Below are positions 1-64,000 of a stretch of 64,000 nt of DNA, one piece after another (the first letter of the stretch is position 1; each line of letters starts with the position of its first letter). This DNA comes from Mobula hypostoma (taxonomy: Eukaryota), in assembly GCF_963921235.1 (NCBI RefSeq), contig NC_086097.1:147624001-147688000 (forward strand). Direction: 5' to 3'. The position numbers and the translations under genes were made by a program. The notes under the pieces were generated by a model. The model had not been told where the DNA came from. It saw nothing but the letters and a program-made list of their open reading frames with translations, and searched no databases.

Positions 1-1298
1 TGATATGTAACATTACAAGTCAATCAGGTAACTGAACGCCTGAAGCAACTGGTTGTGGATGAGAGCTGGATTTAAATAGGCTGCAGATGAGGAGCTGGAA
101 ATGAGTGGCAGGTGACTCCTGTTAATTGGCTGGAGACTGGAAGGTGTCTGCCTCTGCAGGTCTGGCAGGACGCCCCTTCCCATAGCTAGCACCTGACAGC
201 CGAAGGTGATCTGGATGGATTTGATGGAACTCCCCAATGTGCAATGGATCCAAGATAAAACTGGGTGACACCCAAGAGCTCTCCTCTGGGCCATGCCCTT
301 TCCAATCGACCAAGTACTACACACCCCATCCACATCAACATGAATCTATCAACCAGTGAACGGTTTACACTGGGTCAGCTTACACCATTCTTTCGAGGTC
401 GGTGGGCATCTCCCAGAAAGAAAGCTCACCTTTCAAACATTCCGAGAGATCATGATGGTAATGAGCCAGCAGTGCTTCCACGTTCCAACCACTCTCTGCT
501 GCGAGAGTCCTGAATTCCAAGGTGTAATCCAGCACTGAACGTGAGCCTTTTCACAGAACAAGTATCTGATCTGCTGCCTCCCTTCTACTTCCCAGATGAT
601 CAAAAGCCCTCTGCAGCTCAACAGTGAATTCCTCATACTTATTGCAGATGGTGGTTTTATTGTTCCAGTTAGTGGTGGTCCAGGTCAGGGCTTCCCCTGT
701 CAAGAGTGAAATGATGAAGGCAATCTTGCTCAGTCCAAAGAATACAGAGATGACTGCAGCTTGCAGTGCAAGACTGACAGGAAGTTGTGTCACTGGGGAG
801 GCGATCCATTGAAATATTTAGGTACCAGAATCCAGGGTCTGACAGAGATGCACAATGTTGCTGTAATGAGACAGAGAGTTGGTTGAGAGCGGTGAATAGA
901 TTGTCAATGGTTTCTTACCGCTTCAGGATCGTGTGCTCATGTCAGCGTAAGATTTCCTTTAGGAGAGCAAACTCTGATGTGTGAATCACCGATTCATTCA
1001 TCCTGTCAGGAAACCTAGAGGAGGCTTGAGACATAGAGCAGCAGAGAGAATTTAGTGGTGAGCAATCATTTTCATAATAAACTACAAAATTACAAGCCAC
1101 ATGGGGCACAAAATGAGAGAGAATGGATACTTAACATGACAAGGCAGTCAGATAACTGAAAGCTCAGAACAACTCGTTGTAGATTGTAGATGAGAGCTGG
1201 GTTTAAATAGGCTGCAGGTGATGAGTTGGAAATGAGTGGCAGGTTAGTCCTGTTAATTGGGTGGTGACTAGGAGGTGCCTGCCTTTGCAGGCCTGACA
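1..1298 (-). mobile_element. Internally deleted Ty3/Gypsy chromovirus (sushi-like) LTR element
   Basis: 5' LTR at 1004-1298 with TGTCAGG...CCTGACA termini. A second LTR copy at 1-167 (cut by the window edge) is preceded by a purine tract. Gag remnant KIAFIISLLTGEALTW...ELQRAFDH (551-793) and chromodomain remnant [18 protein letters not shown] (about 200-313). Confidence 0.85.
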
Positions 1299-1319
1299 AA
1301 AGGATCTTGGGTTCACATT

Positions 1320-2650
1320 ACACACATCAAAGTTGCTGGTGAACGCAGCAGGCCAGGCAGCATCTCTAGGAAGAGGTACAGTCGAAGTTTTGGGCTGAGA
1401 CCCTTTGTCAGGACTAACTGAAAGAAGAGCTAGTAAGAGATTTGAAAGTGGGAGGGGGAGGGGGAGATCCAACATGATAGAAGAGGACAGGAGGGGGAGG
1501 GATGGAGCCAAGAGCTGGACAGTTGGTTGGCAAAAGGGATACGAGAGGATCATGGGATAGGAGGCCCAGGGAGAAGGAAAAGGGGGAGGGGGGGGGAAAC
1601 GCAGAGGATGGGCAAGGGGTATAGTTAGAGGGACAGAGGGAGAAAAAGGAGAGTGAGAGAAAGAATGTGTGTATATAAATGAATGGATGGGGTACAAGGG
1701 GGAGGTGGGGCATTAGCAGAAGTTAGAGAAGTCAATGTTCATGCCATCAGGTTGGAGGCTATCCAGACGGAATATAAGCTATTGTTCCTCCAATCTGAAT
1801 GTGGCTTCATCTTTACAGTAGAGGAGGCCATGGATAGACATATCAGAATGGGAATGGGATGTGGAATTAAAATGTGTGGCCACTGGGAGATCCTGCTTTC
1901 TCTGGTGGACAGAGCGTAGGTGTTCAGCAAAACGATCTCCCAGTCTGCGTCGGGTCTCGCCAATATATAGAAGGCCACATCGGGAGCACCAGACGCAGTA
2001 TATCACCCCAGCCGACTCAGAGGTGAAGTGTCGCCTCACCTGGAAGGACTGTCTGGGGCCTTGAATGGTGATAAGGGAGGAAGTGTAAGAGCATGTGTAG
2101 CACTTGTTCCGCTTACAAGGACAAGTGCCAGGAGGGAGATCGGTGGGGAGGGATGGGGGGACGAATGGACAAGGGAGTCGCGTAAGGAGCGATCCCTGCA
2201 GAAAGCGCGGGGGGGGAGGGAAAGATAGGGGGGAGTCCTTCCAGGTGAGACGACACTTATATACACATATTCTTTCTCTCACTCTCCTTTTTCTCCCTCT
2301 GTCCCTCTGACTATACCCCTTGCCCATCCTCTGGGTTTTACCTCCCTCCCCCTTTTCCTTCTCCCTGGGCCTCCTGTCCCATGATCCTCTCATATCCCTT
2401 TTGCCAATCAACTGTCCAGCTCTTGGCTCCATCCCTCCCCCTCCTGTCTTCTCCTATCATTTCGGATATCCCCCTCCCCCTCCCACTTTCAAATCTCTTA
2501 CTAGCTCTTCCTTCAGTTAGTCCTGATGAAGGGTCTCAGTCTGAAACGTCGACTGTACCTCTTCCTAGAGATGTTGCCTGGCCTGCTGCATTCACCAGCA
2601 ACTTTGATCTGTGTTGCTTGAATTTCCAGCGTCTGCAGAATTCCTTGTGT
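1320..2650 (-). mobile_element. Penelope-like element, fold-back insertion: GIY-YIG end plus inverted terminal copy
   Basis: GVIYCVWCSRCGLLYIGETRRRLGDRFAEH (GIY-YIG) on the minus strand. 1320-1680 is inverted relative to 2259-2610. Probable TSD TTGGGTTCA(CA/TG)TT at 1307-1319 and 2651-2663. Confidence 0.9.
2519..2554 (+). ncRNA. Minimal hammerhead motif, core intact, weak stem II
   Basis: AGTC CTGATGA AGGGTCTCAGTCT GAAACGTC GACT. Confidence 0.6.
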
Positions 2651-2663
2651 TTGGGTTCATGTT

Positions 2664-2976
2664 CATAGTTCCATGAGTTTCATAGGTTCAAAAGTCACGA
2701 AGTTATGTTGCAGCTTTATAAAACCCTAGTTAGGCCACATCTGGAGTATTGCATACAGTTATGGTCAGCCCATTATAGGTATGATGTCAAGGCTTCAGAG
2801 AGGGTGCAGAAGAAGTTTTCCAGCATGCGCTTAGCAGGGATGTGCTGCAACGAGAATTTGAACAAACTTGAATTGTTTTTCTGGAATGGTGGAGGCTGAG
2901 GAATGATCTGATAGAGGTTTATAAGATTATGAGATGCATAGATAGAATAGACAAACAGTATCTTTTTACCAAGTTT
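2664..2976 (+). mobile_element. CR1 LINE ORF2 3' fragment
   Basis: LQLYKTLVRPHLEYCIQLWSAH motif. Confidence 0.85.
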
Positions 2977-4059
2977 GAAAAAGAGAGAGCCCCTTGCATA
3001 TAGGAGGCCCATTCAATTCATTGTACGATCAAATAGCCACATGCCCACTTGTAATATTCTCACAATTGATCTGATATGGTTCAAATATGATACTATCATA
3101 CTTGTGAACAGAGCAGTTGTTAGAAGTTCTTTGTCTAAAATGAGGTATATACCTCATGATTCCTAGAACATATTATGGAAAATTACATATTGGTTGATTA
3201 GTTGCACTAATGAAACACCTCAAAGCTCTTCAAATGGGAAATAAAGTAGTTTGCACAATGATGTACTGTATATAGAATCAATGAGGCCACATAACCAGCA
3301 GCAAATTAAACAACGGAGAAAGACAGTGTTCATCTGAAGCATTGAGGGAGATGTGAATAACATTGGTGAATTGAACACCGATTTCAGCATAGTGTAGCAA
3401 TACTGTTGTTTCTGCAGGAAATGGGAATAATTGGTGGCTCAAGTACAGATAAACTGTTAAAGCAATCTAGGAGTATACAATAAGGCACTTGAGTCCTTTA
3501 TCATGTACGAAAAGGATGGAATATTTTTAACTTAATAAAATGATCAAAATAGATATTAATGCTGAAAATGCATTGGCAGTGAATACTGCTGTGAGAGGGT
3601 ATAAAGGTTGCTCTCAAGATGGAGACTGGCTTTGCATTAATGTACCTGTATATACTTTACCTCTTTAATATGTATAGATGGAGAGAAAAACATATCGCAG
3701 CAACTTGAGAAGTGAATTTGAGGGTGGTAAATCTGACTGAAAGTAGGAATATACAAAATAGTAGCACAGAGCAGCACTACTGGCAAATGAATGCAAATAC
3801 ATGTTTATGAATAGCATTTTCATTCTGTATTTGAATTTATAATGAAGTAGATTTAACATAACTGATAAAACATTACAGCAAGCACCATTTAGTAATTAAG
3901 CTCTGATTATGTGGGAAGTTGATGCTAGAAGTGTAAAACGGGCAATTCCTGCAGTATGCTACTCTGTGCACTGGTTAATATTAAAACATTATTATTTTGG
4001 CCTGTGCTTTTATATATTAATATTCCCAGTTTAACAAATTGATCAACAAGGGTGTCAAT

Positions 4060-6365
4060 GCTTGATGTCAACGGAGGGATCTTGGGGTTCAAGTTGATGG
4101 TTCATTGAAAGTGGCCATGAAAGTAGGCATGGTGATAAGAACGGTGTACAGCATTTGTTGCATTTGTCAGTGCATTGAGTATAAGAGGAAGGAAGTCATG
4201 TTGCAACTATATAAAACTTTGGCTAGGTCAGACTTCTAGTACTGGGTGCAATTCTATTTCCCACTTTACAGATTTGGAAAGGGTGCAGAAGAGGTTCACT
4301 AGGATGCTGACTGGATTAGAAGGCATGAGCTATAATGAGAGGTTGGACAAACTTGGGTTGGTTGTTTAGTGATGGAAGCAGATAGAATAATGACATTTAA
4401 AAGGTTGTTAGATAAACATGAATATTCAGGAACTGGAGAGACCAGAATGTATATAGACAGAAGCTTAAGATGATGAGGACAGTTAATTGTGTAGAGCAAG
4501 TGCCAGATTTTAAAGCCAAGTGGGACTTTTGGGACTCTCCGTGGAGCTTAAGGTTGTTTGGGTTAATAGGCACCTGGCAAGGACCAATAGAAAGAAAGTC
4601 AGCTTAAGTGGACATCCGTTGTTGGAGAGGACCAGGGTAACAGTGAGGAGATGAGTCTTTGGCTCAAGAGGCTTTGACAAGAAGAGGCAGAGTCTAAGGT
4701 AAATTTCTTGTGAGTTTATTTATTTACCTATCTCTGTGCAGTTAGAGCATTGGGAATGACAGTAAGGACAGTGGAGTGCCCCTCTTGCGTGTTGCAGAAA
4801 GACAGGGAACCTCCAATATCCCTGATGACTACAACTGCAAGAGTTGCACCCAACTGCACCTTCTCACAGTCCATGTCAGAGAATTAGAGCTGGAGCTGGG
4901 TGACCTTTGGATCCTTTTGGAAACAAGGAGTGATACAGGGAAGTAGTTACACCTAAGCTTCAGGACATGGGTAACTGGGTGACCATCGGGAAAGGGAAGG
5001 GGACTAGGTAGCCAGTGCAGAATATCCCTGTGGCCATTCTCCTCAATAACAAGTATATTATTTGGTATACTGTTGGTAGGGGAAACAACCTAGCAGAGGA
5101 AAACCATAGCTGTCAGGTCCCTGGCACTGAATCTGGCTCCACGACTCAGAAGGGAAGGAGATTATAAATTGGAGAAAGCCTAATTTTGATGGCATCAGAA
5201 ATGCTGTGGCAGGTGTGGATTGGGATAGGCTGTTTTCTGAAAAAAGGGTGCTTAAGAAGTGGGTGGTCTTCGAAAGTGAAATGTTGAGAGTACAAAGTTT
5301 GTATGTTCTTGTTAGAATAAATGTTAAGGCTAAAAGTTTTAAGGAACCTTGGCTTTCAAAGGATATTGATGGCTTGGTTAAGAAAAAAAGGAGGTGCATA
5401 GCAGTTACAGGCAAGAAGGAACAAATTAGTTACATGAAGAGTATAAGAAATGCAAGAGAACAGTCAAGAGGGAAATCAGGAGGGCTAGACGAAGTCATGA
5501 GGTTGCTCTGGCAGAAAAGGTGAAGGAGAACCCTAAGGGCTTCTACAAATCTATTAAGAACAAAAGGATAGCAATGTGGTCCACTTGAAGATCAGCATGG
5601 TCATCCATGCATGGTGCCAACGAGATGGGGGAGAGAAATGGCAGATGAGTGATAGATTTTTTCATGCATCAGTTTAAAATTGGCTTAGCAGGAGAAGCTA
5701 TTGAGTGGTAGTGGAAGGTTGCTTCTCTGATTGGAGGCTTGTGACTACTGGTGTTTCACAAGGATTGGGGCAGGGTCCTTTGTTGTTTGTAATCTATTCT
5801 AATACTGTAAATTGCATCAGCAAATTTGTGAATGACACCACAACTAAGGGCATAGTGGACAGTGAGAAAGGTTATCAAAGCTTGCAGTGGGATCTGGACC
5901 AGTTGGGAAAATGGGCTGAAAAATGACAGATGGAATTTAATTGTGAAGTATTGCACTCTGGGAGGACAAACCAGGGTATGACATACACAGTGAGTTGTTG
6001 GGTAATGAAGTGTGGACTAGAAAAGATAGATCCAGGAATACGGATCCATAATTCCTTGAAAGTGTCATCACAGGTAGACAGGGTGGCAGAAAGAGCTCTC
6101 GGCACATTGGCCTTCATAAATTAGAGTTATAAGAACAGGAGTTAGGATGTTATGTTAAAATCGTTTAATATGTTGGTGAGGCCAGATATGGAGTATTGTG
6201 TATGGTTTTGGTCATCCACCTATAGGAAAGATATCAGTAAGATAGAAAGAGTACTGATAAAATTTACAAGGATATTGCTGGGACCTGAGGACCTGAGTTA
6301 TAGGGAAAAGATAGCATTTTATTAGTTATAGGATAGCACTTTATTCACTGGAGTGCAGGGGAATG
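4060..6365 (+). mobile_element. Decayed CR1 LINE fragments (at least two copies)
   Basis: LERVQKRFTRML (about 4275), VDWDRLF...PWLSKDI (5206-5400), VVEGCFSDWRLVTTGVSQG (5705) and RT C-terminal remnants, with many stops and frameshifts. Confidence 0.8.
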
Positions 6366-6709
6366 AAACAGTCCTACAAACCCAGGACGGGTCTTCTCAT
6401 GCCACCAGCCTCCAACCTCTGGTGTATTCACAGATTCACAGATATCGGGTCTTCCACTTCCACAACAGACATACAGTCTCACGATTCCAAGTCCGTCCTC
6501 AGCCATCGGACCTTGACTTTCAGACTTCCGATCCATCTTCAAGCTTCAATCTGCCAGTATCGACCTGGGACTCATTAATGACAATGAATGAGGTCCCTAC
6601 ACTCCAGGTCTCAAACTTCATACTCACCAATAATGGAACCCTGAACATTTGGCCTCGAACTCCATTCTCACCAGCTCTGTACCCAGCAAGTCACTAGTCC
6701 TCATGCCAC

Positions 6710-7055
6710 AAACAAGAGAAAATCTGCAGGTGCTGGAAGTCCGAGCAACACACACAAAATTCTGAAGGAGCTCAGCGGGCCAGGCAGCATCTATGGGGAA
6801 AAAATACAGTCGATATTTCGGCCGACATCCTTCAGCAGGACTGGAGAAAAAAAAGTTGAGGAGTAGATTTAAAAGGTGGGTGGAGGGGAGAGAGAAACAC
6901 CCGGTGATAGGTGAAAACTGGAAGGAGAAGGATGAAATAAAGAGCTGGGAAGTTGATTAGTGAAAGAAACAGAAGGCCATGGAAGAAAGAAAAAGAGGGG
7001 TGGAGCACCAGAGGGACGTGATGGGCGGGCAAGTAGATAAGGTGAGGGAGAGGGA
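6710..7055 (-). mobile_element. Penelope-like terminal fragment
   Basis: Same terminal sequence as other PLE copies, with a degenerate hammerhead at about 6808-6843. Confidence 0.8.
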
Positions 7056-10000
7056 CAAGATAGGCTGAAGCCAGCATGGTTTCATGAAGGATTGATCCTG
7101 CCTCACCAACCTATTGGAATTTTTTGAGGTAATCTCGAATAAGATTGACAAGGGAGAGGCTGTGGATGTTGTGTATTTGGATTTTCTTTTTCTTTCTTTT
7201 TCAATCTTTTTATTAGTTTCATAAAATACAAACATAACATAGCAATAATACAAAATTGTTGGAAATACATTGTTATACTTAAAATGAGTAATTGTAAAAC
7301 CAAATAGTATAAATTGACAAAACTCCCAATCATGTAGGATAACACAATGAATGTGTACAGGACAAAAAAAAACTCGAGAAAAATCATGAAAAAGAAAAAA
7401 AATAGGAAAAAAACCCCCACCCCAAAAAAAACTAAACTAAACAGAATTAGTCAACTAAACTAAAAAGACTTGGGCAATTCTAACAACGTAAAAATGGAAG
7501 AGAAGAAAACCTTAGTGTCGACGACTCCATTCCTCTCAACCAACAGTACAGAGAAGTAAAATAAGTTTGGAAATGGTCAAATTACATCATATGAAAATGC
7601 TGAATAAATGGCCTCCAAGTTTTTTCAAATTTAATGGAAGGGTCATAAACCACACTTATAATTTTTTCCAAATTCAAACACAACATAGTCTGTGAAAACC
7701 AGTGAAATACAGTAGGAGGGTTAATCTCTTTCCAATTCAGCAAAATGGATCTTCTAGCCATTAAAGTAAGAAATGCAATCATCCGGCGTGCTGAAGGGGT
7801 TAAATGATTTGAGTCTATCATTGGTAATCCAAAAATAGCAGTAATTGGGTGAGGTTGTAAGTCTGTATTCAAAACTGTTGAAATCATATCAAAAAATATC
7901 TTTCCAATATTTTTCCAACAAAGGACATCACCAAAACATGTGAGTTAAAGAGGCTATCTCGGAATAACATCTATCACATACAGGATTAATATAAGAATAA
8001 TAACGAGATAGTTTATCTTTGGACATATGAGTCCTGTGCACTACTTTAAACTGTATCAACACATGTTTAGCATATATAGAGGATAAATTAACCAATTGAA
8101 GAATTTTTTCCCATTTTTCAATCGGTATAATAATCTTAAGTTCTCTTTCCCAATCAGTTTTAATTTTATTGGAAACATCAGGACATAAATTCATAATTAT
8201 GTTATAAATAATTGCTACAACACTTCTCAGAGAGAGATTTAGATCTAAAATTTTTTCCAAAGTATCCATTGGATATGAGTGTGGAAAATTAGGAGAAGCA
8301 GTAATTAAAAAGTTTCTAATCTGTAAGTATCTAAAAAAGTGAGATCTGGGTAAATTATATTCATTAGAAAGTTGATCAAAAGACACGAAACAATTATCCA
8401 AAAATAAATCACGAAAACATACTATACCTTTGGTTTTCCAATCAAAGTAAGCTTGATCCATAGTGGAAGGTTGAAAAAGTAAATTAGATATAATAGGACT
8501 TGCTAAAATAAATTGATTGAACCCAAAAACTCTTCGGAATTGAAACCATATACGTAAAGTATGCTTAACTATTGGATTATTCATTTGTTTATACAATTTA
8601 GAAGAGATAAAAGGAAGCGAAGTTCCTAAAACCAAACCCAAAGAAGACCCTTGTAATGAATTACATTCAAGATTTACCCAATGTGGATTTAAGGATATAT
8701 TCAAATCTCATAAACAAAATTTTAAGCATTGAATATTAATTGCCCAATAATAAAACCTAAAATTCCGGAGGGCGAGCTCCCCCTCTTTTTTAGATTTCTG
8801 TAAATACCTTTTACCTAGCCTAGGATTTTTGTTCTGCCATATATATGAGGAAATTTTTGAATCAACATTATCGAAAAAAGATTTTGGGATAAAAATTGGA
8901 ACCAATTGAAATACATATAGAAATTTAGGCAAAATAATCATCTTAATAGCATTAATCCGACCAATCAAAGACAAAGAAATTGGTGATCATTTAATAAACA
9001 AAAGTTTAATCTGATCAAATTTGGATTTTCAAAAGGCCTTCGATAAGGTGCAGCATATGAGGCTGCTTAATAAGATGAGAGCCCATGGAATTATAGGAAA
9101 GATATTGAAATGGGTGGAGCATTGGCTGATAGGCAGAAAGCAAAGGGTGAGAATAAAGGGATCCTATTCTGATTGGTTGCTGGTTACTAGTAGTGTACCA
9201 CAGGGGTCGGTGTTGGGGCCACTTCTTTTTACGAGGTATATCGATGATTTGCATTATGTATTAAATGGTTTTGTGGCTAAATTTGCGGATGACACCAAGA
9301 TAGGTGGAGGAGCAAGAAATGTTGAAGAAACAGAAAGGTTGCAGAGAGACTTAGTCAGTTTAGGAGAGTGGGCAAAGAAATGGCAGATGAGATACAACGT
9401 TGACAAATGTACGGTTGTACATTTTGGAAGAAGAATTATTATTAGATGGGCAGAAAATTCAAAAATCGGAAGTTCAAAGGGACTTGGGGGTCCTCGTGCA
9501 GGATACCCTAAAGGTTAACCACCAAGTTGGATCGGTGGTAAGGAAAGCGAATGCTATGTTGGCTTTCATTTCAAGAGGAATAGTGTATAAGAGTAAGGAG
9601 GTGTTGATGAGGCTCTATGGGGCATTAGTGAGACCTCATTTGGAATACTGTGTGCAGTTTTGGGCCCCCTATCTTAGAAAGGATGTACTGATGTTGGAGA
9701 GAGTTCAGAGAAGATTTACGAGGATGATTCCTGGAATGCAGGGGCTAACATATGAGGAGCGTTTGTCGGCTCTCGGACTGTATTTATTAGAGTACAGAAG
9801 AATGAGAGGGGATCTCATAGAAACATTTCGAATGTTGAAAGGGTTGGACAGAGTAGATGTGGAAAGGTTGCTTCCCTTGGTGGGTGAGTCCAGGACAAGA
9901 GGCCATAGTCTTAGAATTAGAGAGTACCCAGTTAAAACAGAGATGAGGAGAAATTATTTTAGCCAGAGGGTTGTGGATTTGTGGAATTCGTTGCCACATA

Positions 10001-10195
10001 CAGCTGTGGAAGCCCGATCATTGAGGGTGTTTAAGGAGGAGATTGACAGGTATCTAATTAGTCAGGGTATCAAGGGATATGGGAGAAAAGCCAGAAATTG
10101 GAACTAGATGGGTGTATAGTTTAGCTCATGGGGAGCTGCGGAGCAAACTCGATGGGCCGAATGGCCTACTTCTGCTCCTTTGTCTTGTGATCTTC
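7056..10195 (+). mobile_element. CR1 LINE 3' half (RT domain), split by an L1
   Basis: QHGF..LTNLLEFF..VDVVYLDF before the L1. After it: [35 protein letters not shown] and the 3' UTR. Confidence 0.93.
7187..9018 (-). mobile_element. 5'-truncated L1-clade LINE
   Basis: SLIGRINAIKMIILPKFLYVFQ and the C-terminal Cys motif CDRC..HMFW; A-rich tail; 12-bp TSD ATTTGGATTTTC (7175-7186, 9019-9030); the empty site TTTTC/AAAA fits L1 endonuclease preference. Confidence 0.93.
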
Positions 10196-10199
10196 TGAG

Positions 10200-11448
10200 A
10201 GAAAGGGGGATGGAAAATGGTGAAGGAGGTGGGGTGGGAGGCATTACCGGAAGTTTGAGAAATTGCCATCAGGTTGGAAGCTACCCAAACATAATATGTG
10301 GTGTTGTTCCTCCAACCTAAGTGTGGCCTCATCATGACAGTGGAGGAGGCTATGGATGGACATATCAGAATGGGAATGGGAAGTGGAATTAAAATGGTGG
10401 CCACTGGGAGATCCCGCTTTTTCTGGTGAGGAGATGCTCGGCAAGTGGTTTCACAAACTATGTCAGGTCTCCCCGATATACAGGAAGCCCCATCGGGAGA
10501 GCCAGACACAGTATATGATCCCAACAGCCTCACAGGTGGAGTGTCCCCCCACCCCTTTAAGGACTGTTTAGGACTCTGAATGGTGGTGAGGGAGGAGGTG
10601 TAGGGTAAGGTGTAGCACTTGTTCCACTTGCAAGGATAAGTGCCAGGAAGGAGATCATTGGGGAGGGATGAATGGACAATGGAGTCATGTGGGAAGTGAT
10701 CCCTTTGGAAAGCAGAAAGTGGGGGGGGGGTGAAAGGGAAAGAAATGGTGGTAGGATCCTGTTGCAGGTGGTGGAAGTTTCAGAGAGTTATGTGCTGGAC
10801 GTGGAGGTTGGTGGGGTGATAGGTGCATGAAATGGAAGAGATGGAGTTAAGGGCAGCATTGATGGTGGAGGAAGGGAAGCCCCTTTCTTTGAAAAAGGAG
10901 GACATCTCCTTTGTTCTAGAATGAAAAACCTCATCCTGACAGCAGATGTGGTGGAGTCGGAGGAATTGAGAGAAGGGGATGGCATTTTTATAAGTAGCAG
11001 AGTGGGATGAGGTAGTCTAGGTAGCTGTGAGAGTCCATGGGTTTGTAATGGACATTGGTGGATAAGCTGTCTCCGGAGATACACAGTGAGATCGAGAAAG
11101 GGAATGGAGCTGTGGGAAATGGACCAGGTGAATTTGAGGGCTAGGTTGAAGTTGGAGGCAAAGTGGACGAAGTCTACGAGTTCAGCATGGATGCAGAAAG
11201 CAGCACCAATACAGTCATCGATGTAGTATAGGAAAAGGGCGGAACAGTCACCAGTGTAAGCTTGGAACATCGAGAAAGCAAAGGGAGGTGTCAGAAATGA
11301 ACCAGGTAAATTTCAGGGCAGTGTGGAAGTCGGAGGCAAAGTGGTTGAAGTCGACGAGTTCAGCACGGGTGCAGGAAGCAGCACCATTGCAGCCATCAAT
11401 TTAGCGTAGGATATGTGCGAGATGATCACCAACGTAGGCTTGGAACAT
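10200..11448 (-). mobile_element. Decayed Penelope-like element (RT and endonuclease remnants)
   Basis: YYIDDCIGAA, ALKFTWSIS and HFNSTSHSHSDMSIH motifs shared with the copy at 19904-21550. Confidence 0.88.
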
Positions 11449-12304
11449 ATGCCACATGCCACCTGTACACACAAAACACCTGTCTTGAAACCTGCCAACA
11501 ACTCATTCTCGTTTACATGTGGGGCCACCACCCCACGTCCTCACTGGTCTGCTAGCCTAACATCCATCCATCGATGTATTCCTTACACATCCACATGACA
11601 TTTGGCAGAATAACAGTTCAGCATGGACTAGACAGGCTAAGTAGCCTATTTCTATGCTGTATTGCTCTGACTATATGTCTCTATGAAAAGAAATTTTGTT
11701 TATTTCGCCACTGTGTTCAGTACAGACATCCTGTCTTGTGATGGAGAGTTGCACAATCATGCACTCATTTATCTGAGTTTTAAAAAATTGCAAGACCACA
11801 TGGAAAGCATTGTGGAGTGATGTAGAATGGGATTGAGCTACCAGCAGCCAACAGAAGGCTGAATGTTCCTTTCCTCATGCTATGATGGATTTGCTTTGAA
11901 ATATATTCATTACAACTATACAAACCAATGTATGAACTATTTTCGACAAAGAAGGATCCCACAAACATTAATCAGCTGAATAGCCAATTAATTAGACACA
12001 TAACTATTCCTTCAACATCTTTTGGATTCTATTGAATTCAAAATCTATTGACCTAGAGCAACATATAATCAGCCGATTCAGTTTCAAATTAAAGACAAAA
12101 GGCCTATCTCTGATCAAAAATTACTATAAAAGGTCATCTTTATGATTCGTATACCTTATTAGTTCACCAACCTTAATATTCCTCCATTTTATCTCAATAA
12201 CAAATTGCCCATCCATTATCCAATCTGTGGTCCCTTGGGCAAAATAAGTCCACACCATTTTCATTTAATTTATATTCTGAACTGATATAAGACAGAGGAA
12301 CAGA

Positions 12305-13835
12305 ATTAGACAAAGGAGAATTGCTTGATGTTGTGTACTTGGATTTTCAGAAGGCCTTAGACAAGATGCCTCACATGAAGCTACTTAACAAGCTACGAGC
12401 CCATGGTATTACAAGACAGATTCTAGCATGGACAAAGCAGTGGCTGATTGGCAGGAGGCAAAGAATGGGAATAAGGGGAACCTTTTCTGGCTGGCTGCAG
12501 TGCCAGGAAGTGCACGCCATGCACTTCAGTAGAAGAAGCGAAAGGGGTGACAATTTTCTAAATAGAGAGAAAATAAGTGCAAAGGGAATGGGGAGTCCTT
12601 GTGATTCCCTAAAAGGTTAATTTGTAGTTTGAGTCTATGGTGAGGAAGGCAAAGGCAATGTTAGCATTAATTTCAAGAGGGCTAGAATATAAAAACCAGG
12701 ATGTAATGTTGAGGCTTCATATTTGGACAATTCTGATTTGATGGAGAATGGACATGAAAGCACAGAGGAACATCTGGAGAAATTTCTGAAACGCCCTTTT
12801 GCTGCTGTCGTTACTGTGTGGTTTGGAATCTTTCGGAGGGTAGGCCTCAAAATCCCCGGCCTTGCCTGCTTTTGTCGACCGAGAAGGAGGTCGAATCGTT
12901 CAGACAGAGATGGCGCTCAGTACTCGGTGTCGGAGAGCTGATCAGAGCTCGAAGTTTTCAGATGACTCAGAGTCAGATTGTGGTCAGCATGGCAGGGAGA
13001 GTTTTTCTTCCTTCTCCCGTCTGCGTGAGATGTGGGACATTTGAGAAACTTTGAACTTTACTGTGCTCACAGACTTCTTTATCAAGTTATGGTATTGTTA
13101 CACTGTTTGTAACTACATGTTATAATTATGTGGTTTTGTCAGCTTTTTCAGTCTTGGTTTGTCCTATGTTTTGTGATATCACACCGCAGGAAATAATGTA
13201 TCATTTCTTAATGCATGCATTACTAAATGACAATAAAAGAGGACTACGTGTCTTCATAATCATAATAAAGCACTGGTGAGGCCTCACTTGGAATACTGTG
13301 AGCAGATTTGGGCCTCTTATCTGAGAAAGGTTGTACTGAAACTGGAGAGGATTCAAAGGAGGTTCACAGAATTGATTCCAGGATTGAATGCTTGTCACAC
13401 GAAGAGCGCTTGATAACGCTGGGCCTGTATTCACTGGAATTCAGAAGAATGAGGTGACTTCATTGAAATCTATTGAATGGTGACAGGTTTTGATAGAGTG
13501 GATGTGGAGAGAATGCTTCCTACGGGGGGGAGAGTCTAAGACCAGAGAGAGGACACCGCTTCAGAATAAAGAGGGGTCCTTTCAGAACAGAAATGAGGAG
13601 GAATTTCTTTAGCCAAAGAGTGGTGAATCGATGGATTTTTTTCCATAGGCAGCTGTGGAGGCCAAGTCCTTATGTATATTTAAGGCAGAGGTTGATAGAT
13701 TCAGAGCATGAAGGGATATGGGGAGAAGGCAAGAGATTGGGGCTGAGCAGAAAATTGAATCAGCTGTGATGAAATGGCAGAGCAGACTCAATAGGTCAAA
13801 TGGCCAATTTCTGCTCCTATATCTTCCGGTCTTAT
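12305..13835 (+). mobile_element. CR1 LINE 3' part, interrupted at 12723-13266
   Basis: DVVYLDFQKALDK, with the ALVRPHLEYC remnant resuming after the insertion, then the CR1 3' UTR. Confidence 0.85.
12723..13266 (+). mobile_element. Unclassified non-coding retroposon (second copy at 42190-42795, minus)
   Basis: Interrupts a CR1 coding region, ends in AATAAA followed by an (ATAATC)-type tail, and has a close reverse-complement copy in the window. Confidence 0.75.
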
Positions 13836-13839
13836 GATC

Positions 13840-15428
13840 TAATTAGGCCACTTGGCCCTTCAAGTCATCTCTGCTATTCCACCATGACTGATTTATTATC
13901 CCTCTCAGTCCCATTCTCCTGCCTTCTCCCCGTAACCCTTGATGCTCTGAATAATCAAGAAGCTATCAACCTTTGCTTTAAATATATTCAATGATATGGC
14001 TTCCAAAGCTATCCACGGCAATAAATTCTACAGATTCACCACCCTCTGACTAAAGAAATTCCTTCTCATCTCTTACAAATGGACACCCCTCTGTTCTGTG
14101 GCCATTCCAATAGATCTGTCGGGCAAGGTTTTCCCTTATGGAAATCATGCTGACCTTGGCTTATTTTATTTACCATGTGCCTCCAAGTACCTCAAAACCT
14201 CATCTTTGGTAATGGACTCCACCATGTTCCTAACAACTGAAGTCAGGCTAATTGGCTTATAATTTCCTCTCTTCTGCCTCCCTCCCTTCTTAGCAATTTT
14301 CTAATCTTCTGAAACCATTCCAAAGTCTAATGATTCTTGAAAGATCATCACTAATGCCTCAACAATCTGTTCAGCTACCTCTTTCAGAACTCATGGGTGT
14401 TTTCCATCTGGTCCAGGTAACTTATCTGTCTTGAGACCTTTCAGCTTCCCAAGCACCTTCTCCTTAGTAATAGCCACTATACTCACTTCTGCCCCCTGAT
14501 ATTCTTGAATTTCAGGCACACTGTTAGTGTTTTCCATAGTGAAGACTGACACAAAATACTTACTAAGTTCGTCTGCCATTTCTTTGTCCCCCATTACTAC
14601 CTCTCCAGTATCTTTTTCCAGTGATCCAATATTCACTCTCACCTCTCTTTTACTTTTTATATATCTGGACAAAAACTTTTGGTATCCTCTTTGATATTTT
14701 GGCTTGCTTACCTTATATTTCACCTTTATTCTCTTGGTGTTTTTTTTTTAGTTGACTTCTGTTGGTTTTTAAAACTTCCAATTCCTTTAACTTCTGACTA
14801 ATTTTGATGTATTAACTACCCTCCCTGTTGCTTTCATGCTGCCTTTGACTTCCCTTGTCAGCCATGCTTGCCTGATCCTGCCTTTAGAATATTTCTTCAT
14901 CTTTGGGATGTATCTATCATGCAGCTTCTGAATTGCCGTCAGGAACTCCAGCCACTGCTTTTCTGCCATCATCCTTACTAGTGCCCCCTTCCAATCAATT
15001 TTGTCCCACCCTTCTCTCAAGTCTCTGTAATTCCCTTTACTCCACTGTAATGCTGATACATCTGACTTCTCTTCTCCCCCTCAGACAGCAGGGTGAATTC
15101 TATTATATTATGATAACTGTCTTCCTTTACCTTAAGCTCCTGAATCAAATCTGCTTCATTACACAACATCCAATCCAGAATTGCCTTTCTCCTAGTGGAC
15201 TCAACCACGCGATGCTCTAAGAAGCCATCTCATAGGCATTCTACAAATTCTCTCTCTTGGGATCCAACACCAAACTGTTTTTATTCCATTCCACCTGCAT
15301 ATTGATATCGCCCATGACTATTATAACATTGTCCTTATTAAATGCCATTTCTATTTCCTATTGAACTTTATATCCCACATGCTGGCCACTGTTTGGGAGC
15401 CTATACATACAGTAACTCCCATCAGGGT
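13840..15428 (-). mobile_element. Decayed CR1 LINE
   Basis: KAILDWMLCNE, WLTREVK, EMADELSKYFVSVFT and KLPGPDG motifs, with the 3' UTR near 13840. Confidence 0.85.
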
Positions 15429-16256
15429 CAAATGAAGTTTAGGTTCAATATAAGTAACAAAAAGAACAAAAATTAATTTTATAGTAGGACTCTTCAAAAA
15501 TAGCAGAATTGTCAAGTGAACTCCATATGTGAAAAGCTGGATCATTAGCAATTTTTGACTTTCATCAACCCAAAGACATTAATTTAGCCCAAAAGGATAG
15601 GCAGAACAAACTTCTCTGCATGTTCACCTTATACCGTATATCAAAGCTCATGCTTACTATTTTTCCTAGTGGTTTTGGACCCATTAGCTAAATTTTGCAG
15701 TAAGAGGACATTAAGCGGATGTCTTTGAAAAGTTAAGTTGTCTTTGCATATTCATAGTTTTAATTGATTTTACATGGCCAATTCCAAATGGTACACTTTA
15801 AATATGTCACTGTGGAAGAAACAAGATATACTTAGATCAATGTGAACAAGACAAGTCAGAATAAATTCCTTAACTAATCAATTGTAAATTAAAGACTGAA
15901 ACAATGAAAAGATAGAGGAGATAAATTCAATGTCTAATAACAAACAAAAGGAAAACTAAGAAGGAAATTAAATAAGGGAAATGAAACAGGGGAAAGAGAA
16001 AGAAATAGTTGAAAAATAAACAGTAAGTTTCAAACTTTGAGAAACTTTTAGAAACACATCCCCATTAAATTGGGATACTGTATACTGTTGAATAATTATG
16101 TTGTACTCTCCTGTCAAAATTCATTGTGTTACCCTGCAGTAAATGTGGACAAAAGTTGAGTGTCTTGGCACCAAGGTTTGAACACATGTAGTGTGTGCCA
16201 TCTCATGGACAGATTTAGCAACTGTAACAAAATTTCTCCAATGAAGCACAGTAAAT

Positions 16257-16436
16257 ATACACTCAGTGGCCACTTTATTAGGTACATCTGGACACCTGCT
16301 CATTAATACAAATATCTATCAAATAATCACGTGGCTGCAACTTAATGCACAAAAACATGCAAACGAGTTCAAGAGGTTCAGTTGTTGTTTAGACCGAACA
16401 TCAGAATGGAGAAGAAATGTCATCTATGTGACTTTG
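16257..16436 (+). mobile_element. Probable Tc1/mariner-like terminal fragment
   Basis: Starts TA-CACTCAGTGGCCACTTTATTAGGTAC, which resembles a Tc1-type terminal repeat. No partner end seen. Confidence 0.5.
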
Positions 16437-18150
16437 GATTGAATTGACTTTATTACTTACATCCTTCATATACATGAGGAGTAAAAAATCTTTATATTAT
16501 GTCTCCATCTAAATGTGCAATATACAATTTATAGTAATTTGTAAGAAATAGTATGTACAACAGGACAGTCAATATAACATAGAAATACAATTGTATCAGC
16601 ACAAGTTAATCAGTCTGATAGCCTGGTGGAAGAAGCTGTCCCAGAGTCTGTTGGTCCTGGCTTTTATACTGTGGTACCATTTCCCAGATGGTAGCAGCTG
16701 AAACAGTTTGTAGTTGGGATGACTTGGGTCCCCAGTGATCCTTCAGGCCCTTTCTATGCACCTCTCTCTGTAAATATCCTGATAGTGGGAAGTCCACATC
16801 CACAGCTATGCTGGGCTGTCCATACCACTCTCTGCAGAGTCCTGCGATTGAGGGAAGTACAGTTCCCATACCAGGCGGTGGTGCAGCCAGTCAGGATGCT
16901 CTCAATTGTGCCCCTGTAGAAAGCTCTTAGGATTTTGGGGGCCACACAGCCGGTATATACAAACCACATGAGATCCTCAGTGATGTGTATGCCGAGGAAC
17001 ATAAAGCTGTTCACCCTCTGAGCCCCAGATCCATTGATGTCAATAGGGGTTAGCCTGTCTCCATTCCTCCTGTAATCCACAACCAGCTCCTTTTTTTGCA
17101 ACATTGAGGAAGAGGTTGTTTTCTTGAAACCACTGTGTCAGGGTGATGACTTTTTCTCTGTAGGCTGCCTCATTATTATTTGATATTAGGCCAATGAATG
17201 TAGTATTATCGGCAAATTTAATTAGTAGATTGGAGCTGTGGGTGGTGACACATTCATGGGTATATAGACAGTAAAGGAGGGGGCTTAGGACCCAGCCCTG
17301 AGGGGCACCTATCTTGAGGGTCAGAGGGATACAAATGAGGGACCCAACTCTTACCACCAGCCGGCAATCTGACAGGAAGTCCAGGATCCAGCTACTCAAG
17401 GCAGGGTGAAGGTCGAACCAGGAGGGAATTATGGTGAACTGTAATCCAAGAGCAGCATTCTCACATAAGCATCCTTCTCCAGATGTGCAAGGACAGTGTG
17501 TAGGGCTATGGCTATTGCGTCATCTGTCGATCGGTTGTGTCGATACGCAAATTGTACGGGGTCCAGTACAGGTGGTAGCATGCTGCAGATGAAGTCCTTG
17601 ACCAGCCTCTCAAACTATTTGCTTATTATTGAGGTGAGTGTGACAGGACGCCAGTCGTTCAGAAATGTTACCTTGGTCTTTCTAGGCACACGGACAATGG
17701 TGGATGTTTCAAAGCAGTACACTGGGAGAGGGAGAGATTAAAAATATCTATAAACACACCTGCCAGTTGTACTGAGCACATCCTGAGTACCCGGCCTGGG
17801 TTGCTGTCTGGTCCCACAGCCTTGCAACTGTCCACTCATTGGAAATTCCTGTGTACTTCGGCCTCAGAGATGACCAATATGTAGGTCACATCAGCGGCTC
17901 TCCTCGGGTGCTCAATGTTAGTGACATCAAACTGAGTATAAAGAAAATTTCACTCATCTGGGAGGGAGGCAGTGATGTTGGCAGCAGCACTGCATTTAGC
18001 TTTGAAGTCTGCAATGGTGTGCAGACATTGCCATCAGCTGCATGAATTGTTGGTGGAGAGTTGTGTCTGGATCTTGTCCCTATATTGTTGTTTTGCTGCC
18101 GTGATGAGTTTGCACAGATTGTAGCTGCATATCTTGAGTTCCTGTTAGTT
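16437..18150 (-). mobile_element. Rex1/Babar-like LINE 3' half
   Basis: WILDFLS, GAPQGWVLSPLLYCLYTHEC, KFADNTT and FYRGTIESILTGCTTAWYGNC motifs; AATAAA plus a short tandem tail. Confidence 0.85.
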
Positions 18151-18329
18151 ACCTCTGGGCTTCCCCTCTCCCCTTTCTTCCTCCCTCGGCCTCACATCCC
18201 ATGATCCTCTCATATCCCTTTTGCCAATCAACTTTCCAGCTTCTTGGCTCCATCCCTCCCCCTCCTGTCTTCTCCTATCATTTCGGATCTCCCCCTCCAC
18301 CTCCTACTTTCAAATCTCTTACTATCTCT

Positions 18330-19168
18330 TGTTACGAGAATACACATAAAATTAAGATGTTTGCTGGCCTGGGCTAGCATCAGTGGCATCAGCAGTTGGT
18401 CTGCCACCTGCCCTCAGGGGAAGGAGAGATAAGGAACAATGGAGCAGCGTCTGGAGATGTGTAATGAAGGGATGTGGGAGGGAGAGCTGTCTGGAGCGGC
18501 TCCCCCCTTTGAACTCTGAACTGTTTGAAGTGATGGACAGGCGATACCCCAGCAGGGGGATAAAAAGGGACAGGTTCGCTAAGACAGACACACGCCACCC
18601 GAGGTAACAAGACCCTGGAAGTGGTGCGCCTCTCACGAGTGGGTGAGAAGTGCCAGACAACGACAAGGGTGGAAAGGTACGATCAGCGGGAACCCGGTGT
18701 GTGTCCGCCCTTGCCTGGGTGCCGGGTTCACTGCAGAGGATCGACCACATCTGGAGGAGGGGTCACAGTCGGTGACCTCAGGTGACATCACCAAGGACCC
18801 GCCCAAAAGCTGGTCTGTGAGCCATCTTGCTGGTCTGTGAGTGAAGCAGTGTTCTGAATGATCAGTTGTTCCTATTCTATCTCTCTCTTCCCCAACGATT
18901 ACTGCGAACTGAACTACTAACTGGACTGAACTTTGAGTCATTTTGAAATTGGTCATTTACCCCTAGACAACGATAGAGCTTGATTGATGCTGTTATCTTA
19001 ATGCTGTGCACATGTGTGTTTATCATCACTGAACTGTTGCATTTATTATCCTTTCGATTACTGTGTTGCTTGTTTCTTTAATAAAACTTTCTTAGTTCTA
19101 GTACTCCAGACTCCAACTGAGTGATCCATTTCTGCTGGTTTGGCAACCCAGTTACGGGGTACGTAACA
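18330..19168 (+). mobile_element. Solo LTR (839 bp)
   Basis: TGTTACG...CGTAACA termini, 4-bp TSD CTCT, TATA-like GATAAAAA near 18559, AATAAA near 19080, CpG-rich. Confidence 0.88.
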
Positions 19169-19182
19169 CTCTTCTTTCAGTT

Positions 19183-19218
19183 AGTCCTGATGAAGGCTCT
19201 TGGCCCGAAACGTCGACT
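19183..19218 (+). ncRNA. Minimal hammerhead motif, core intact
   Basis: AGTC CTGATGA AGGCTCTTGGCCC GAAACGTC GACT; one stem II mismatch. Confidence 0.65.
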
Positions 19219-19514
19219 GTACCTCTTCCTAGAGCTGCTGCCTGGCCTGCTGCGTTCACCAGCAATTTTATGTGTGTTGCTTCTATTAATAGAACTGGGC
19301 CTTCCTTACTGATCTGCTCTGGGTTGCCATAATGTGTTCACAGTGACTTTCACTTGCCTAGATTCAATTCCTAATATCAAAATCAACTTCTTGTTGGGCT
19401 TAACATGTGCTGTTTAAATAAGTTCCCTTGCTTTTTCCACTAATACCTGCTATATTTTTTCTCTTCAATGTCTCTTACAATAATTGTATCTTCTCACCTG
19501 CACATGATCAAAGT

Positions 19515-19903
19515 AAGCTGCAGTGAGTTATAAACTTAATCAGCTCCATCATGGGAACTAGCCTACGTGTATCCAGGACATCTTCAAGAAGTGATGCTCA
19601 AAAAGTTGCCGTCCATCATTATGGACACCCATCAGCCAGGACATGCCCTCTTCTCATTTCTACCTTAGCCAGGAGGCACATACTCAACGATTCAGAAACA
19701 GTTTCTACCCCTCTACCATCCAATTGCTGAATGAACATTTTACCCTAGAACACTACCTCACTACTTTTGTTATTTGTATTTTGCACTATTTATTTAAATT
19801 AACTATTTTATATATATATATATATACTTACTTTATTTTACAGTTTTTTCTATATTATGTAATGCATTGTACTGCCGCCACAAAGTTAATATATTTCACG
19901 ACA
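19515..19903 (+). mobile_element. Rex1-like LINE 3' end (tail resumes at about 21562-21600)
   Basis: TQRFRNSFYPSTIQLLN C-terminal motif and a 3' UTR that continues after the PLE. Confidence 0.7.
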
Positions 19904-21550
19904 AACACGAGGAAACCTGCAGATGCTGGAATTTCAAGCAACACACATAAAAGTTGCTGGTGAATGCAGCAGGCCAGGCAGCATCTCTAGGAAGAGGTAC
20001 AGTCGACGTTTCGGGCCAAGACCCTTCGTCAGGACTAACTGAAAGAAGAGCTAGTAAGAGATTTGAAAGTGGGAGGGGGAGGGGGAGATCCAAAATGATA
20101 GGAGAAGACAGGAGGGGGAGGGATGGAGCCAAGCGCTGGACAGGTGATTGGCAAAAGGGATATGAGAGGATCATGGGACAGGAGGCCCAGGGAGAAAGCC
20201 TAGGGAGGGGGGGAAAAAGCCCAGAGGATGGGCAAGGGGTATAATGAGAGAGACAGAGGGAGAAAAAGGAGAGAGAGAAAAAGAATGTGTGTATATAAAT
20301 AAATAACAGATGGGGTACGAAGGGGAGGTGGGGCATTAGCGGAAGTTCGAGAAGTCAATGTTCATGCCATCAGGTTGGAGGCTACCCAGACGGAATATAA
20401 GGTGTTGTTCCTCCAACTTGAGTGTGGCTTCATCTTTACAGTAGAGGAGGCCGTGGATGGACATATCAGAATGGGAATGGGACATGGAATTGAAATGTGT
20501 GGCCACTGGGAGATCCTGCTTTCTCTGGCGGACAGAGCGTAGGTGTTCAGCAAAACGATCTCCCAGTCTGCGTCGGGTCTCGCCAATGTATAGAAAGCCA
20601 CATCGGGAGCACCAAACGCAATATATCACCCCAGCCGACTCACCTGGAAGGACTGCCTGGGGCCCTGAATGGTGGTAAGGGAGGAAGTGTAAGGGCATGT
20701 GTAGCACTTGTTTAGCTTACAGGGATAAGTGCCAGGAGGGAGATCGGTGGGGAAGGATGGGGGGAACGAATGGACAAGGGAGTCGCGTAGGGAGCGATCC
20801 CTGCAGAAAGTTGGGGGTGGGGAGGAAAGATATGCTTAGTGGTGGGATCCCGTTGGAGGTGGCGGAAGTTATGGAGAATTATATGTTGGACCCAGGGGCT
20901 GGTGGGGTGGTAGGTGAGGACCAGGGGAACCCTATTCCTAGTGGGGTGGCAGGAGGATGGAGTGAGAGCAGATGTGCGTGAAATGGGGGAGATGCGTCTG
21001 AGAGCAGGGTTGATGGTGGAGGAAGGGAAGCCCCTTTCTTTAAAAAAAGGAGGACATCTCCCTCGTCCTGGAATGAAAAGCCTCATGCTGAGAGCAGATG
21101 TGGCGGAGATGGAGGAATTGCGAGAAGGGGATGGCATTTTTGTAAGAGACAGGGTGAGAAGAGGAATAGTCCAGATAGCTGTGAGAGTCAGTAGGCTTAT
21201 AGTAGACATCAGTAGATAAGCTGCCTCCAGAGATAGAGACAGAAAGATCTAGAAGGGGGAGGGAGGTGTCGGAAATGGACCAGGCAAACTTGAGGGCAGG
21301 GTGAAAGATGGAGGCAAAGTTAATGAAGTCAACGAGCTCAGTGTGCGCGCAGGAAGCAGCGCCAATGCAGTCGTCGATGTAGCGAAAGAAAAGTGGGGGA
21401 CAGATACCAGAATAGGTTTGGAACATAGATTGTTCCACAAAGCCAACAAAAAGGCAGGCATAGCTGGGACCCATACGGGTGCCCATAGCTACACCTTTAG
21501 TTTGGAGGAAGTGGGAGGAACAAATGAGAAATTATTAAGAGTAAGGACTA
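19904..21550 (-). mobile_element. 5'-truncated Penelope-like element: RT, GIY-YIG endonuclease and hammerhead terminus
   Basis: MGTRMGPSYACLFVG, FRYIDDC, TDVYYKPTDSHSYLDYSSSHP and YIGETRRRLGDRFAEH, with frameshifts. 11-bp TSD ATTTCACGACA (19893-19903, 21551-21561). Confidence 0.95.
20001..20036 (-). ncRNA. Minimal type I hammerhead ribozyme motif (best copy)
   Basis: AGUC-CUGACGA-A-GGGU(CUUG)GCCC-GAAACGUC-GACU: stem I AGUC/GACU, intact core, 4-bp stem II, palindromic ACGU helix III, GUC cleavage triplet. Confidence 0.8.
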
Positions 21551-21765
21551 ATTTCACGACATACTGTATGCTGGTGATATTAAAGCTGATCTGATTCTAT
21601 TTCTCACATCCTCTTTGACAGCTCTTCATTGTAGCTCTCTCATCTTTCACCTGTTTTACCTTTCATTGTTTTTGTCAATCCTCTTATGGTTCTCTTGTCA
21701 TTCTTCTTACTATACTCCAACTAACACATTCATATCTTGACTTTCAACGTGTTTTATCTCACTTA

Positions 21766-22963
21766 CATAGAAACATAGAAAATAGGTGCAGGAGTAGGCC
21801 TTTCGGCCCTTCATGGCTGATCATCCAACTCAGAACCCTGTACCAACCTTCCCTCCATACTCCCTGATCCCTTTAGCCACAAGGGCCATATCTACCTTCC
21901 TCTTAAATATAGCTAATGAGCTGGCCTCAACTGTTTCCTGTGGCAGAGAATTCCACAGATTCAACACTCTCTGTATGAAGAAGTTTTTCCTAATCTCGAT
22001 CCTAAAAGGCTTCCCCTTTATCCTCTAACTGTGACCCTTCGTTCTGGACTTCCCCAACATCAGGAACAATCTTCCTACATCTAGTCTGTCCAATCCCTTT
22101 AGGATTTTATACGTTTCAATAAGATCCCCCCTCAATCTTCTAAATTCCAACGAGTATAAGCCTAGTCGAATTCATATGAAAGTCCTGCCATCCCAGGAAT
22201 CAATCTGGTGAACCTTCTTTGTACTCCCTCTATGGCAAGAATGTCTTTCCTCAGATTAGGGGACCAAAACTGCACACAATACTCCAGGTGTGGTCTCACC
22301 AAGGCCTTGTACAACTGCAGTAGCACCTCCCTGCTCCTGTACTCGAATCCTCTTGCTATGAATGCCAGCATACCATTCGCCTTTTTCACCGCCTGCTGTA
22401 CCTGCATGCCCACTTTCAATGACTGGTGTATAATGACACCCAGGTCTCGTTGCACCTCCCCTTTTCCTAATTGGCCACCATTCAGATAATAATCTGTTTT
22501 CCTGTTTTTGCCACCAAAATGGATAACCTCACATTTATCCACATTAAATTGCATCTGCCATGAATTTGCCCACTCACCTAACTTATCCAAGTCACCCTGC
22601 ATCCTCTTAGCATCCTCCTCACAGCTAACACTGCCGTCCAGCTTCGTGTCATCCGCAAACTTGGAGATGCTGCATTTAATTCCCTCGTCTTAGTCATTAA
22701 TATATATTGTAAACAACTGGGGTCCAAGCACTGAGCCTTGCGGTACCCCACTAGTCACTGCCTGCCATTCTGAAAAGGTCCGGTTTATTCCCACTCTTTG
22801 TTTCCTGTCTGCCAACCAATTCTCTATCCACATCAATACCTTACCCCCAATACCGTGTGCTTTAAGTTTGCACACTAATCTCCTGTGTGGGACCTTGTCA
22901 AAAGCCTTTTGAAAATCCAAATACACCACATCCACTGGTTCTCCGCTATCCACTCTACTAGTT
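21766..22963 (-). mobile_element. CR1 LINE 3' end
   Basis: [27 protein letters not shown] and LVRPHLEYCVQFWSP motifs; (ATGTTTCT)n tail. Confidence 0.93.
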
Positions 22964-23148
22964 ACTGTGTGCTTCTTACTTCAGAGAAGGAAACAATGAG
23001 ATTAGAGTAATTCATGCAACTGGCTCCGCCAAGCAGTTAAATCATAATTAATTTGCACAAATCCCCATCATGCTTCTACTGCTTCATAAAGCTTTATACC
23101 TCAACCTGCCAATGTCTTAAAAATGTCAATAATTGAGGCCATCTATGC

Positions 23149-26097
23149 CAGGGTTTCTCAATTGGGGATCCATAAACACCTAAGGAAGTCAGAGGTTCCT
23201 CAGGTTTCCATGAGAGATTGTGATTAAAAAAATAAATGTTTTTGACCTTCACACAATGCTGGTGCTCGCAGTGGTGGGCAGTGACTGGGCAATCTCCTTG
23301 GAGGTCTCTCAGCCCAGTATGGCAGCGTGCAGTCGGATCTTGTTTATTTGGTTGAGTCCATTCTCAGTTTTTGAAGCAAGACAGGGCAGGCCGTTGATAA
23401 TTGGTGAGCACTGTATTGCACAAAGGGGAGGATGGAAGGCTGATAAGGAGCGTGAAGTGTGTTTTCTGAGCATTGAATGGACTCGCCTATTTTTATATTT
23501 TATTTACCCCTGTGTTTAACAGACATGCCTGATGCTCCAATGTGATGATTTTTGAATTGCTATCTTCTGAGTATTTTTCACTGTACTAGTGCAACAACGG
23601 ACACAAGAACAGTCTATCTTTACAATGAAAGATACTTACCAATGGGTTTTACTTGAACTAGTGATCCAAGTTTTCATATTCCATTGTGCCTAGTGTATTG
23701 CAAACAACTTACAAATGCAGCAGTGGCTCCAGCAAAATTGAAAAGACAGTTAACTACAAATCACAGCCATTTGACACATAAAAGTGCTGATTATTTTGAA
23801 CAGCTTTTGGAATCTTAAACAAGAGTAAAGCTTTTGTTGATAAAATTACAGTCAGTGAAAAGATACAGGGAGCAAGTTATTTAGTAGTAGAATTTATTAC
23901 CCAGAAAAGAAAAAGTCACAGAGTTGGTGAGAACCTAATAATGTCAGCATGTAAAGTTACTGTGGGTAAAATGCTAGGACAGGATACTGTACGAGAAATT
24001 GAAAAGGGGTTTCATGCTCAATGATGATAATGACCGGTTCTTTACTTGCGAAGATCAGGAGGGAAGAAGAGTCCTCGGGACGATGACACGATCACTGGTG
24101 CCTGTAGAGGACAATTGTGGATCTGCAGACTCGAGAGCTATATGGACTCGGAAACAGCTGGGATGCAGGTGCTTGGCAGTAGGATTCTTCCTGCGTCTCC
24201 TCTTCTCTTCAGCAGTCACTCTTCTGGATTCCTCAACATTTTTGGATGTGCCATGGATCAGCACTCTCCAGCAGCCTCTGTCACAAGCCACCTGCTGCCT
24301 CTCAATGATCTTGATATTTGCCTGAGAGCAGCTGCTTAAATTGGTCTGTGTACCTCTTGTGCTGGGCACCACAATCTCTCTTGCCCTGAGAAAGTTCTTC
24401 ATAGAGTACTGCTTTTGGTAACCTGGAGTTATCTATGCAAGGCATGTGGCCTGGCCAGTGGAGCTGCCTGAGCACCAAAGTGGCTTTAATGCTTGGAAGC
24501 TGAGCCTTCTCTAGGACCTCGTTGTTGGAGATGTGAACCTGCCAGCTGATATCCACGATGGAGCAGAGGCAGTGCTAAATGAAGCGCTGAAGCAAACGGA
24601 TTTGCTTGCGGTACAAGACCCAGGCTTCGGAGCTGTATAGCAGTGTTGTGACAACTGCAGCCTTGTACACCTGGATTTTTGTGGACAGATGCAGCTGGTG
24701 GTTCTTCCATACACATTTCTGGAGGCGTCCAAAGACACTGCTGGCTCCGGCAAGTCGATTGTCAATGTCCCTTACTACTGTAGCATCTTTGAAGATGACC
24801 AGGTAGATGAACTCCTCATCCATGGTGAGAGGGTGGTCGTCAATGGTGATCCGAGGTGGGTTGTAAACGTCACGTGGGGGCTTCTGATGGAGGATCATTG
24901 TTTCCTTCAAACTGACCATCAACCCAAAAGCCCTTGCAGCTTTGGAAAACTGTGACTGCAGCCTGTAACATGTCCTCTGCATGCGTGAGAAGAGCACAGT
25001 TGTTCGCATATAATAGCTTGAGAATGGGCGTCTGGTGTTTGTTCAGGCGAGAAGGTCACCACTCTGAAACAGTATGATCAATCGACGTATTGATGATATG
25101 TGCCAAAGAGGTTTTGTCTGATAAACTGAAAAACAACAGCTTCTCTATCCAGTTTGATGAGTCAATACATTTCACCAATAAATGTCATGTTGCAGCATTT
25201 GTAAGATTTGTAAATGATGGTGAAATTCAAGAAAACTTCATCTGTTGCAAAGAGCATCCCAAAACCTGCAAAGACCAAGACATATTTAATGTTTTGTCTT
25301 CAAATCTGGAAACAAAAGGTCTATCTTGGTGTCTGTACTGATGGTGCCCCATAAGTTGCTGATGTCAAAAACTCTTGGAGATGAAATGTTTGACAATTTG
25401 TTTAAATGATTTTTGTTTAACAAGCATCAAGAGCAAGAATAGAGATCATCTCATTTCAGTTGAAGGTGAAATCCGTGTGTACTTATCCTCAAGTTTGACC
25501 CAGAATTGAGTATTAGTGCAGCAAAAAACAAGTACAGATTTCATATGCTAGGCCTATCTTTGAGCCTGATCATGTCACTTTGTAAGAAGAGGTTTTTTCA
25601 AAGGCTTGTGTAAAATTGTGTCTTAGGTTATATTTTCATTCTTATTGCTTTGGCTTATGGTTTTCAGTAATTTTACTATTCAAAATTGTAAATAAATTTT
25701 CATGTTGTAAATAGCATTAATTAAAATCAATTTAAATTATTTAAACTAAATCTACCGAGCCTACCTTTAGAAAAATTAAATCCCATTTTGGCTTAAGCCA
25801 GTTATTTAACATTATTTATTATGTTTGCCTTATGAGTTTTTAAAATGTATGAAAGGAAAAGAAAGAGATTAATTTCAAGAAAGGTAAACTAAGCCGTTTT
25901 TTTCAAGAAAGTTTGGCTAAAAATTCATTCTCTACTCAAAACAGTATTGACATTACTTTTGGATTATTATATCTACAACTTGCTGATCATGTTAATGTAC
26001 TGAGAGCTGTAGATTTAATAATTTTTATGCAGGGGTTCCCTGAGACCTGAAAATTATTTCAAAGGTTCCTCCGGGGCAAAAAGGTTGAAAAAGGCTG
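23149..26097 (+). mobile_element. Internally deleted hAT (Buster/Charlie-type) transposon
   Basis: CAG...CTG imperfect TIRs, perfect 8-bp TSD ATCTATGC (23141-23148, 26098-26105), transposase remnants PAKLKRQL and FSIQFDES..AFVRFV. Confidence 0.9.
24010..25056 (-). mobile_element. RTE LINE 3' fragment inserted in the hAT transposase
   Basis: DIDNRLAGASSVFGRL..TKIQVYKAAVVTTLLYSSEAW and RLPKAVLYEEL motifs. Confidence 0.88.
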
Positions 26098-26870
26098 ATC
26101 TATGCAGTTAAATGGCACAGAATCCAGATTTCTACATCTTGTGTAAAACTTTTGATTCCCTAATTTCACCTCTATTTGGCCCACTGATTTTAAGTTGGAG
26201 CTACCCATTAGAAGAATTCGTCCTGAAGAAGTGACTAGGCTCAAAATGTCGACTGTTTCCTCTTTTCCTAGTTGCTGTCTGACCTGCTGAGTTCTTCCAG
26301 CATTTTGTGTGCGTTGCTTTGAGAAGAATTAGTTGCTCTGTATTTATTGCATCAAATACTTTATTATTTTAACTACTTCAAAAATCAGCTTGTAAATAAA
26401 AAGGACTGAAAAATAAGTTAACAAAATCTTTTTTCATATTCTAAATCTTTCACCTCTGTATGTGCTTTCCCCTCTCTAAAGGGCATATATCTCCATAAAG
26501 TACGTTGGCCAAAGCTGAATGCAGCACTCCATAAAGAAACTCAACAAACTTCTATAGAGGAAGCATCATTTTCTACTATGAAATAATAGAACAATTAATT
26601 CCTCCAAAAGTGGTTAATGCTAGCCTAAAACTAAAAACCTGTCAACATAAAATAATTTGTGCAGTAATACATTCTGCCACTGGGTGTCAGGAAAATATAA
26701 TATACTGCCTTTTGATGTCAGAAAGTTTAGTTGAGGTAACTAAAAAAAAACTGCACATACTTAGCACCCTTAATGGCATTAGGCCATCCTAATGAAGGAG
26801 GCACATGGCTTCATGGGAGATGTGAATAGTTATTGTCACTTATGAAGAAATTATATTCCATATTGTAAGT

Positions 26871-28028
26871 CAGTGGTCCCCAGCGAGAAACCGATATGAT
26901 TTGGCGATACGAGTCAGCTGCACCTTTCCTCATTCCCTGTTACGGTCACTGTTGAGCTTGAACGCACGCAAGGTCATTACCCACGCGTCATCCATGTCAG
27001 CGCGGGAAGGAGATCAACTCCTCGAGCTTGCAAATGACAGCGGGCTGAAAAGTATGTTTGACATAACACCTCTGCCGGCATTCTGGATCAAAGTCAAGGT
27101 TAAATATCCTGAGATAACCACGAATGCACTGAAAACGTTGCTTCCATTTCCAACATATCTCTGCAATGAATGCAACGAAAACTAAATTGCGGAATAGACT
27201 GGACATAAGGAACCCCCTTCGAGTATCGCTGTCTCCCATTACCCCTCGATAGGACCGTGTTGTTGCAGGGAAACAAGCCCAGGGCTCCCACTGATTCAGC
27301 TATATTGTTGTGTTGCAATGGTTTTATATGTTCATATGGGGAAAATATGTGCTGTGTGTTAAATATCCAAACATTACTTAAAATGTTATGATGCTATTGA
27401 CTAATATAACAATATAACCATATAACAATTACAGCACGGAAACAGGCCATCTCGGCCCTTCTAGTCCGTGCCGAACGCTACTCTCACCTAGTCCCACCGA
27501 CCAGCACTCAGCCCATAACCCTCCATTCCTTTCCTGTCCATATACCTGCCTGATTTTTCTTTAAATGATAATATTGAACCTGCCTCTACCACTTCTACTG
27601 GAAGTTCGTTCAACACTTACTTCAAGCTCCCCTGATAATTGACTTATCGCTATATTCATGCGAGGAAAATTTGCAGTGTGTGTTTAATATTAAATTCGTC
27701 AGATAAACCCTTTTAGAAACGAAGTTGAGTGTATTAGCCACTTATCACCTATATTCCGGCTGTGATTAACACCCCTCCCGCTGAACAGAATCGCCATAAA
27801 TGATTTGTAGAAAAAAATTGTCACGTACACGCATGCGCACTGGTGCCTGTGCAAGGCATCATGGTCATTGTAGTCTTTCTTGGGGTAAACACAACGTATT
27901 TGACTGATACTCTTGTCCGTTGGCAACCCTACAACCCCCCCCCCCCGCCCCACCCCAGGTCGGCCGGTCCGCAAGAATCTTGTCCATATGAAACCGATCG
28001 GCAATGCAAAAAAGGTTGGGGACCCCTG
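26871..28028 (+). mobile_element. Composite non-autonomous hAT element, copy 1
   Basis: CAGTGGTCCCC / GGGGACCCCTG termini, perfect TSD TTGTAAGT, transposase C-terminal remnant FWIKVKVKYPEI..ALKTLLPFPT. Confidence 0.92.
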
Positions 28029-28039
28029 TTGTAAGTCAT

Positions 28040-28420
28040 AAACACCAGAAAGTCTGCCAATGCCAGAAATACACATCAACGCACACAAAATGCTGGAGGA
28101 ACTCAGCAGGTCAGGCAGCATCTGTGGAAATTAATAAACAGTCGATGTTTTAGGCCGAGGCCATCCTTCTTCAGGACTGAGAAGGAAGGAGGAAGACACC
28201 AGAATAAAAAGGTGGGATGAAGAAAAGGAAGCTAGTCAGAAGGTGATCGGTGAGACCAGGTAGGTGGAAATGGTCAAGGGCTGGAGGAAAGGGAGTCTGA
28301 TAGGAAAGGAGAGTGAACCATCGGAAAAAGGGAAGGAAAAGGAGACCATTGGAAAGTAATAGGCAGGTGAGAAGAAGTAAAGTGTCAAAGTGGGGAATTG
28401 AGGATGGAAAGGGCAGAGAA
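28040..28420 (-). mobile_element. Older Penelope-like terminal fragment
   Basis: PLE terminal motif ATGCTGGAGGAACTCAGCAGG with a degenerate hammerhead. Confidence 0.75.
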
Positions 28421-29653
28421 GCATAAGACCATAAGACAAAGGAACAGAAGTCGGCCATTCGGCCCATCAAGTCTGCTCTGCCGTTTTATCATGAGCTGAT
28501 CCATTCTCCCATTTAGTCCCACTCCCCTGCCTTCTCACCATAACCTTTGATGCCCTGGCTACTCAGAAACCTATCAATCTCTGCCTTAAAGACACCCAAT
28601 GACTTGGCCTCCACTGCTGCCCGTGGCAACAAATTCCATAGATTCACCACCCTCTGACTAAAAAAATTTCTTCGCATTTCTGTTCTGAAAGGGCGCCCTT
28701 CAATCCTTAAGTCATGCCCTCTCGTACTAGACTCCCCCATCATGGGAAACAACTTTGCCACATCCACTCTGTCCATGCCTTTTAACATTCGAAATGTTTC
28801 TGTAAGGTCTCCCCTCATTCTTCTAAACTCCAAGGAATACAGTCCAAGAGCGGACAAACGTTCCTCATATGTTAACCCTCTCATTCCCGTAATCATTCTA
28901 GTGAATCTTCTCTGCACCCTCTCCAACATCAGCACATCCTATCTTAAATAAGGAGACCAAAACTGCCCACTGTACTCCAAGTGAGGTCTCACCAGCGCCT
29001 TATAGAGCCTCAACATCACATCCCTGCTCCTATACTCTATTCTTCTAGAAATGAATGCCAACATTGCATTCGCCTTCTTCACTACTGACTCAACCTGGAG
29101 GTTAACTTTAAGGGTATCCTGTACGAGGACTCCCAAGTCCCGTTGCATCTCAGAACTTTGAATTCTTTCCCCATTTAAATAATAGTCTGCCCATTTATTT
29201 TTTCTGCCAAAGTGCATAACCATACACTTTCCAATATTGTACTTCATTTGCCACTTCTCTGCCCATTCTTCCAACCAATCCAAGTCTCTCTGCAGACTCT
29301 CCGTTTCCTCAGCACTACCGGTCCCTCCACCTATCTTCATATCGTCAGTAAACTTAGCCACAAAGCCATCTATTCCATAATCCAAATCGTTGATGTACAA
29401 TGTAAAAAGAAGTGGCCCCAACACGGACCCCTGTGGAACACCACTGGTAACCAGCAGCCAACCAAAATAGGATCCCTTTATTCCCACTCTCTGTTTCCTG
29501 CCAATCAGCAAACGCTCTATCCACGTATGTAACTTTCCCATAATTCCATGGGCTCTTATCTTGCTATGTAGCCTCATGTGTGGCACCTTGTCAAAGGCCT
29601 TCTGAAAATCCAAATATACAACATCCACTGCATCTCCCTTGTCTAGCCTACTA
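28421..29653 (-). mobile_element. CR1 LINE 3' end
   Basis: ORFs 28939-29628 and 28513-28935 carry near-intact CR1 RT motifs; (TCTTATGG)-type tail. Confidence 0.93.
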
Positions 29654-29958
29654 GCAGAACCTGTTTACTGGAAGGAGAAATCGATATTCATGCCATCAGT
29701 TTGGAGCCTGCCTGAGGGTGGCCTCATCTTGCCACAAGAGGAGGCCATGGACCAACATGATAGAATGGGAATGGGAATTAAAGTCCCATTCATCAACACT
29801 GGAAAGCAGCCTTTGTTCTGATGGGTAACTATTTTTTTTACCCCATGTGTGCTTCCTCCATGATTGTCCAAATCTTGACTGACTGAAACTGAAGAGTCTG
29901 CTATTTGTGGAGCCACTTACCAAGAAAGAGAAGCCTGTATACAACCACAATACCCCTA

Positions 29959-30587
29959 ACATCTACGCTCTGTCTGCCAGAGAAAGCAGGATCTCCCAGT
30001 GGCCACACATTTTAATTCCACATTACATTCCCATTCTGACATGTCTATCCACGGCCTCCTCTACTGTAAAGATGAAGCCACACTCAGGTTGGAGGAACAA
30101 CACCTTATATTCCGTCTGGGTAACCTCCAACCTGATGGCATGAACATTGACTTCTCTAACTTCCGCTAGGCCCCACCTCCCCCTCGTACCCCATCTGTTA
30201 CTCATTTTTATGCACACATTCTTTCTCTCACTCTCCTTTTTCTCCCTCTGTCCCTCTGAATATACCTCTTGCCCATCCTCTGGGTCACCCTCCCCCTTGT
30301 CTTTCTTCCCGGACCTCCTGTCCCATGATCCTCTCGTATCCCCCTTTGCCTATCACCTGTCCAGCTCTCGGCTCTATCCCTCCCCCTCCTATCATTTTGC
30401 ATCTCCCCCTCCCCCTCCAGCTTTCAAATCCCTTACTCACTCTTCCTTCAGTTAGTCCTGACGAAGGGTCTCGGCCTGAAACGTCGACTGTACCTCTTCC
30501 TAGAGATGCTGCTTGGTCTGCTGCGTTCACCAGCAACTTTGATGTATGTTGCTTGAATTTCCAGCATCTGCAGAATTCCTGTTGTTT
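29959..30587 (+). mobile_element. Penelope-like 3' fragment
   Basis: Endonuclease C-terminus, 3' UTR and hammerhead terminus. Confidence 0.9.
30454..30489 (+). ncRNA. Minimal hammerhead motif, core intact
   Basis: AGTC CTGACGA AGGGTCTCGGCCT GAAACGTC GACT. Confidence 0.72.
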
Positions 30588-31139
30588 ATCCCTATTATCC
30601 ATACTCACTTCCCTTTGTCCTATGGGGTAAAGTAGCATAAAGCCAATGAATCCATTAACAAACAGGTGACGATACAAGTGGATGCAAAATTTTAAATTTA
30701 TGGAGGAGAGAGTGCCAAGCTTAATGGGAGTGGTCAGTGCAGAGTCCATTCCCAGAGGCGTACAAAGGTCATTAAAATGAATTTGTATCATATCCATGAA
30801 ACCTGAATGGGGACTGTCATAAGGGGAAGAAAACATGAAAATACTAAAGGAAAAGTAGGGATTAAGGAATGCATGTTGAAAAGGGAAGGGCAATAGCAGG
30901 TGCCTGGCCTTAATGTGTGTGGTGGGAGTGTATCTGCATGTGAGAGATATCAGTTTTAGAGTGAGTGTGAGTATGTGTGTCTATATGTCTTCACATCTTT
31001 TACAATGTTTCCTGCTGCAATGTTGCAGCAGACCTCCAGTCTGTCTAATCTGAAGGACTAAGTTAAACTTCTCAAACTCTGTCAAAGCCACTCCAGAACA
31101 TCGGTCAGCCTGACATCAATAATTGAGCTGCAATGTAAA

Positions 31140-32215
31140 AATACAAAGCTCCATTTAGTGGAAAAGTTCTAACTCCAAAATAAAAGTTATCTATCAATTT
31201 GGTTCCACTATAAAACAGTCCCTCCAATATATGGGACACAGAAACATGAAACACCTTCCATATCCCTAGAATCTCTGCTCACTGAAGAGATACATTGATG
31301 ATGAAATTCACCATTGCCTTCAGTACACCAGCCAACAAAGAAAATGAGTATTTCAAGATCAAAGCCTCAAACTTAGTCCAAAACTCATGATTGATTGATC
31401 AGCAATGACCCTTGTTCTCCTACAAATTTCTGATTTATGAAACACCTACAACAAAATATTAGTAAGATATCACCTCTGAAGGTGCCTTGAAATCTTCCAA
31501 ACCTACAGGATGGCAGTCAAGTGCCAGAGTCTTCTCCTAGGCTAATATCACTAGCAAGGACCCCAAATGCTTCCAGTAACACATCTTTTGTATGCTTGAA
31601 ACCAAGCTCCCAAAGCAGACACTTTATTCCAAACTCTGTCATGGGAATGAATTACCAGATAGTCAGAAACAATTGTTCAACAGCATTCTCAAAGTGTGAT
31701 CGATGACCATTCAAATTGGTGAAGAAGTGTTCAGGTAAGCACTGAAGTCATCAGTGTGGTGGGAGAAGATCCACATTCCTGACAAACTACTTACCAGCTG
31801 CCAGATCAGGCACTTTATGTTCATCTGCGGTGATTTTCTCGTATCCCCTTTTGCCTATCACCTGTCCAGCTCTTGGCTCTATCCCTCCCCCTCCTGTCTT
31901 CTCCTATCATTTTGGATCTCCCCCTCCCCCTCCAACTTTCAAATCCCTTACTCACTCTTCCTTCAGTTAGTCCTGACGAAGGGTCTCGGCCTGAAACGTC
32001 GACTGCACCTCTTCCTACAGATGCTGCTTGGCCTGCTGCGTTCACCAGCAACTTTGATGTGTGTTGCTTGTCAGAACCGATATTATTTTTTTAAGTCAAG
32101 AGAAGATAAAGCCTGATATAACACCATCAGTCCAAGAACTGCCACCTACTGGATTACTTCATACTCAAAATAATGTATCAAATGGATGCTTCCATCACTC
32201 ACACCATGGTGGGTA
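31140..32215 (+). mobile_element. Highly decayed RTE-like LINE, interrupted by a PLE terminus at 31830-32070
   Basis: IDDEIHHCLQ-like remnant and nucleotide resemblance to an RTE 3' end. The PLE part is clear; the RTE part is weak. Confidence 0.55.
31969..32004 (+). ncRNA. Minimal hammerhead motif, identical to 30454-30489
   Basis: Same 36-nt sequence. Confidence 0.72.
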
Positions 32216-32859
32216 TCAGTGATTGCTAGAATGAAGGACACTTAATCTGGTCCGGCAGTTCCATCAACCAGATCCCTAACAGTGATGACAACAGGAATGC
32301 TGTAGATGGAAAATCAACAGTGATAGACTGGAAGGTGTTGCAGACAGTACCTCAAGAATACCATGAAAATTCCACAAAGCAGAATCTATATTGTTTTCCG
32401 TACCGGGCCTTTCCTGAAGTATACCATCATTAACAACTATGAAGTACTTAATTGTAAACGCAAGGTATTCTTGTGCTAATAGCAGTCATTTAACAAAAGC
32501 AAAAGTAACATATACCGGCAGACAGGTGCCCAATTAACTATTGCCAGGCGACCTCTCTGGCAAGGCTATGTTCCTTTCACAGTTTACACTCGTTTTCCGT
32601 GTGTTCCCAATGATGAATTTATGGGTTCTCAACGACATCCCAAACTCCATTCTGAGCAGCCACGAGCAGGGGTTCCCCTGAGTCCGTGGGGAAATTACAT
32701 TTGTTTTTCAAAGAGTCTTTGCGTACTTCTTGAGCGTCCTCTCGGTCCAATGCACACACTCTTGCCGCGAAGAAGCTGGAACAGAGAGTGTCTGTATCAG
32801 AAGTGCCAGACATATATAAAAAAAACAATGCGGTCTCCTAATGGAGTCATTCGAATGTA

Positions 32860-33395
32860 ATTTAAACTCGATCTGCGAATGTTGGCCTGGGATATGATGT
32901 TGACGTTAGTTCACTAATTTTGCCAATGGAACTGGCCCGCTTTATTCAAAAATGAAGTCATTCAATGTCATTTCATTCTTTACAGGACAATGGCCCTTTA
33001 ATTCGCCAATTCAATGATGTCATCCTTTAGTTTGATGGGCGGGATCCCAGTGTGCAGATCGGCCCCTTCACCTAATCTGACGCCAGCTTTCCTTCAATTG
33101 GATGTAAACTTCCTATTTGACGCGTTGCTAAGGGTAACTGCACACTCGATTGGCTCATCTGGCTGTTTGTCAACTCGGTAAAACTAGGGGGTGGGTTGCA
33201 GACATCCGGGTGATGGGATTGTGTGTCCCATAGCAGAGTCCGAGGTGGACGGTGCTGTGCGTTGTCAGAGTGGATCAAATCACGACCAGAGCCTGGGAAG
33301 AGGTGGACGGAGTGCATACCGGGGTCAGACGTTTATCCTCCCTTCGGGCTCCTTCACTGTGTTCATTTAACTTCAGTGGTGGAGGCCGGTGTGGT
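32860..33395 (+). promoter_or_regulatory. RHPN1: CpG-rich promoter and 5' UTR region of RHPN1
   Basis: Repeat-free with retained CpGs. GC box GGGCGGG at 33038-33044 and inverted CCAAT boxes (ATTGG) at 33097-33101 and 33149-33153, immediately upstream of exon 1. The transcription start cannot be determined. Confidence 0.7.
33124..33138. promoter_or_regulatory. RFX X-box motif GTTGCT-AAG-GGTAAC
   Basis: Imperfect palindrome fitting the GTNRCY-N(0-3)-RGYAAC pattern, between two CCAAT boxes about 260 bp upstream of the ATG. Confidence 0.6.
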
Positions 33396-33449
33396 ATGAC
33401 GGAGAGCGGAGTGGAGAGTGAGCTGCGGGGGGATGGCAGTATTCGCAAG
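33396..33449 (+). CDS. RHPN1: Rhophilin-1 coding exon 1 (MTESGVESELRGDGSIRK)
   Basis: ATG at 33396 in a CpG-rich region, 18 codons, then a phase-0 AAG|GTAAGA donor. Joined to exon 2 it reads DGSIRK-GCDP, matching the rhophilin N-terminal pattern. Confidence 0.85.
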
Positions 33450-36058
33450 GTAAGAGTGGGCGGGCGACGGGCCGCGTTTCTAAGGATACAGACACCTGTC
33501 AGCGGGCAACGCGTGCAGTTTTGGGATAGAAATCAGAGCACGGAGAGTGCAGAATGGTTTGCAGTGATCTTACACTTTCCGAGAAGTGAATGCATACTGC
33601 ATTCCCAGGCTGCATATGATAAAACGAAATATTGGAAACTCAAAATTAAACGATATTAATGTTGTAAATATTCTGGTCATTTTCATGTAGATTTTAAAAA
33701 ATGGTTCAGACCAATGGCTTTTCATTCCTAAGAGCGAAACAAGTGGGGAGTAGTTTGCGTGACCGCTCGAACCTCATCGGCAAGGTTATGGCTAACCAAG
33801 TACTTCCCAGCACGTTCCTGTTTGATTTAGATATCCTCAAATTTCCAAGCAGTCCTTTGATCTCAGTTTTGAAAATTCGATGTTAGCGCGTTTGTTAGCG
33901 TTCTCTACCCTTCAAGGTAGAGAATTCTCAAAGGGGACTTTCTCCATAAAGTAATTCACATCATGCAGTGAGAAACAAAATAAAGCACCTTGTTGAATCC
34001 GTTTTGACCATCCTAATAATCTTAAATGATCAAAAGTAAGTTTGTCATCAAAGTACATGTATGTCACTATATACAACCCTGAGATTCATTTTCTTACGGA
34101 CATTCGCAGAAAACACAAGGAAAAACGATAGTATCAGTGAAAGACGGTACATAACAAGATGACAAACAACTAAGATGCAAAAGACATCAAACTGCAAATA
34201 CAAAATGAAAAAAAAAGGGGGGGGAATGCAATAAGTAAAGAGAACATGAGATAAAGAGTCCTTGAAAGTGAGTCCATAGATGTGGGAACTAATCTGTGTT
34301 GAGGTGAGTGAAGTTATCCCATATGGTTCTAGATTTGCCTGGTAGTTGAGGGCTTGTTTGTCCCATATCCAGTGAGTACAAATGCTAATTTCTCCCCATA
34401 GAGCAATCTCTTAATTTCCAGAACTAATCCAGTGAATCTACTGCACCTACTCCAAGATGAGTCTATCTCCTTTTTAGTTAGGCAGGCTAAAATTCCATAG
34501 TACTCCATTTGAGGTTCCACTAAGTTTCTTTACCCCCAAAATCTTCATACCAGAATGGAGCCAAATCTACAAGACATTGGGAAAACGTTCAAGCTCAATT
34601 GTCTCCACTCTGGAACTAAAGTCATGCCAATTTTTGAAATAAGAATGGAAAATTCTGGAAATGCTAAGCAGGTGTGGCTGTGGGAAGAGCAACACAGTTA
34701 ACATTTCAGAACAAAGACCATTCATCAGAACTGGGGAGAGAAAGTGAGCTTAATCTACAAGGAGGATGGTTTGGAGAATGTGCTCATGCGAATAAACTGA
34801 AAACAAGGCTCTGGAATGAATGGGAGCAGTTAGGGTGAATATTCTTGCTTGTGCTTATAGTGTTTCCCTGGGGTCACCCTAATCTTACCTAATCAGAGAC
34901 ATTCTCTCCCTTCAACCTCTCAGCAGCTTAACAAACTTCTTTAATCCATTTCCCAGTTCTCATGAAAGATCCTTGATCTGTAATGTTCCTTTCCCTGCTG
35001 CTGCAGCCTGACTTGCTCAGTATTTCCAGCGTTTTCTGTTTTTCTTCTGGATTTTCAGTATCTGCAGATTTTCAAAATGTCACCCCACTTTTGATATTAC
35101 ATGTAGCTCAGTATTTCTATATTCAGAAGTTTAAGTGCTTCCCCACATGCAAATAAGAGATTGGACTTACACTTGGTATCTGCAGAGGAAAAGTTGTCTG
35201 CCAACTTTCCTATGCTGAATCTGTCCTGTGATGGAAAGATACACAAAGAGGACCTGTAAAATATGCATCACTTCCCATGTCTTGAGAGTTATTTCTCAAC
35301 AAATGGAAACTTTGGTATAATCCCAGAAGAAGTGGCTGATGTTGCTTTGCTTATTGGGCTGATGGATTTGGAAGATTTTGCAGAGGCAACATTGGTGGCA
35401 TTTCTCTGGTGCACTGGGGTGGTTATTATTGCTAGCCCATGGCTCTGAAGTAGGGATCACAGCTGCCTGGTGAACCATGATTGTGAAGCCTTGAAGTTTA
35501 AATACTTCTCTTCAGTTGGCTAAAAACTGCTGGCTGAGCTGGAGAGGTGACAAATTTAAATTCTGATATCTGGCTTCACTGACAAGTGGCTGCATGTATA
35601 CGCACAGTGGTCCACATTTTCCAGGGTCTCTTTGTGGGCCATTTATTTTCAGAGGTTGGTGTTGAAAAGCAGAACTGAGTTAATGTAGACCCCATGTCTT
35701 GCTAATGTGAAGTGTAAAGCTCGCCCAGTTATATGCTTCAGTGAGTGTGTCAAGGATAACTTGAATTGTAAGAACATGTCACATTCCAAAAGACTTTAAA
35801 TATAGATTTGTGGGATGGGTTAATAAATATTGAGGGATTGTTTTTATAGCTTACTGTCAATAACTTCATTATCAAAAAATAGATTGTATATTTACCTGGT
35901 GTTTACAATAAATTATAAAAAGTGTTTGAAACCTCATCTAGTTTATGCAATATAAAACGCATAACATTCAATAACCAAATATCCTCCCTTTTTAACAAAC
36001 AATGCAATGCAAAAGAGAAGTCAATAAACTAATTGGAAAAACTATGAAGAAAAATATG

Positions 36059-36294
36059 ACAAACGAGAAAATCTGCAGATGCTGGAAATCTGAGCAACAC
36101 ACACAAAATGCTGGAGGAACTCAGCAGGCCAGGCAGCATCTTTGGGGAAAAAAAGTACATTCAACGTTTCGGGCCGAAGGCCTTTGGCAGGACTGAAGGG
36201 TTCCAAAGGGTTTCAGCCTGAAACGTCGACTGTACTTTTTCCCATAGATGCTGCCTGGCCTGCTGAGTTCCTCCAGCATTTTGTGTGTGTTGCT
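36059..36294. mobile_element. Miniature fold-back PLE derivative in RHPN1 intron 1
   Basis: Two PLE termini in inverted orientation; 36093-36141 is the exact reverse complement of 36246-36294. Confidence 0.9.
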
Positions 36295-37083
36295 AAGAAA
36301 CAAATGGAGTAGCAAATCAGGATGTAAATGAGTGAAAATTTTAACCCAGTTCAATTTCCTATATGTTGTATGTCTACAATTTAAAAATTGCTCAGTTGGG
36401 TACATGTACTTGTTGGCACAGGCTAATAAAGATTATGCTTCTCAGCCCTTAGAAGACTGAGGAAGATTCTGTAGTGCATGAGGCATCATGACTCAGTAGA
36501 TAGGCTTATGTTTGCATAGGCATCCAGGAGTTAGTGGGGGGTTAAGAGTCGTTGTTAAAGATTTGTCATGTAAAATGTTTTGTCATTCAGCAATGGCAGG
36601 GGCCTTGTGATTTTTTTTTAAAGAGTTATGGGAGAATCAGTGTAATAGTAGAAACTATGGGTCTAAAGGAAAAGAATAATTTAGCTTTGGATTGCTTTAG
36701 CAAAAAACATTTTTTTCATGAAGATTTCATAAATCTCTTTAATAAATTGATTAAAAAATACTACTTGTAACAATGAAAATAAATAATGCTCAATATCCCT
36801 CTTGATTCTTGTCAAATGTTCTGTTCATGCTATTTGAGGAAAAGCGGCAATAGGAAGTGGATGGCGTATTTTTGCTTTACAAAGTGAGTTGTTTTGATCA
36901 AGAATGCAGTGGCTGAAATCTTAGGTAAAGCAAAATCTTTAGTTTTCACAAGATAAGTGGATTTTTTTAAAATTAAAAAACAAGGATGGGACAAGTGGAA
37001 AGGCTCTTGGGATCTGATGAGCAAAATGGGCTGAATGGTCTTTTTCTAAGATTCAATGAATGTTTATACGAATTTGGTTATAG

Positions 37084-37199
37084 GGATGTGATCCCTTCGC
37101 TCAGACTCAGCGGAGCAAGCTACAAAACCGCCGAGCCCGGATTAACCAGCAGATTAATAAGGAGATGCGAATGCGAGCTGGGGCTGAAAATCTATTTCG
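37084..37199 (+). CDS. RHPN1: Rhophilin-1 coding exon 2 ([39 protein letters not shown]), first half of HR1 domain
   Basis: TTATAG acceptor, CG|GTGAGT donor, 116 nt, open frame. The peptide is a recognisable rhophilin HR1 segment. Not present in the ORF track in this frame. Confidence 0.95.
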
Positions 37200-37573
37200 G
37201 TGAGTGTTGGGCAAGATTAACCTAACATGGGTTGTTATGAAGACTTGATCATCTGAGCATTAGTGCATCTTTATCTGTTTAACAAACCCTTTTCTAAACA
37301 GTATAATCTTGATGTGCACAGTATAAAGGGGAAATTGGCATGTTGTAAAACATGTTGCACATTTCACAATTATCATTAGGTACAAAGTATCACAATTTCT
37401 TTTGACTGATTTGGAAGAACAACTGATGCCAGGAATACTTAAGTCTGGAGTTACACCGAGCAGTTTAAGGAACACATTCATATCCCTTTCAAATCCATTT
37501 GCTCACTGCATATGTTAGCAATTTTTACTCTTGAAGTACTCTTGAAGTCAGAAAACATTATCTTAACAGCTAC

Positions 37574-37649
37574 ACACATCAAAGTTGCTGGTGAACGCAG
37601 CAGGCCAGGCAGCATCTCTAGGAAAAGGTACAGTTGACGTTTCAGGCTA
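37574..37649 (-). mobile_element. 76-bp PLE terminal insertion in RHPN1 intron 2
   Basis: 14-bp TSD ATCTTAACAGCTAC (37560-37573, 37650-37663). Confidence 0.88.
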
Positions 37650-38289
37650 ATCTTAACAGCTACCTAGTTCTGTGCTTGCGTAACAAACATGTATCCTCTT
37701 AAACAAAAAAAAACCTGAAATATATAAGTTATCCACATGGATGCAAATCTTATTTTTCCATTAAACAAGCGATTTTAGGGCATTGACTGAAGAAGGCCAG
37801 TGTGCTAAATGCCGCCTTCTCCACCCTGTCTATCTTTGGTGCTATCCTAGCATTAGTAGTGTTAAGTTGTACTTTGGTTTAACTTTCCAAAATGTTACAC
37901 GCTGCCCCAGACACTTGATGGTTAACTCTTAGCAGCCTCCCATTTGCCACTTGTTCCTTTCTCTTCATGCAGGTTCTTCCATTAGACCTCCACTAGATCC
38001 TGCTTAACTTCCTACACAATTAGCCCTGCTTCAGTTTAGGACTCTAACCTGTTGACCTCTCCTGTCTTTTTCCATCACTATCTTAAAACAGATAAAATTA
38101 TGGTCACTAGAGCTGAAGTGCTTCCTGGCTGCTACCTCAGTTACTTGCTCTGCCATTTTCCCCAAGTATATTGACTTTCCTGGACACATTTTACAAATTC
38201 CACCCCAACCAAACACTTCACTCTCTGTTTAGCCCAATCAATAGTGAGGGCATTCAAAATCTCCCACTAAGGTGGCACCAGTAAGTGGT

Positions 38290-41200
38290 GACTATGTGTA
38301 GCTCCAATGAGAATCATCAAATATTACAGTTTAGGACTACTATAGCTGCAGCCCACAGTGACAGCCAGGGGTACTTCAGTAAGCAACATCATTTTAGGAC
38401 ATCTAAAAAAACTCTATTGATTCTCGAAATTGGTGGACCCTGGACTACAAACTCAGTTCGCAAGTGCAGTTTCCCTTTAAGAAAAAAAGAGGTGTGGAAG
38501 GCAAGCCAGTCTATAAAGCCCTTAAATCCCCAATCCTGACTACCCTACTGGCAAATGTACAGTCTGTGAAAAATAAATTTGAAGACCTCAGAGCAAGATT
38601 ACAGTATCAGAGGGACATCAGAAACTGCAGTATACTTGGCTTCATGGAAACATGGCTCACCCCCACTATTTTGGATGCCATACTGCAGCCTGAGGGCTTC
38701 ACTATTCACTGAAAAGATAGGACAACTGAGTCTCTGAAAGGCAGAGAAAGTGGAGTGGTGCACATATACAGTGGCTCTCTCTCATTTCTGCTCACCCAAC
38801 CTAAAACATCTGGTGGTAAAGTATAATCCACTTTATCTGCTGGGAGAGATTTCTGCCATCATCCTGGTAGCAGTGTACATTCCACCTCTGGCCAACATCA
38901 GGCAGGTACTGGAGAAGCTGAGCACCATGAGCAGCAGTTATGAGACAGTGTATCCTTGTGTATTCCCTGTCATTGCAGGGGATTTCAAGCAGGTCGGTTT
39001 GAAGAATTCTCTGAACAACCACCATATCACCTGTGGAACCAGAGGAACCAACACACTTGACCACTGTTATACCACCATCAAGGATACTTACTGTGCCATC
39101 CCATGCCCATACTTTGGAAGAATTGATCAACTGGTTGTACTCTACTCCTGGCATATAGGCAGAGACCAAAGACCGCAGCACCAGTAGTGAGGGCCAAGAA
39201 GGTACTGTATGGTCAAGGGAGGTGGTGGGGCGTTTACAGGCTGCTTTGAGAAGGTGTTCTGGATCATATTCAGGGATTCATCTTCAAATTTGAATGAATA
39301 CACTACAGTTGCCTCAGACTTCATCAAGACCTGTGTGGATAAGTGTCTGCCTTCAAGAACATAGCAGACATGCCCAAACCAAAATCTGTGGATAAAATAG
39401 GAAATTAATAGTCTGCTAAGGGCTAGATCTGTGGCATTCAAGACCAATAATCCAGAACTATACAAGAAGTCCAGGTACAGTTTATGGAAGTCTATTTTAA
39501 GGGAGAAAGAACATTCCTGATTGAAGTTAGAAACAGAATCAGATGCATGTCACCATTTCCTACAAAGCAAAACTTAACATCATGAATGGCTGTGATGCTT
39601 CACTTCCATATGAGCTCAACATCTTTTATGGATGCTTTGAAAGGGAGAATAACACTACATCTTTGCAAATCCCTGCGGCCTCTAGTGACTCTGTGATCTC
39701 TTGTCTCGGAGGCAGATATCAGAACTTCTTTCAAGAGGTTGAACCCTCGCAAGGCATTTGGCCCTTCTGGTGTGTGTACCTGATAGGGCATTGAAAACTT
39801 GTGGCAACCAACTGGCAGGAGTGTACGTGGACAACTTCAATCTCTGCTGCAGTTGGAGATTCTCACCTACTTCAAAAGGGTGATAATAATATGAGCTGTC
39901 ACCCAGTTTCACTTGTATATCTACTGTGATGAAGTGCTTTGAGAGGTTGGTCATGGTCATGGTCAGGGTCAGAATCAACTCCTGCCTATGCAAGGACCTG
40001 GACCCACTCAAATTTGGCTGCTGCCGTGATACATCTACGGCAGATGCAATCTCACTGGGTCTCCATTCACCCCTGGACAATAGTTTCAATAGGTTTCAAA
40101 GGTACATTTAATGTCAGAGAAATGTATACAATATACATCCTGAAATTCTTTTTCTTCGCAAACATCCACGAAAAACAGAGGAGTACCCCAAAGAATAAAT
40201 GACAGTTAAATATTAGAACCCTAAAGTGCCCCCCCCTAGCTCCCCACCCCCCACGGATAAGCAGCAGCAAAGCAACGATCCCCCTCCCCCACCAGCAAAA
40301 AAGCATCAGCACTCACCACCGAGCACTCAAATGTGCAGCAAAGCATCAATAAAGACCCACTTGCAGTACCCCAAAGGCTACTCGTTCACCTGGTAGATTG
40401 ACATACCACAGGTGCTCTCTCTCTCCCTAATAAGGGAAAAAGGAGGTGTCTCTATTTCACAGTGAGAGGGGAGACATAACAAAACAACTCACTGATTTAT
40501 GGTGTTAAAAGTCTGTTGAGTTGCTTCTTCTGAGCTCTGTGCCCAAAGAACTCCAGTCTCTGGGCACACAGCCAGCTCGCAGCTTTCGATCTTCCATCTC
40601 CCACAACACACCCGTTTTCTGCGGCGGTACCTACCTTGAGTCCACCCGCCTCCAGGGCCACGAAATCCTGGAAACCCGAAGGCATACTGGTCTTCTAGGC
40701 TGCGTCCCTAGCATATCGAATAGCAGTCAGTCGTGAGGCCCTGAGAGCAAGTCCCATTTCCGCAAAGAACTGAAGTCAGCATGTAACTCCAGGTCAGGGT
40801 CTTCGAAAGAACCCTGCAAAGGGAGAAGTAGAGACATGAAAGATAGAAGTAGAGCTGTTTCCAAAGATGCAAGCAAAGGAGTCGCGGATAGGCGCCATCG
40901 TCCTCCTACGTCAGGCGGGTACTTATTGATTACAGCTCAGTGTTTGACACAGTCATACCTTCAGTTCCAAAACCTGGACCGCTACCACCTCCTGCAACTG
41001 GATCCTTGATTTCCTCACTGGGAGACCACAGTCAGTGTGGATCAGAAATAATATCTCTTCCTCACTGATAATCAACACTGGCACAACTCAAGGATCAGTG
41101 CTGAGCCCACTGCATTACGCTCCCTACACCTATGACTGTGGCTCAGCGCAGCTCAAACACCATCTATAAAATTGCCAATGACACAACTATTATTGGCAGA

Positions 41201-41830
41201 ATTTGAGATGATGGTGAGGAGGCATATAGGAATGAGATAGATCAACTGGTTGAGTGGTGTCATAACAACAACCTTGCACTCAACGTCAGTAAGACCAAGG
41301 AATTGATTCAGGAAGTGGAAGTCATGGAAAATGGAAAAAGATGAGCGAGCAGTTTCAAGTTCCTGGGTGTCAGCATCTCTGGAGATCTATCCTGGGCCCA
41401 ACATATTGATGCAATTGCAAAGATAGCACAACAGTGGCTATATTTCATTAGGAGTTTGAGGAGACTTGGTATGTTATCGAAGACTATTCGCAAATTTCTA
41501 CAGATACGCTGTGGAGAGCATTCCAACTGGTTGCATCAGTCTGGTATGGAGAAGCCACTGCACAAGATCAGAAAAAGCTGCACAAAGTTGTAAACTGAGT
41601 CATCTCCATCACGGGCTTTAGGCTTCCCAGCATCGAGGATACCTTCAAAAGGTGATGCCTCAAAAAGGCAACATCCATCATTAAGGACCCTCATTATCCA
41701 GAACATGCCTTCCTGTCGTTGCAGCTATCAAGGAGGAGGTACTAGAGCCCAAAGACGCTCAACATTTCAGGAGCAGCTTCTTCCCCTCTGGTGTCAGATT
41801 TCTGAATGGACAATGAGCCCATGTACACTG
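38290..41830 (+). mobile_element. Near full-length decayed Rex1/Babar-like LINE (tail at about 42800-42903)
   Basis: APE endonuclease motifs LLANVQS, GFMETWL, VAVYIPP, IAGDF, TRGTNTLDHCY; MKCFERLV and RT remnants. Confidence 0.87.
40083..40910 (-). mobile_element. Unclassified non-coding retroposon nested in the Rex1-like LINE
   Basis: Interrupts the RT region; short tandem tail at 40083-40100; GATGGCGCC-type 5' end near 40900. Confidence 0.6.
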
Positions 41831-42189
41831 CCCCACCAGGTTTCACCTATAACTTTGTGTTTCTCTCTTCCGCTGCCAATGTCACCCCCCCCCACTCTTC
41901 AATTTACTCCTCAGCTTTTTTATTCTAGTCCTGCTGAAGGGTTTCAGCCCGAAATGTCAACCATACTTGTTTCCTAGATGCTGTTTGGCCTACTGAGTTC
42001 TTCCAGCATTTTGTGTGTTGAATGAAAAGCAGAACTGGTGGCTCAATATTTCAGATGTAACAGAGATGCAAGTAAGTGAAGAGGGGCTGGTTCCTTCTTG
42101 ATATGGGAGAATATAACAGTAGTTCTCAGAGGAAACATCCTTTGAGGAATGTTCAGTGAGGCCACTTTTTTTTGTGCTCTCCTTCTACA

Positions 42190-42795
42190 TTATGAAGAAA
42201 CGCAGAACTCTTTTTATTGTCATTTAGTAATGCATGCATTAAGAAATGATACAATATTTCCTCTGGTGTGATATCACAAAACACAGGACAGACCAAGACT
42301 GGGAAAAAAACTAACAAAACCACATAATTATAACATATAGTTACAACAGTGCAACAATACCATAACTTGATGAAGAACAGGCCATGAGCACAGTAAAAGT
42401 TCAATGTCCCACATTTCACGCAGACGGAGAGAAGGAATAAAAACTCTCCCTACCATACCTGACCACGGTCCGACTCTGAGTCATCCGAAAACTTCGAGCT
42501 CTGATCAGCTGTCCGACACCGAGTACTGAGCACCATCTCTTTCCGAACGATTTGACCTCCTTCTCAGTCGCCAACAGCAGGCAAAGCCGGGGATTTTGAG
42601 GTCTTCCCTCCGAAAGATTCCCGACCATGCAGTAACGACAGTAGCAAATGAGCGTTTCAGAAATTTTTCCAGATGTTCCTCTGTGCTTTCACGTCCATCT
42701 CCATCAAATCAGAATTGTCCACGGCCCCTGTTTAACAAATACGATATCATTTTTCATCGGAGGGCTGCGCACGCGCGGCGTGCTGCTTCTCTCTC
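42190..42795 (-). mobile_element. Second, longer copy of the 12723-13266 retroposon
   Basis: Reverse-complement match over about 530 bp, plus an extra CpG-rich 5' end. Confidence 0.75.
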
Positions 42796-43179
42796 CAACA
42801 CCAGCAACTTATTTAACTTTTGTTATTGTAATTTATAGCTTTTTGCCACAAAACAACAATCTTCACTGTGCATACCAGTGATATTAAACCTGATCCTGAT
42901 TCTAGTACAATCCTATTATTCTTACAACTATGAGCAATTTCTCTGTATACTTGCTCCTCAAATTCCACTGAATATTGGGGGATCTATAATATAGCCCCAG
43001 GAGTGTGACGATTTCCTTGTTCCTAAGTTCTACCCATGAGGCCTCATTGAACATTCCTCAGAGGATGTTTCCTCTGAGAACTACTGTTATGTTCCCCCAT
43101 ATCAAAAAGGAAACAGCCCCTCCTCGCTCGTATCTCTGTTACATCTGAAATATTGAGCTGCCAGTTCTGCCTTTCATTC

Positions 43180-43915
43180 AACACACACAAACTGCTGGAG
43201 GAACTCAGTAGGCCAGACAGCATCTAGGAAATGAGTATAGTCGACGTTTTGGGCTGAAACCCTTTGGCAGGACTGGAACAAAAAAAGCTGAGGAGTAGAT
43301 TTAAAAGGGGGGGATTGGCAGGGGAAGAGAGAAACACAAGGTGATAGGTGAAACCTGAAGGGGGAGGGAATGAAGTAAAGAGCTGGGAAGTAAATTGGTG
43401 AAAGAGACAGAAGGCCATGGAAGAAAGAAGAGGGGGGAGGAGTGCTAGAGGGAGTCGATGGGGGGGCAAGGAGATGAGGTGAGAGAGGGAAAAGGGGATG
43501 GGGAATGGTGAGGGGGGGGCATTACCAGAAGTTCGAGAAATTGATGTTCATGCCATCAGGTTGGAGGCTACCCAAACAGAATATAAGGTGTTGTTGCTCC
43601 AACCTAAGTGTAGCCTTATCACGACAGTGGACGAGGCCATGGATAGAAATATTGGAAAGGAATGGGAAGTGGAATTAAAATTGTTGGCCTCTAGGTGATC
43701 CTACTTTTTCTGGCGGATGGAGCATAGTTGTTTGGCGAAGCGATCTCCTAATCTACGTCAGGTCTCACCGATATATGTGAAGCCACCCCGGAAGCACTGG
43801 ACACAGTATATGACCCCAACAGACTCACAGGTGAAGTGTCGTCTTGCCTGGAAGGATTGTTTAGGGCCCTGAATGGTAGTGAGGGAGGAGTAGTAGGGGC
43901 AGGTCTAGAACTTGT
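43180..43915 (-). mobile_element. Penelope-like 3' fragment (inverted partial copy at about 41835-42020)
   Basis: GIY-YIG region, 3' UTR and degenerate hammerhead terminus. Confidence 0.88.
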
Positions 43916-44399
43916 GAGCAAATTTTGGTTTCTTTGTGCAAGCTATTTTGAAGAAGCTACTAAATTGTAAAAGCTTGACCCTTGTGGCACTACATTCATT
44001 TCATCATGCCGAACTGAATAAGGTCCCCACTGGTGCCTGTTCTGTGTCATGGAATTCCTGACCCACTGTTTATTTGCCAAGTTGGATAAGACCGAGAACT
44101 TGTGAATTGGGGCATTTATTTGTTCCATGTTGGATAATAAAAAAGGATCTTTTAGCTTTACTTCTGATAACTTGACATTGCCTCAGTACTGTAACGAGTT
44201 GCAGTCTAAATTTTTGTTTATCATGAGCTTCTGCTTAGATGCAAGAATATCATCAACTTCACGTTGGATTGAAGCCCTTGAACTGCAGTGGTCCTTAGTA
44301 TTGTTCTTTAGATTTACAAATGGAAAATATCGGTATAATTATTATATTCTTACTTTGTCCTCAGTTTTTAATAACTTTAAATTTCTGATAATGTTGTAG

Positions 44400-44528
44400 A
44401 GCTACAACAAACAACAAGGTGAAGGAGACCGTGGCTCTGGAACTGAGTTTTGTGAACTCCAACCTGCAGCTCCTGAAGGAGGAACTAGAGGAACTGAACA
44501 GCTCAGTGGAGATTTATCAGAATGAGAA
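44400..44528 (+). CDS. RHPN1: Rhophilin-1 coding exon 3 ([42 protein letters not shown])
   Basis: TTGTAG acceptor; phase 2 is compatible with exon 2 (CG+A = Arg); AA|GTAATT donor; 129 nt. ETVALELS and [13 protein letters not shown] fit RHPN1 better than RHPN2 (EQVRLELS, SDLQMLKEELEGL) as I recall those proteins. Confidence 0.95.
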
Positions 44529-44749
44529 GTAATTTGTTCATGCTTATCTTTTATATCATTAATACTTGCCCAGGAAATTTTATTTAATTTGCCACATGAA
44601 AACACAGGCTGTCATGTAAAATAGTTCCAAAACACTGTCAAAAAAAATCTGCCACTTCCTCATTCTACTGGAGGCATAGGTTCAATTCTGGCCACTGATG
44701 ATGTCCGTGTGGAGTTCGCACATTCTCCTTATGACCATGAGGGTAGTGG

Positions 44750-45860
44750 GTTTTAATAAGTTTCAGATGACACAAAGATTGGTGGTATTGTGGACAGGGT
44801 AAAAGGTTGCCAAAGGTTACAGTGGGATGTAGATCAGTTACAAATATGGGCAGACAGTTTCATCTGAGCAAGTGTAAGGTGTACACTGTGGGAGGTCCAC
44901 ACTGTGTAAGGACAATTATGCACTTAACAGCAAGTCATTTAACAGCATTGATATATAAAGGGACAGAGTTTGAGTCCATAGATCCCTGAGGTGACCATGA
45001 ATGCAGGTCGTGGTAAAGAAAGTACATAGTATGTTTGCCTGCATTGGCCTGGCTTTTGAATAGAAGAATAAGGAAGTCATGTTGCAGCTATGTAACACTT
45101 TGGTGAGGCTGCATCTTGAGAATTGTGTGCAATTCTGTTCACTCCATTACAAGATGTAGAAGCTTTGGAAAAGTGCAACGGTAGTGTAACAGTGTGATGC
45201 TATTACAGCCTGGGGCATCTGAATTCATTTCCAGTGTCATCTGTACATCCTCCCTGTGGAATGCGTTTGTTTTCTCAGGTTTCCTCCCACAGTCCGACGA
45301 TGTACCGGTTAGTTGGTTAATTGGTCATTGAAAATAGATTTGCGATTAGGCTGGTTATTGTAAATTGATTTGTGATTAGGCTGGGGTTAGTCAGCAGGTT
45401 GACGGGCACTGTGACTCAAAGGGCCAGAAGGGCCTATTCAGCACTGTTTCTCAAATGCATGCATACGTACATACATATATTCCTGAAAGGTTTATAGGGT
45501 TCTGCCTGGATTAAAGGGTGTGAGCAAAAGGGAGAGGTTGGACAAACTTGCATTGTCTTCTCAGGAACATCACTGGTTGAGGGGAGACCTGACATATCTT
45601 TATAAAATTTGAAAGGCATAGATGGGGTAGACAGAAGATCTTTTTCCCAGGGTAGAAAGGTTAAATGCTAGATGACATGTAATTTTAAAATAAAGGGGTA
45701 GTTTAAAGGCAGTGTGCAGAGCACATGTCTTTTTATACAGAGTGGTGGATATCTAGTAAAGGCTGCCGGGGTAGTGGTGAAAGCAAATTCAATAGTGGCA
45801 TTTAAGAGGTGTTTGGATAGACACATGGAAATGCAAGGTATGGAGGAAATTTGTTTAATA
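44750..45860 (+). mobile_element. Decayed CR1 3' fragment interrupted by a SINE
   Basis: DDTKIGG and LVRLHLENCVQF remnants; the CR1 resumes near 45480. Confidence 0.75.
45177..45456 (+). mobile_element. tRNA-derived V-SINE-like element
   Basis: A/B-box-like head, GGTTTCCTCCCACAGTCC central motif and CR1-like tail GGGCCAGAAGGGCCT. Confidence 0.6.
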
Positions 45861-48404
45861 TGTGTTTGGTACAAATATTATGGACTGGAGAGGCATTTTC
45901 TGTGCTGCTTCTCACTGTCTTCATGACACTTCAATTTGTGTCTTATTTATTTACTATCTGTTTTACCTGTTTTAAATTTAAATGAAATTTTCATATTAAG
46001 AGATTTATTTACGTTTGTGTCTATAGGATAATGACATAACTAGTGAGGCAATTTAAAAAAATATGTAATGGACCCTAGAGAAAGGTAGAAGACTTTAGTT
46101 TCATTTCTTTCCCTTTTTCAAAATAGTTTCTTATATTTTCCTTAACAGTTTAATGGTTTCTCCTAGCTGTAAGAAAGGCACATGTAACAAACTGAAGTGC
46201 AGAACTATTAAAAAAAGCCTTCTTTGTAGTATTTCCATTGTACCACAGAGATCATATTATGGCAATTGAAATCCTGTAAATGGTTCTAACAGAAAAATTA
46301 TTGACAACAAATGTAGTCTATTTCTTTGCAGAGGTCTGGGAATTGGTATGCCTTTACTTCACTAAGTTCTTAATCTCAGCAATAAAATTCAATATAACAT
46401 CAATATTTCAAAATGATGGAACCCTTTTCCTTATGTCACATTTGCATGGCATCTTTGGTGTAAATTTCATGTTATCTTGACATGCTTTGTACTGAATAAA
46501 GAATATTTGTTACATAGTTATTTTAATGTAGAAACTCCAATAGTCCATTTGAGCCCAACTGTCTCCCACAATTAGCCATTTCATAATCACCAAATAATCC
46601 GATTTGTGATGTTGATTGAGAACTAAATTAAATATAGGGCAGAGATGGCGAGCAATTCTGTTCTGCCATGGGAGTGGTGCCTATCTGAGAAGGATTAAAT
46701 TGTAAGCATGACAATAATGACAAAATGATTTCCCAATTTCTTTAATTATGATTACAAGGTGTATATCCACATGATAGTATCTGAAAAGTATGCAGTGTAC
46801 AGCAACCATTTGTATTTATGTATACCTGGATCATGTTGCACAATCTATTCACTATATATTTGAAAGAAAATTTAAAACTAATTCCTTTATCCACTCTGTA
46901 CCCCACCCTCAAACAACTGCCACTCCTAACCCTCGTAAATCTGACAATTGACCTTCAACTCCCCTACTTAAAGCTTCTGTGTGATCCCTGACTCAACCAC
47001 ATACCCCTCTATGTCCCCAAACATTAATGGGACTCGTCCCTAAGAACTGCCATTGAATCTAGGCCCAGCTCTGGTCTTCTCGTATTTCTTACATTCTCTC
47101 TGGAATTGTAAAGGTCATGAACAAGAGGTCTTCATATCCAGAGCTTGTTCAGTGAAGCAGATCACAATGAAGTTTCTTAATGGTGGGCTCTAAATCAGAA
47201 TGTTGATGACCCGCCATGAATTAAAGATGCCTTTAGAGGTGTGAATAAAACAAACACTGTAAAAACTCAGCCACTAGACAAGCATCCATGGAAATAAAAA
47301 AAGAGTTGAGATTCAATCTAAAAGTTAACTGGTTTCTCTTTCCACAGTTGCCATATCTTTGGGTCGTTTCTTTCTTTAGTTTCTAACACCTGCAGTTTTA
47401 TTTGCTTTCCTTTAGAGGTGTGGAGTGTTTTTTTTAAAACAGAGGCTTTAAACTTGTAAGAGTCCAAAGTGCTTCTTTGGGGCACTTCCAAAGACCATTA
47501 GACGTGAAATTTCATTAAATACATTAGCTGACAAAAACCTTTATCAAAAAGAATTTTAAGAGTGTTTTAAAAGATGGATGATGATAGGTGGAATTAAACT
47601 AGATGAGAGTTGTTGGAAGCAAGGTCTTACCTCTTTTACAGAGAGTGGAACTTGAGAGCAGAGCAGGATTGTCACAGTGCAGAGAAATTCTAAACAATGA
47701 TCTTGATTTGTTAATTTGGTTAAATAGAAAAGTACGTACACTTTAGCATCTCTCAAGTTTATGACTTTGGGTTTATGACACTGATTTATCCCTTTATATT
47801 GCTACAGCTAGTAATTGAGCATAATTGCAGTGAGAAATTTGTGACTCACCATAGAATACATAATAGGGCACTATCATGTAGAAGCATAAATTATGGTGCA
47901 TTTTATAATAAATAGAATTTGCTGCAATTCTGATGTTTATTAAATTTGTGAGCATATTATCTTCTGCTTTTCTAGGACTACCTTGCAAGCTCTTCTAAAA
48001 TTTATTATCTGTTCTTTTCTTTATGAAGACAGCTGATGACTTATCCTTATTCTGTAGGCATGTATAATGCTGAGCCCATTATTAACTACTTTGGTAATTA
48101 TGGTGACCACCTGCCCCTATTTACTAGTTATTCCTGACTGACTGTGTCCAGACTTGTACTGTATCTGCTGTTATTTTTAGGGCTATTTTTGGATTAAGAC
48201 ATGTAGCAAATAACTTAAGCAACCTGACTTCAGCCACTAATCTTCAGATCTGGACATGGACTGTAGATTAAATTTAAAATGCAGCTTTGGACAATGGGAT
48301 CTTAGAGCTGTGAAAACAGTGGTTGATTAAAGAACCAGACAGTGTTGATTAACATTGTTTGGAGTGTGGTTGCAAAGAGGGGATGTGAGAGTAAGACCAT
48401 AGAC

Positions 48405-50867
48405 CAGACAACCCCAATAGGCAGACCGCGAGAACCAAATGTCTGGACTGCACCGACTCATTGGCACTTACGTGAATGCGCCTGTCATAACATGTAAATA
48501 AAGCGCGTGCTGCTCTAATTTATTTTAACCTCGTCCCACACCATACACTTGATCTACGCCCCCCGTAGAGCGCGCATAGAATCAGAAAATCTAAAGCAGC
48601 ACTTCAACACTATGCATGCTGCCAGTTTTAATGCCAACTACCCTGCAAAATCAGATCAATGCAAACAAAAAATTGCGAATATGGTAACATCATACAAGCA
48701 CTCCGTTTCTACTATCTGTACGTCAACATCTGCACAAGAGAGAGCGCAACAGCTGCGTCATTGCATGTGTCATGGAATCTTGCCAAAGCTTAGAAGCCAT
48801 TCGCTGATGCTGAGTTGATTAAAATGTGTGCAATTGATATGGTTGGCGAAGTTTTAAGTCATGATGAGAAAATCAAGAAAACGGTTGTGGAGCTATTAAA
48901 GACAGTGCCATTGTCGTCTATCACGGCAACAAGAAGAGTAGAAGTTTTAGCAGAGGAGTGTTCTTCCAATCTACTCATCGATTTGGAGAAAGCAGAAGCC
49001 ATATCACTAGCCATAGACTCGTTCTGTGACCAAACCGATATGGAAGAGCAAGATTTTTTGACGGGAAGACCTTTTGGGAAGAGCTACTTTGTGTGCTTCC
49101 TCTGTCTGAGTGCACAACTGGGGAAATAATTTTTAATGAATTGACACAGATCTTTGAGAAGCATGGCTTGGATGTGAGCAAAATTGTGGCTGTTGTCACC
49201 AATGGGACTCCGTCGATGGTGGGACAACACAAGGGCTTGGTAAGCAGGTTTACCGCTGTTAACCCAGCACTCTTGGCATTTCATTGCATTATTCACAAAT
49301 CAGTGTTGAGCGCTGAACTGTGTGGGGAAATGAAAGAGGCGACAGATACTGTAACGTGACTGGTAAATTTCGTTCGCGAGAGTTCTGGTCTGCAACATCG
49401 CCTTTTCAGAGCATTGCTGGAGGAAACGTCAGCAGAACACAAAGATCTTTTACCGCATAATGATGTTCGCTGGCTGAGCAAAGGCCGTGTGTTGGAGAGG
49501 GTGTGCGACCTGCGCGATGAGCTTCTGTCATTTTTATCCACCCTGCAGAGCCAAAAAGCCCAAGGATTTAAGAGGTTTTTAAGTGACAAGAAGGTGATGG
49601 CACATGTTTTTTTTGTGTGACATCATGTCTCATCTAAATCAACTTAATCTGCAATTACAAGGCAATAACCACACTGTTGCGGACATGTACGAGGCGATTG
49701 AAGCTTTCTGGTCAAAGCTGAACCTTTTGGAGAGAGACATTCAAGGGAGAAAGTTGCACTTTCCATGTCTGCAGGAGCATTGCGAGAAGAATGAAATGCG
49801 GGAGGATCCAGTGATGAAGGATTTCGTGACGAGCCTGGCAGAAAACTTCAGGGAACGATTTGAAAGCTCTCCTAAACTCTCGTGACATCCTCCTCTTCCT
49901 GAGACAGCCGTTCTCCGTTTCGGCTGACGGCCAGTGGACTCGTCCTTCCATAGATGAGGCAACTCTTCAGATGGAGGTCTTGGAAATGGGAACATCTGAT
50001 TTGCTTGAAGTACAACACAAGGATGTTGGGGTGAGTGACTTTTGGATCAATGTGGTTCCCTAAGCTGAATTCAAAAACACGAGAGCTATTGTAATGCTCT
50101 ACTCGCACTGTTTCCCTCCACATACATATGTGAGTTATCGTTTTCTTCAATGAACTCTAGCAAGAACCAGGACAGAAACAGACTCTCCAATGCACTTCTT
50201 TGCCAGTGCCTCAGGATTGCCACAACAGAATACAGGCCTGACATCAAAAGGATTGCCTTATCCCATCACTGTCACTGATTGGTGAGTGAATCAATTTATT
50301 TTTGTCCATTTGTCAATCTTATTATGGTATAATAATATTACAGCAACAATACTGATCATTTCGTATATAGCTACACTTCATACTTCAAATACTACATAGC
50401 TTAATTAAAAAGAACAAATAGATTAAATGAGAGAATAGAAACAGTGGAAAAGACAGTACTACTAAATCTCTTTGTGTGGAAGAGAGGTATTCTTTGTTTG
50501 GAAGAGAAGATTACCATGTTTACTGTGTATGTGTGTGTGTGAGAGAGAGAAGTTCCAGATGTGTTCTCAATGTGACAGCTGACAGTTGTGATAGCTAGAG
50601 TCATAATTAAATGGTTGGTTTTGGACTTATTTTGTTTCAAAAGTGCATTTCGTTTTCTTGTGTGACCCACAACACAGGCTTTGAGAATCCCAGGCCTAAA
50701 TAATTACTACTACTACTATGACTACTACGACTACTACTACTACTACTACCACCACCCCATAAAACAACTTACTGGCGCAATGGAAAAAAAACCCTAGACA
50801 TTTTGGCCCTTGGCTTGGCGTGCTTGACATAATTTGGCCCTTGTGGAAAACTAATTGGGGAACCCTG
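48405..50867 (+). mobile_element. Near full-length dead hAT transposon (GTF2IRD2/SPIN-like transposase)
   Basis: NLKQHF, AFHCIIH, VRWLSKGRVLERV, HLNQLNLQLQG and C-terminal PSTYICE motifs across several frames. CAG..CCCCAAT TIRs; TSD CCATAGAC / CCATAGGT (6 of 8 match). Confidence 0.88.
50704..50755. repeat. Imperfect (ACT)n microsatellite
   Basis: Direct reading of the sequence. Confidence 0.9.
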
Positions 50868-52045
50868 CCATAGGTCATAAGACTTAGTAGCAGAATTAGG
50901 CCATCTGGCCCATCGAGTCTGCTCCGCCATTCAATCATGGCTGATCCTTTTTTTTTCTCCTCCTCAACCCCAGTTCCCGGCCTTCTCCCCGTAACCTTTG
51001 ATGTCGTGTCCAATCAAGAACCTAACAATCTCTGCCTTAAATATACCCAATGACCTGGCCTCCACAGCTGCATATGTGAACAAATTCCACAAATTCACCA
51101 TCCTTTGGCTAAAGAAATTTCTCTGCATCTCTGTTTCGAAAGGGCACCCCTCTATCCTGAGGCTGTGCTCTCCTGTCCTAGACTCTCCCACCATGGGAAA
51201 CACCCTTTCCACATCTACTCTGTCTAGGCCTTGCAACATTCAAAAGGTTTCAATGAGATCCCCTCCTCATCCTTCTGCATTCCAGCAAGTACAGACCCAG
51301 AGCCATCTAACGTTCCTCGTATGATAACCCTTTTATTCCTGGAATCATCCTTGTGAACCTCCTCTCCAATGCCAGCACTTCTTTTCTAAGATGAGGGGCC
51401 TAAAACTGTTCACAATACTCGAGGTGCGGCCTCACCAGTGCCTTATAAAGCCTCAGCATCACATCTTTGCTCTTGTATTCTAGACCTGTTGAAATGAATG
51501 ATAGCATGGCATTTGCCTTCCTCACCACGACTCAGCCTGCAAGTTAACCTTCAGGGTGTTCTGCACAAGGACTCTCAAGTTTACCTGCATCTCAGATTTT
51601 TGGATTTTCTCCCCGTTTAGAAAATAGTCCGCGCATTTATTTCTACTACCAAAGTGCATGACCATGCATTTTCCAACACTATTTCATTTGCCACCTTCTT
51701 GCTCATTCTCCTAATCTTTCTAAGTCCTTCTGCATCCTACCTGTTTCCTCAACACTACCTGCTCCTCCACCAATCTTCGTATCATCTGCAAACCTGGCAA
51801 CAAAGCCATCTATTCCAGCAGCTAAATCATTTATATACAGCAGAAAAACAAGTGGTCCTAACACCGACCTCTGCGGAACACCACTAGTCGCTGGCAGCCT
51901 GGATGCTTTTATTTCCCACTTGCTGCCTCTTACCAATCAGCCAAGGCTCTAACCATGTTAGTAACTTTTCTGTAATACCATGGGCTCTTAACTTGGTAAG
52001 CAGCCTCATGTGTGGCACCTTGTCAAAGGCCTTCTGAAAGTCCAA

Positions 52046-54496
52046 GAACTGGTACTGGACCCCAAGGAAGAGAGTTTATGGAATGCCTCAGAGATGGATT
52101 CTTAGAGCAGCTTGTATTACAGCCTACCAGGGAGAAGGCAATTCTGGATTTAGTGTTGTGTAATGAACCGGATTTGATAAGGGAACTCAAGGTAAAGGAG
52201 CCATTAGGAGGTAGTGACCATAATATGATAAGTTTTAATCTACAATTTGAGAGGGAGAAGGGAAGAGCGGAAGTGTCAGTATTACAGTTGAACAAAGGGG
52301 AGTATGGACCCATGAGGGAGGAGCTGGCCAAAGTTGACTGGAAAGATACCCTAGCAGGGATGACAGTGGAACAACAATGGCAGGTATTTCTGGGAATAAT
52401 ACAGAGGGTGCAGGATCAGTTCTTTCCAAAGAGGAAGAAAGATTCTAAGGGGAGTAAGGGGCGACTGTGGATGACAAGGGAAGTTAAGGACAATATAAAA
52501 ATAAAAGAGAGGAAATATAACATAGCAAGGATGAGCAGGAAGCCAGAGGATTGGGAGACTTTTAAGGAGCAACAGAAGATAACTAAAAAGGCAATACAGG
52601 GTGGGGAAGGAAGATGAGGTACGAAGGTAATCTAGCCAAGAATATAAAGGAGGATAGTAAAAGCTGCTTTAAGTATGTGAAGAGGAAAAAAAATGAGTTT
52701 TTTTTTCTAATTTTCAAAGTTGGGCCCTTGAAGACAGAAACGGCTGAAATTATTATGGGGAACAAGGAAATGGCAGACGAGCTGAACAGGTACTTTAGAT
52801 CTGTCTTCACTACAGAAGACACAAACAATCTCCCAGATGTAATAGTGGCCAGAGGACCGAGGGTAACAGAGGAACTGAAGGAAATTCGCATCAGGCAGAA
52901 AATGATGTTGGGTAAACTGACGGGACTGAAGGCTGATAAATCCCCAGGGCCTGATGGTCTGCATCCCAGGGTACTTAAGGAGGTGGCTCTAGAAATCATG
53001 GACGCATTGGTAATCATTTTCCAATGTTCTATAGATTCAGAATCAGTTCCTATGGATTGGAGGGTAGCTAATGTTATCCCACTTTTTAAGAAAGGAGGGA
53101 GAGAGAAAACAGGCAATTATAGACCAGTTAGTCTGACATCAGTGGTGGGGAAGATGCTGGAATCAATTATAAAAGATGAAATTGCGGCATATTTGGATAG
53201 CAGTAGCAGGATAGGTCCGAGTCATTATGGATTTACGAAGGGGAAATCATGCTTGACTAATCTTCTGGCATTTTTTGAGAATGTATCTATGAAAATGGAC
53301 ATGGGAAATCCAGTGGATGTAGTGTACCTGGACTTTCAGAAAGCCTTTGATAAGGTCCCACATAGGAGGTTAGTGGGCAAAATTAGAGCAAATGGTATTG
53401 GGGGTAGGGTACTGACATGGATGGAAAATTGGTTGGCAATTGGAAAACAGAGTAGGGATTAATGGATCCTTTTCAGAATGGCAGGCAGTGACTAGTGGGG
53501 TACCACAAGGCTCGGTGCTGGGACCGCAGCTATTTACAATATACATTACTGATTTAGATGAAGGGATTAAAGGTAACATGAGCAAAGCTGGGTGGCAGCG
53601 TGAAATGTGAGGAGGATGTTATAAGAATGCGGGGTGACTTGGACAGGTTGGGTGAGTGGGCAGATGCATGGCAGATGCGGTTTAATGTGGATAAATGTGA
53701 GGCTATCCACTTTGGTGGCAAGAACAGGAAGGCAGGTTACTATCTGAATGGTGTCAAGTTAGGAAAAGTGGAAGTACAATGAGATCTAGGTGTCCTTGTT
53801 CATCAGTCACTGAAATTAAGCATGCAGGTACAGCAGGCAGTGAAGAAAGCTAATGGCACGTTGGCCTTCATAACAAGGGGAGTTGAGTATAGGAGCAAAG
53901 AGGTCCTTCTGCAGTTGTACAGGGCCCTGGTGAGACCACATCTGGAGTATTGTGTACAGTTTTGGTCTCCAAATTTGAGGAAGGACATTCTAGCTATTGA
54001 GGGAGTGCAGTGGAGGTTCACGAGGTTAATTCCCGGGATGGGGGGACTGTCATATGTTGAAAGATGGGAGTGACTGGGCTTGTATACACTGGAATTTAGA
54101 AGGATGAGAGGGGATCTGATTGAAACACGTAAGTTATTAAGGGATTGGACACGCTAGAGGCAGGAAACATGTTCCCGATGTTGGGGGAGTCCAGAACCAG
54201 AGGACACAGTTTAAGAATAAGGGGTAGACGATTTAGAACAGAGTTGAGGAAAAACTTTTTCACACAGAGGGTTGTGGTTCTGTGGAATGTTCTGCCTCAG
54301 AAGGCAGTGGAGGCCAATTCTCTGGATTCTATCAAGAAAGAGTTAGATAGAGCTCTTAAAGATAGCGGAATCAAGGGATATGGGGAGAAGGCAGGAAAAG
54401 TGTACTGATTACGGATGATCAGCCATGATCATAGTGAATGGTGCTGACTCGAAGGGCTGAATGGCCTACTCCTGCGCCTATTGTCTATTGTCCATT
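52046..54496 (+). mobile_element. CR1 LINE (endonuclease end, RT, 3' UTR) inserted antisense into another CR1
   Basis: ORFs 52012-54408 carry GGSDHNMI, SPGPDG, NYRPVSLTSVVGK and DFQKAFDKV. (CTATTGT)n tail; TSD GTCCAA (52040-52045, 54497-54502). Confidence 0.93.
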
Positions 54497-55221
54497 GTCC
54501 AAATATACAACGTCCACTGCATCCCCTTTATCTATCCCATTTGTAATCTCCTCAAAGAATTCCAGCAGGTTCACCAGGCAGGATTTTTCCTGAAAGAAAC
54601 CATGCTGACTTTGTACTATCTTGTCCAGTGTCACCAAGTACCCTGTCACCTCATCCTTATCAATTGACTCTAACATCTTCCCAACAACTGAGGTCAGGCT
54701 AACTGATTTCCTTTCTGCTGCCTTCCTCCTTTCTTAAAGAGTGGAGTGACATTTGCAGTTTTCCAGTCATCTGGAACCACGCCAGAATCCAGTGATTTTT
54801 GGAAGATCATTTCTAATACCACTATCTCTTTCAGAACCCTCGGGTGCAGTTCATCTGGTCCGAGTGACTTATATACCTTTTAGGTCTTTCAGCTTTTTGA
54901 GCACCTTCTCTCTTCTAACAATAACTGCACCCACTTCTCTTCTGTCACACACAACTACATCAGGCATACTGCTAGTGTCTTCCACAGTGAAGACTGATGC
55001 AAAATACTCATTTAGTTCATCAGCCATCTCCTTGACCCCGTTATTTCTCCTGCCTCATTTTCTAGTGGTCCTATATCCGCTCTCATTTCTCTTTTATTTT
55101 TAACTTTTAGTATCCACTTTGATATTATTTGCTAGCTTACTCTCATATTTCATCTCTTCCCTTTTAATGACTTCTTTAGTTGCTGTCTGTAGGTTTTTAA
55201 AAACTTCCCAATCCTCTATAT

Positions 55222-56435
55222 CAGGGGTCCCCAACCTTTTATGCGCTGCGGACCGGTTTAATATTGACAATATTCTTGCGGACCGGCCGACCCGGTGGGG
55301 GGGGGGGGGGTAGGGTTGCCAATGGACAAAAGTAGCAGTCAACACGTTGTGTTTACCCAGAGAAAGACTACAATGACCATGAAGACTTGCGCGGGCACCA
55401 GTGGACATGCGTGTACCTGCCGATATTTTTTTTCTGCAAATCATTTTTGGCGATTCTGTTCGGGGGCGGGGGCTGTTAATCACGACCAGAATATAGGTGA
55501 TAAGTGGCTAATACACTCAGTTTAGTTTCTGAAAGGGTTTATCTAACGAATTTAATATTAAACACACAGCACATATTTTCCTCGCATGAATATAGTGATA
55601 AGTCAATTATCAGGGGAGGACGGGAGCTTGAAGTAAGTGTTGAACTTCCAGTAGAAGTGGTAGAGGCAGATTCGATATTATCATTTAAAGAAAAATTGGA
55701 TAGGTATACGGACAGGAAAGGAATGGCGGGTTATGGGCTGAGTGCAGGTCGGTGGCACTAGGTGAGAGTAGCGTTCGGCACGGACTAGAAGGGCCAAGAT
55801 GGCCTGTTTCCGCACTGTAATTGTTATGTGGTTATATAAGTCAATAGCATCGTAACATTTTAAGTAACGTTTGGATATTAAGCACACAGCACGTTTTCCC
55901 CGTATGAACATATAAAATCATTGCAACGCACCAATATCGCTGAAATCAGTGGGAGCCCTGGGCTTGTTTCCCTGCAACAACACGATCCTATCGAGGGGTG
56001 ATGGGAGACAGCGATACTTGAAGGAGGTTCCTTATGTCCAATCTATTCCGCAATTTAGTTTCGTTGCATTCATTGCAGAAAACTCCGCTTCACAGAAAAA
56101 TGTTGGAAATGGAAGCAACGTTTTCAGTGCTTTCGTGGCTATCTCAGGATATTCAGCCTTCAGTGTGATCCAGAATGCCAGCAGAGATGTTATGTCAAAC
56201 ATACTTTTCAGCCCGCCATCATTGCAAGCTCGAGGAGTTGATCTCCTTCCCGCGCTGACATGGATGACGTGCAGGTAATGACCTCACGTGTGTTCAAGCT
56301 CCACAGCGGGCGTGACAGGGAATGAGGAAAGATGCCGCTGACTCATATTGCCAAATCATATCATCTCCTCGCGGCCCAGTAGTGCATGCTTTGCAGCCCG
56401 GCACCAGTCTGCGGCCCGGTGGTTGGGGACCGCTG
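55222..56435 (-). mobile_element. Composite non-autonomous hAT element, copy 2
   Basis: Reverse-complement homolog of 26871-28028; perfect TSD CTCTATAT. Confidence 0.92.
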
Positions 56436-57421
56436 CTCTATATTCCCACTAATTTTTGCTTTGTTGTATGCCTTTTCTTACAATAGCTTTGACTTCCCTT
56501 GTCAGCCATTGTACTATTTTACCTTTTGAGTATTTCTTCATTTTTGGAATACATATGACCTGCACCTTCTTCATTTTTCCCAGGAACACATGCCTTTGCT
56601 GCTGTGCTGACATCCCTGCCAGCAGCTCCTTCCAATTTACTTTGGCCAACTCCTCTCTCACACCACTGTAATTTCCCTTACTCCACTGAAATACTACTAC
56701 GTCAGACTTTACTTTCTCCCTATCAAATTTCAAATTGATCTCAATCAAATTGTGGTCACTGGTTCCTAAGGGTCCTTTTACCTTAAGCTCCTTAATCGCC
56801 TTTGGTTCATTACATAACATCCAGTCCAATATAGCTGATTCCCGAGTAGGCTCAACAACAAACTGCTCTAAAAAGCTATCTCTTGGGCACTGAACAAACT
56901 CACTGTCTTGAGATCCATTACCAACCTGATTTTCCCAATCGACCTGCATGTTAAAATCTCCCATGACTACCATAACACTGTCCTTTTGACGCACCTTTTC
57001 TATTTCCTGTTGTAATCTGTGAACCACCTTCCAGCCAGTGTTAGGAGGCCTGTAAATAACTGCCATCAATGTCCTTTTATGCTTGCAGTTTCTTAACTCA
57101 ATCCACAAGAATTCAACATCTTTCTACTGATTTGATGCCATTCTTTACCACTAGAACTAGACCACCCCTCTGGCTACCTATCTATCCTTCAGATATAACA
57201 TGTAACCTTGGACGTTCAGCTCCCAACTACAACCATCCTTCAGCCATGATTCAGTGCTGGTCACCACATCATACCTGGTAACCGGTAATAGCGCAAAAGA
57301 TCATCCACTTTATTTCTTGTACTATGTGCATTTAGATACAACACCTGGAGTACTGTATTTGCTATCTTTTCTGATTCGGCATCCCTCATGTTTTGATACT
57401 CAGCCTGTTGGCTGCAACCAA

Positions 57422-57936
57422 AGGCTGATTTATACTTCTGCATAAAATTAACGCCATGGGTACGGCGTCACTGCGAACCCTACGCAGAGCCTACGCGGAT
57501 CCCTACGCCGTAGCCTGACACGCACCTCTCCCAAAATGTAACTATGCGTCACGGCAACACAGACCGCAACAACTGTGATTGGTCAGCATGGTAGCATCGC
57601 ATTTCCTCCTACACTGTAATAGCTTGCCAGTGGGCAACTGAAGGGCAGGGAAGGAACTCTGGCTGCAATGCTTTTCATAAAGTTTTACAGACCTCTGAAA
57701 TAATGGAGGACACATTTCGCTTTTCTGAAAAAAGACGCTCGCTTTAAACTTGTTTACCCCGAGAAAGACTACCATGACCATGAAGCCTTGCATGGGCAGG
57801 TCTGTGCGCATGCGTGATGTGCCCGAATTGCAGAGCGACGCAGACACACCAACGCACAAGTATAAATGCTCACAACACGCGTAGGCCACTTGCGTAGGTT
57901 ATGGCATCCATTTGACGCACAAGTATAAATCAGCCT
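57422..57936. mobile_element. PIF/Harbinger-type MITE
   Basis: TIRs AGGCTGATTTATACTT(C/G)TGC, 3-bp TSD (C/T)AA, no coding capacity. Confidence 0.8.
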
Positions 57937-57995
57937 TAAGTCCCATCACCTGCCTGCCTTTCCTGACAGTCTGAGTGCATGCTATCTTTACTAAT

Positions 57996-60680
57996 GTGTG
58001 GTTCAAAGAAAGCATTGTAGATACATTGTAAATATAGATTTGTTCTTTTGCATGTAAAATGTCGTGTAGAGTTGGGTCAAGCAGGCCTCTTCCCCCAAAA
58101 TGGTCTCAACATGATGCCAGCTATGTCTCATTTTGTCAAATGAAAGACTACACATATCTGCCAGCTGTGTCTCTAGTGACTTTGTTTACACAACATTTGG
58201 GGCCTCGTCCAGGATACCTTTCTTGTAATCCATCTTGTGGCAAGTGATCTCAGCAGACTAAGTGGGTGAGTATTTTTAAAATTAGCACTCGCACTTGGAT
58301 CTGTAGGAGTTGCTGACTACAGGATCGTGAGATATCGTGAACACAGTGGAGAGCTGAACTGGTAGATATAAAAGTTTTGTGTGTGTGTGTTTTTATGTAA
58401 GAGACAAAACTTTGTGTGTTAATTTGGTGAAAAGGGGCCTACTACTACTACGTCGACTCAGGCCTAGGGCACGATGACGGACTCTCCACTTCTCCCTCTC
58501 CCTCATCAGTGTGTTCAGTTCATCTACATCAGCTGCGCCGCTGTCTTCTAGGAGCGTGTTGACCATAGTCTTGGGAGGGTGCCCAGAGTTCATCCTCCTG
58601 TGCTTGGGCTCCCATATGATGAGTGGCTGGCAGGTAGCTCGGGGTGGCGTAGACAGTGCCCCACTAGTTGCAGTCTTCTTGCCTCGTTTTTAGTGGTGAG
58701 CATCGGTAGGTTGTCATAAAGCTCGCCGTTCATCAGTGCTGTTGCCAACTCACGTCAAGAGTCATCCGGAGCATTCGTGTATAGTAACCATTTAGAGACT
58801 TCCGCATCGTCTTGGTGAGTGTCCATGTCTCGCATCCGTTTGTGAGAATGGACTCTATGACTGCTATGAAAATCCTCTTTTTAAGCCCTCTGGTCAGGTT
58901 CGACTTCCAGATTTCCTTCATATTGCTCATAGTCCCCCACGCCAGCGCCTTCCGTATCTTTATGTCCTTCTCCAAACTCTTCATTTTTGACCCAAGGTAC
59001 TTGTAGTCAAAGACTTTCTTAATGGTATCATTCTGTACAGTCTTGAGAGTACCTTCGTTGCAGTTAAACGCCAAGTACTCTGTCTTTTTAGCGTTTAGGT
59101 GAAGTACAACTTTATTGCATTCTATTTCCACTTTTGTCAGTAGCTGCTGTGCTTCCTCCATCTGGTCAGAGAGCAGGACTATGTCATCTGCAAAGTCGAG
59201 ATCTGTGAGCGTAACTGGTCTGACCCTTTTGGTTTGTCCTGGTTTTATGGTAAAACCAAGCTTGTCATGATCTTTGGTAGCTTGACGCAGAGCATAATCA
59301 AGGACGATTATAATGATGTAGGGTGCCAGAGTGTCTCCTTGCAGCAAGAAGGGGCCACCAGTTGCAAAAAGTGGTTATTGAAGGTTCAGGATGCCAATGG
59401 GGACATGTATGCTTATTCCGGGAACTGTATTTTAGCATATGTGTGTGTGTGTGTGCCTTTATGTAACAGTTAGATGCAAAGGAATACAGCAGGTTGCAGA
59501 GTACATACTCTGTGGTTTTAAGTGTGTACTGTTTAACTTGTACGCGTCATATATGTGGGAATTGGTGTGGAGATATTTCCGGGACAGGTTTGACCTAGAT
59601 ATATATGTCAGGATGGCACATACTGAGGTTGGGTAACATCAGGTTGAGAGTCTTGATGACCCGAGCTATCCCTTGACCTTGATTTTGACCACTCATAAGC
59701 CTCTCACACCTGGGGAGAAGCAGAGCATTTTGTCAGAGTTGCCCTCACTTAAAGTTGCATGTGGGAATTTAGAATTCTGCTGCAAGCTTGAGGAAATGTT
59801 TGAAGTTCACCAGATGTACCCTAAAGATATCCATGTGTTCGTAAAAGGAAAGTGCCCCAAGGAATATGTGAGACAGTATGGCCCAGGGAGTGCAGGATGG
59901 TACATGGGCAACTACAGGGGATGCTAGCAATGGATAGAGATATCACTTTAAAGGGAAAGTGAGGCAGCAACTGGGGAGAGATAAGAGTAACTGGAGAATG
60001 ATAATGTCAGTGATTCAGAGAGCTGATGAGCCAGCCATGGATAATGAGGAGTATTCACGGTTGGATAATCCAGGGAGGGACAACCCAGTCTTCCTGAAAA
60101 TGCTGAAGGAAGGCCTGAGCTCAGCCCACCAGTTTTAGATTTGGGGATAGCTGGGGGATCTACCTACTCCACAGTAGTATCATGGGCCACTGAGATAGAC
60201 GAGATGAGGGGAAAAGAAGTCATAAAGTAGCTGTGGCGAATGTAGATGCTGTGAAGTCATGGAGTACTTGCTTTTTGTGCTGGCAGCCATGCCACATAGA
60301 AAAGAAACTACCGGAATAGACGTGGGAAGGTAAAGGAGAAAATTTGTTACAGTTGTGGCTTCTCAGGCCATGGCTGGAGGCAGTGCTCTAGAAGAAAGTG
60401 TGAAAAATCACTCAACAAAGCAGGCAGAATAGAGAGCAAAATTCATTTTTTGATTTTACTGCTGACCAGATTATACAGCTGGTGAGGTCAGACAAACGAC
60501 TGACAGCAGCCTTTATTGTCAGTATTGTCACGATATACACAAGAGGTTTACTAGGGGGCCAGCAATGTGAAATGTCAGTGGACAGTAGGTCGTCAGTATC
60601 AAAAACTGATTTACTCTTGCCCACGGATGGAGAGGTGATTTACTATATATTACCAGTGCAGGTGAACATGTTTTCTTCTG
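57996..60680 (+). mobile_element. Decayed LTR-retroelement 5' half (gag and protease remnant)
   Basis: Intact CX2CX4HX4C knuckle CYSCGFSGHGWRQC (about 60345-60386), a degenerate knuckle just upstream, and a protease-like VDSRSSVS. LTR limits are uncertain. Confidence 0.65.
58440..59348 (-). mobile_element. RTE-clade LINE 3' fragment
   Basis: LQGDTLAPY, DLDFADDIVLL, YKYLGS and GCETWTLT motifs; (TAG)n tail; 8-bp TSD AAGGGGCC. Confidence 0.88.
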
Positions 60681-60739
60681 GATTTCTAGGACTATTTTGA
60701 AACTCTTCTAAATTTTGTTTCTGTTCTTTTTCTTTATAA

Positions 60740-62555
60740 GACAACTCACAGGCATGTATACATGAATGGGCTAATGAGTTAAACCAATTCTTCAATAGGT
60801 TTGACAATTGCCCTCCTGTTCACACTCCCCTCAGCACACTAATCCCTCAGTACCAACACCTCCCTTCCTCCCGCTCCAGTTCAACACGTGGATGAACAAC
60901 ACAGGCTACCACTGTCTACATCTCCTTCTTGCCCTGCACCTACCTATCATCCACACTGCCACATGCCAACTGCTATTGCCCCAATCTTCAGCGCCCCCCC
61001 CGCCCTCCGCGGCCCACACCTTCCACCAACTCCCCAGTCATCATGGACTCACCTTCACTGCTGAGCAGATGAGAAGGGCTTGGGGGAAACTTGGACACGT
61101 CAAAGCATTGGGACCAGATGGTGTGAACCCCAGGGGTTTGAAGGTATGTACTAAGCAGCTGTGTGTGGAGTTCTCCAGTGCATTTTCCATCTGCATCTCA
61201 GCCTGGAAAGGGTAACAACTCTGTGAAAAATATCATGTGTGGTCCCAGTATCCAAGAAAGCCCAATTGAAAATCTTGAATGACTACCATCCAGTGGCCCT
61301 GACCTCACACATCATGAAGACCCTAGAGAGGCTGGTCCTGGTTTACCTCTGTCAGCCCTCAGTTCCCTGCAGTTTGTCTACCAGGAACACATTGGAGTTG
61401 ACAATGCTGTCATCTACCTGCTGAACAAGGCCTACTTTGCATTTGGATAAGCAGGGCAGCACTGTGAGGATCATGTTTTTTGACTTCCCAAGTGCCTTCA
61501 ATACCATACAGCCCTCATTGCTGGGGGAAAAGCTCCATTCAATGCAGGTTGGTACTTCCATTGTATCCTGGATAATGGACTGTGTGACTGGCAGACCACA
61601 GTTTGTGCTGCTTCAAAGCTGTGTGTCAGACATGGCTATAAGCAGCACCGGTGCCCCATTGAGGACTTTACTGGCTCCCTTCCTTTTTGTCCTGTATATC
61701 TCGGAGTGAGTCATGTCAACGGCAGAAATTCTCTGAATACTCAACAATAGTTAGGTGTATAAAAGGAGGATGTGAGGATGAATACATGGCCCTGGTGGAG
61801 GAGTTCGTCAAATGATGCAAGCTGAGTCATCTGCAGCTCAATGTTAGTAAGACAAAGGAGTTGGTGATGGACTTTAAGAACACTAAGCCTGCACTGCTTC
61901 CTGTTACTATTGATGGTGAGGGCCTACAGGTACCTGGGGGTCCACTTGGATGACAGACTTGAGAGCACTAACACAGAGGCTGTGTACAAGTAGGGCCAGA
62001 GTTGCCTCTACTTCCTAGGAGACTAAGGTCCTTTGGAGTATGCAGGCCTCTCCTTCACATATTCTACCAGTCTTGTCGCCAGTACAATCTCCTATGCAGT
62101 GATGTGCTGGGGCAATGGTATCAACACGTGTGATGCCAACGGGCTCAATAAAGTGATTAGAAAAGTTGGCTCTGTTATAGGAGTCAAACGGATCAGACTG
62201 GGGGCTGTGGTAAAACAAAGGACCTATGGAAAATCAGCAATTCTGGACAATGTTTCTCACCCTCGGCATGCCACCTTGGCTGAACAGAGGAGCACTTTTA
62301 GTACTAGACTAAGACAACTGCGCTGCTCCAAAGTGCACTGTATGAGGTCATCCTTACCCTGGGCCATTAGGCTTTATGAGTCAATCTATAGCCGGGGAAC
62401 TGTTGACCCCCCCCCCCCCACTTCTGTTAGACTGTTTGAATTAACATTTTTTATTCTTTCTTACTCCTTTTCTAATATTTGTATATCTGTGCACTTGTAA
62501 TGCTACTGTGACACTGTAATTTCCTCTGGGATCAATAAAGTATCTATCTATTTAT
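60740..62555 (+). mobile_element. Rex1/Babar-like LINE 3' half
   Basis: LNDYHPVALTSHIMKTLERLV and VRIMFFDFPSAFNTIQP motifs; GGATCAATAAAG-(TATC)n tail. Confidence 0.88.
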
Positions 62556-63572
62556 TGAAGCAACACACACAAAATGCTGGTGGAACGCAGCAGGCCAGGC
62601 AGCATCTATAGGAAGAAGTACAGTTGACGTTTTTGGGCCAAGACCCTTCGTTAGGACTAACGGAAAAAAGAGGTAGTAAGAGATTTGAAAGTGGTGGGGG
62701 GGGGGAGACCCGAAATGATAGGAGAAGACAGGAGGGGGAGGGATGAATCTAAGAGCTGGGAAGTTGATTGGCAAAAGGGATACAAGGCTGCAGAAGGGGG
62801 AGTATCATGGGACGGAAGGCCTTGGAAGAAAGAAAGGGGGAGGGGAGCATCAGAGAATGATGGAGAACAGGCAAGAAGTTATTGTGAGAGGGAAAGAAAG
62901 TAAATAAATAAATTAGGGATGGGGTAAGAAGAGGAGGAGGAGGGGCATTAACAGAAGTTAGAGAAGTCAATGTTCATGCCATCAGGTTGGAGTATATCCA
63001 GACAGAATATAAGGTGTTGTTCCTCCAACCTGAGTGTGGCTTCATCTCGACAGTAGAGGAGGCCATGGATTGACATCAGAATGGGAGTGGGATGTGGAAT
63101 TAAAATTAAAACGTCCCATTCCCATTCCGATATGCACACATTTTAATTCCACGTCCCATTCCCATTTCTCAAGCTTCTGTTAATGCCCCTCCTCCCCTTC
63201 TTACCCCATCCCTAATATTTATTTATTTTTTCCTCTCTTTCCCTCTCACAATAACTTCTTGCCTGTTCTCCATCTTCCTCTTGTGCTCCCATCCCCCTTT
63301 CTTTCTTCCAAGGCCTTCCGTCCCATGATACTCCCCCTTCTCCAGCCTTGTATCCCTTTTGCCAATCAACTTTCCAGCTCTTGGCTTCATCCCTCCCCAT
63401 CCCACTGTCAAATCTCTTACTATCTCTTTTTTTCGTTAGTCCTGATGAAGTGTCTCGACCCGAAACGTTGACTGTATTTCTTCCTATAGGTGCTGCCTGG
63501 CCTGCTGCGTTCCACCAGCATTTTGTGGGTGTTAATTGAATTTCCAGCATCTGCAGGTTTTCTCGTGTTTGC
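62556..63572. mobile_element. Fold-back Penelope-like insertion in RHPN1 intron 3
   Basis: About 62560-62960 is inverted relative to about 63170-63535; flanked by GTATCTATCTATT on both sides. Confidence 0.9.
63438..63473 (+). ncRNA. Minimal hammerhead motif with GUU triplet, sense to RHPN1
   Basis: AGTC CTGATGA AGTGTCTCGACCC GAAACGTT GACT. Confidence 0.6.
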
Positions 63573-64000
63573 GTATCTATCTATTGAGCCCATTATTAAC
63601 ACCTTTGGTAATTATGGTCACCATCTGCCCCTATTTACTAGTTATTCTCAAAGGACTGTCCAGATCTGTACTGTATGTGCTGTTATGAGCCCAGGACAAC
63701 ATTTGGCTCAGCAATATCTCTTGATTCGTAATTCTTTCTAGCAGTGTGCATTTTATCCTTGCTGCCAACATCAGAAGAAAGTTTGGACTTTCATTCCTTT
63801 CTCCCTTCCTACCCCCTTCGGTTCAATAACGCAGCTGCAATAGCCAGGGTAAGAGCTTGTGAATGACATGGTCTCTGGTGTATTTTCATCACACAGTTGG
63901 ATCAAAAACAGGCTCCATCCACAATGCCGAAAAAGAACACTCTTCTCAATTGGCACTGCACTTAATTATTAAACTAGTCAAAGCTCTGAGTGTTTCTAAG

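What the first reader, a model, noticed from the sequence alone, without database searches (positions are those of the whole stretch)
20001..20036. Minimal hammerhead ribozymes in the Penelope-like termini across the window
Seen: the motif AGTC-CTGANGA-A-GGGT(N4)GCCC-GAAACGTC-GACT recurs with an intact core at 2519, 19183, 20001 (minus), 30454, 31969 and 63438. Decayed or partial copies occur near 1380, 6808, 26220, 28140, 36160, 36205, 37630, 41927, 43240 and 62622. Where coding sequence is attached, the motif is on the PLE sense strand downstream of the GIY-YIG ORF. Known: PLEs carry minimal type I hammerheads whose palindromic helix III needs dimerisation. Inference: this genome hosts a very high-copy ribozyme-bearing PLE family, about one motif per 4 kb here. 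The class is known; activity in this lineage may not be.
Basis: partly seen in the sequence, partly recalled or inferred. Interest (0 to 1): 0.7.

Follow-up and report, generated by a model that had tools for sequence, protein, structure and literature searches.

The report
Hammerhead ribozyme in ray Penelope ends
The repeated motif is a real minimal self-cleaving-RNA (hammerhead) fold at the end of a very common Penelope-type jumping gene of a ray-like fish, an arrangement known since 2014; the only twist is that one older subfamily here carries a changed core letter.

Summary
Observation confirmed. 20001-20036(-) is a textbook minimal type I hammerhead: CUGACGA, an extra A, G10.1-C11.1, GAAA, palindromic ACGU, cut after GUC. 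The window holds 16 Penelope-like (PLE) 3' ends bearing the motif. Six have an intact core; only 4 pass a structural descriptor (0 in 100 shuffles). They come from about 12 insertion events. The element is a GIY-YIG PLE with a CX4CxxC linker (Neptune type); its RT is 82-87% identical to its closest ray homologues. All 16 copies run 61-68 or 101-104 nt past the predicted cut (the known PLE 'tail'), so the integrated template was not cut there, as shown for the Anolis element. No stem covariation was found, none of the copies lies in a tandem, and cleavage was not tested. Two additions: five copies (three events) share an A6C core change at subfamily level, and a conserved 3' splice-site-like AG lies about 20 nt after the cut, where two ray gene models start their PLE-derived peptide. 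This scan noted the same kind in a shark genome before (e1-7857333). New member of a known kind.

The parts
20001..20036 (-). Minimal type I hammerhead: stem I 20036-20033 with 20004-20001; core CUGACGA 20032-20026; extra A 20025; stem II 20024-20013; G12-A13-A14 20012-20010; palindromic ACGU 20009-20006; C17 20005 (predicted cut 20005|20004)
19985..19997 (-). Pyrimidine tract and AG(AG), candidate 3' splice site about 18-20 nt after the predicted cut
   Evidence: AG present at this place in 16 of 16 copies; two ray gene models begin their PLE-derived peptide here; splicing itself not observed
19903..19937 (-). About 35-nt optional 'tail' between the short terminus (about 19938) and the long terminus (about 19903)
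   Evidence: 7 of 16 copies have it, 9 of 16 do not; loose ends at 19902/3 and 19937/8 in public runs
19903..21560 (-). 5'-truncated, frameshifted PLE copy: RT core (about 21560-20800), Cys linker, GIY-YIG (to about 20355), 3' UTR, hammerhead, tail
1320..2652 (.). One insertion with head-to-head arms: 1380(-) tail-less, core dead (G8A, G12A), GIY-YIG attached; 2519(+) tailed, core intact, stem II weak; 9-bp target duplication
6708..7059 (-). Tailed copy, C at core position 6, 1-nt deletion in stem II (motif about 6808-6843)
18152..19281 (+). Tail-less copy, core intact at 19183-19218, split by a TG...CA solo-LTR-like insert (about 18331-19168)
26219..26321 (+). About 100-nt insertion made of the hammerhead plus about 70 nt only, 9-bp target duplication, G12A
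28040..28188 (-). Tailed copy, G12A (motif about 28140-28178)
29906..30587 (+). Tailed copy with GIY-YIG end; fully paired motif 30454-30489 (G10.1-U11.1)
31831..32069 (+). Tail-less copy; fully paired motif 31969-32004, 97% alike to 30454, same strand, 1.5 kb away
36059..36294. One insertion, two head-to-head arms starting at or inside the hammerhead (36159- tailed, 36196+ tail-less), both C6 and A8; degenerate 12-bp target duplication (read by eye)
37573..37649 (-). About 77-nt insertion starting inside stem II, 13-bp target duplication
41828..42163 (+). C6 copy (motif 41927-41962) with 3' flank shared with the 43239 copy
43040..43915 (-). C6 copy (motif 43239-43274) with GIY-YIG sequence; inverted duplicate partner of 41828-42163
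62557..63571 (.). One insertion with head-to-head arms: 62623(-) tail-less, core dead (G5A, G12A); 63438(+) tailed, core intact with U17; 13-bp target duplication

Best explanation
The motif is the minimal type I hammerhead that EN+ Penelope-like elements carry in their pseudo-LTR, here in several subfamilies of a Neptune-type element in a batoid (ray-like) genome. Shown: fold elements, position, host element, two 3' termini, target duplications. Inferred mechanism: the element's RT-GIY-YIG protein nicks target DNA and starts reverse transcription inside the RNA at one of two sites about 65 or about 102 nt downstream of the hammerhead cut, on RNA not cut at this ribozyme. It usually stops early, often adding an inverted second arm. 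Because the ribozyme lies only 65-100 nt from the start of cDNA synthesis, nearly every truncated copy carries it, which explains the density. The ribozyme is latent: alone it folds with its core paired to the cut site. It would cleave only as a dimer and/or with help from the element's protein, in tandem source copies. The copies in this window are dead-on-arrival ends that decay neutrally.
For: All four hallmarks of PLE min-HHRs listed in PMC4209133 that can be read from one sequence are present: extra nucleotide between 9 and 10.1, G10.1-Y11.1, palindromic 15-16, U-rich 5' flank. RT homologues: 82-87% for the closest ray proteins, 63-75% for sharks and skate, mostly 53-63% for the rest. GIY-YIG hit E 0.00045, below Pfam's cut-off; tblastn to full RT-EN proteins down to 8e-121. 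Two termini 61-68 nt (9 of 16) and 101-104 nt (7 of 16) past the cut (ends placed by hand, +/-4 nt); the same two ends appear as loose ends with AT-rich flanks in runs X1, X5, X19. None of 16 copies starts or ends at the cut. Each of 3 inverted pairs has one tailed and one tail-less arm, with target duplications of 9, 13 and about 12 bp, as described in PMC3846280 and PMC8557442. In Anolis, the tail lies between two internal RT starts, HHR mutants do not affect insertion, and cleavage needs protein (PMC11167929). Folding: monomer MFE -13.5 against -8.7 kcal/mol for the hammerhead-shaped monomer; active-like dimer -16.3 against -37.1 for the best dimer. Core non-CpG positions differ from the subfamily majority in 0 of 100 cells against 22 of 540 downstream (p 0.022). 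Between subfamilies the cassette is 81% identical against 60-67% for the 3' UTR, and many contigs break from the reference exactly at both cassette borders (20036; 19999-20000) in all four runs.
Against: No compensatory stem changes. The fold is not unusually stable (z -1.46 and -0.65 for the 46-mers of 20001 and 30454). The 50 nt after the spacer are about as conserved as the cassette (76-77% vs 81%), so the conservation need not be for catalysis. One subfamily carries A6C, which lowers Mg2+ activity strongly in other hammerheads. No full-length or tandem source copy is in the window, and no cleavage or RNA-end data were obtained. Nearest-neighbour energies ignore tertiary core contacts. The p value rests on 12 related copies, not all independent.
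Confidence: 0.85

Rival explanations
1. Cleavage is an obligatory step: tandem hammerheads cut unit-length RNA, which is circularised and copied more than once round, so that copies extend past the cut (the 2014 model).
For: Proposed in PMC4209133. A circular template would also give copies that span the cut. One contig in run X1 joins 20004, the first base after the cut, back to 19933 near the short end.
Against: That joint is one contig of depth 16.5 among 40 joints (15 shown) and may be genomic. HHR mutants transpose normally in vitro in Anolis. The A6C subfamily spread to at least 3 sites in 64 kb. No tandem repeats of a hammerhead unit are in the window.
Confidence: 0.15
2. The motif is a vestige: the terminus is conserved as promoter, splice signal or protein-binding RNA, and the hammerhead no longer cleaves in any subfamily.
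For: A6C at subfamily level; C11.1 reads U in 57% and 56% of summed contig depth in X1 and X5, 18% in X19; no covariation; inactive folds favoured; invariant AG and pyrimidine tract just downstream.
Against: All other core positions are kept across four subfamilies whose UTRs are only 60-80% alike. G-U at 10.1-11.1 keeps the pair. A6C variants still cleave. Minimal PLE hammerheads from other animals cleave weakly as dimers.
Confidence: 0.25
3. The short copies are a separate non-autonomous family (SINE- or retrozyme-like) that spreads as a hammerhead-bounded small RNA.
For: Insertions of about 77, 100 and 236 nt with their own target duplications consist almost only of the hammerhead and the downstream part. 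Animal retrozymes derive from PLE pseudo-LTRs.
Against: Their 5' ends differ from copy to copy and they fall in three different subfamilies, each of two of which also has long coding-linked members. No tandem units are present, which the retrozyme definition requires.
Confidence: 0.07
4. Chance resemblance to a hammerhead.
For: The loose core pattern alone is barely above chance; Rfam finds no hammerhead; folding z-scores are weak.
Against: The full descriptor finds 4 against 0 in 100 shuffles (note these are copies of one ancestral motif), at the position and orientation where PLEs are known to carry it, with the PLE-specific extra nucleotide and palindrome.
Confidence: 0.02

Closest known systems
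Minimal hammerheads (min-HHR) of metazoan PLE pseudo-LTRs (Cervera & de la Pena 2014, PMC4209133)
   Same: Type I topology, CUGANGA + one extra nucleotide, G10.1-C11.1, GAAA-CGU-H with no loop III, 4-5 bp helix I, U-rich 5' flank, mostly solitary on truncated copies, opposite-strand pairs 100-700 bp apart.
   Different: Helix II is only 4 bp. No cartilaginous fish appears in the supplement part read or among the terms searched. The core variant reported there is U3-A8; here it is C6.
Poseidon PLE of Anolis carolinensis (Frangieh et al. 2024, PMC11167929)
   Same: Two 3' termini about 35 nt apart downstream of the hammerhead; copies extend past the cut; AT-rich flanks.
   Different: Different clade (no Cys linker in Poseidon). 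There the ORF starts in stem II; here no ORF start was seen and a splice-acceptor-like site follows the ribozyme.
Neptune (and Nematis) clade EN+ PLEs
   Same: C-terminal GIY-YIG with CCHH-type residues, CX4CxxC linker between RT and EN, tail, inverted arms, target duplications.
   Different: No (TA)n targeting evident in this window; clade not confirmed by a tree with reference elements.
A6C hammerhead of phage Bcep176 (Perreault 2011, PMC3088659; Naghdi 2020, PMC7151607)
   Same: Same single core change.
   Different: There a single phage intergenic ribozyme with full helices; here a minimal motif in a retroelement subfamily, untested.
Non-LTR retrozymes of animals (Li, Clavereau & Pollet 2026 preprint)
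   Same: Type I hammerhead, PLE origin; reported in the one chondrichthyan sampled.
   Different: Retrozymes are tandem non-coding units; the copies here are dispersed 5'-truncated ends of a coding element.

Membership tests
PLE minimal type I hammerhead | Core CUGANGA ... GAAA ... UH | tested here: met
   Intact in 6 of 16 copies including 20001
PLE minimal type I hammerhead | Helices I and II can pair; G10.1-Y11.1; extra nucleotide after A9 | tested here: met
   4 of 16 pass the full descriptor, 0 in 100 shuffles; 90.4% of cells paired vs 16-50% for slid controls; extra A in 15 of 15 copies that cover it
PLE minimal type I hammerhead | Palindromic, loop-less helix III | tested here: met
   Palindromic in 12 of 16 (ACGT 11, ATAT 1)
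PLE minimal type I hammerhead | Covariation of stems | tested here: inconclusive
   0 of 8 pairs with a double-sided change; 406 of 500 shuffles reach the covariation score; too few, too closely related sequences
PLE minimal type I hammerhead | Self-cleavage as dimer or with protein help | not testable with these tools
   Needs bench assay; only contigs were offered for the runs
PLE minimal type I hammerhead | Present in both pseudo-LTRs of a full element | tested here: inconclusive
   No full-length or tandem copy in the window; no genome held
EN+ Penelope-like element | PLE-type RT followed by C-terminal GIY-YIG | tested here: met
   (E 0.00045, under the curated cut-off)
EN+ Penelope-like element | 30-40 bp optional tail, inverted 5' arm, target duplication | tested here: met
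   criteria
Neptune/Nematis clades | CX2-5CxxC linker between RT and EN | tested here: met
   CX4CxxC in the 20001 and 1380 copies; criterion
Neptune (as against Nematis) | RT phylogeny with reference elements | not tested
   No named reference elements among fetched proteins; choice of Neptune rests on vertebrate distribution
Non-LTR retrozyme | At least two consecutive tandem units each with a complete hammerhead | tested here: not met
   No tandem unit in the self-comparison; definition
Rfam hammerhead families | Covariance-model match | tested here: not met
   No hammerhead family at E <= 1 in 64 kb; expected for a motif without helix III (inference)

The most novel reading that the evidence does not exclude
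A whole, once-successful PLE subfamily in rays amplified with an A6C hammerhead core (parent CUGCCGA, inferred from the complementary CpG changes in the two arms of one duplication). In other hammerheads this change cripples Mg2+ cleavage and favours Mn2+. The ribozyme also sits within about 55 nt upstream of a conserved 3' splice site, i.e. inside the end of the element's 5' intron. Read boldly: ray genomes hold a natural experiment in which sister subfamilies with canonical and crippled ribozymes can be compared for success. Splicing would remove the ribozyme from the mRNA while unspliced RNA keeps it, and the same acceptor exonises PLE ends into host genes.
Probability: 0.3. Interest if true: 0.55.

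Novelty: new member of a known kind. Interest (0 to 1): 0.25.

Why it matters
The kind is known, so the basic finding adds a lineage, not a concept. [quoted passage not shown] A genome with a copy every few kb and sister subfamilies differing at a catalytic-core position would let one test from sequence alone whether cleavage matters for spread. The acceptor just after the ribozyme also makes these ends a source of spurious or real exons in ray gene models.

Tried and rejected
Rfam scan: no hammerhead, 5 unrelated weak hits. No whole genome held, so no genome-wide count. A pattern scan for relatives gave 2 loci in metagenome contigs, both chance bacterial-type sequence with no hammerhead, and 0 in viral contigs. 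A protein-led locus search in viral contigs confirmed none of 6 candidates. Run search: no RNA holder listed. Four of 24 runs were laid, all as contigs, so no RNA ends, strand or expression could be read (only 40 of 110 variant rows, 15 of 40 joints and 24 of 1056 loose-end rows were shown). An attempt to survey A6 vs C6 across rays through exonised peptides failed: 1 hit and 4 hits, of which 3 are unrelated repeats; the two true hits start after the ribozyme. Covariation test negative. Downstream hairpins (inner one ending at the short terminus, outer one using the tail) are not significant (z -0.9 to -1.2 at best, +0.25 to +0.5 for three others; 1 of 28 pairs with a double change). I considered 30454/31969 as a tandem with the element's 5' part between them: no protein match in 30590-31830, rejected. 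A second acceptor-like site just 5' of helix I: no supporting joint among those shown, left as a lead. One search timed out and was redone. Lunse et al. 2016 is not held and may list core variants I could not see; supplement file 1 of PMC4209133 was not searchable; bioRxiv supplements were not read.

Full report
Observation. The minus strand of 20001-20036 reads as a minimal type I hammerhead: 4-bp stem I, CUGACGA, one extra A, a 4-bp stem II opened by G10.1-C11.1, GAAA, a loop-less palindromic ACGU, and C17. An ungapped scan found 15 matches at <=13 mismatches against 0.05 in 20 shuffles. One (11510) is not a PLE end, and two gapped or truncated copies (6808, 37632) came from BLAST, giving 16. 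A descriptor that also requires paired stems passes 4 of 16, against 0 in 100 shuffles; these four descend from one ancestral motif, so the control shows non-randomness of the repeat, not four independent origins. A loose core pattern is barely above chance and Rfam finds no hammerhead.

Host element. Upstream of the motif lie a 3' UTR, a GIY-YIG domain, a CX4CxxC linker and an RT core, broken by frameshifts and cut at about 21560. The RT piece has 405 relatives at E <= 1e-20 among 605 candidates. Among the 120 listed, the closest ray proteins (Mobula, Hypanus) are 82-87% identical, shark and skate proteins 63-75%, and most others 53-63%. The window is therefore most likely from a batoid (inference). 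The Cys linker marks Neptune and Nematis (PMC8557442, passages; PMC3846280, passages). I chose Neptune from its vertebrate distribution without a reference tree. The motif is sense and downstream of GIY-YIG in 5 of 5 copies with coding sequence. PLE-derived DNA is about 13% of the window by my hand-drawn intervals. In public runs, 10,153 (X1), 4,523 (X5), 46,850 (X19) and 34 (X11) contigs were laid on 436 bases of the end. This shows a very common repeat in three organisms but is no copy number.

Anatomy of the insertions. Every copy continues past the predicted cut: 9 of 16 end 61-68 nt after it and 7 of 16 end 101-104 nt after it (ends placed by hand from alignment and target duplications). 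The same two ends appear as loose ends with AT-rich flanks in three runs. None begins or ends at the cut. Three head-to-head pairs (1320-2652, 36059-36294, 62557-63571) each have one tailed and one tail-less arm and are bounded by target duplications of 9, about 12 (degenerate, read by eye) and 13 bp. Two solitary insertions of about 100 and 77 bp have 9- and 13-bp duplications. The copies at 41927 and 43239 share their 3' flank and are one insertion duplicated later. The 16 motifs thus stand for about 12 events. This is the known PLE signature. In the Anolis Poseidon element the tail lies between two internal RT start sites, ribozyme mutants insert normally in vitro, cleavage needs the protein, and no RNA-seq ends were found at the cut (PMC11167929, parts 1-2 of 4 read).

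Is it under constraint as a ribozyme? For: within subfamilies I and III, non-CpG core positions differ from the majority in 0 of 100 cells against 22 of 540 downstream (p 0.022; 12 related copies). Between subfamilies the cassette is 81% identical against 60-67% for the UTR. Many contigs leave the reference exactly at the two cassette borders in all four runs. Against: no double-sided stem change in 8 pairs; the sequence after the spacer is nearly as conserved (76-77%); folding z-scores are weak. The monomer prefers a rod in which the core pairs with the cut site (-13.5 vs -8.7 kcal/mol), and an active-like dimer scores -16.3 against -37.1 for the best dimer. That fits the low activity reported for this class (PMC4209133, parts 1-2 of 4 and supplement file 2 part 2 read). 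No direct tandem is in the window; the nearest same-strand intact pair is 30454/31969, 1.5 kb apart with unrelated DNA between.

A core variant. Five copies from three events (6808; 36159/36196; 41927/43239) have C at position 6. In a tree built without that column they need one change (support 71/61, weak; 1 of 500 label shuffles as low). The two arms of the duplicated copy read TG and CA at positions 7-8, which points to a parent CUGCCGA (inference). No present copy of this kind passes the descriptor. A6C is known from one phage ribozyme with kobs under 0.1 per min (PMC3088659, passages) and favours Mn2+ over Mg2+ (PMC7151607, part 1 of 4). Searches listed no paper joining A6C with PLEs, but Lunse et al. 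2016 on PLE hammerhead variants is not held (seen only as a citation). In the other direction, C11.1 reads U in 57% and 56% of summed depth in X1 and X5 and 18% in X19, matching five window copies.

A splice acceptor. In 16 of 16 copies a pyrimidine tract and AG precede the conserved block 19-23 nt after the cut. Two independent ray gene models (Mobula hypostoma, five isoforms; Hemitrygon akajei) begin their PLE-derived peptide at exactly this point. These are predicted proteins whose DNA I did not see, so use of the acceptor is inferred. PLEs are known to have a 5' UTR intron at the pseudo-LTR, and in Drosophila virilis it ends at the 5' side of helix I. Here the ribozyme would lie inside the intron's end.

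Mechanism. Shown: motif, position, element type, two termini, duplications. Inferred: internal priming at two sites on RNA not cut at this ribozyme, early termination, and a latent ribozyme that cleaves only as a dimer or with protein help in source tandems (0.85 for this overall reading). The high density follows from the short distance between priming site and ribozyme. Rivals: obligatory cleavage and circles (0.15; one X1 contig joins the cut to the short end, 1 of 40 joints), vestige (0.25, partly compatible with the main reading), separate retrozyme-like family (0.07), chance (0.02).

Novelty. Hammerheads in PLE ends were described in 2014, including fish Neptune elements and genome-wide solitary copies. 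A 2026 preprint found retrozymes in the one chondrichthyan it sampled (part 1 of 5 and passages). Searches listed no paper on ray PLE hammerheads (listings only; one elasmobranch repeat preprint had 0 whole-word hits). Verdict: new member of a known kind, interest 0.25; the A6C subfamily and the acceptor are leads worth a genome-wide check.

Noticed in passing
window 18331-19168: About 840-bp insert starting TG and ending CA, with a polyadenylation-like signal near its end, splitting the PLE copy 18152-19281; looks like a solo LTR.
   Followed up: partly
window 41828-42163 and 43040-43366: 339-bp inverted repeat (85%) that includes PLE ends plus shared flank, around a middle part (42189-42721) that also occurs at 12724-13260 (88%); secondary duplication or fold-back element.
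   Followed up: partly
window 20038-20062 (minus) and equivalents: A pyrimidine tract and YAG also lie directly 5' of or within helix I in all four subfamilies, like the D. virilis intron end; second acceptor candidate.
   Followed up: partly
window 19933-20004, run X1: One contig (depth 16.5) joins the first base after the predicted cut back to the short terminus; 1 of 40 joints.
   Followed up: no
window 26219, 36159, 36196, 37632: Four of 16 copies have their 5' end at or inside the hammerhead, as if cDNA synthesis often stops at the structure.
   Followed up: partly
window 10197-11451: Older PLE RT-EN fragment (72% to the 20001 copy) with an internal 180-bp duplication and no terminus.
   Followed up: no
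window 9019-10197, 21811-22965, 28422-29654, 50872-54486, 56449-57123, 58733-59374: Many LINE fragments with RT or AP-endonuclease hits; family names not tested.
   Followed up: no
window 26893-28028 and 55222-56362: 1.1-kb repeat pair (86.5%, inverted orientation) with no protein assignment; the 28140 PLE end abuts one copy.
   Followed up: no
window 30590-31830: 1.2 kb of unique sequence between two PLE ends; no PLE protein match.
   Followed up: partly
window 50468-50564: Weak U6 snRNA-like match, E 0.65, far below the gathering score.
   Followed up: no
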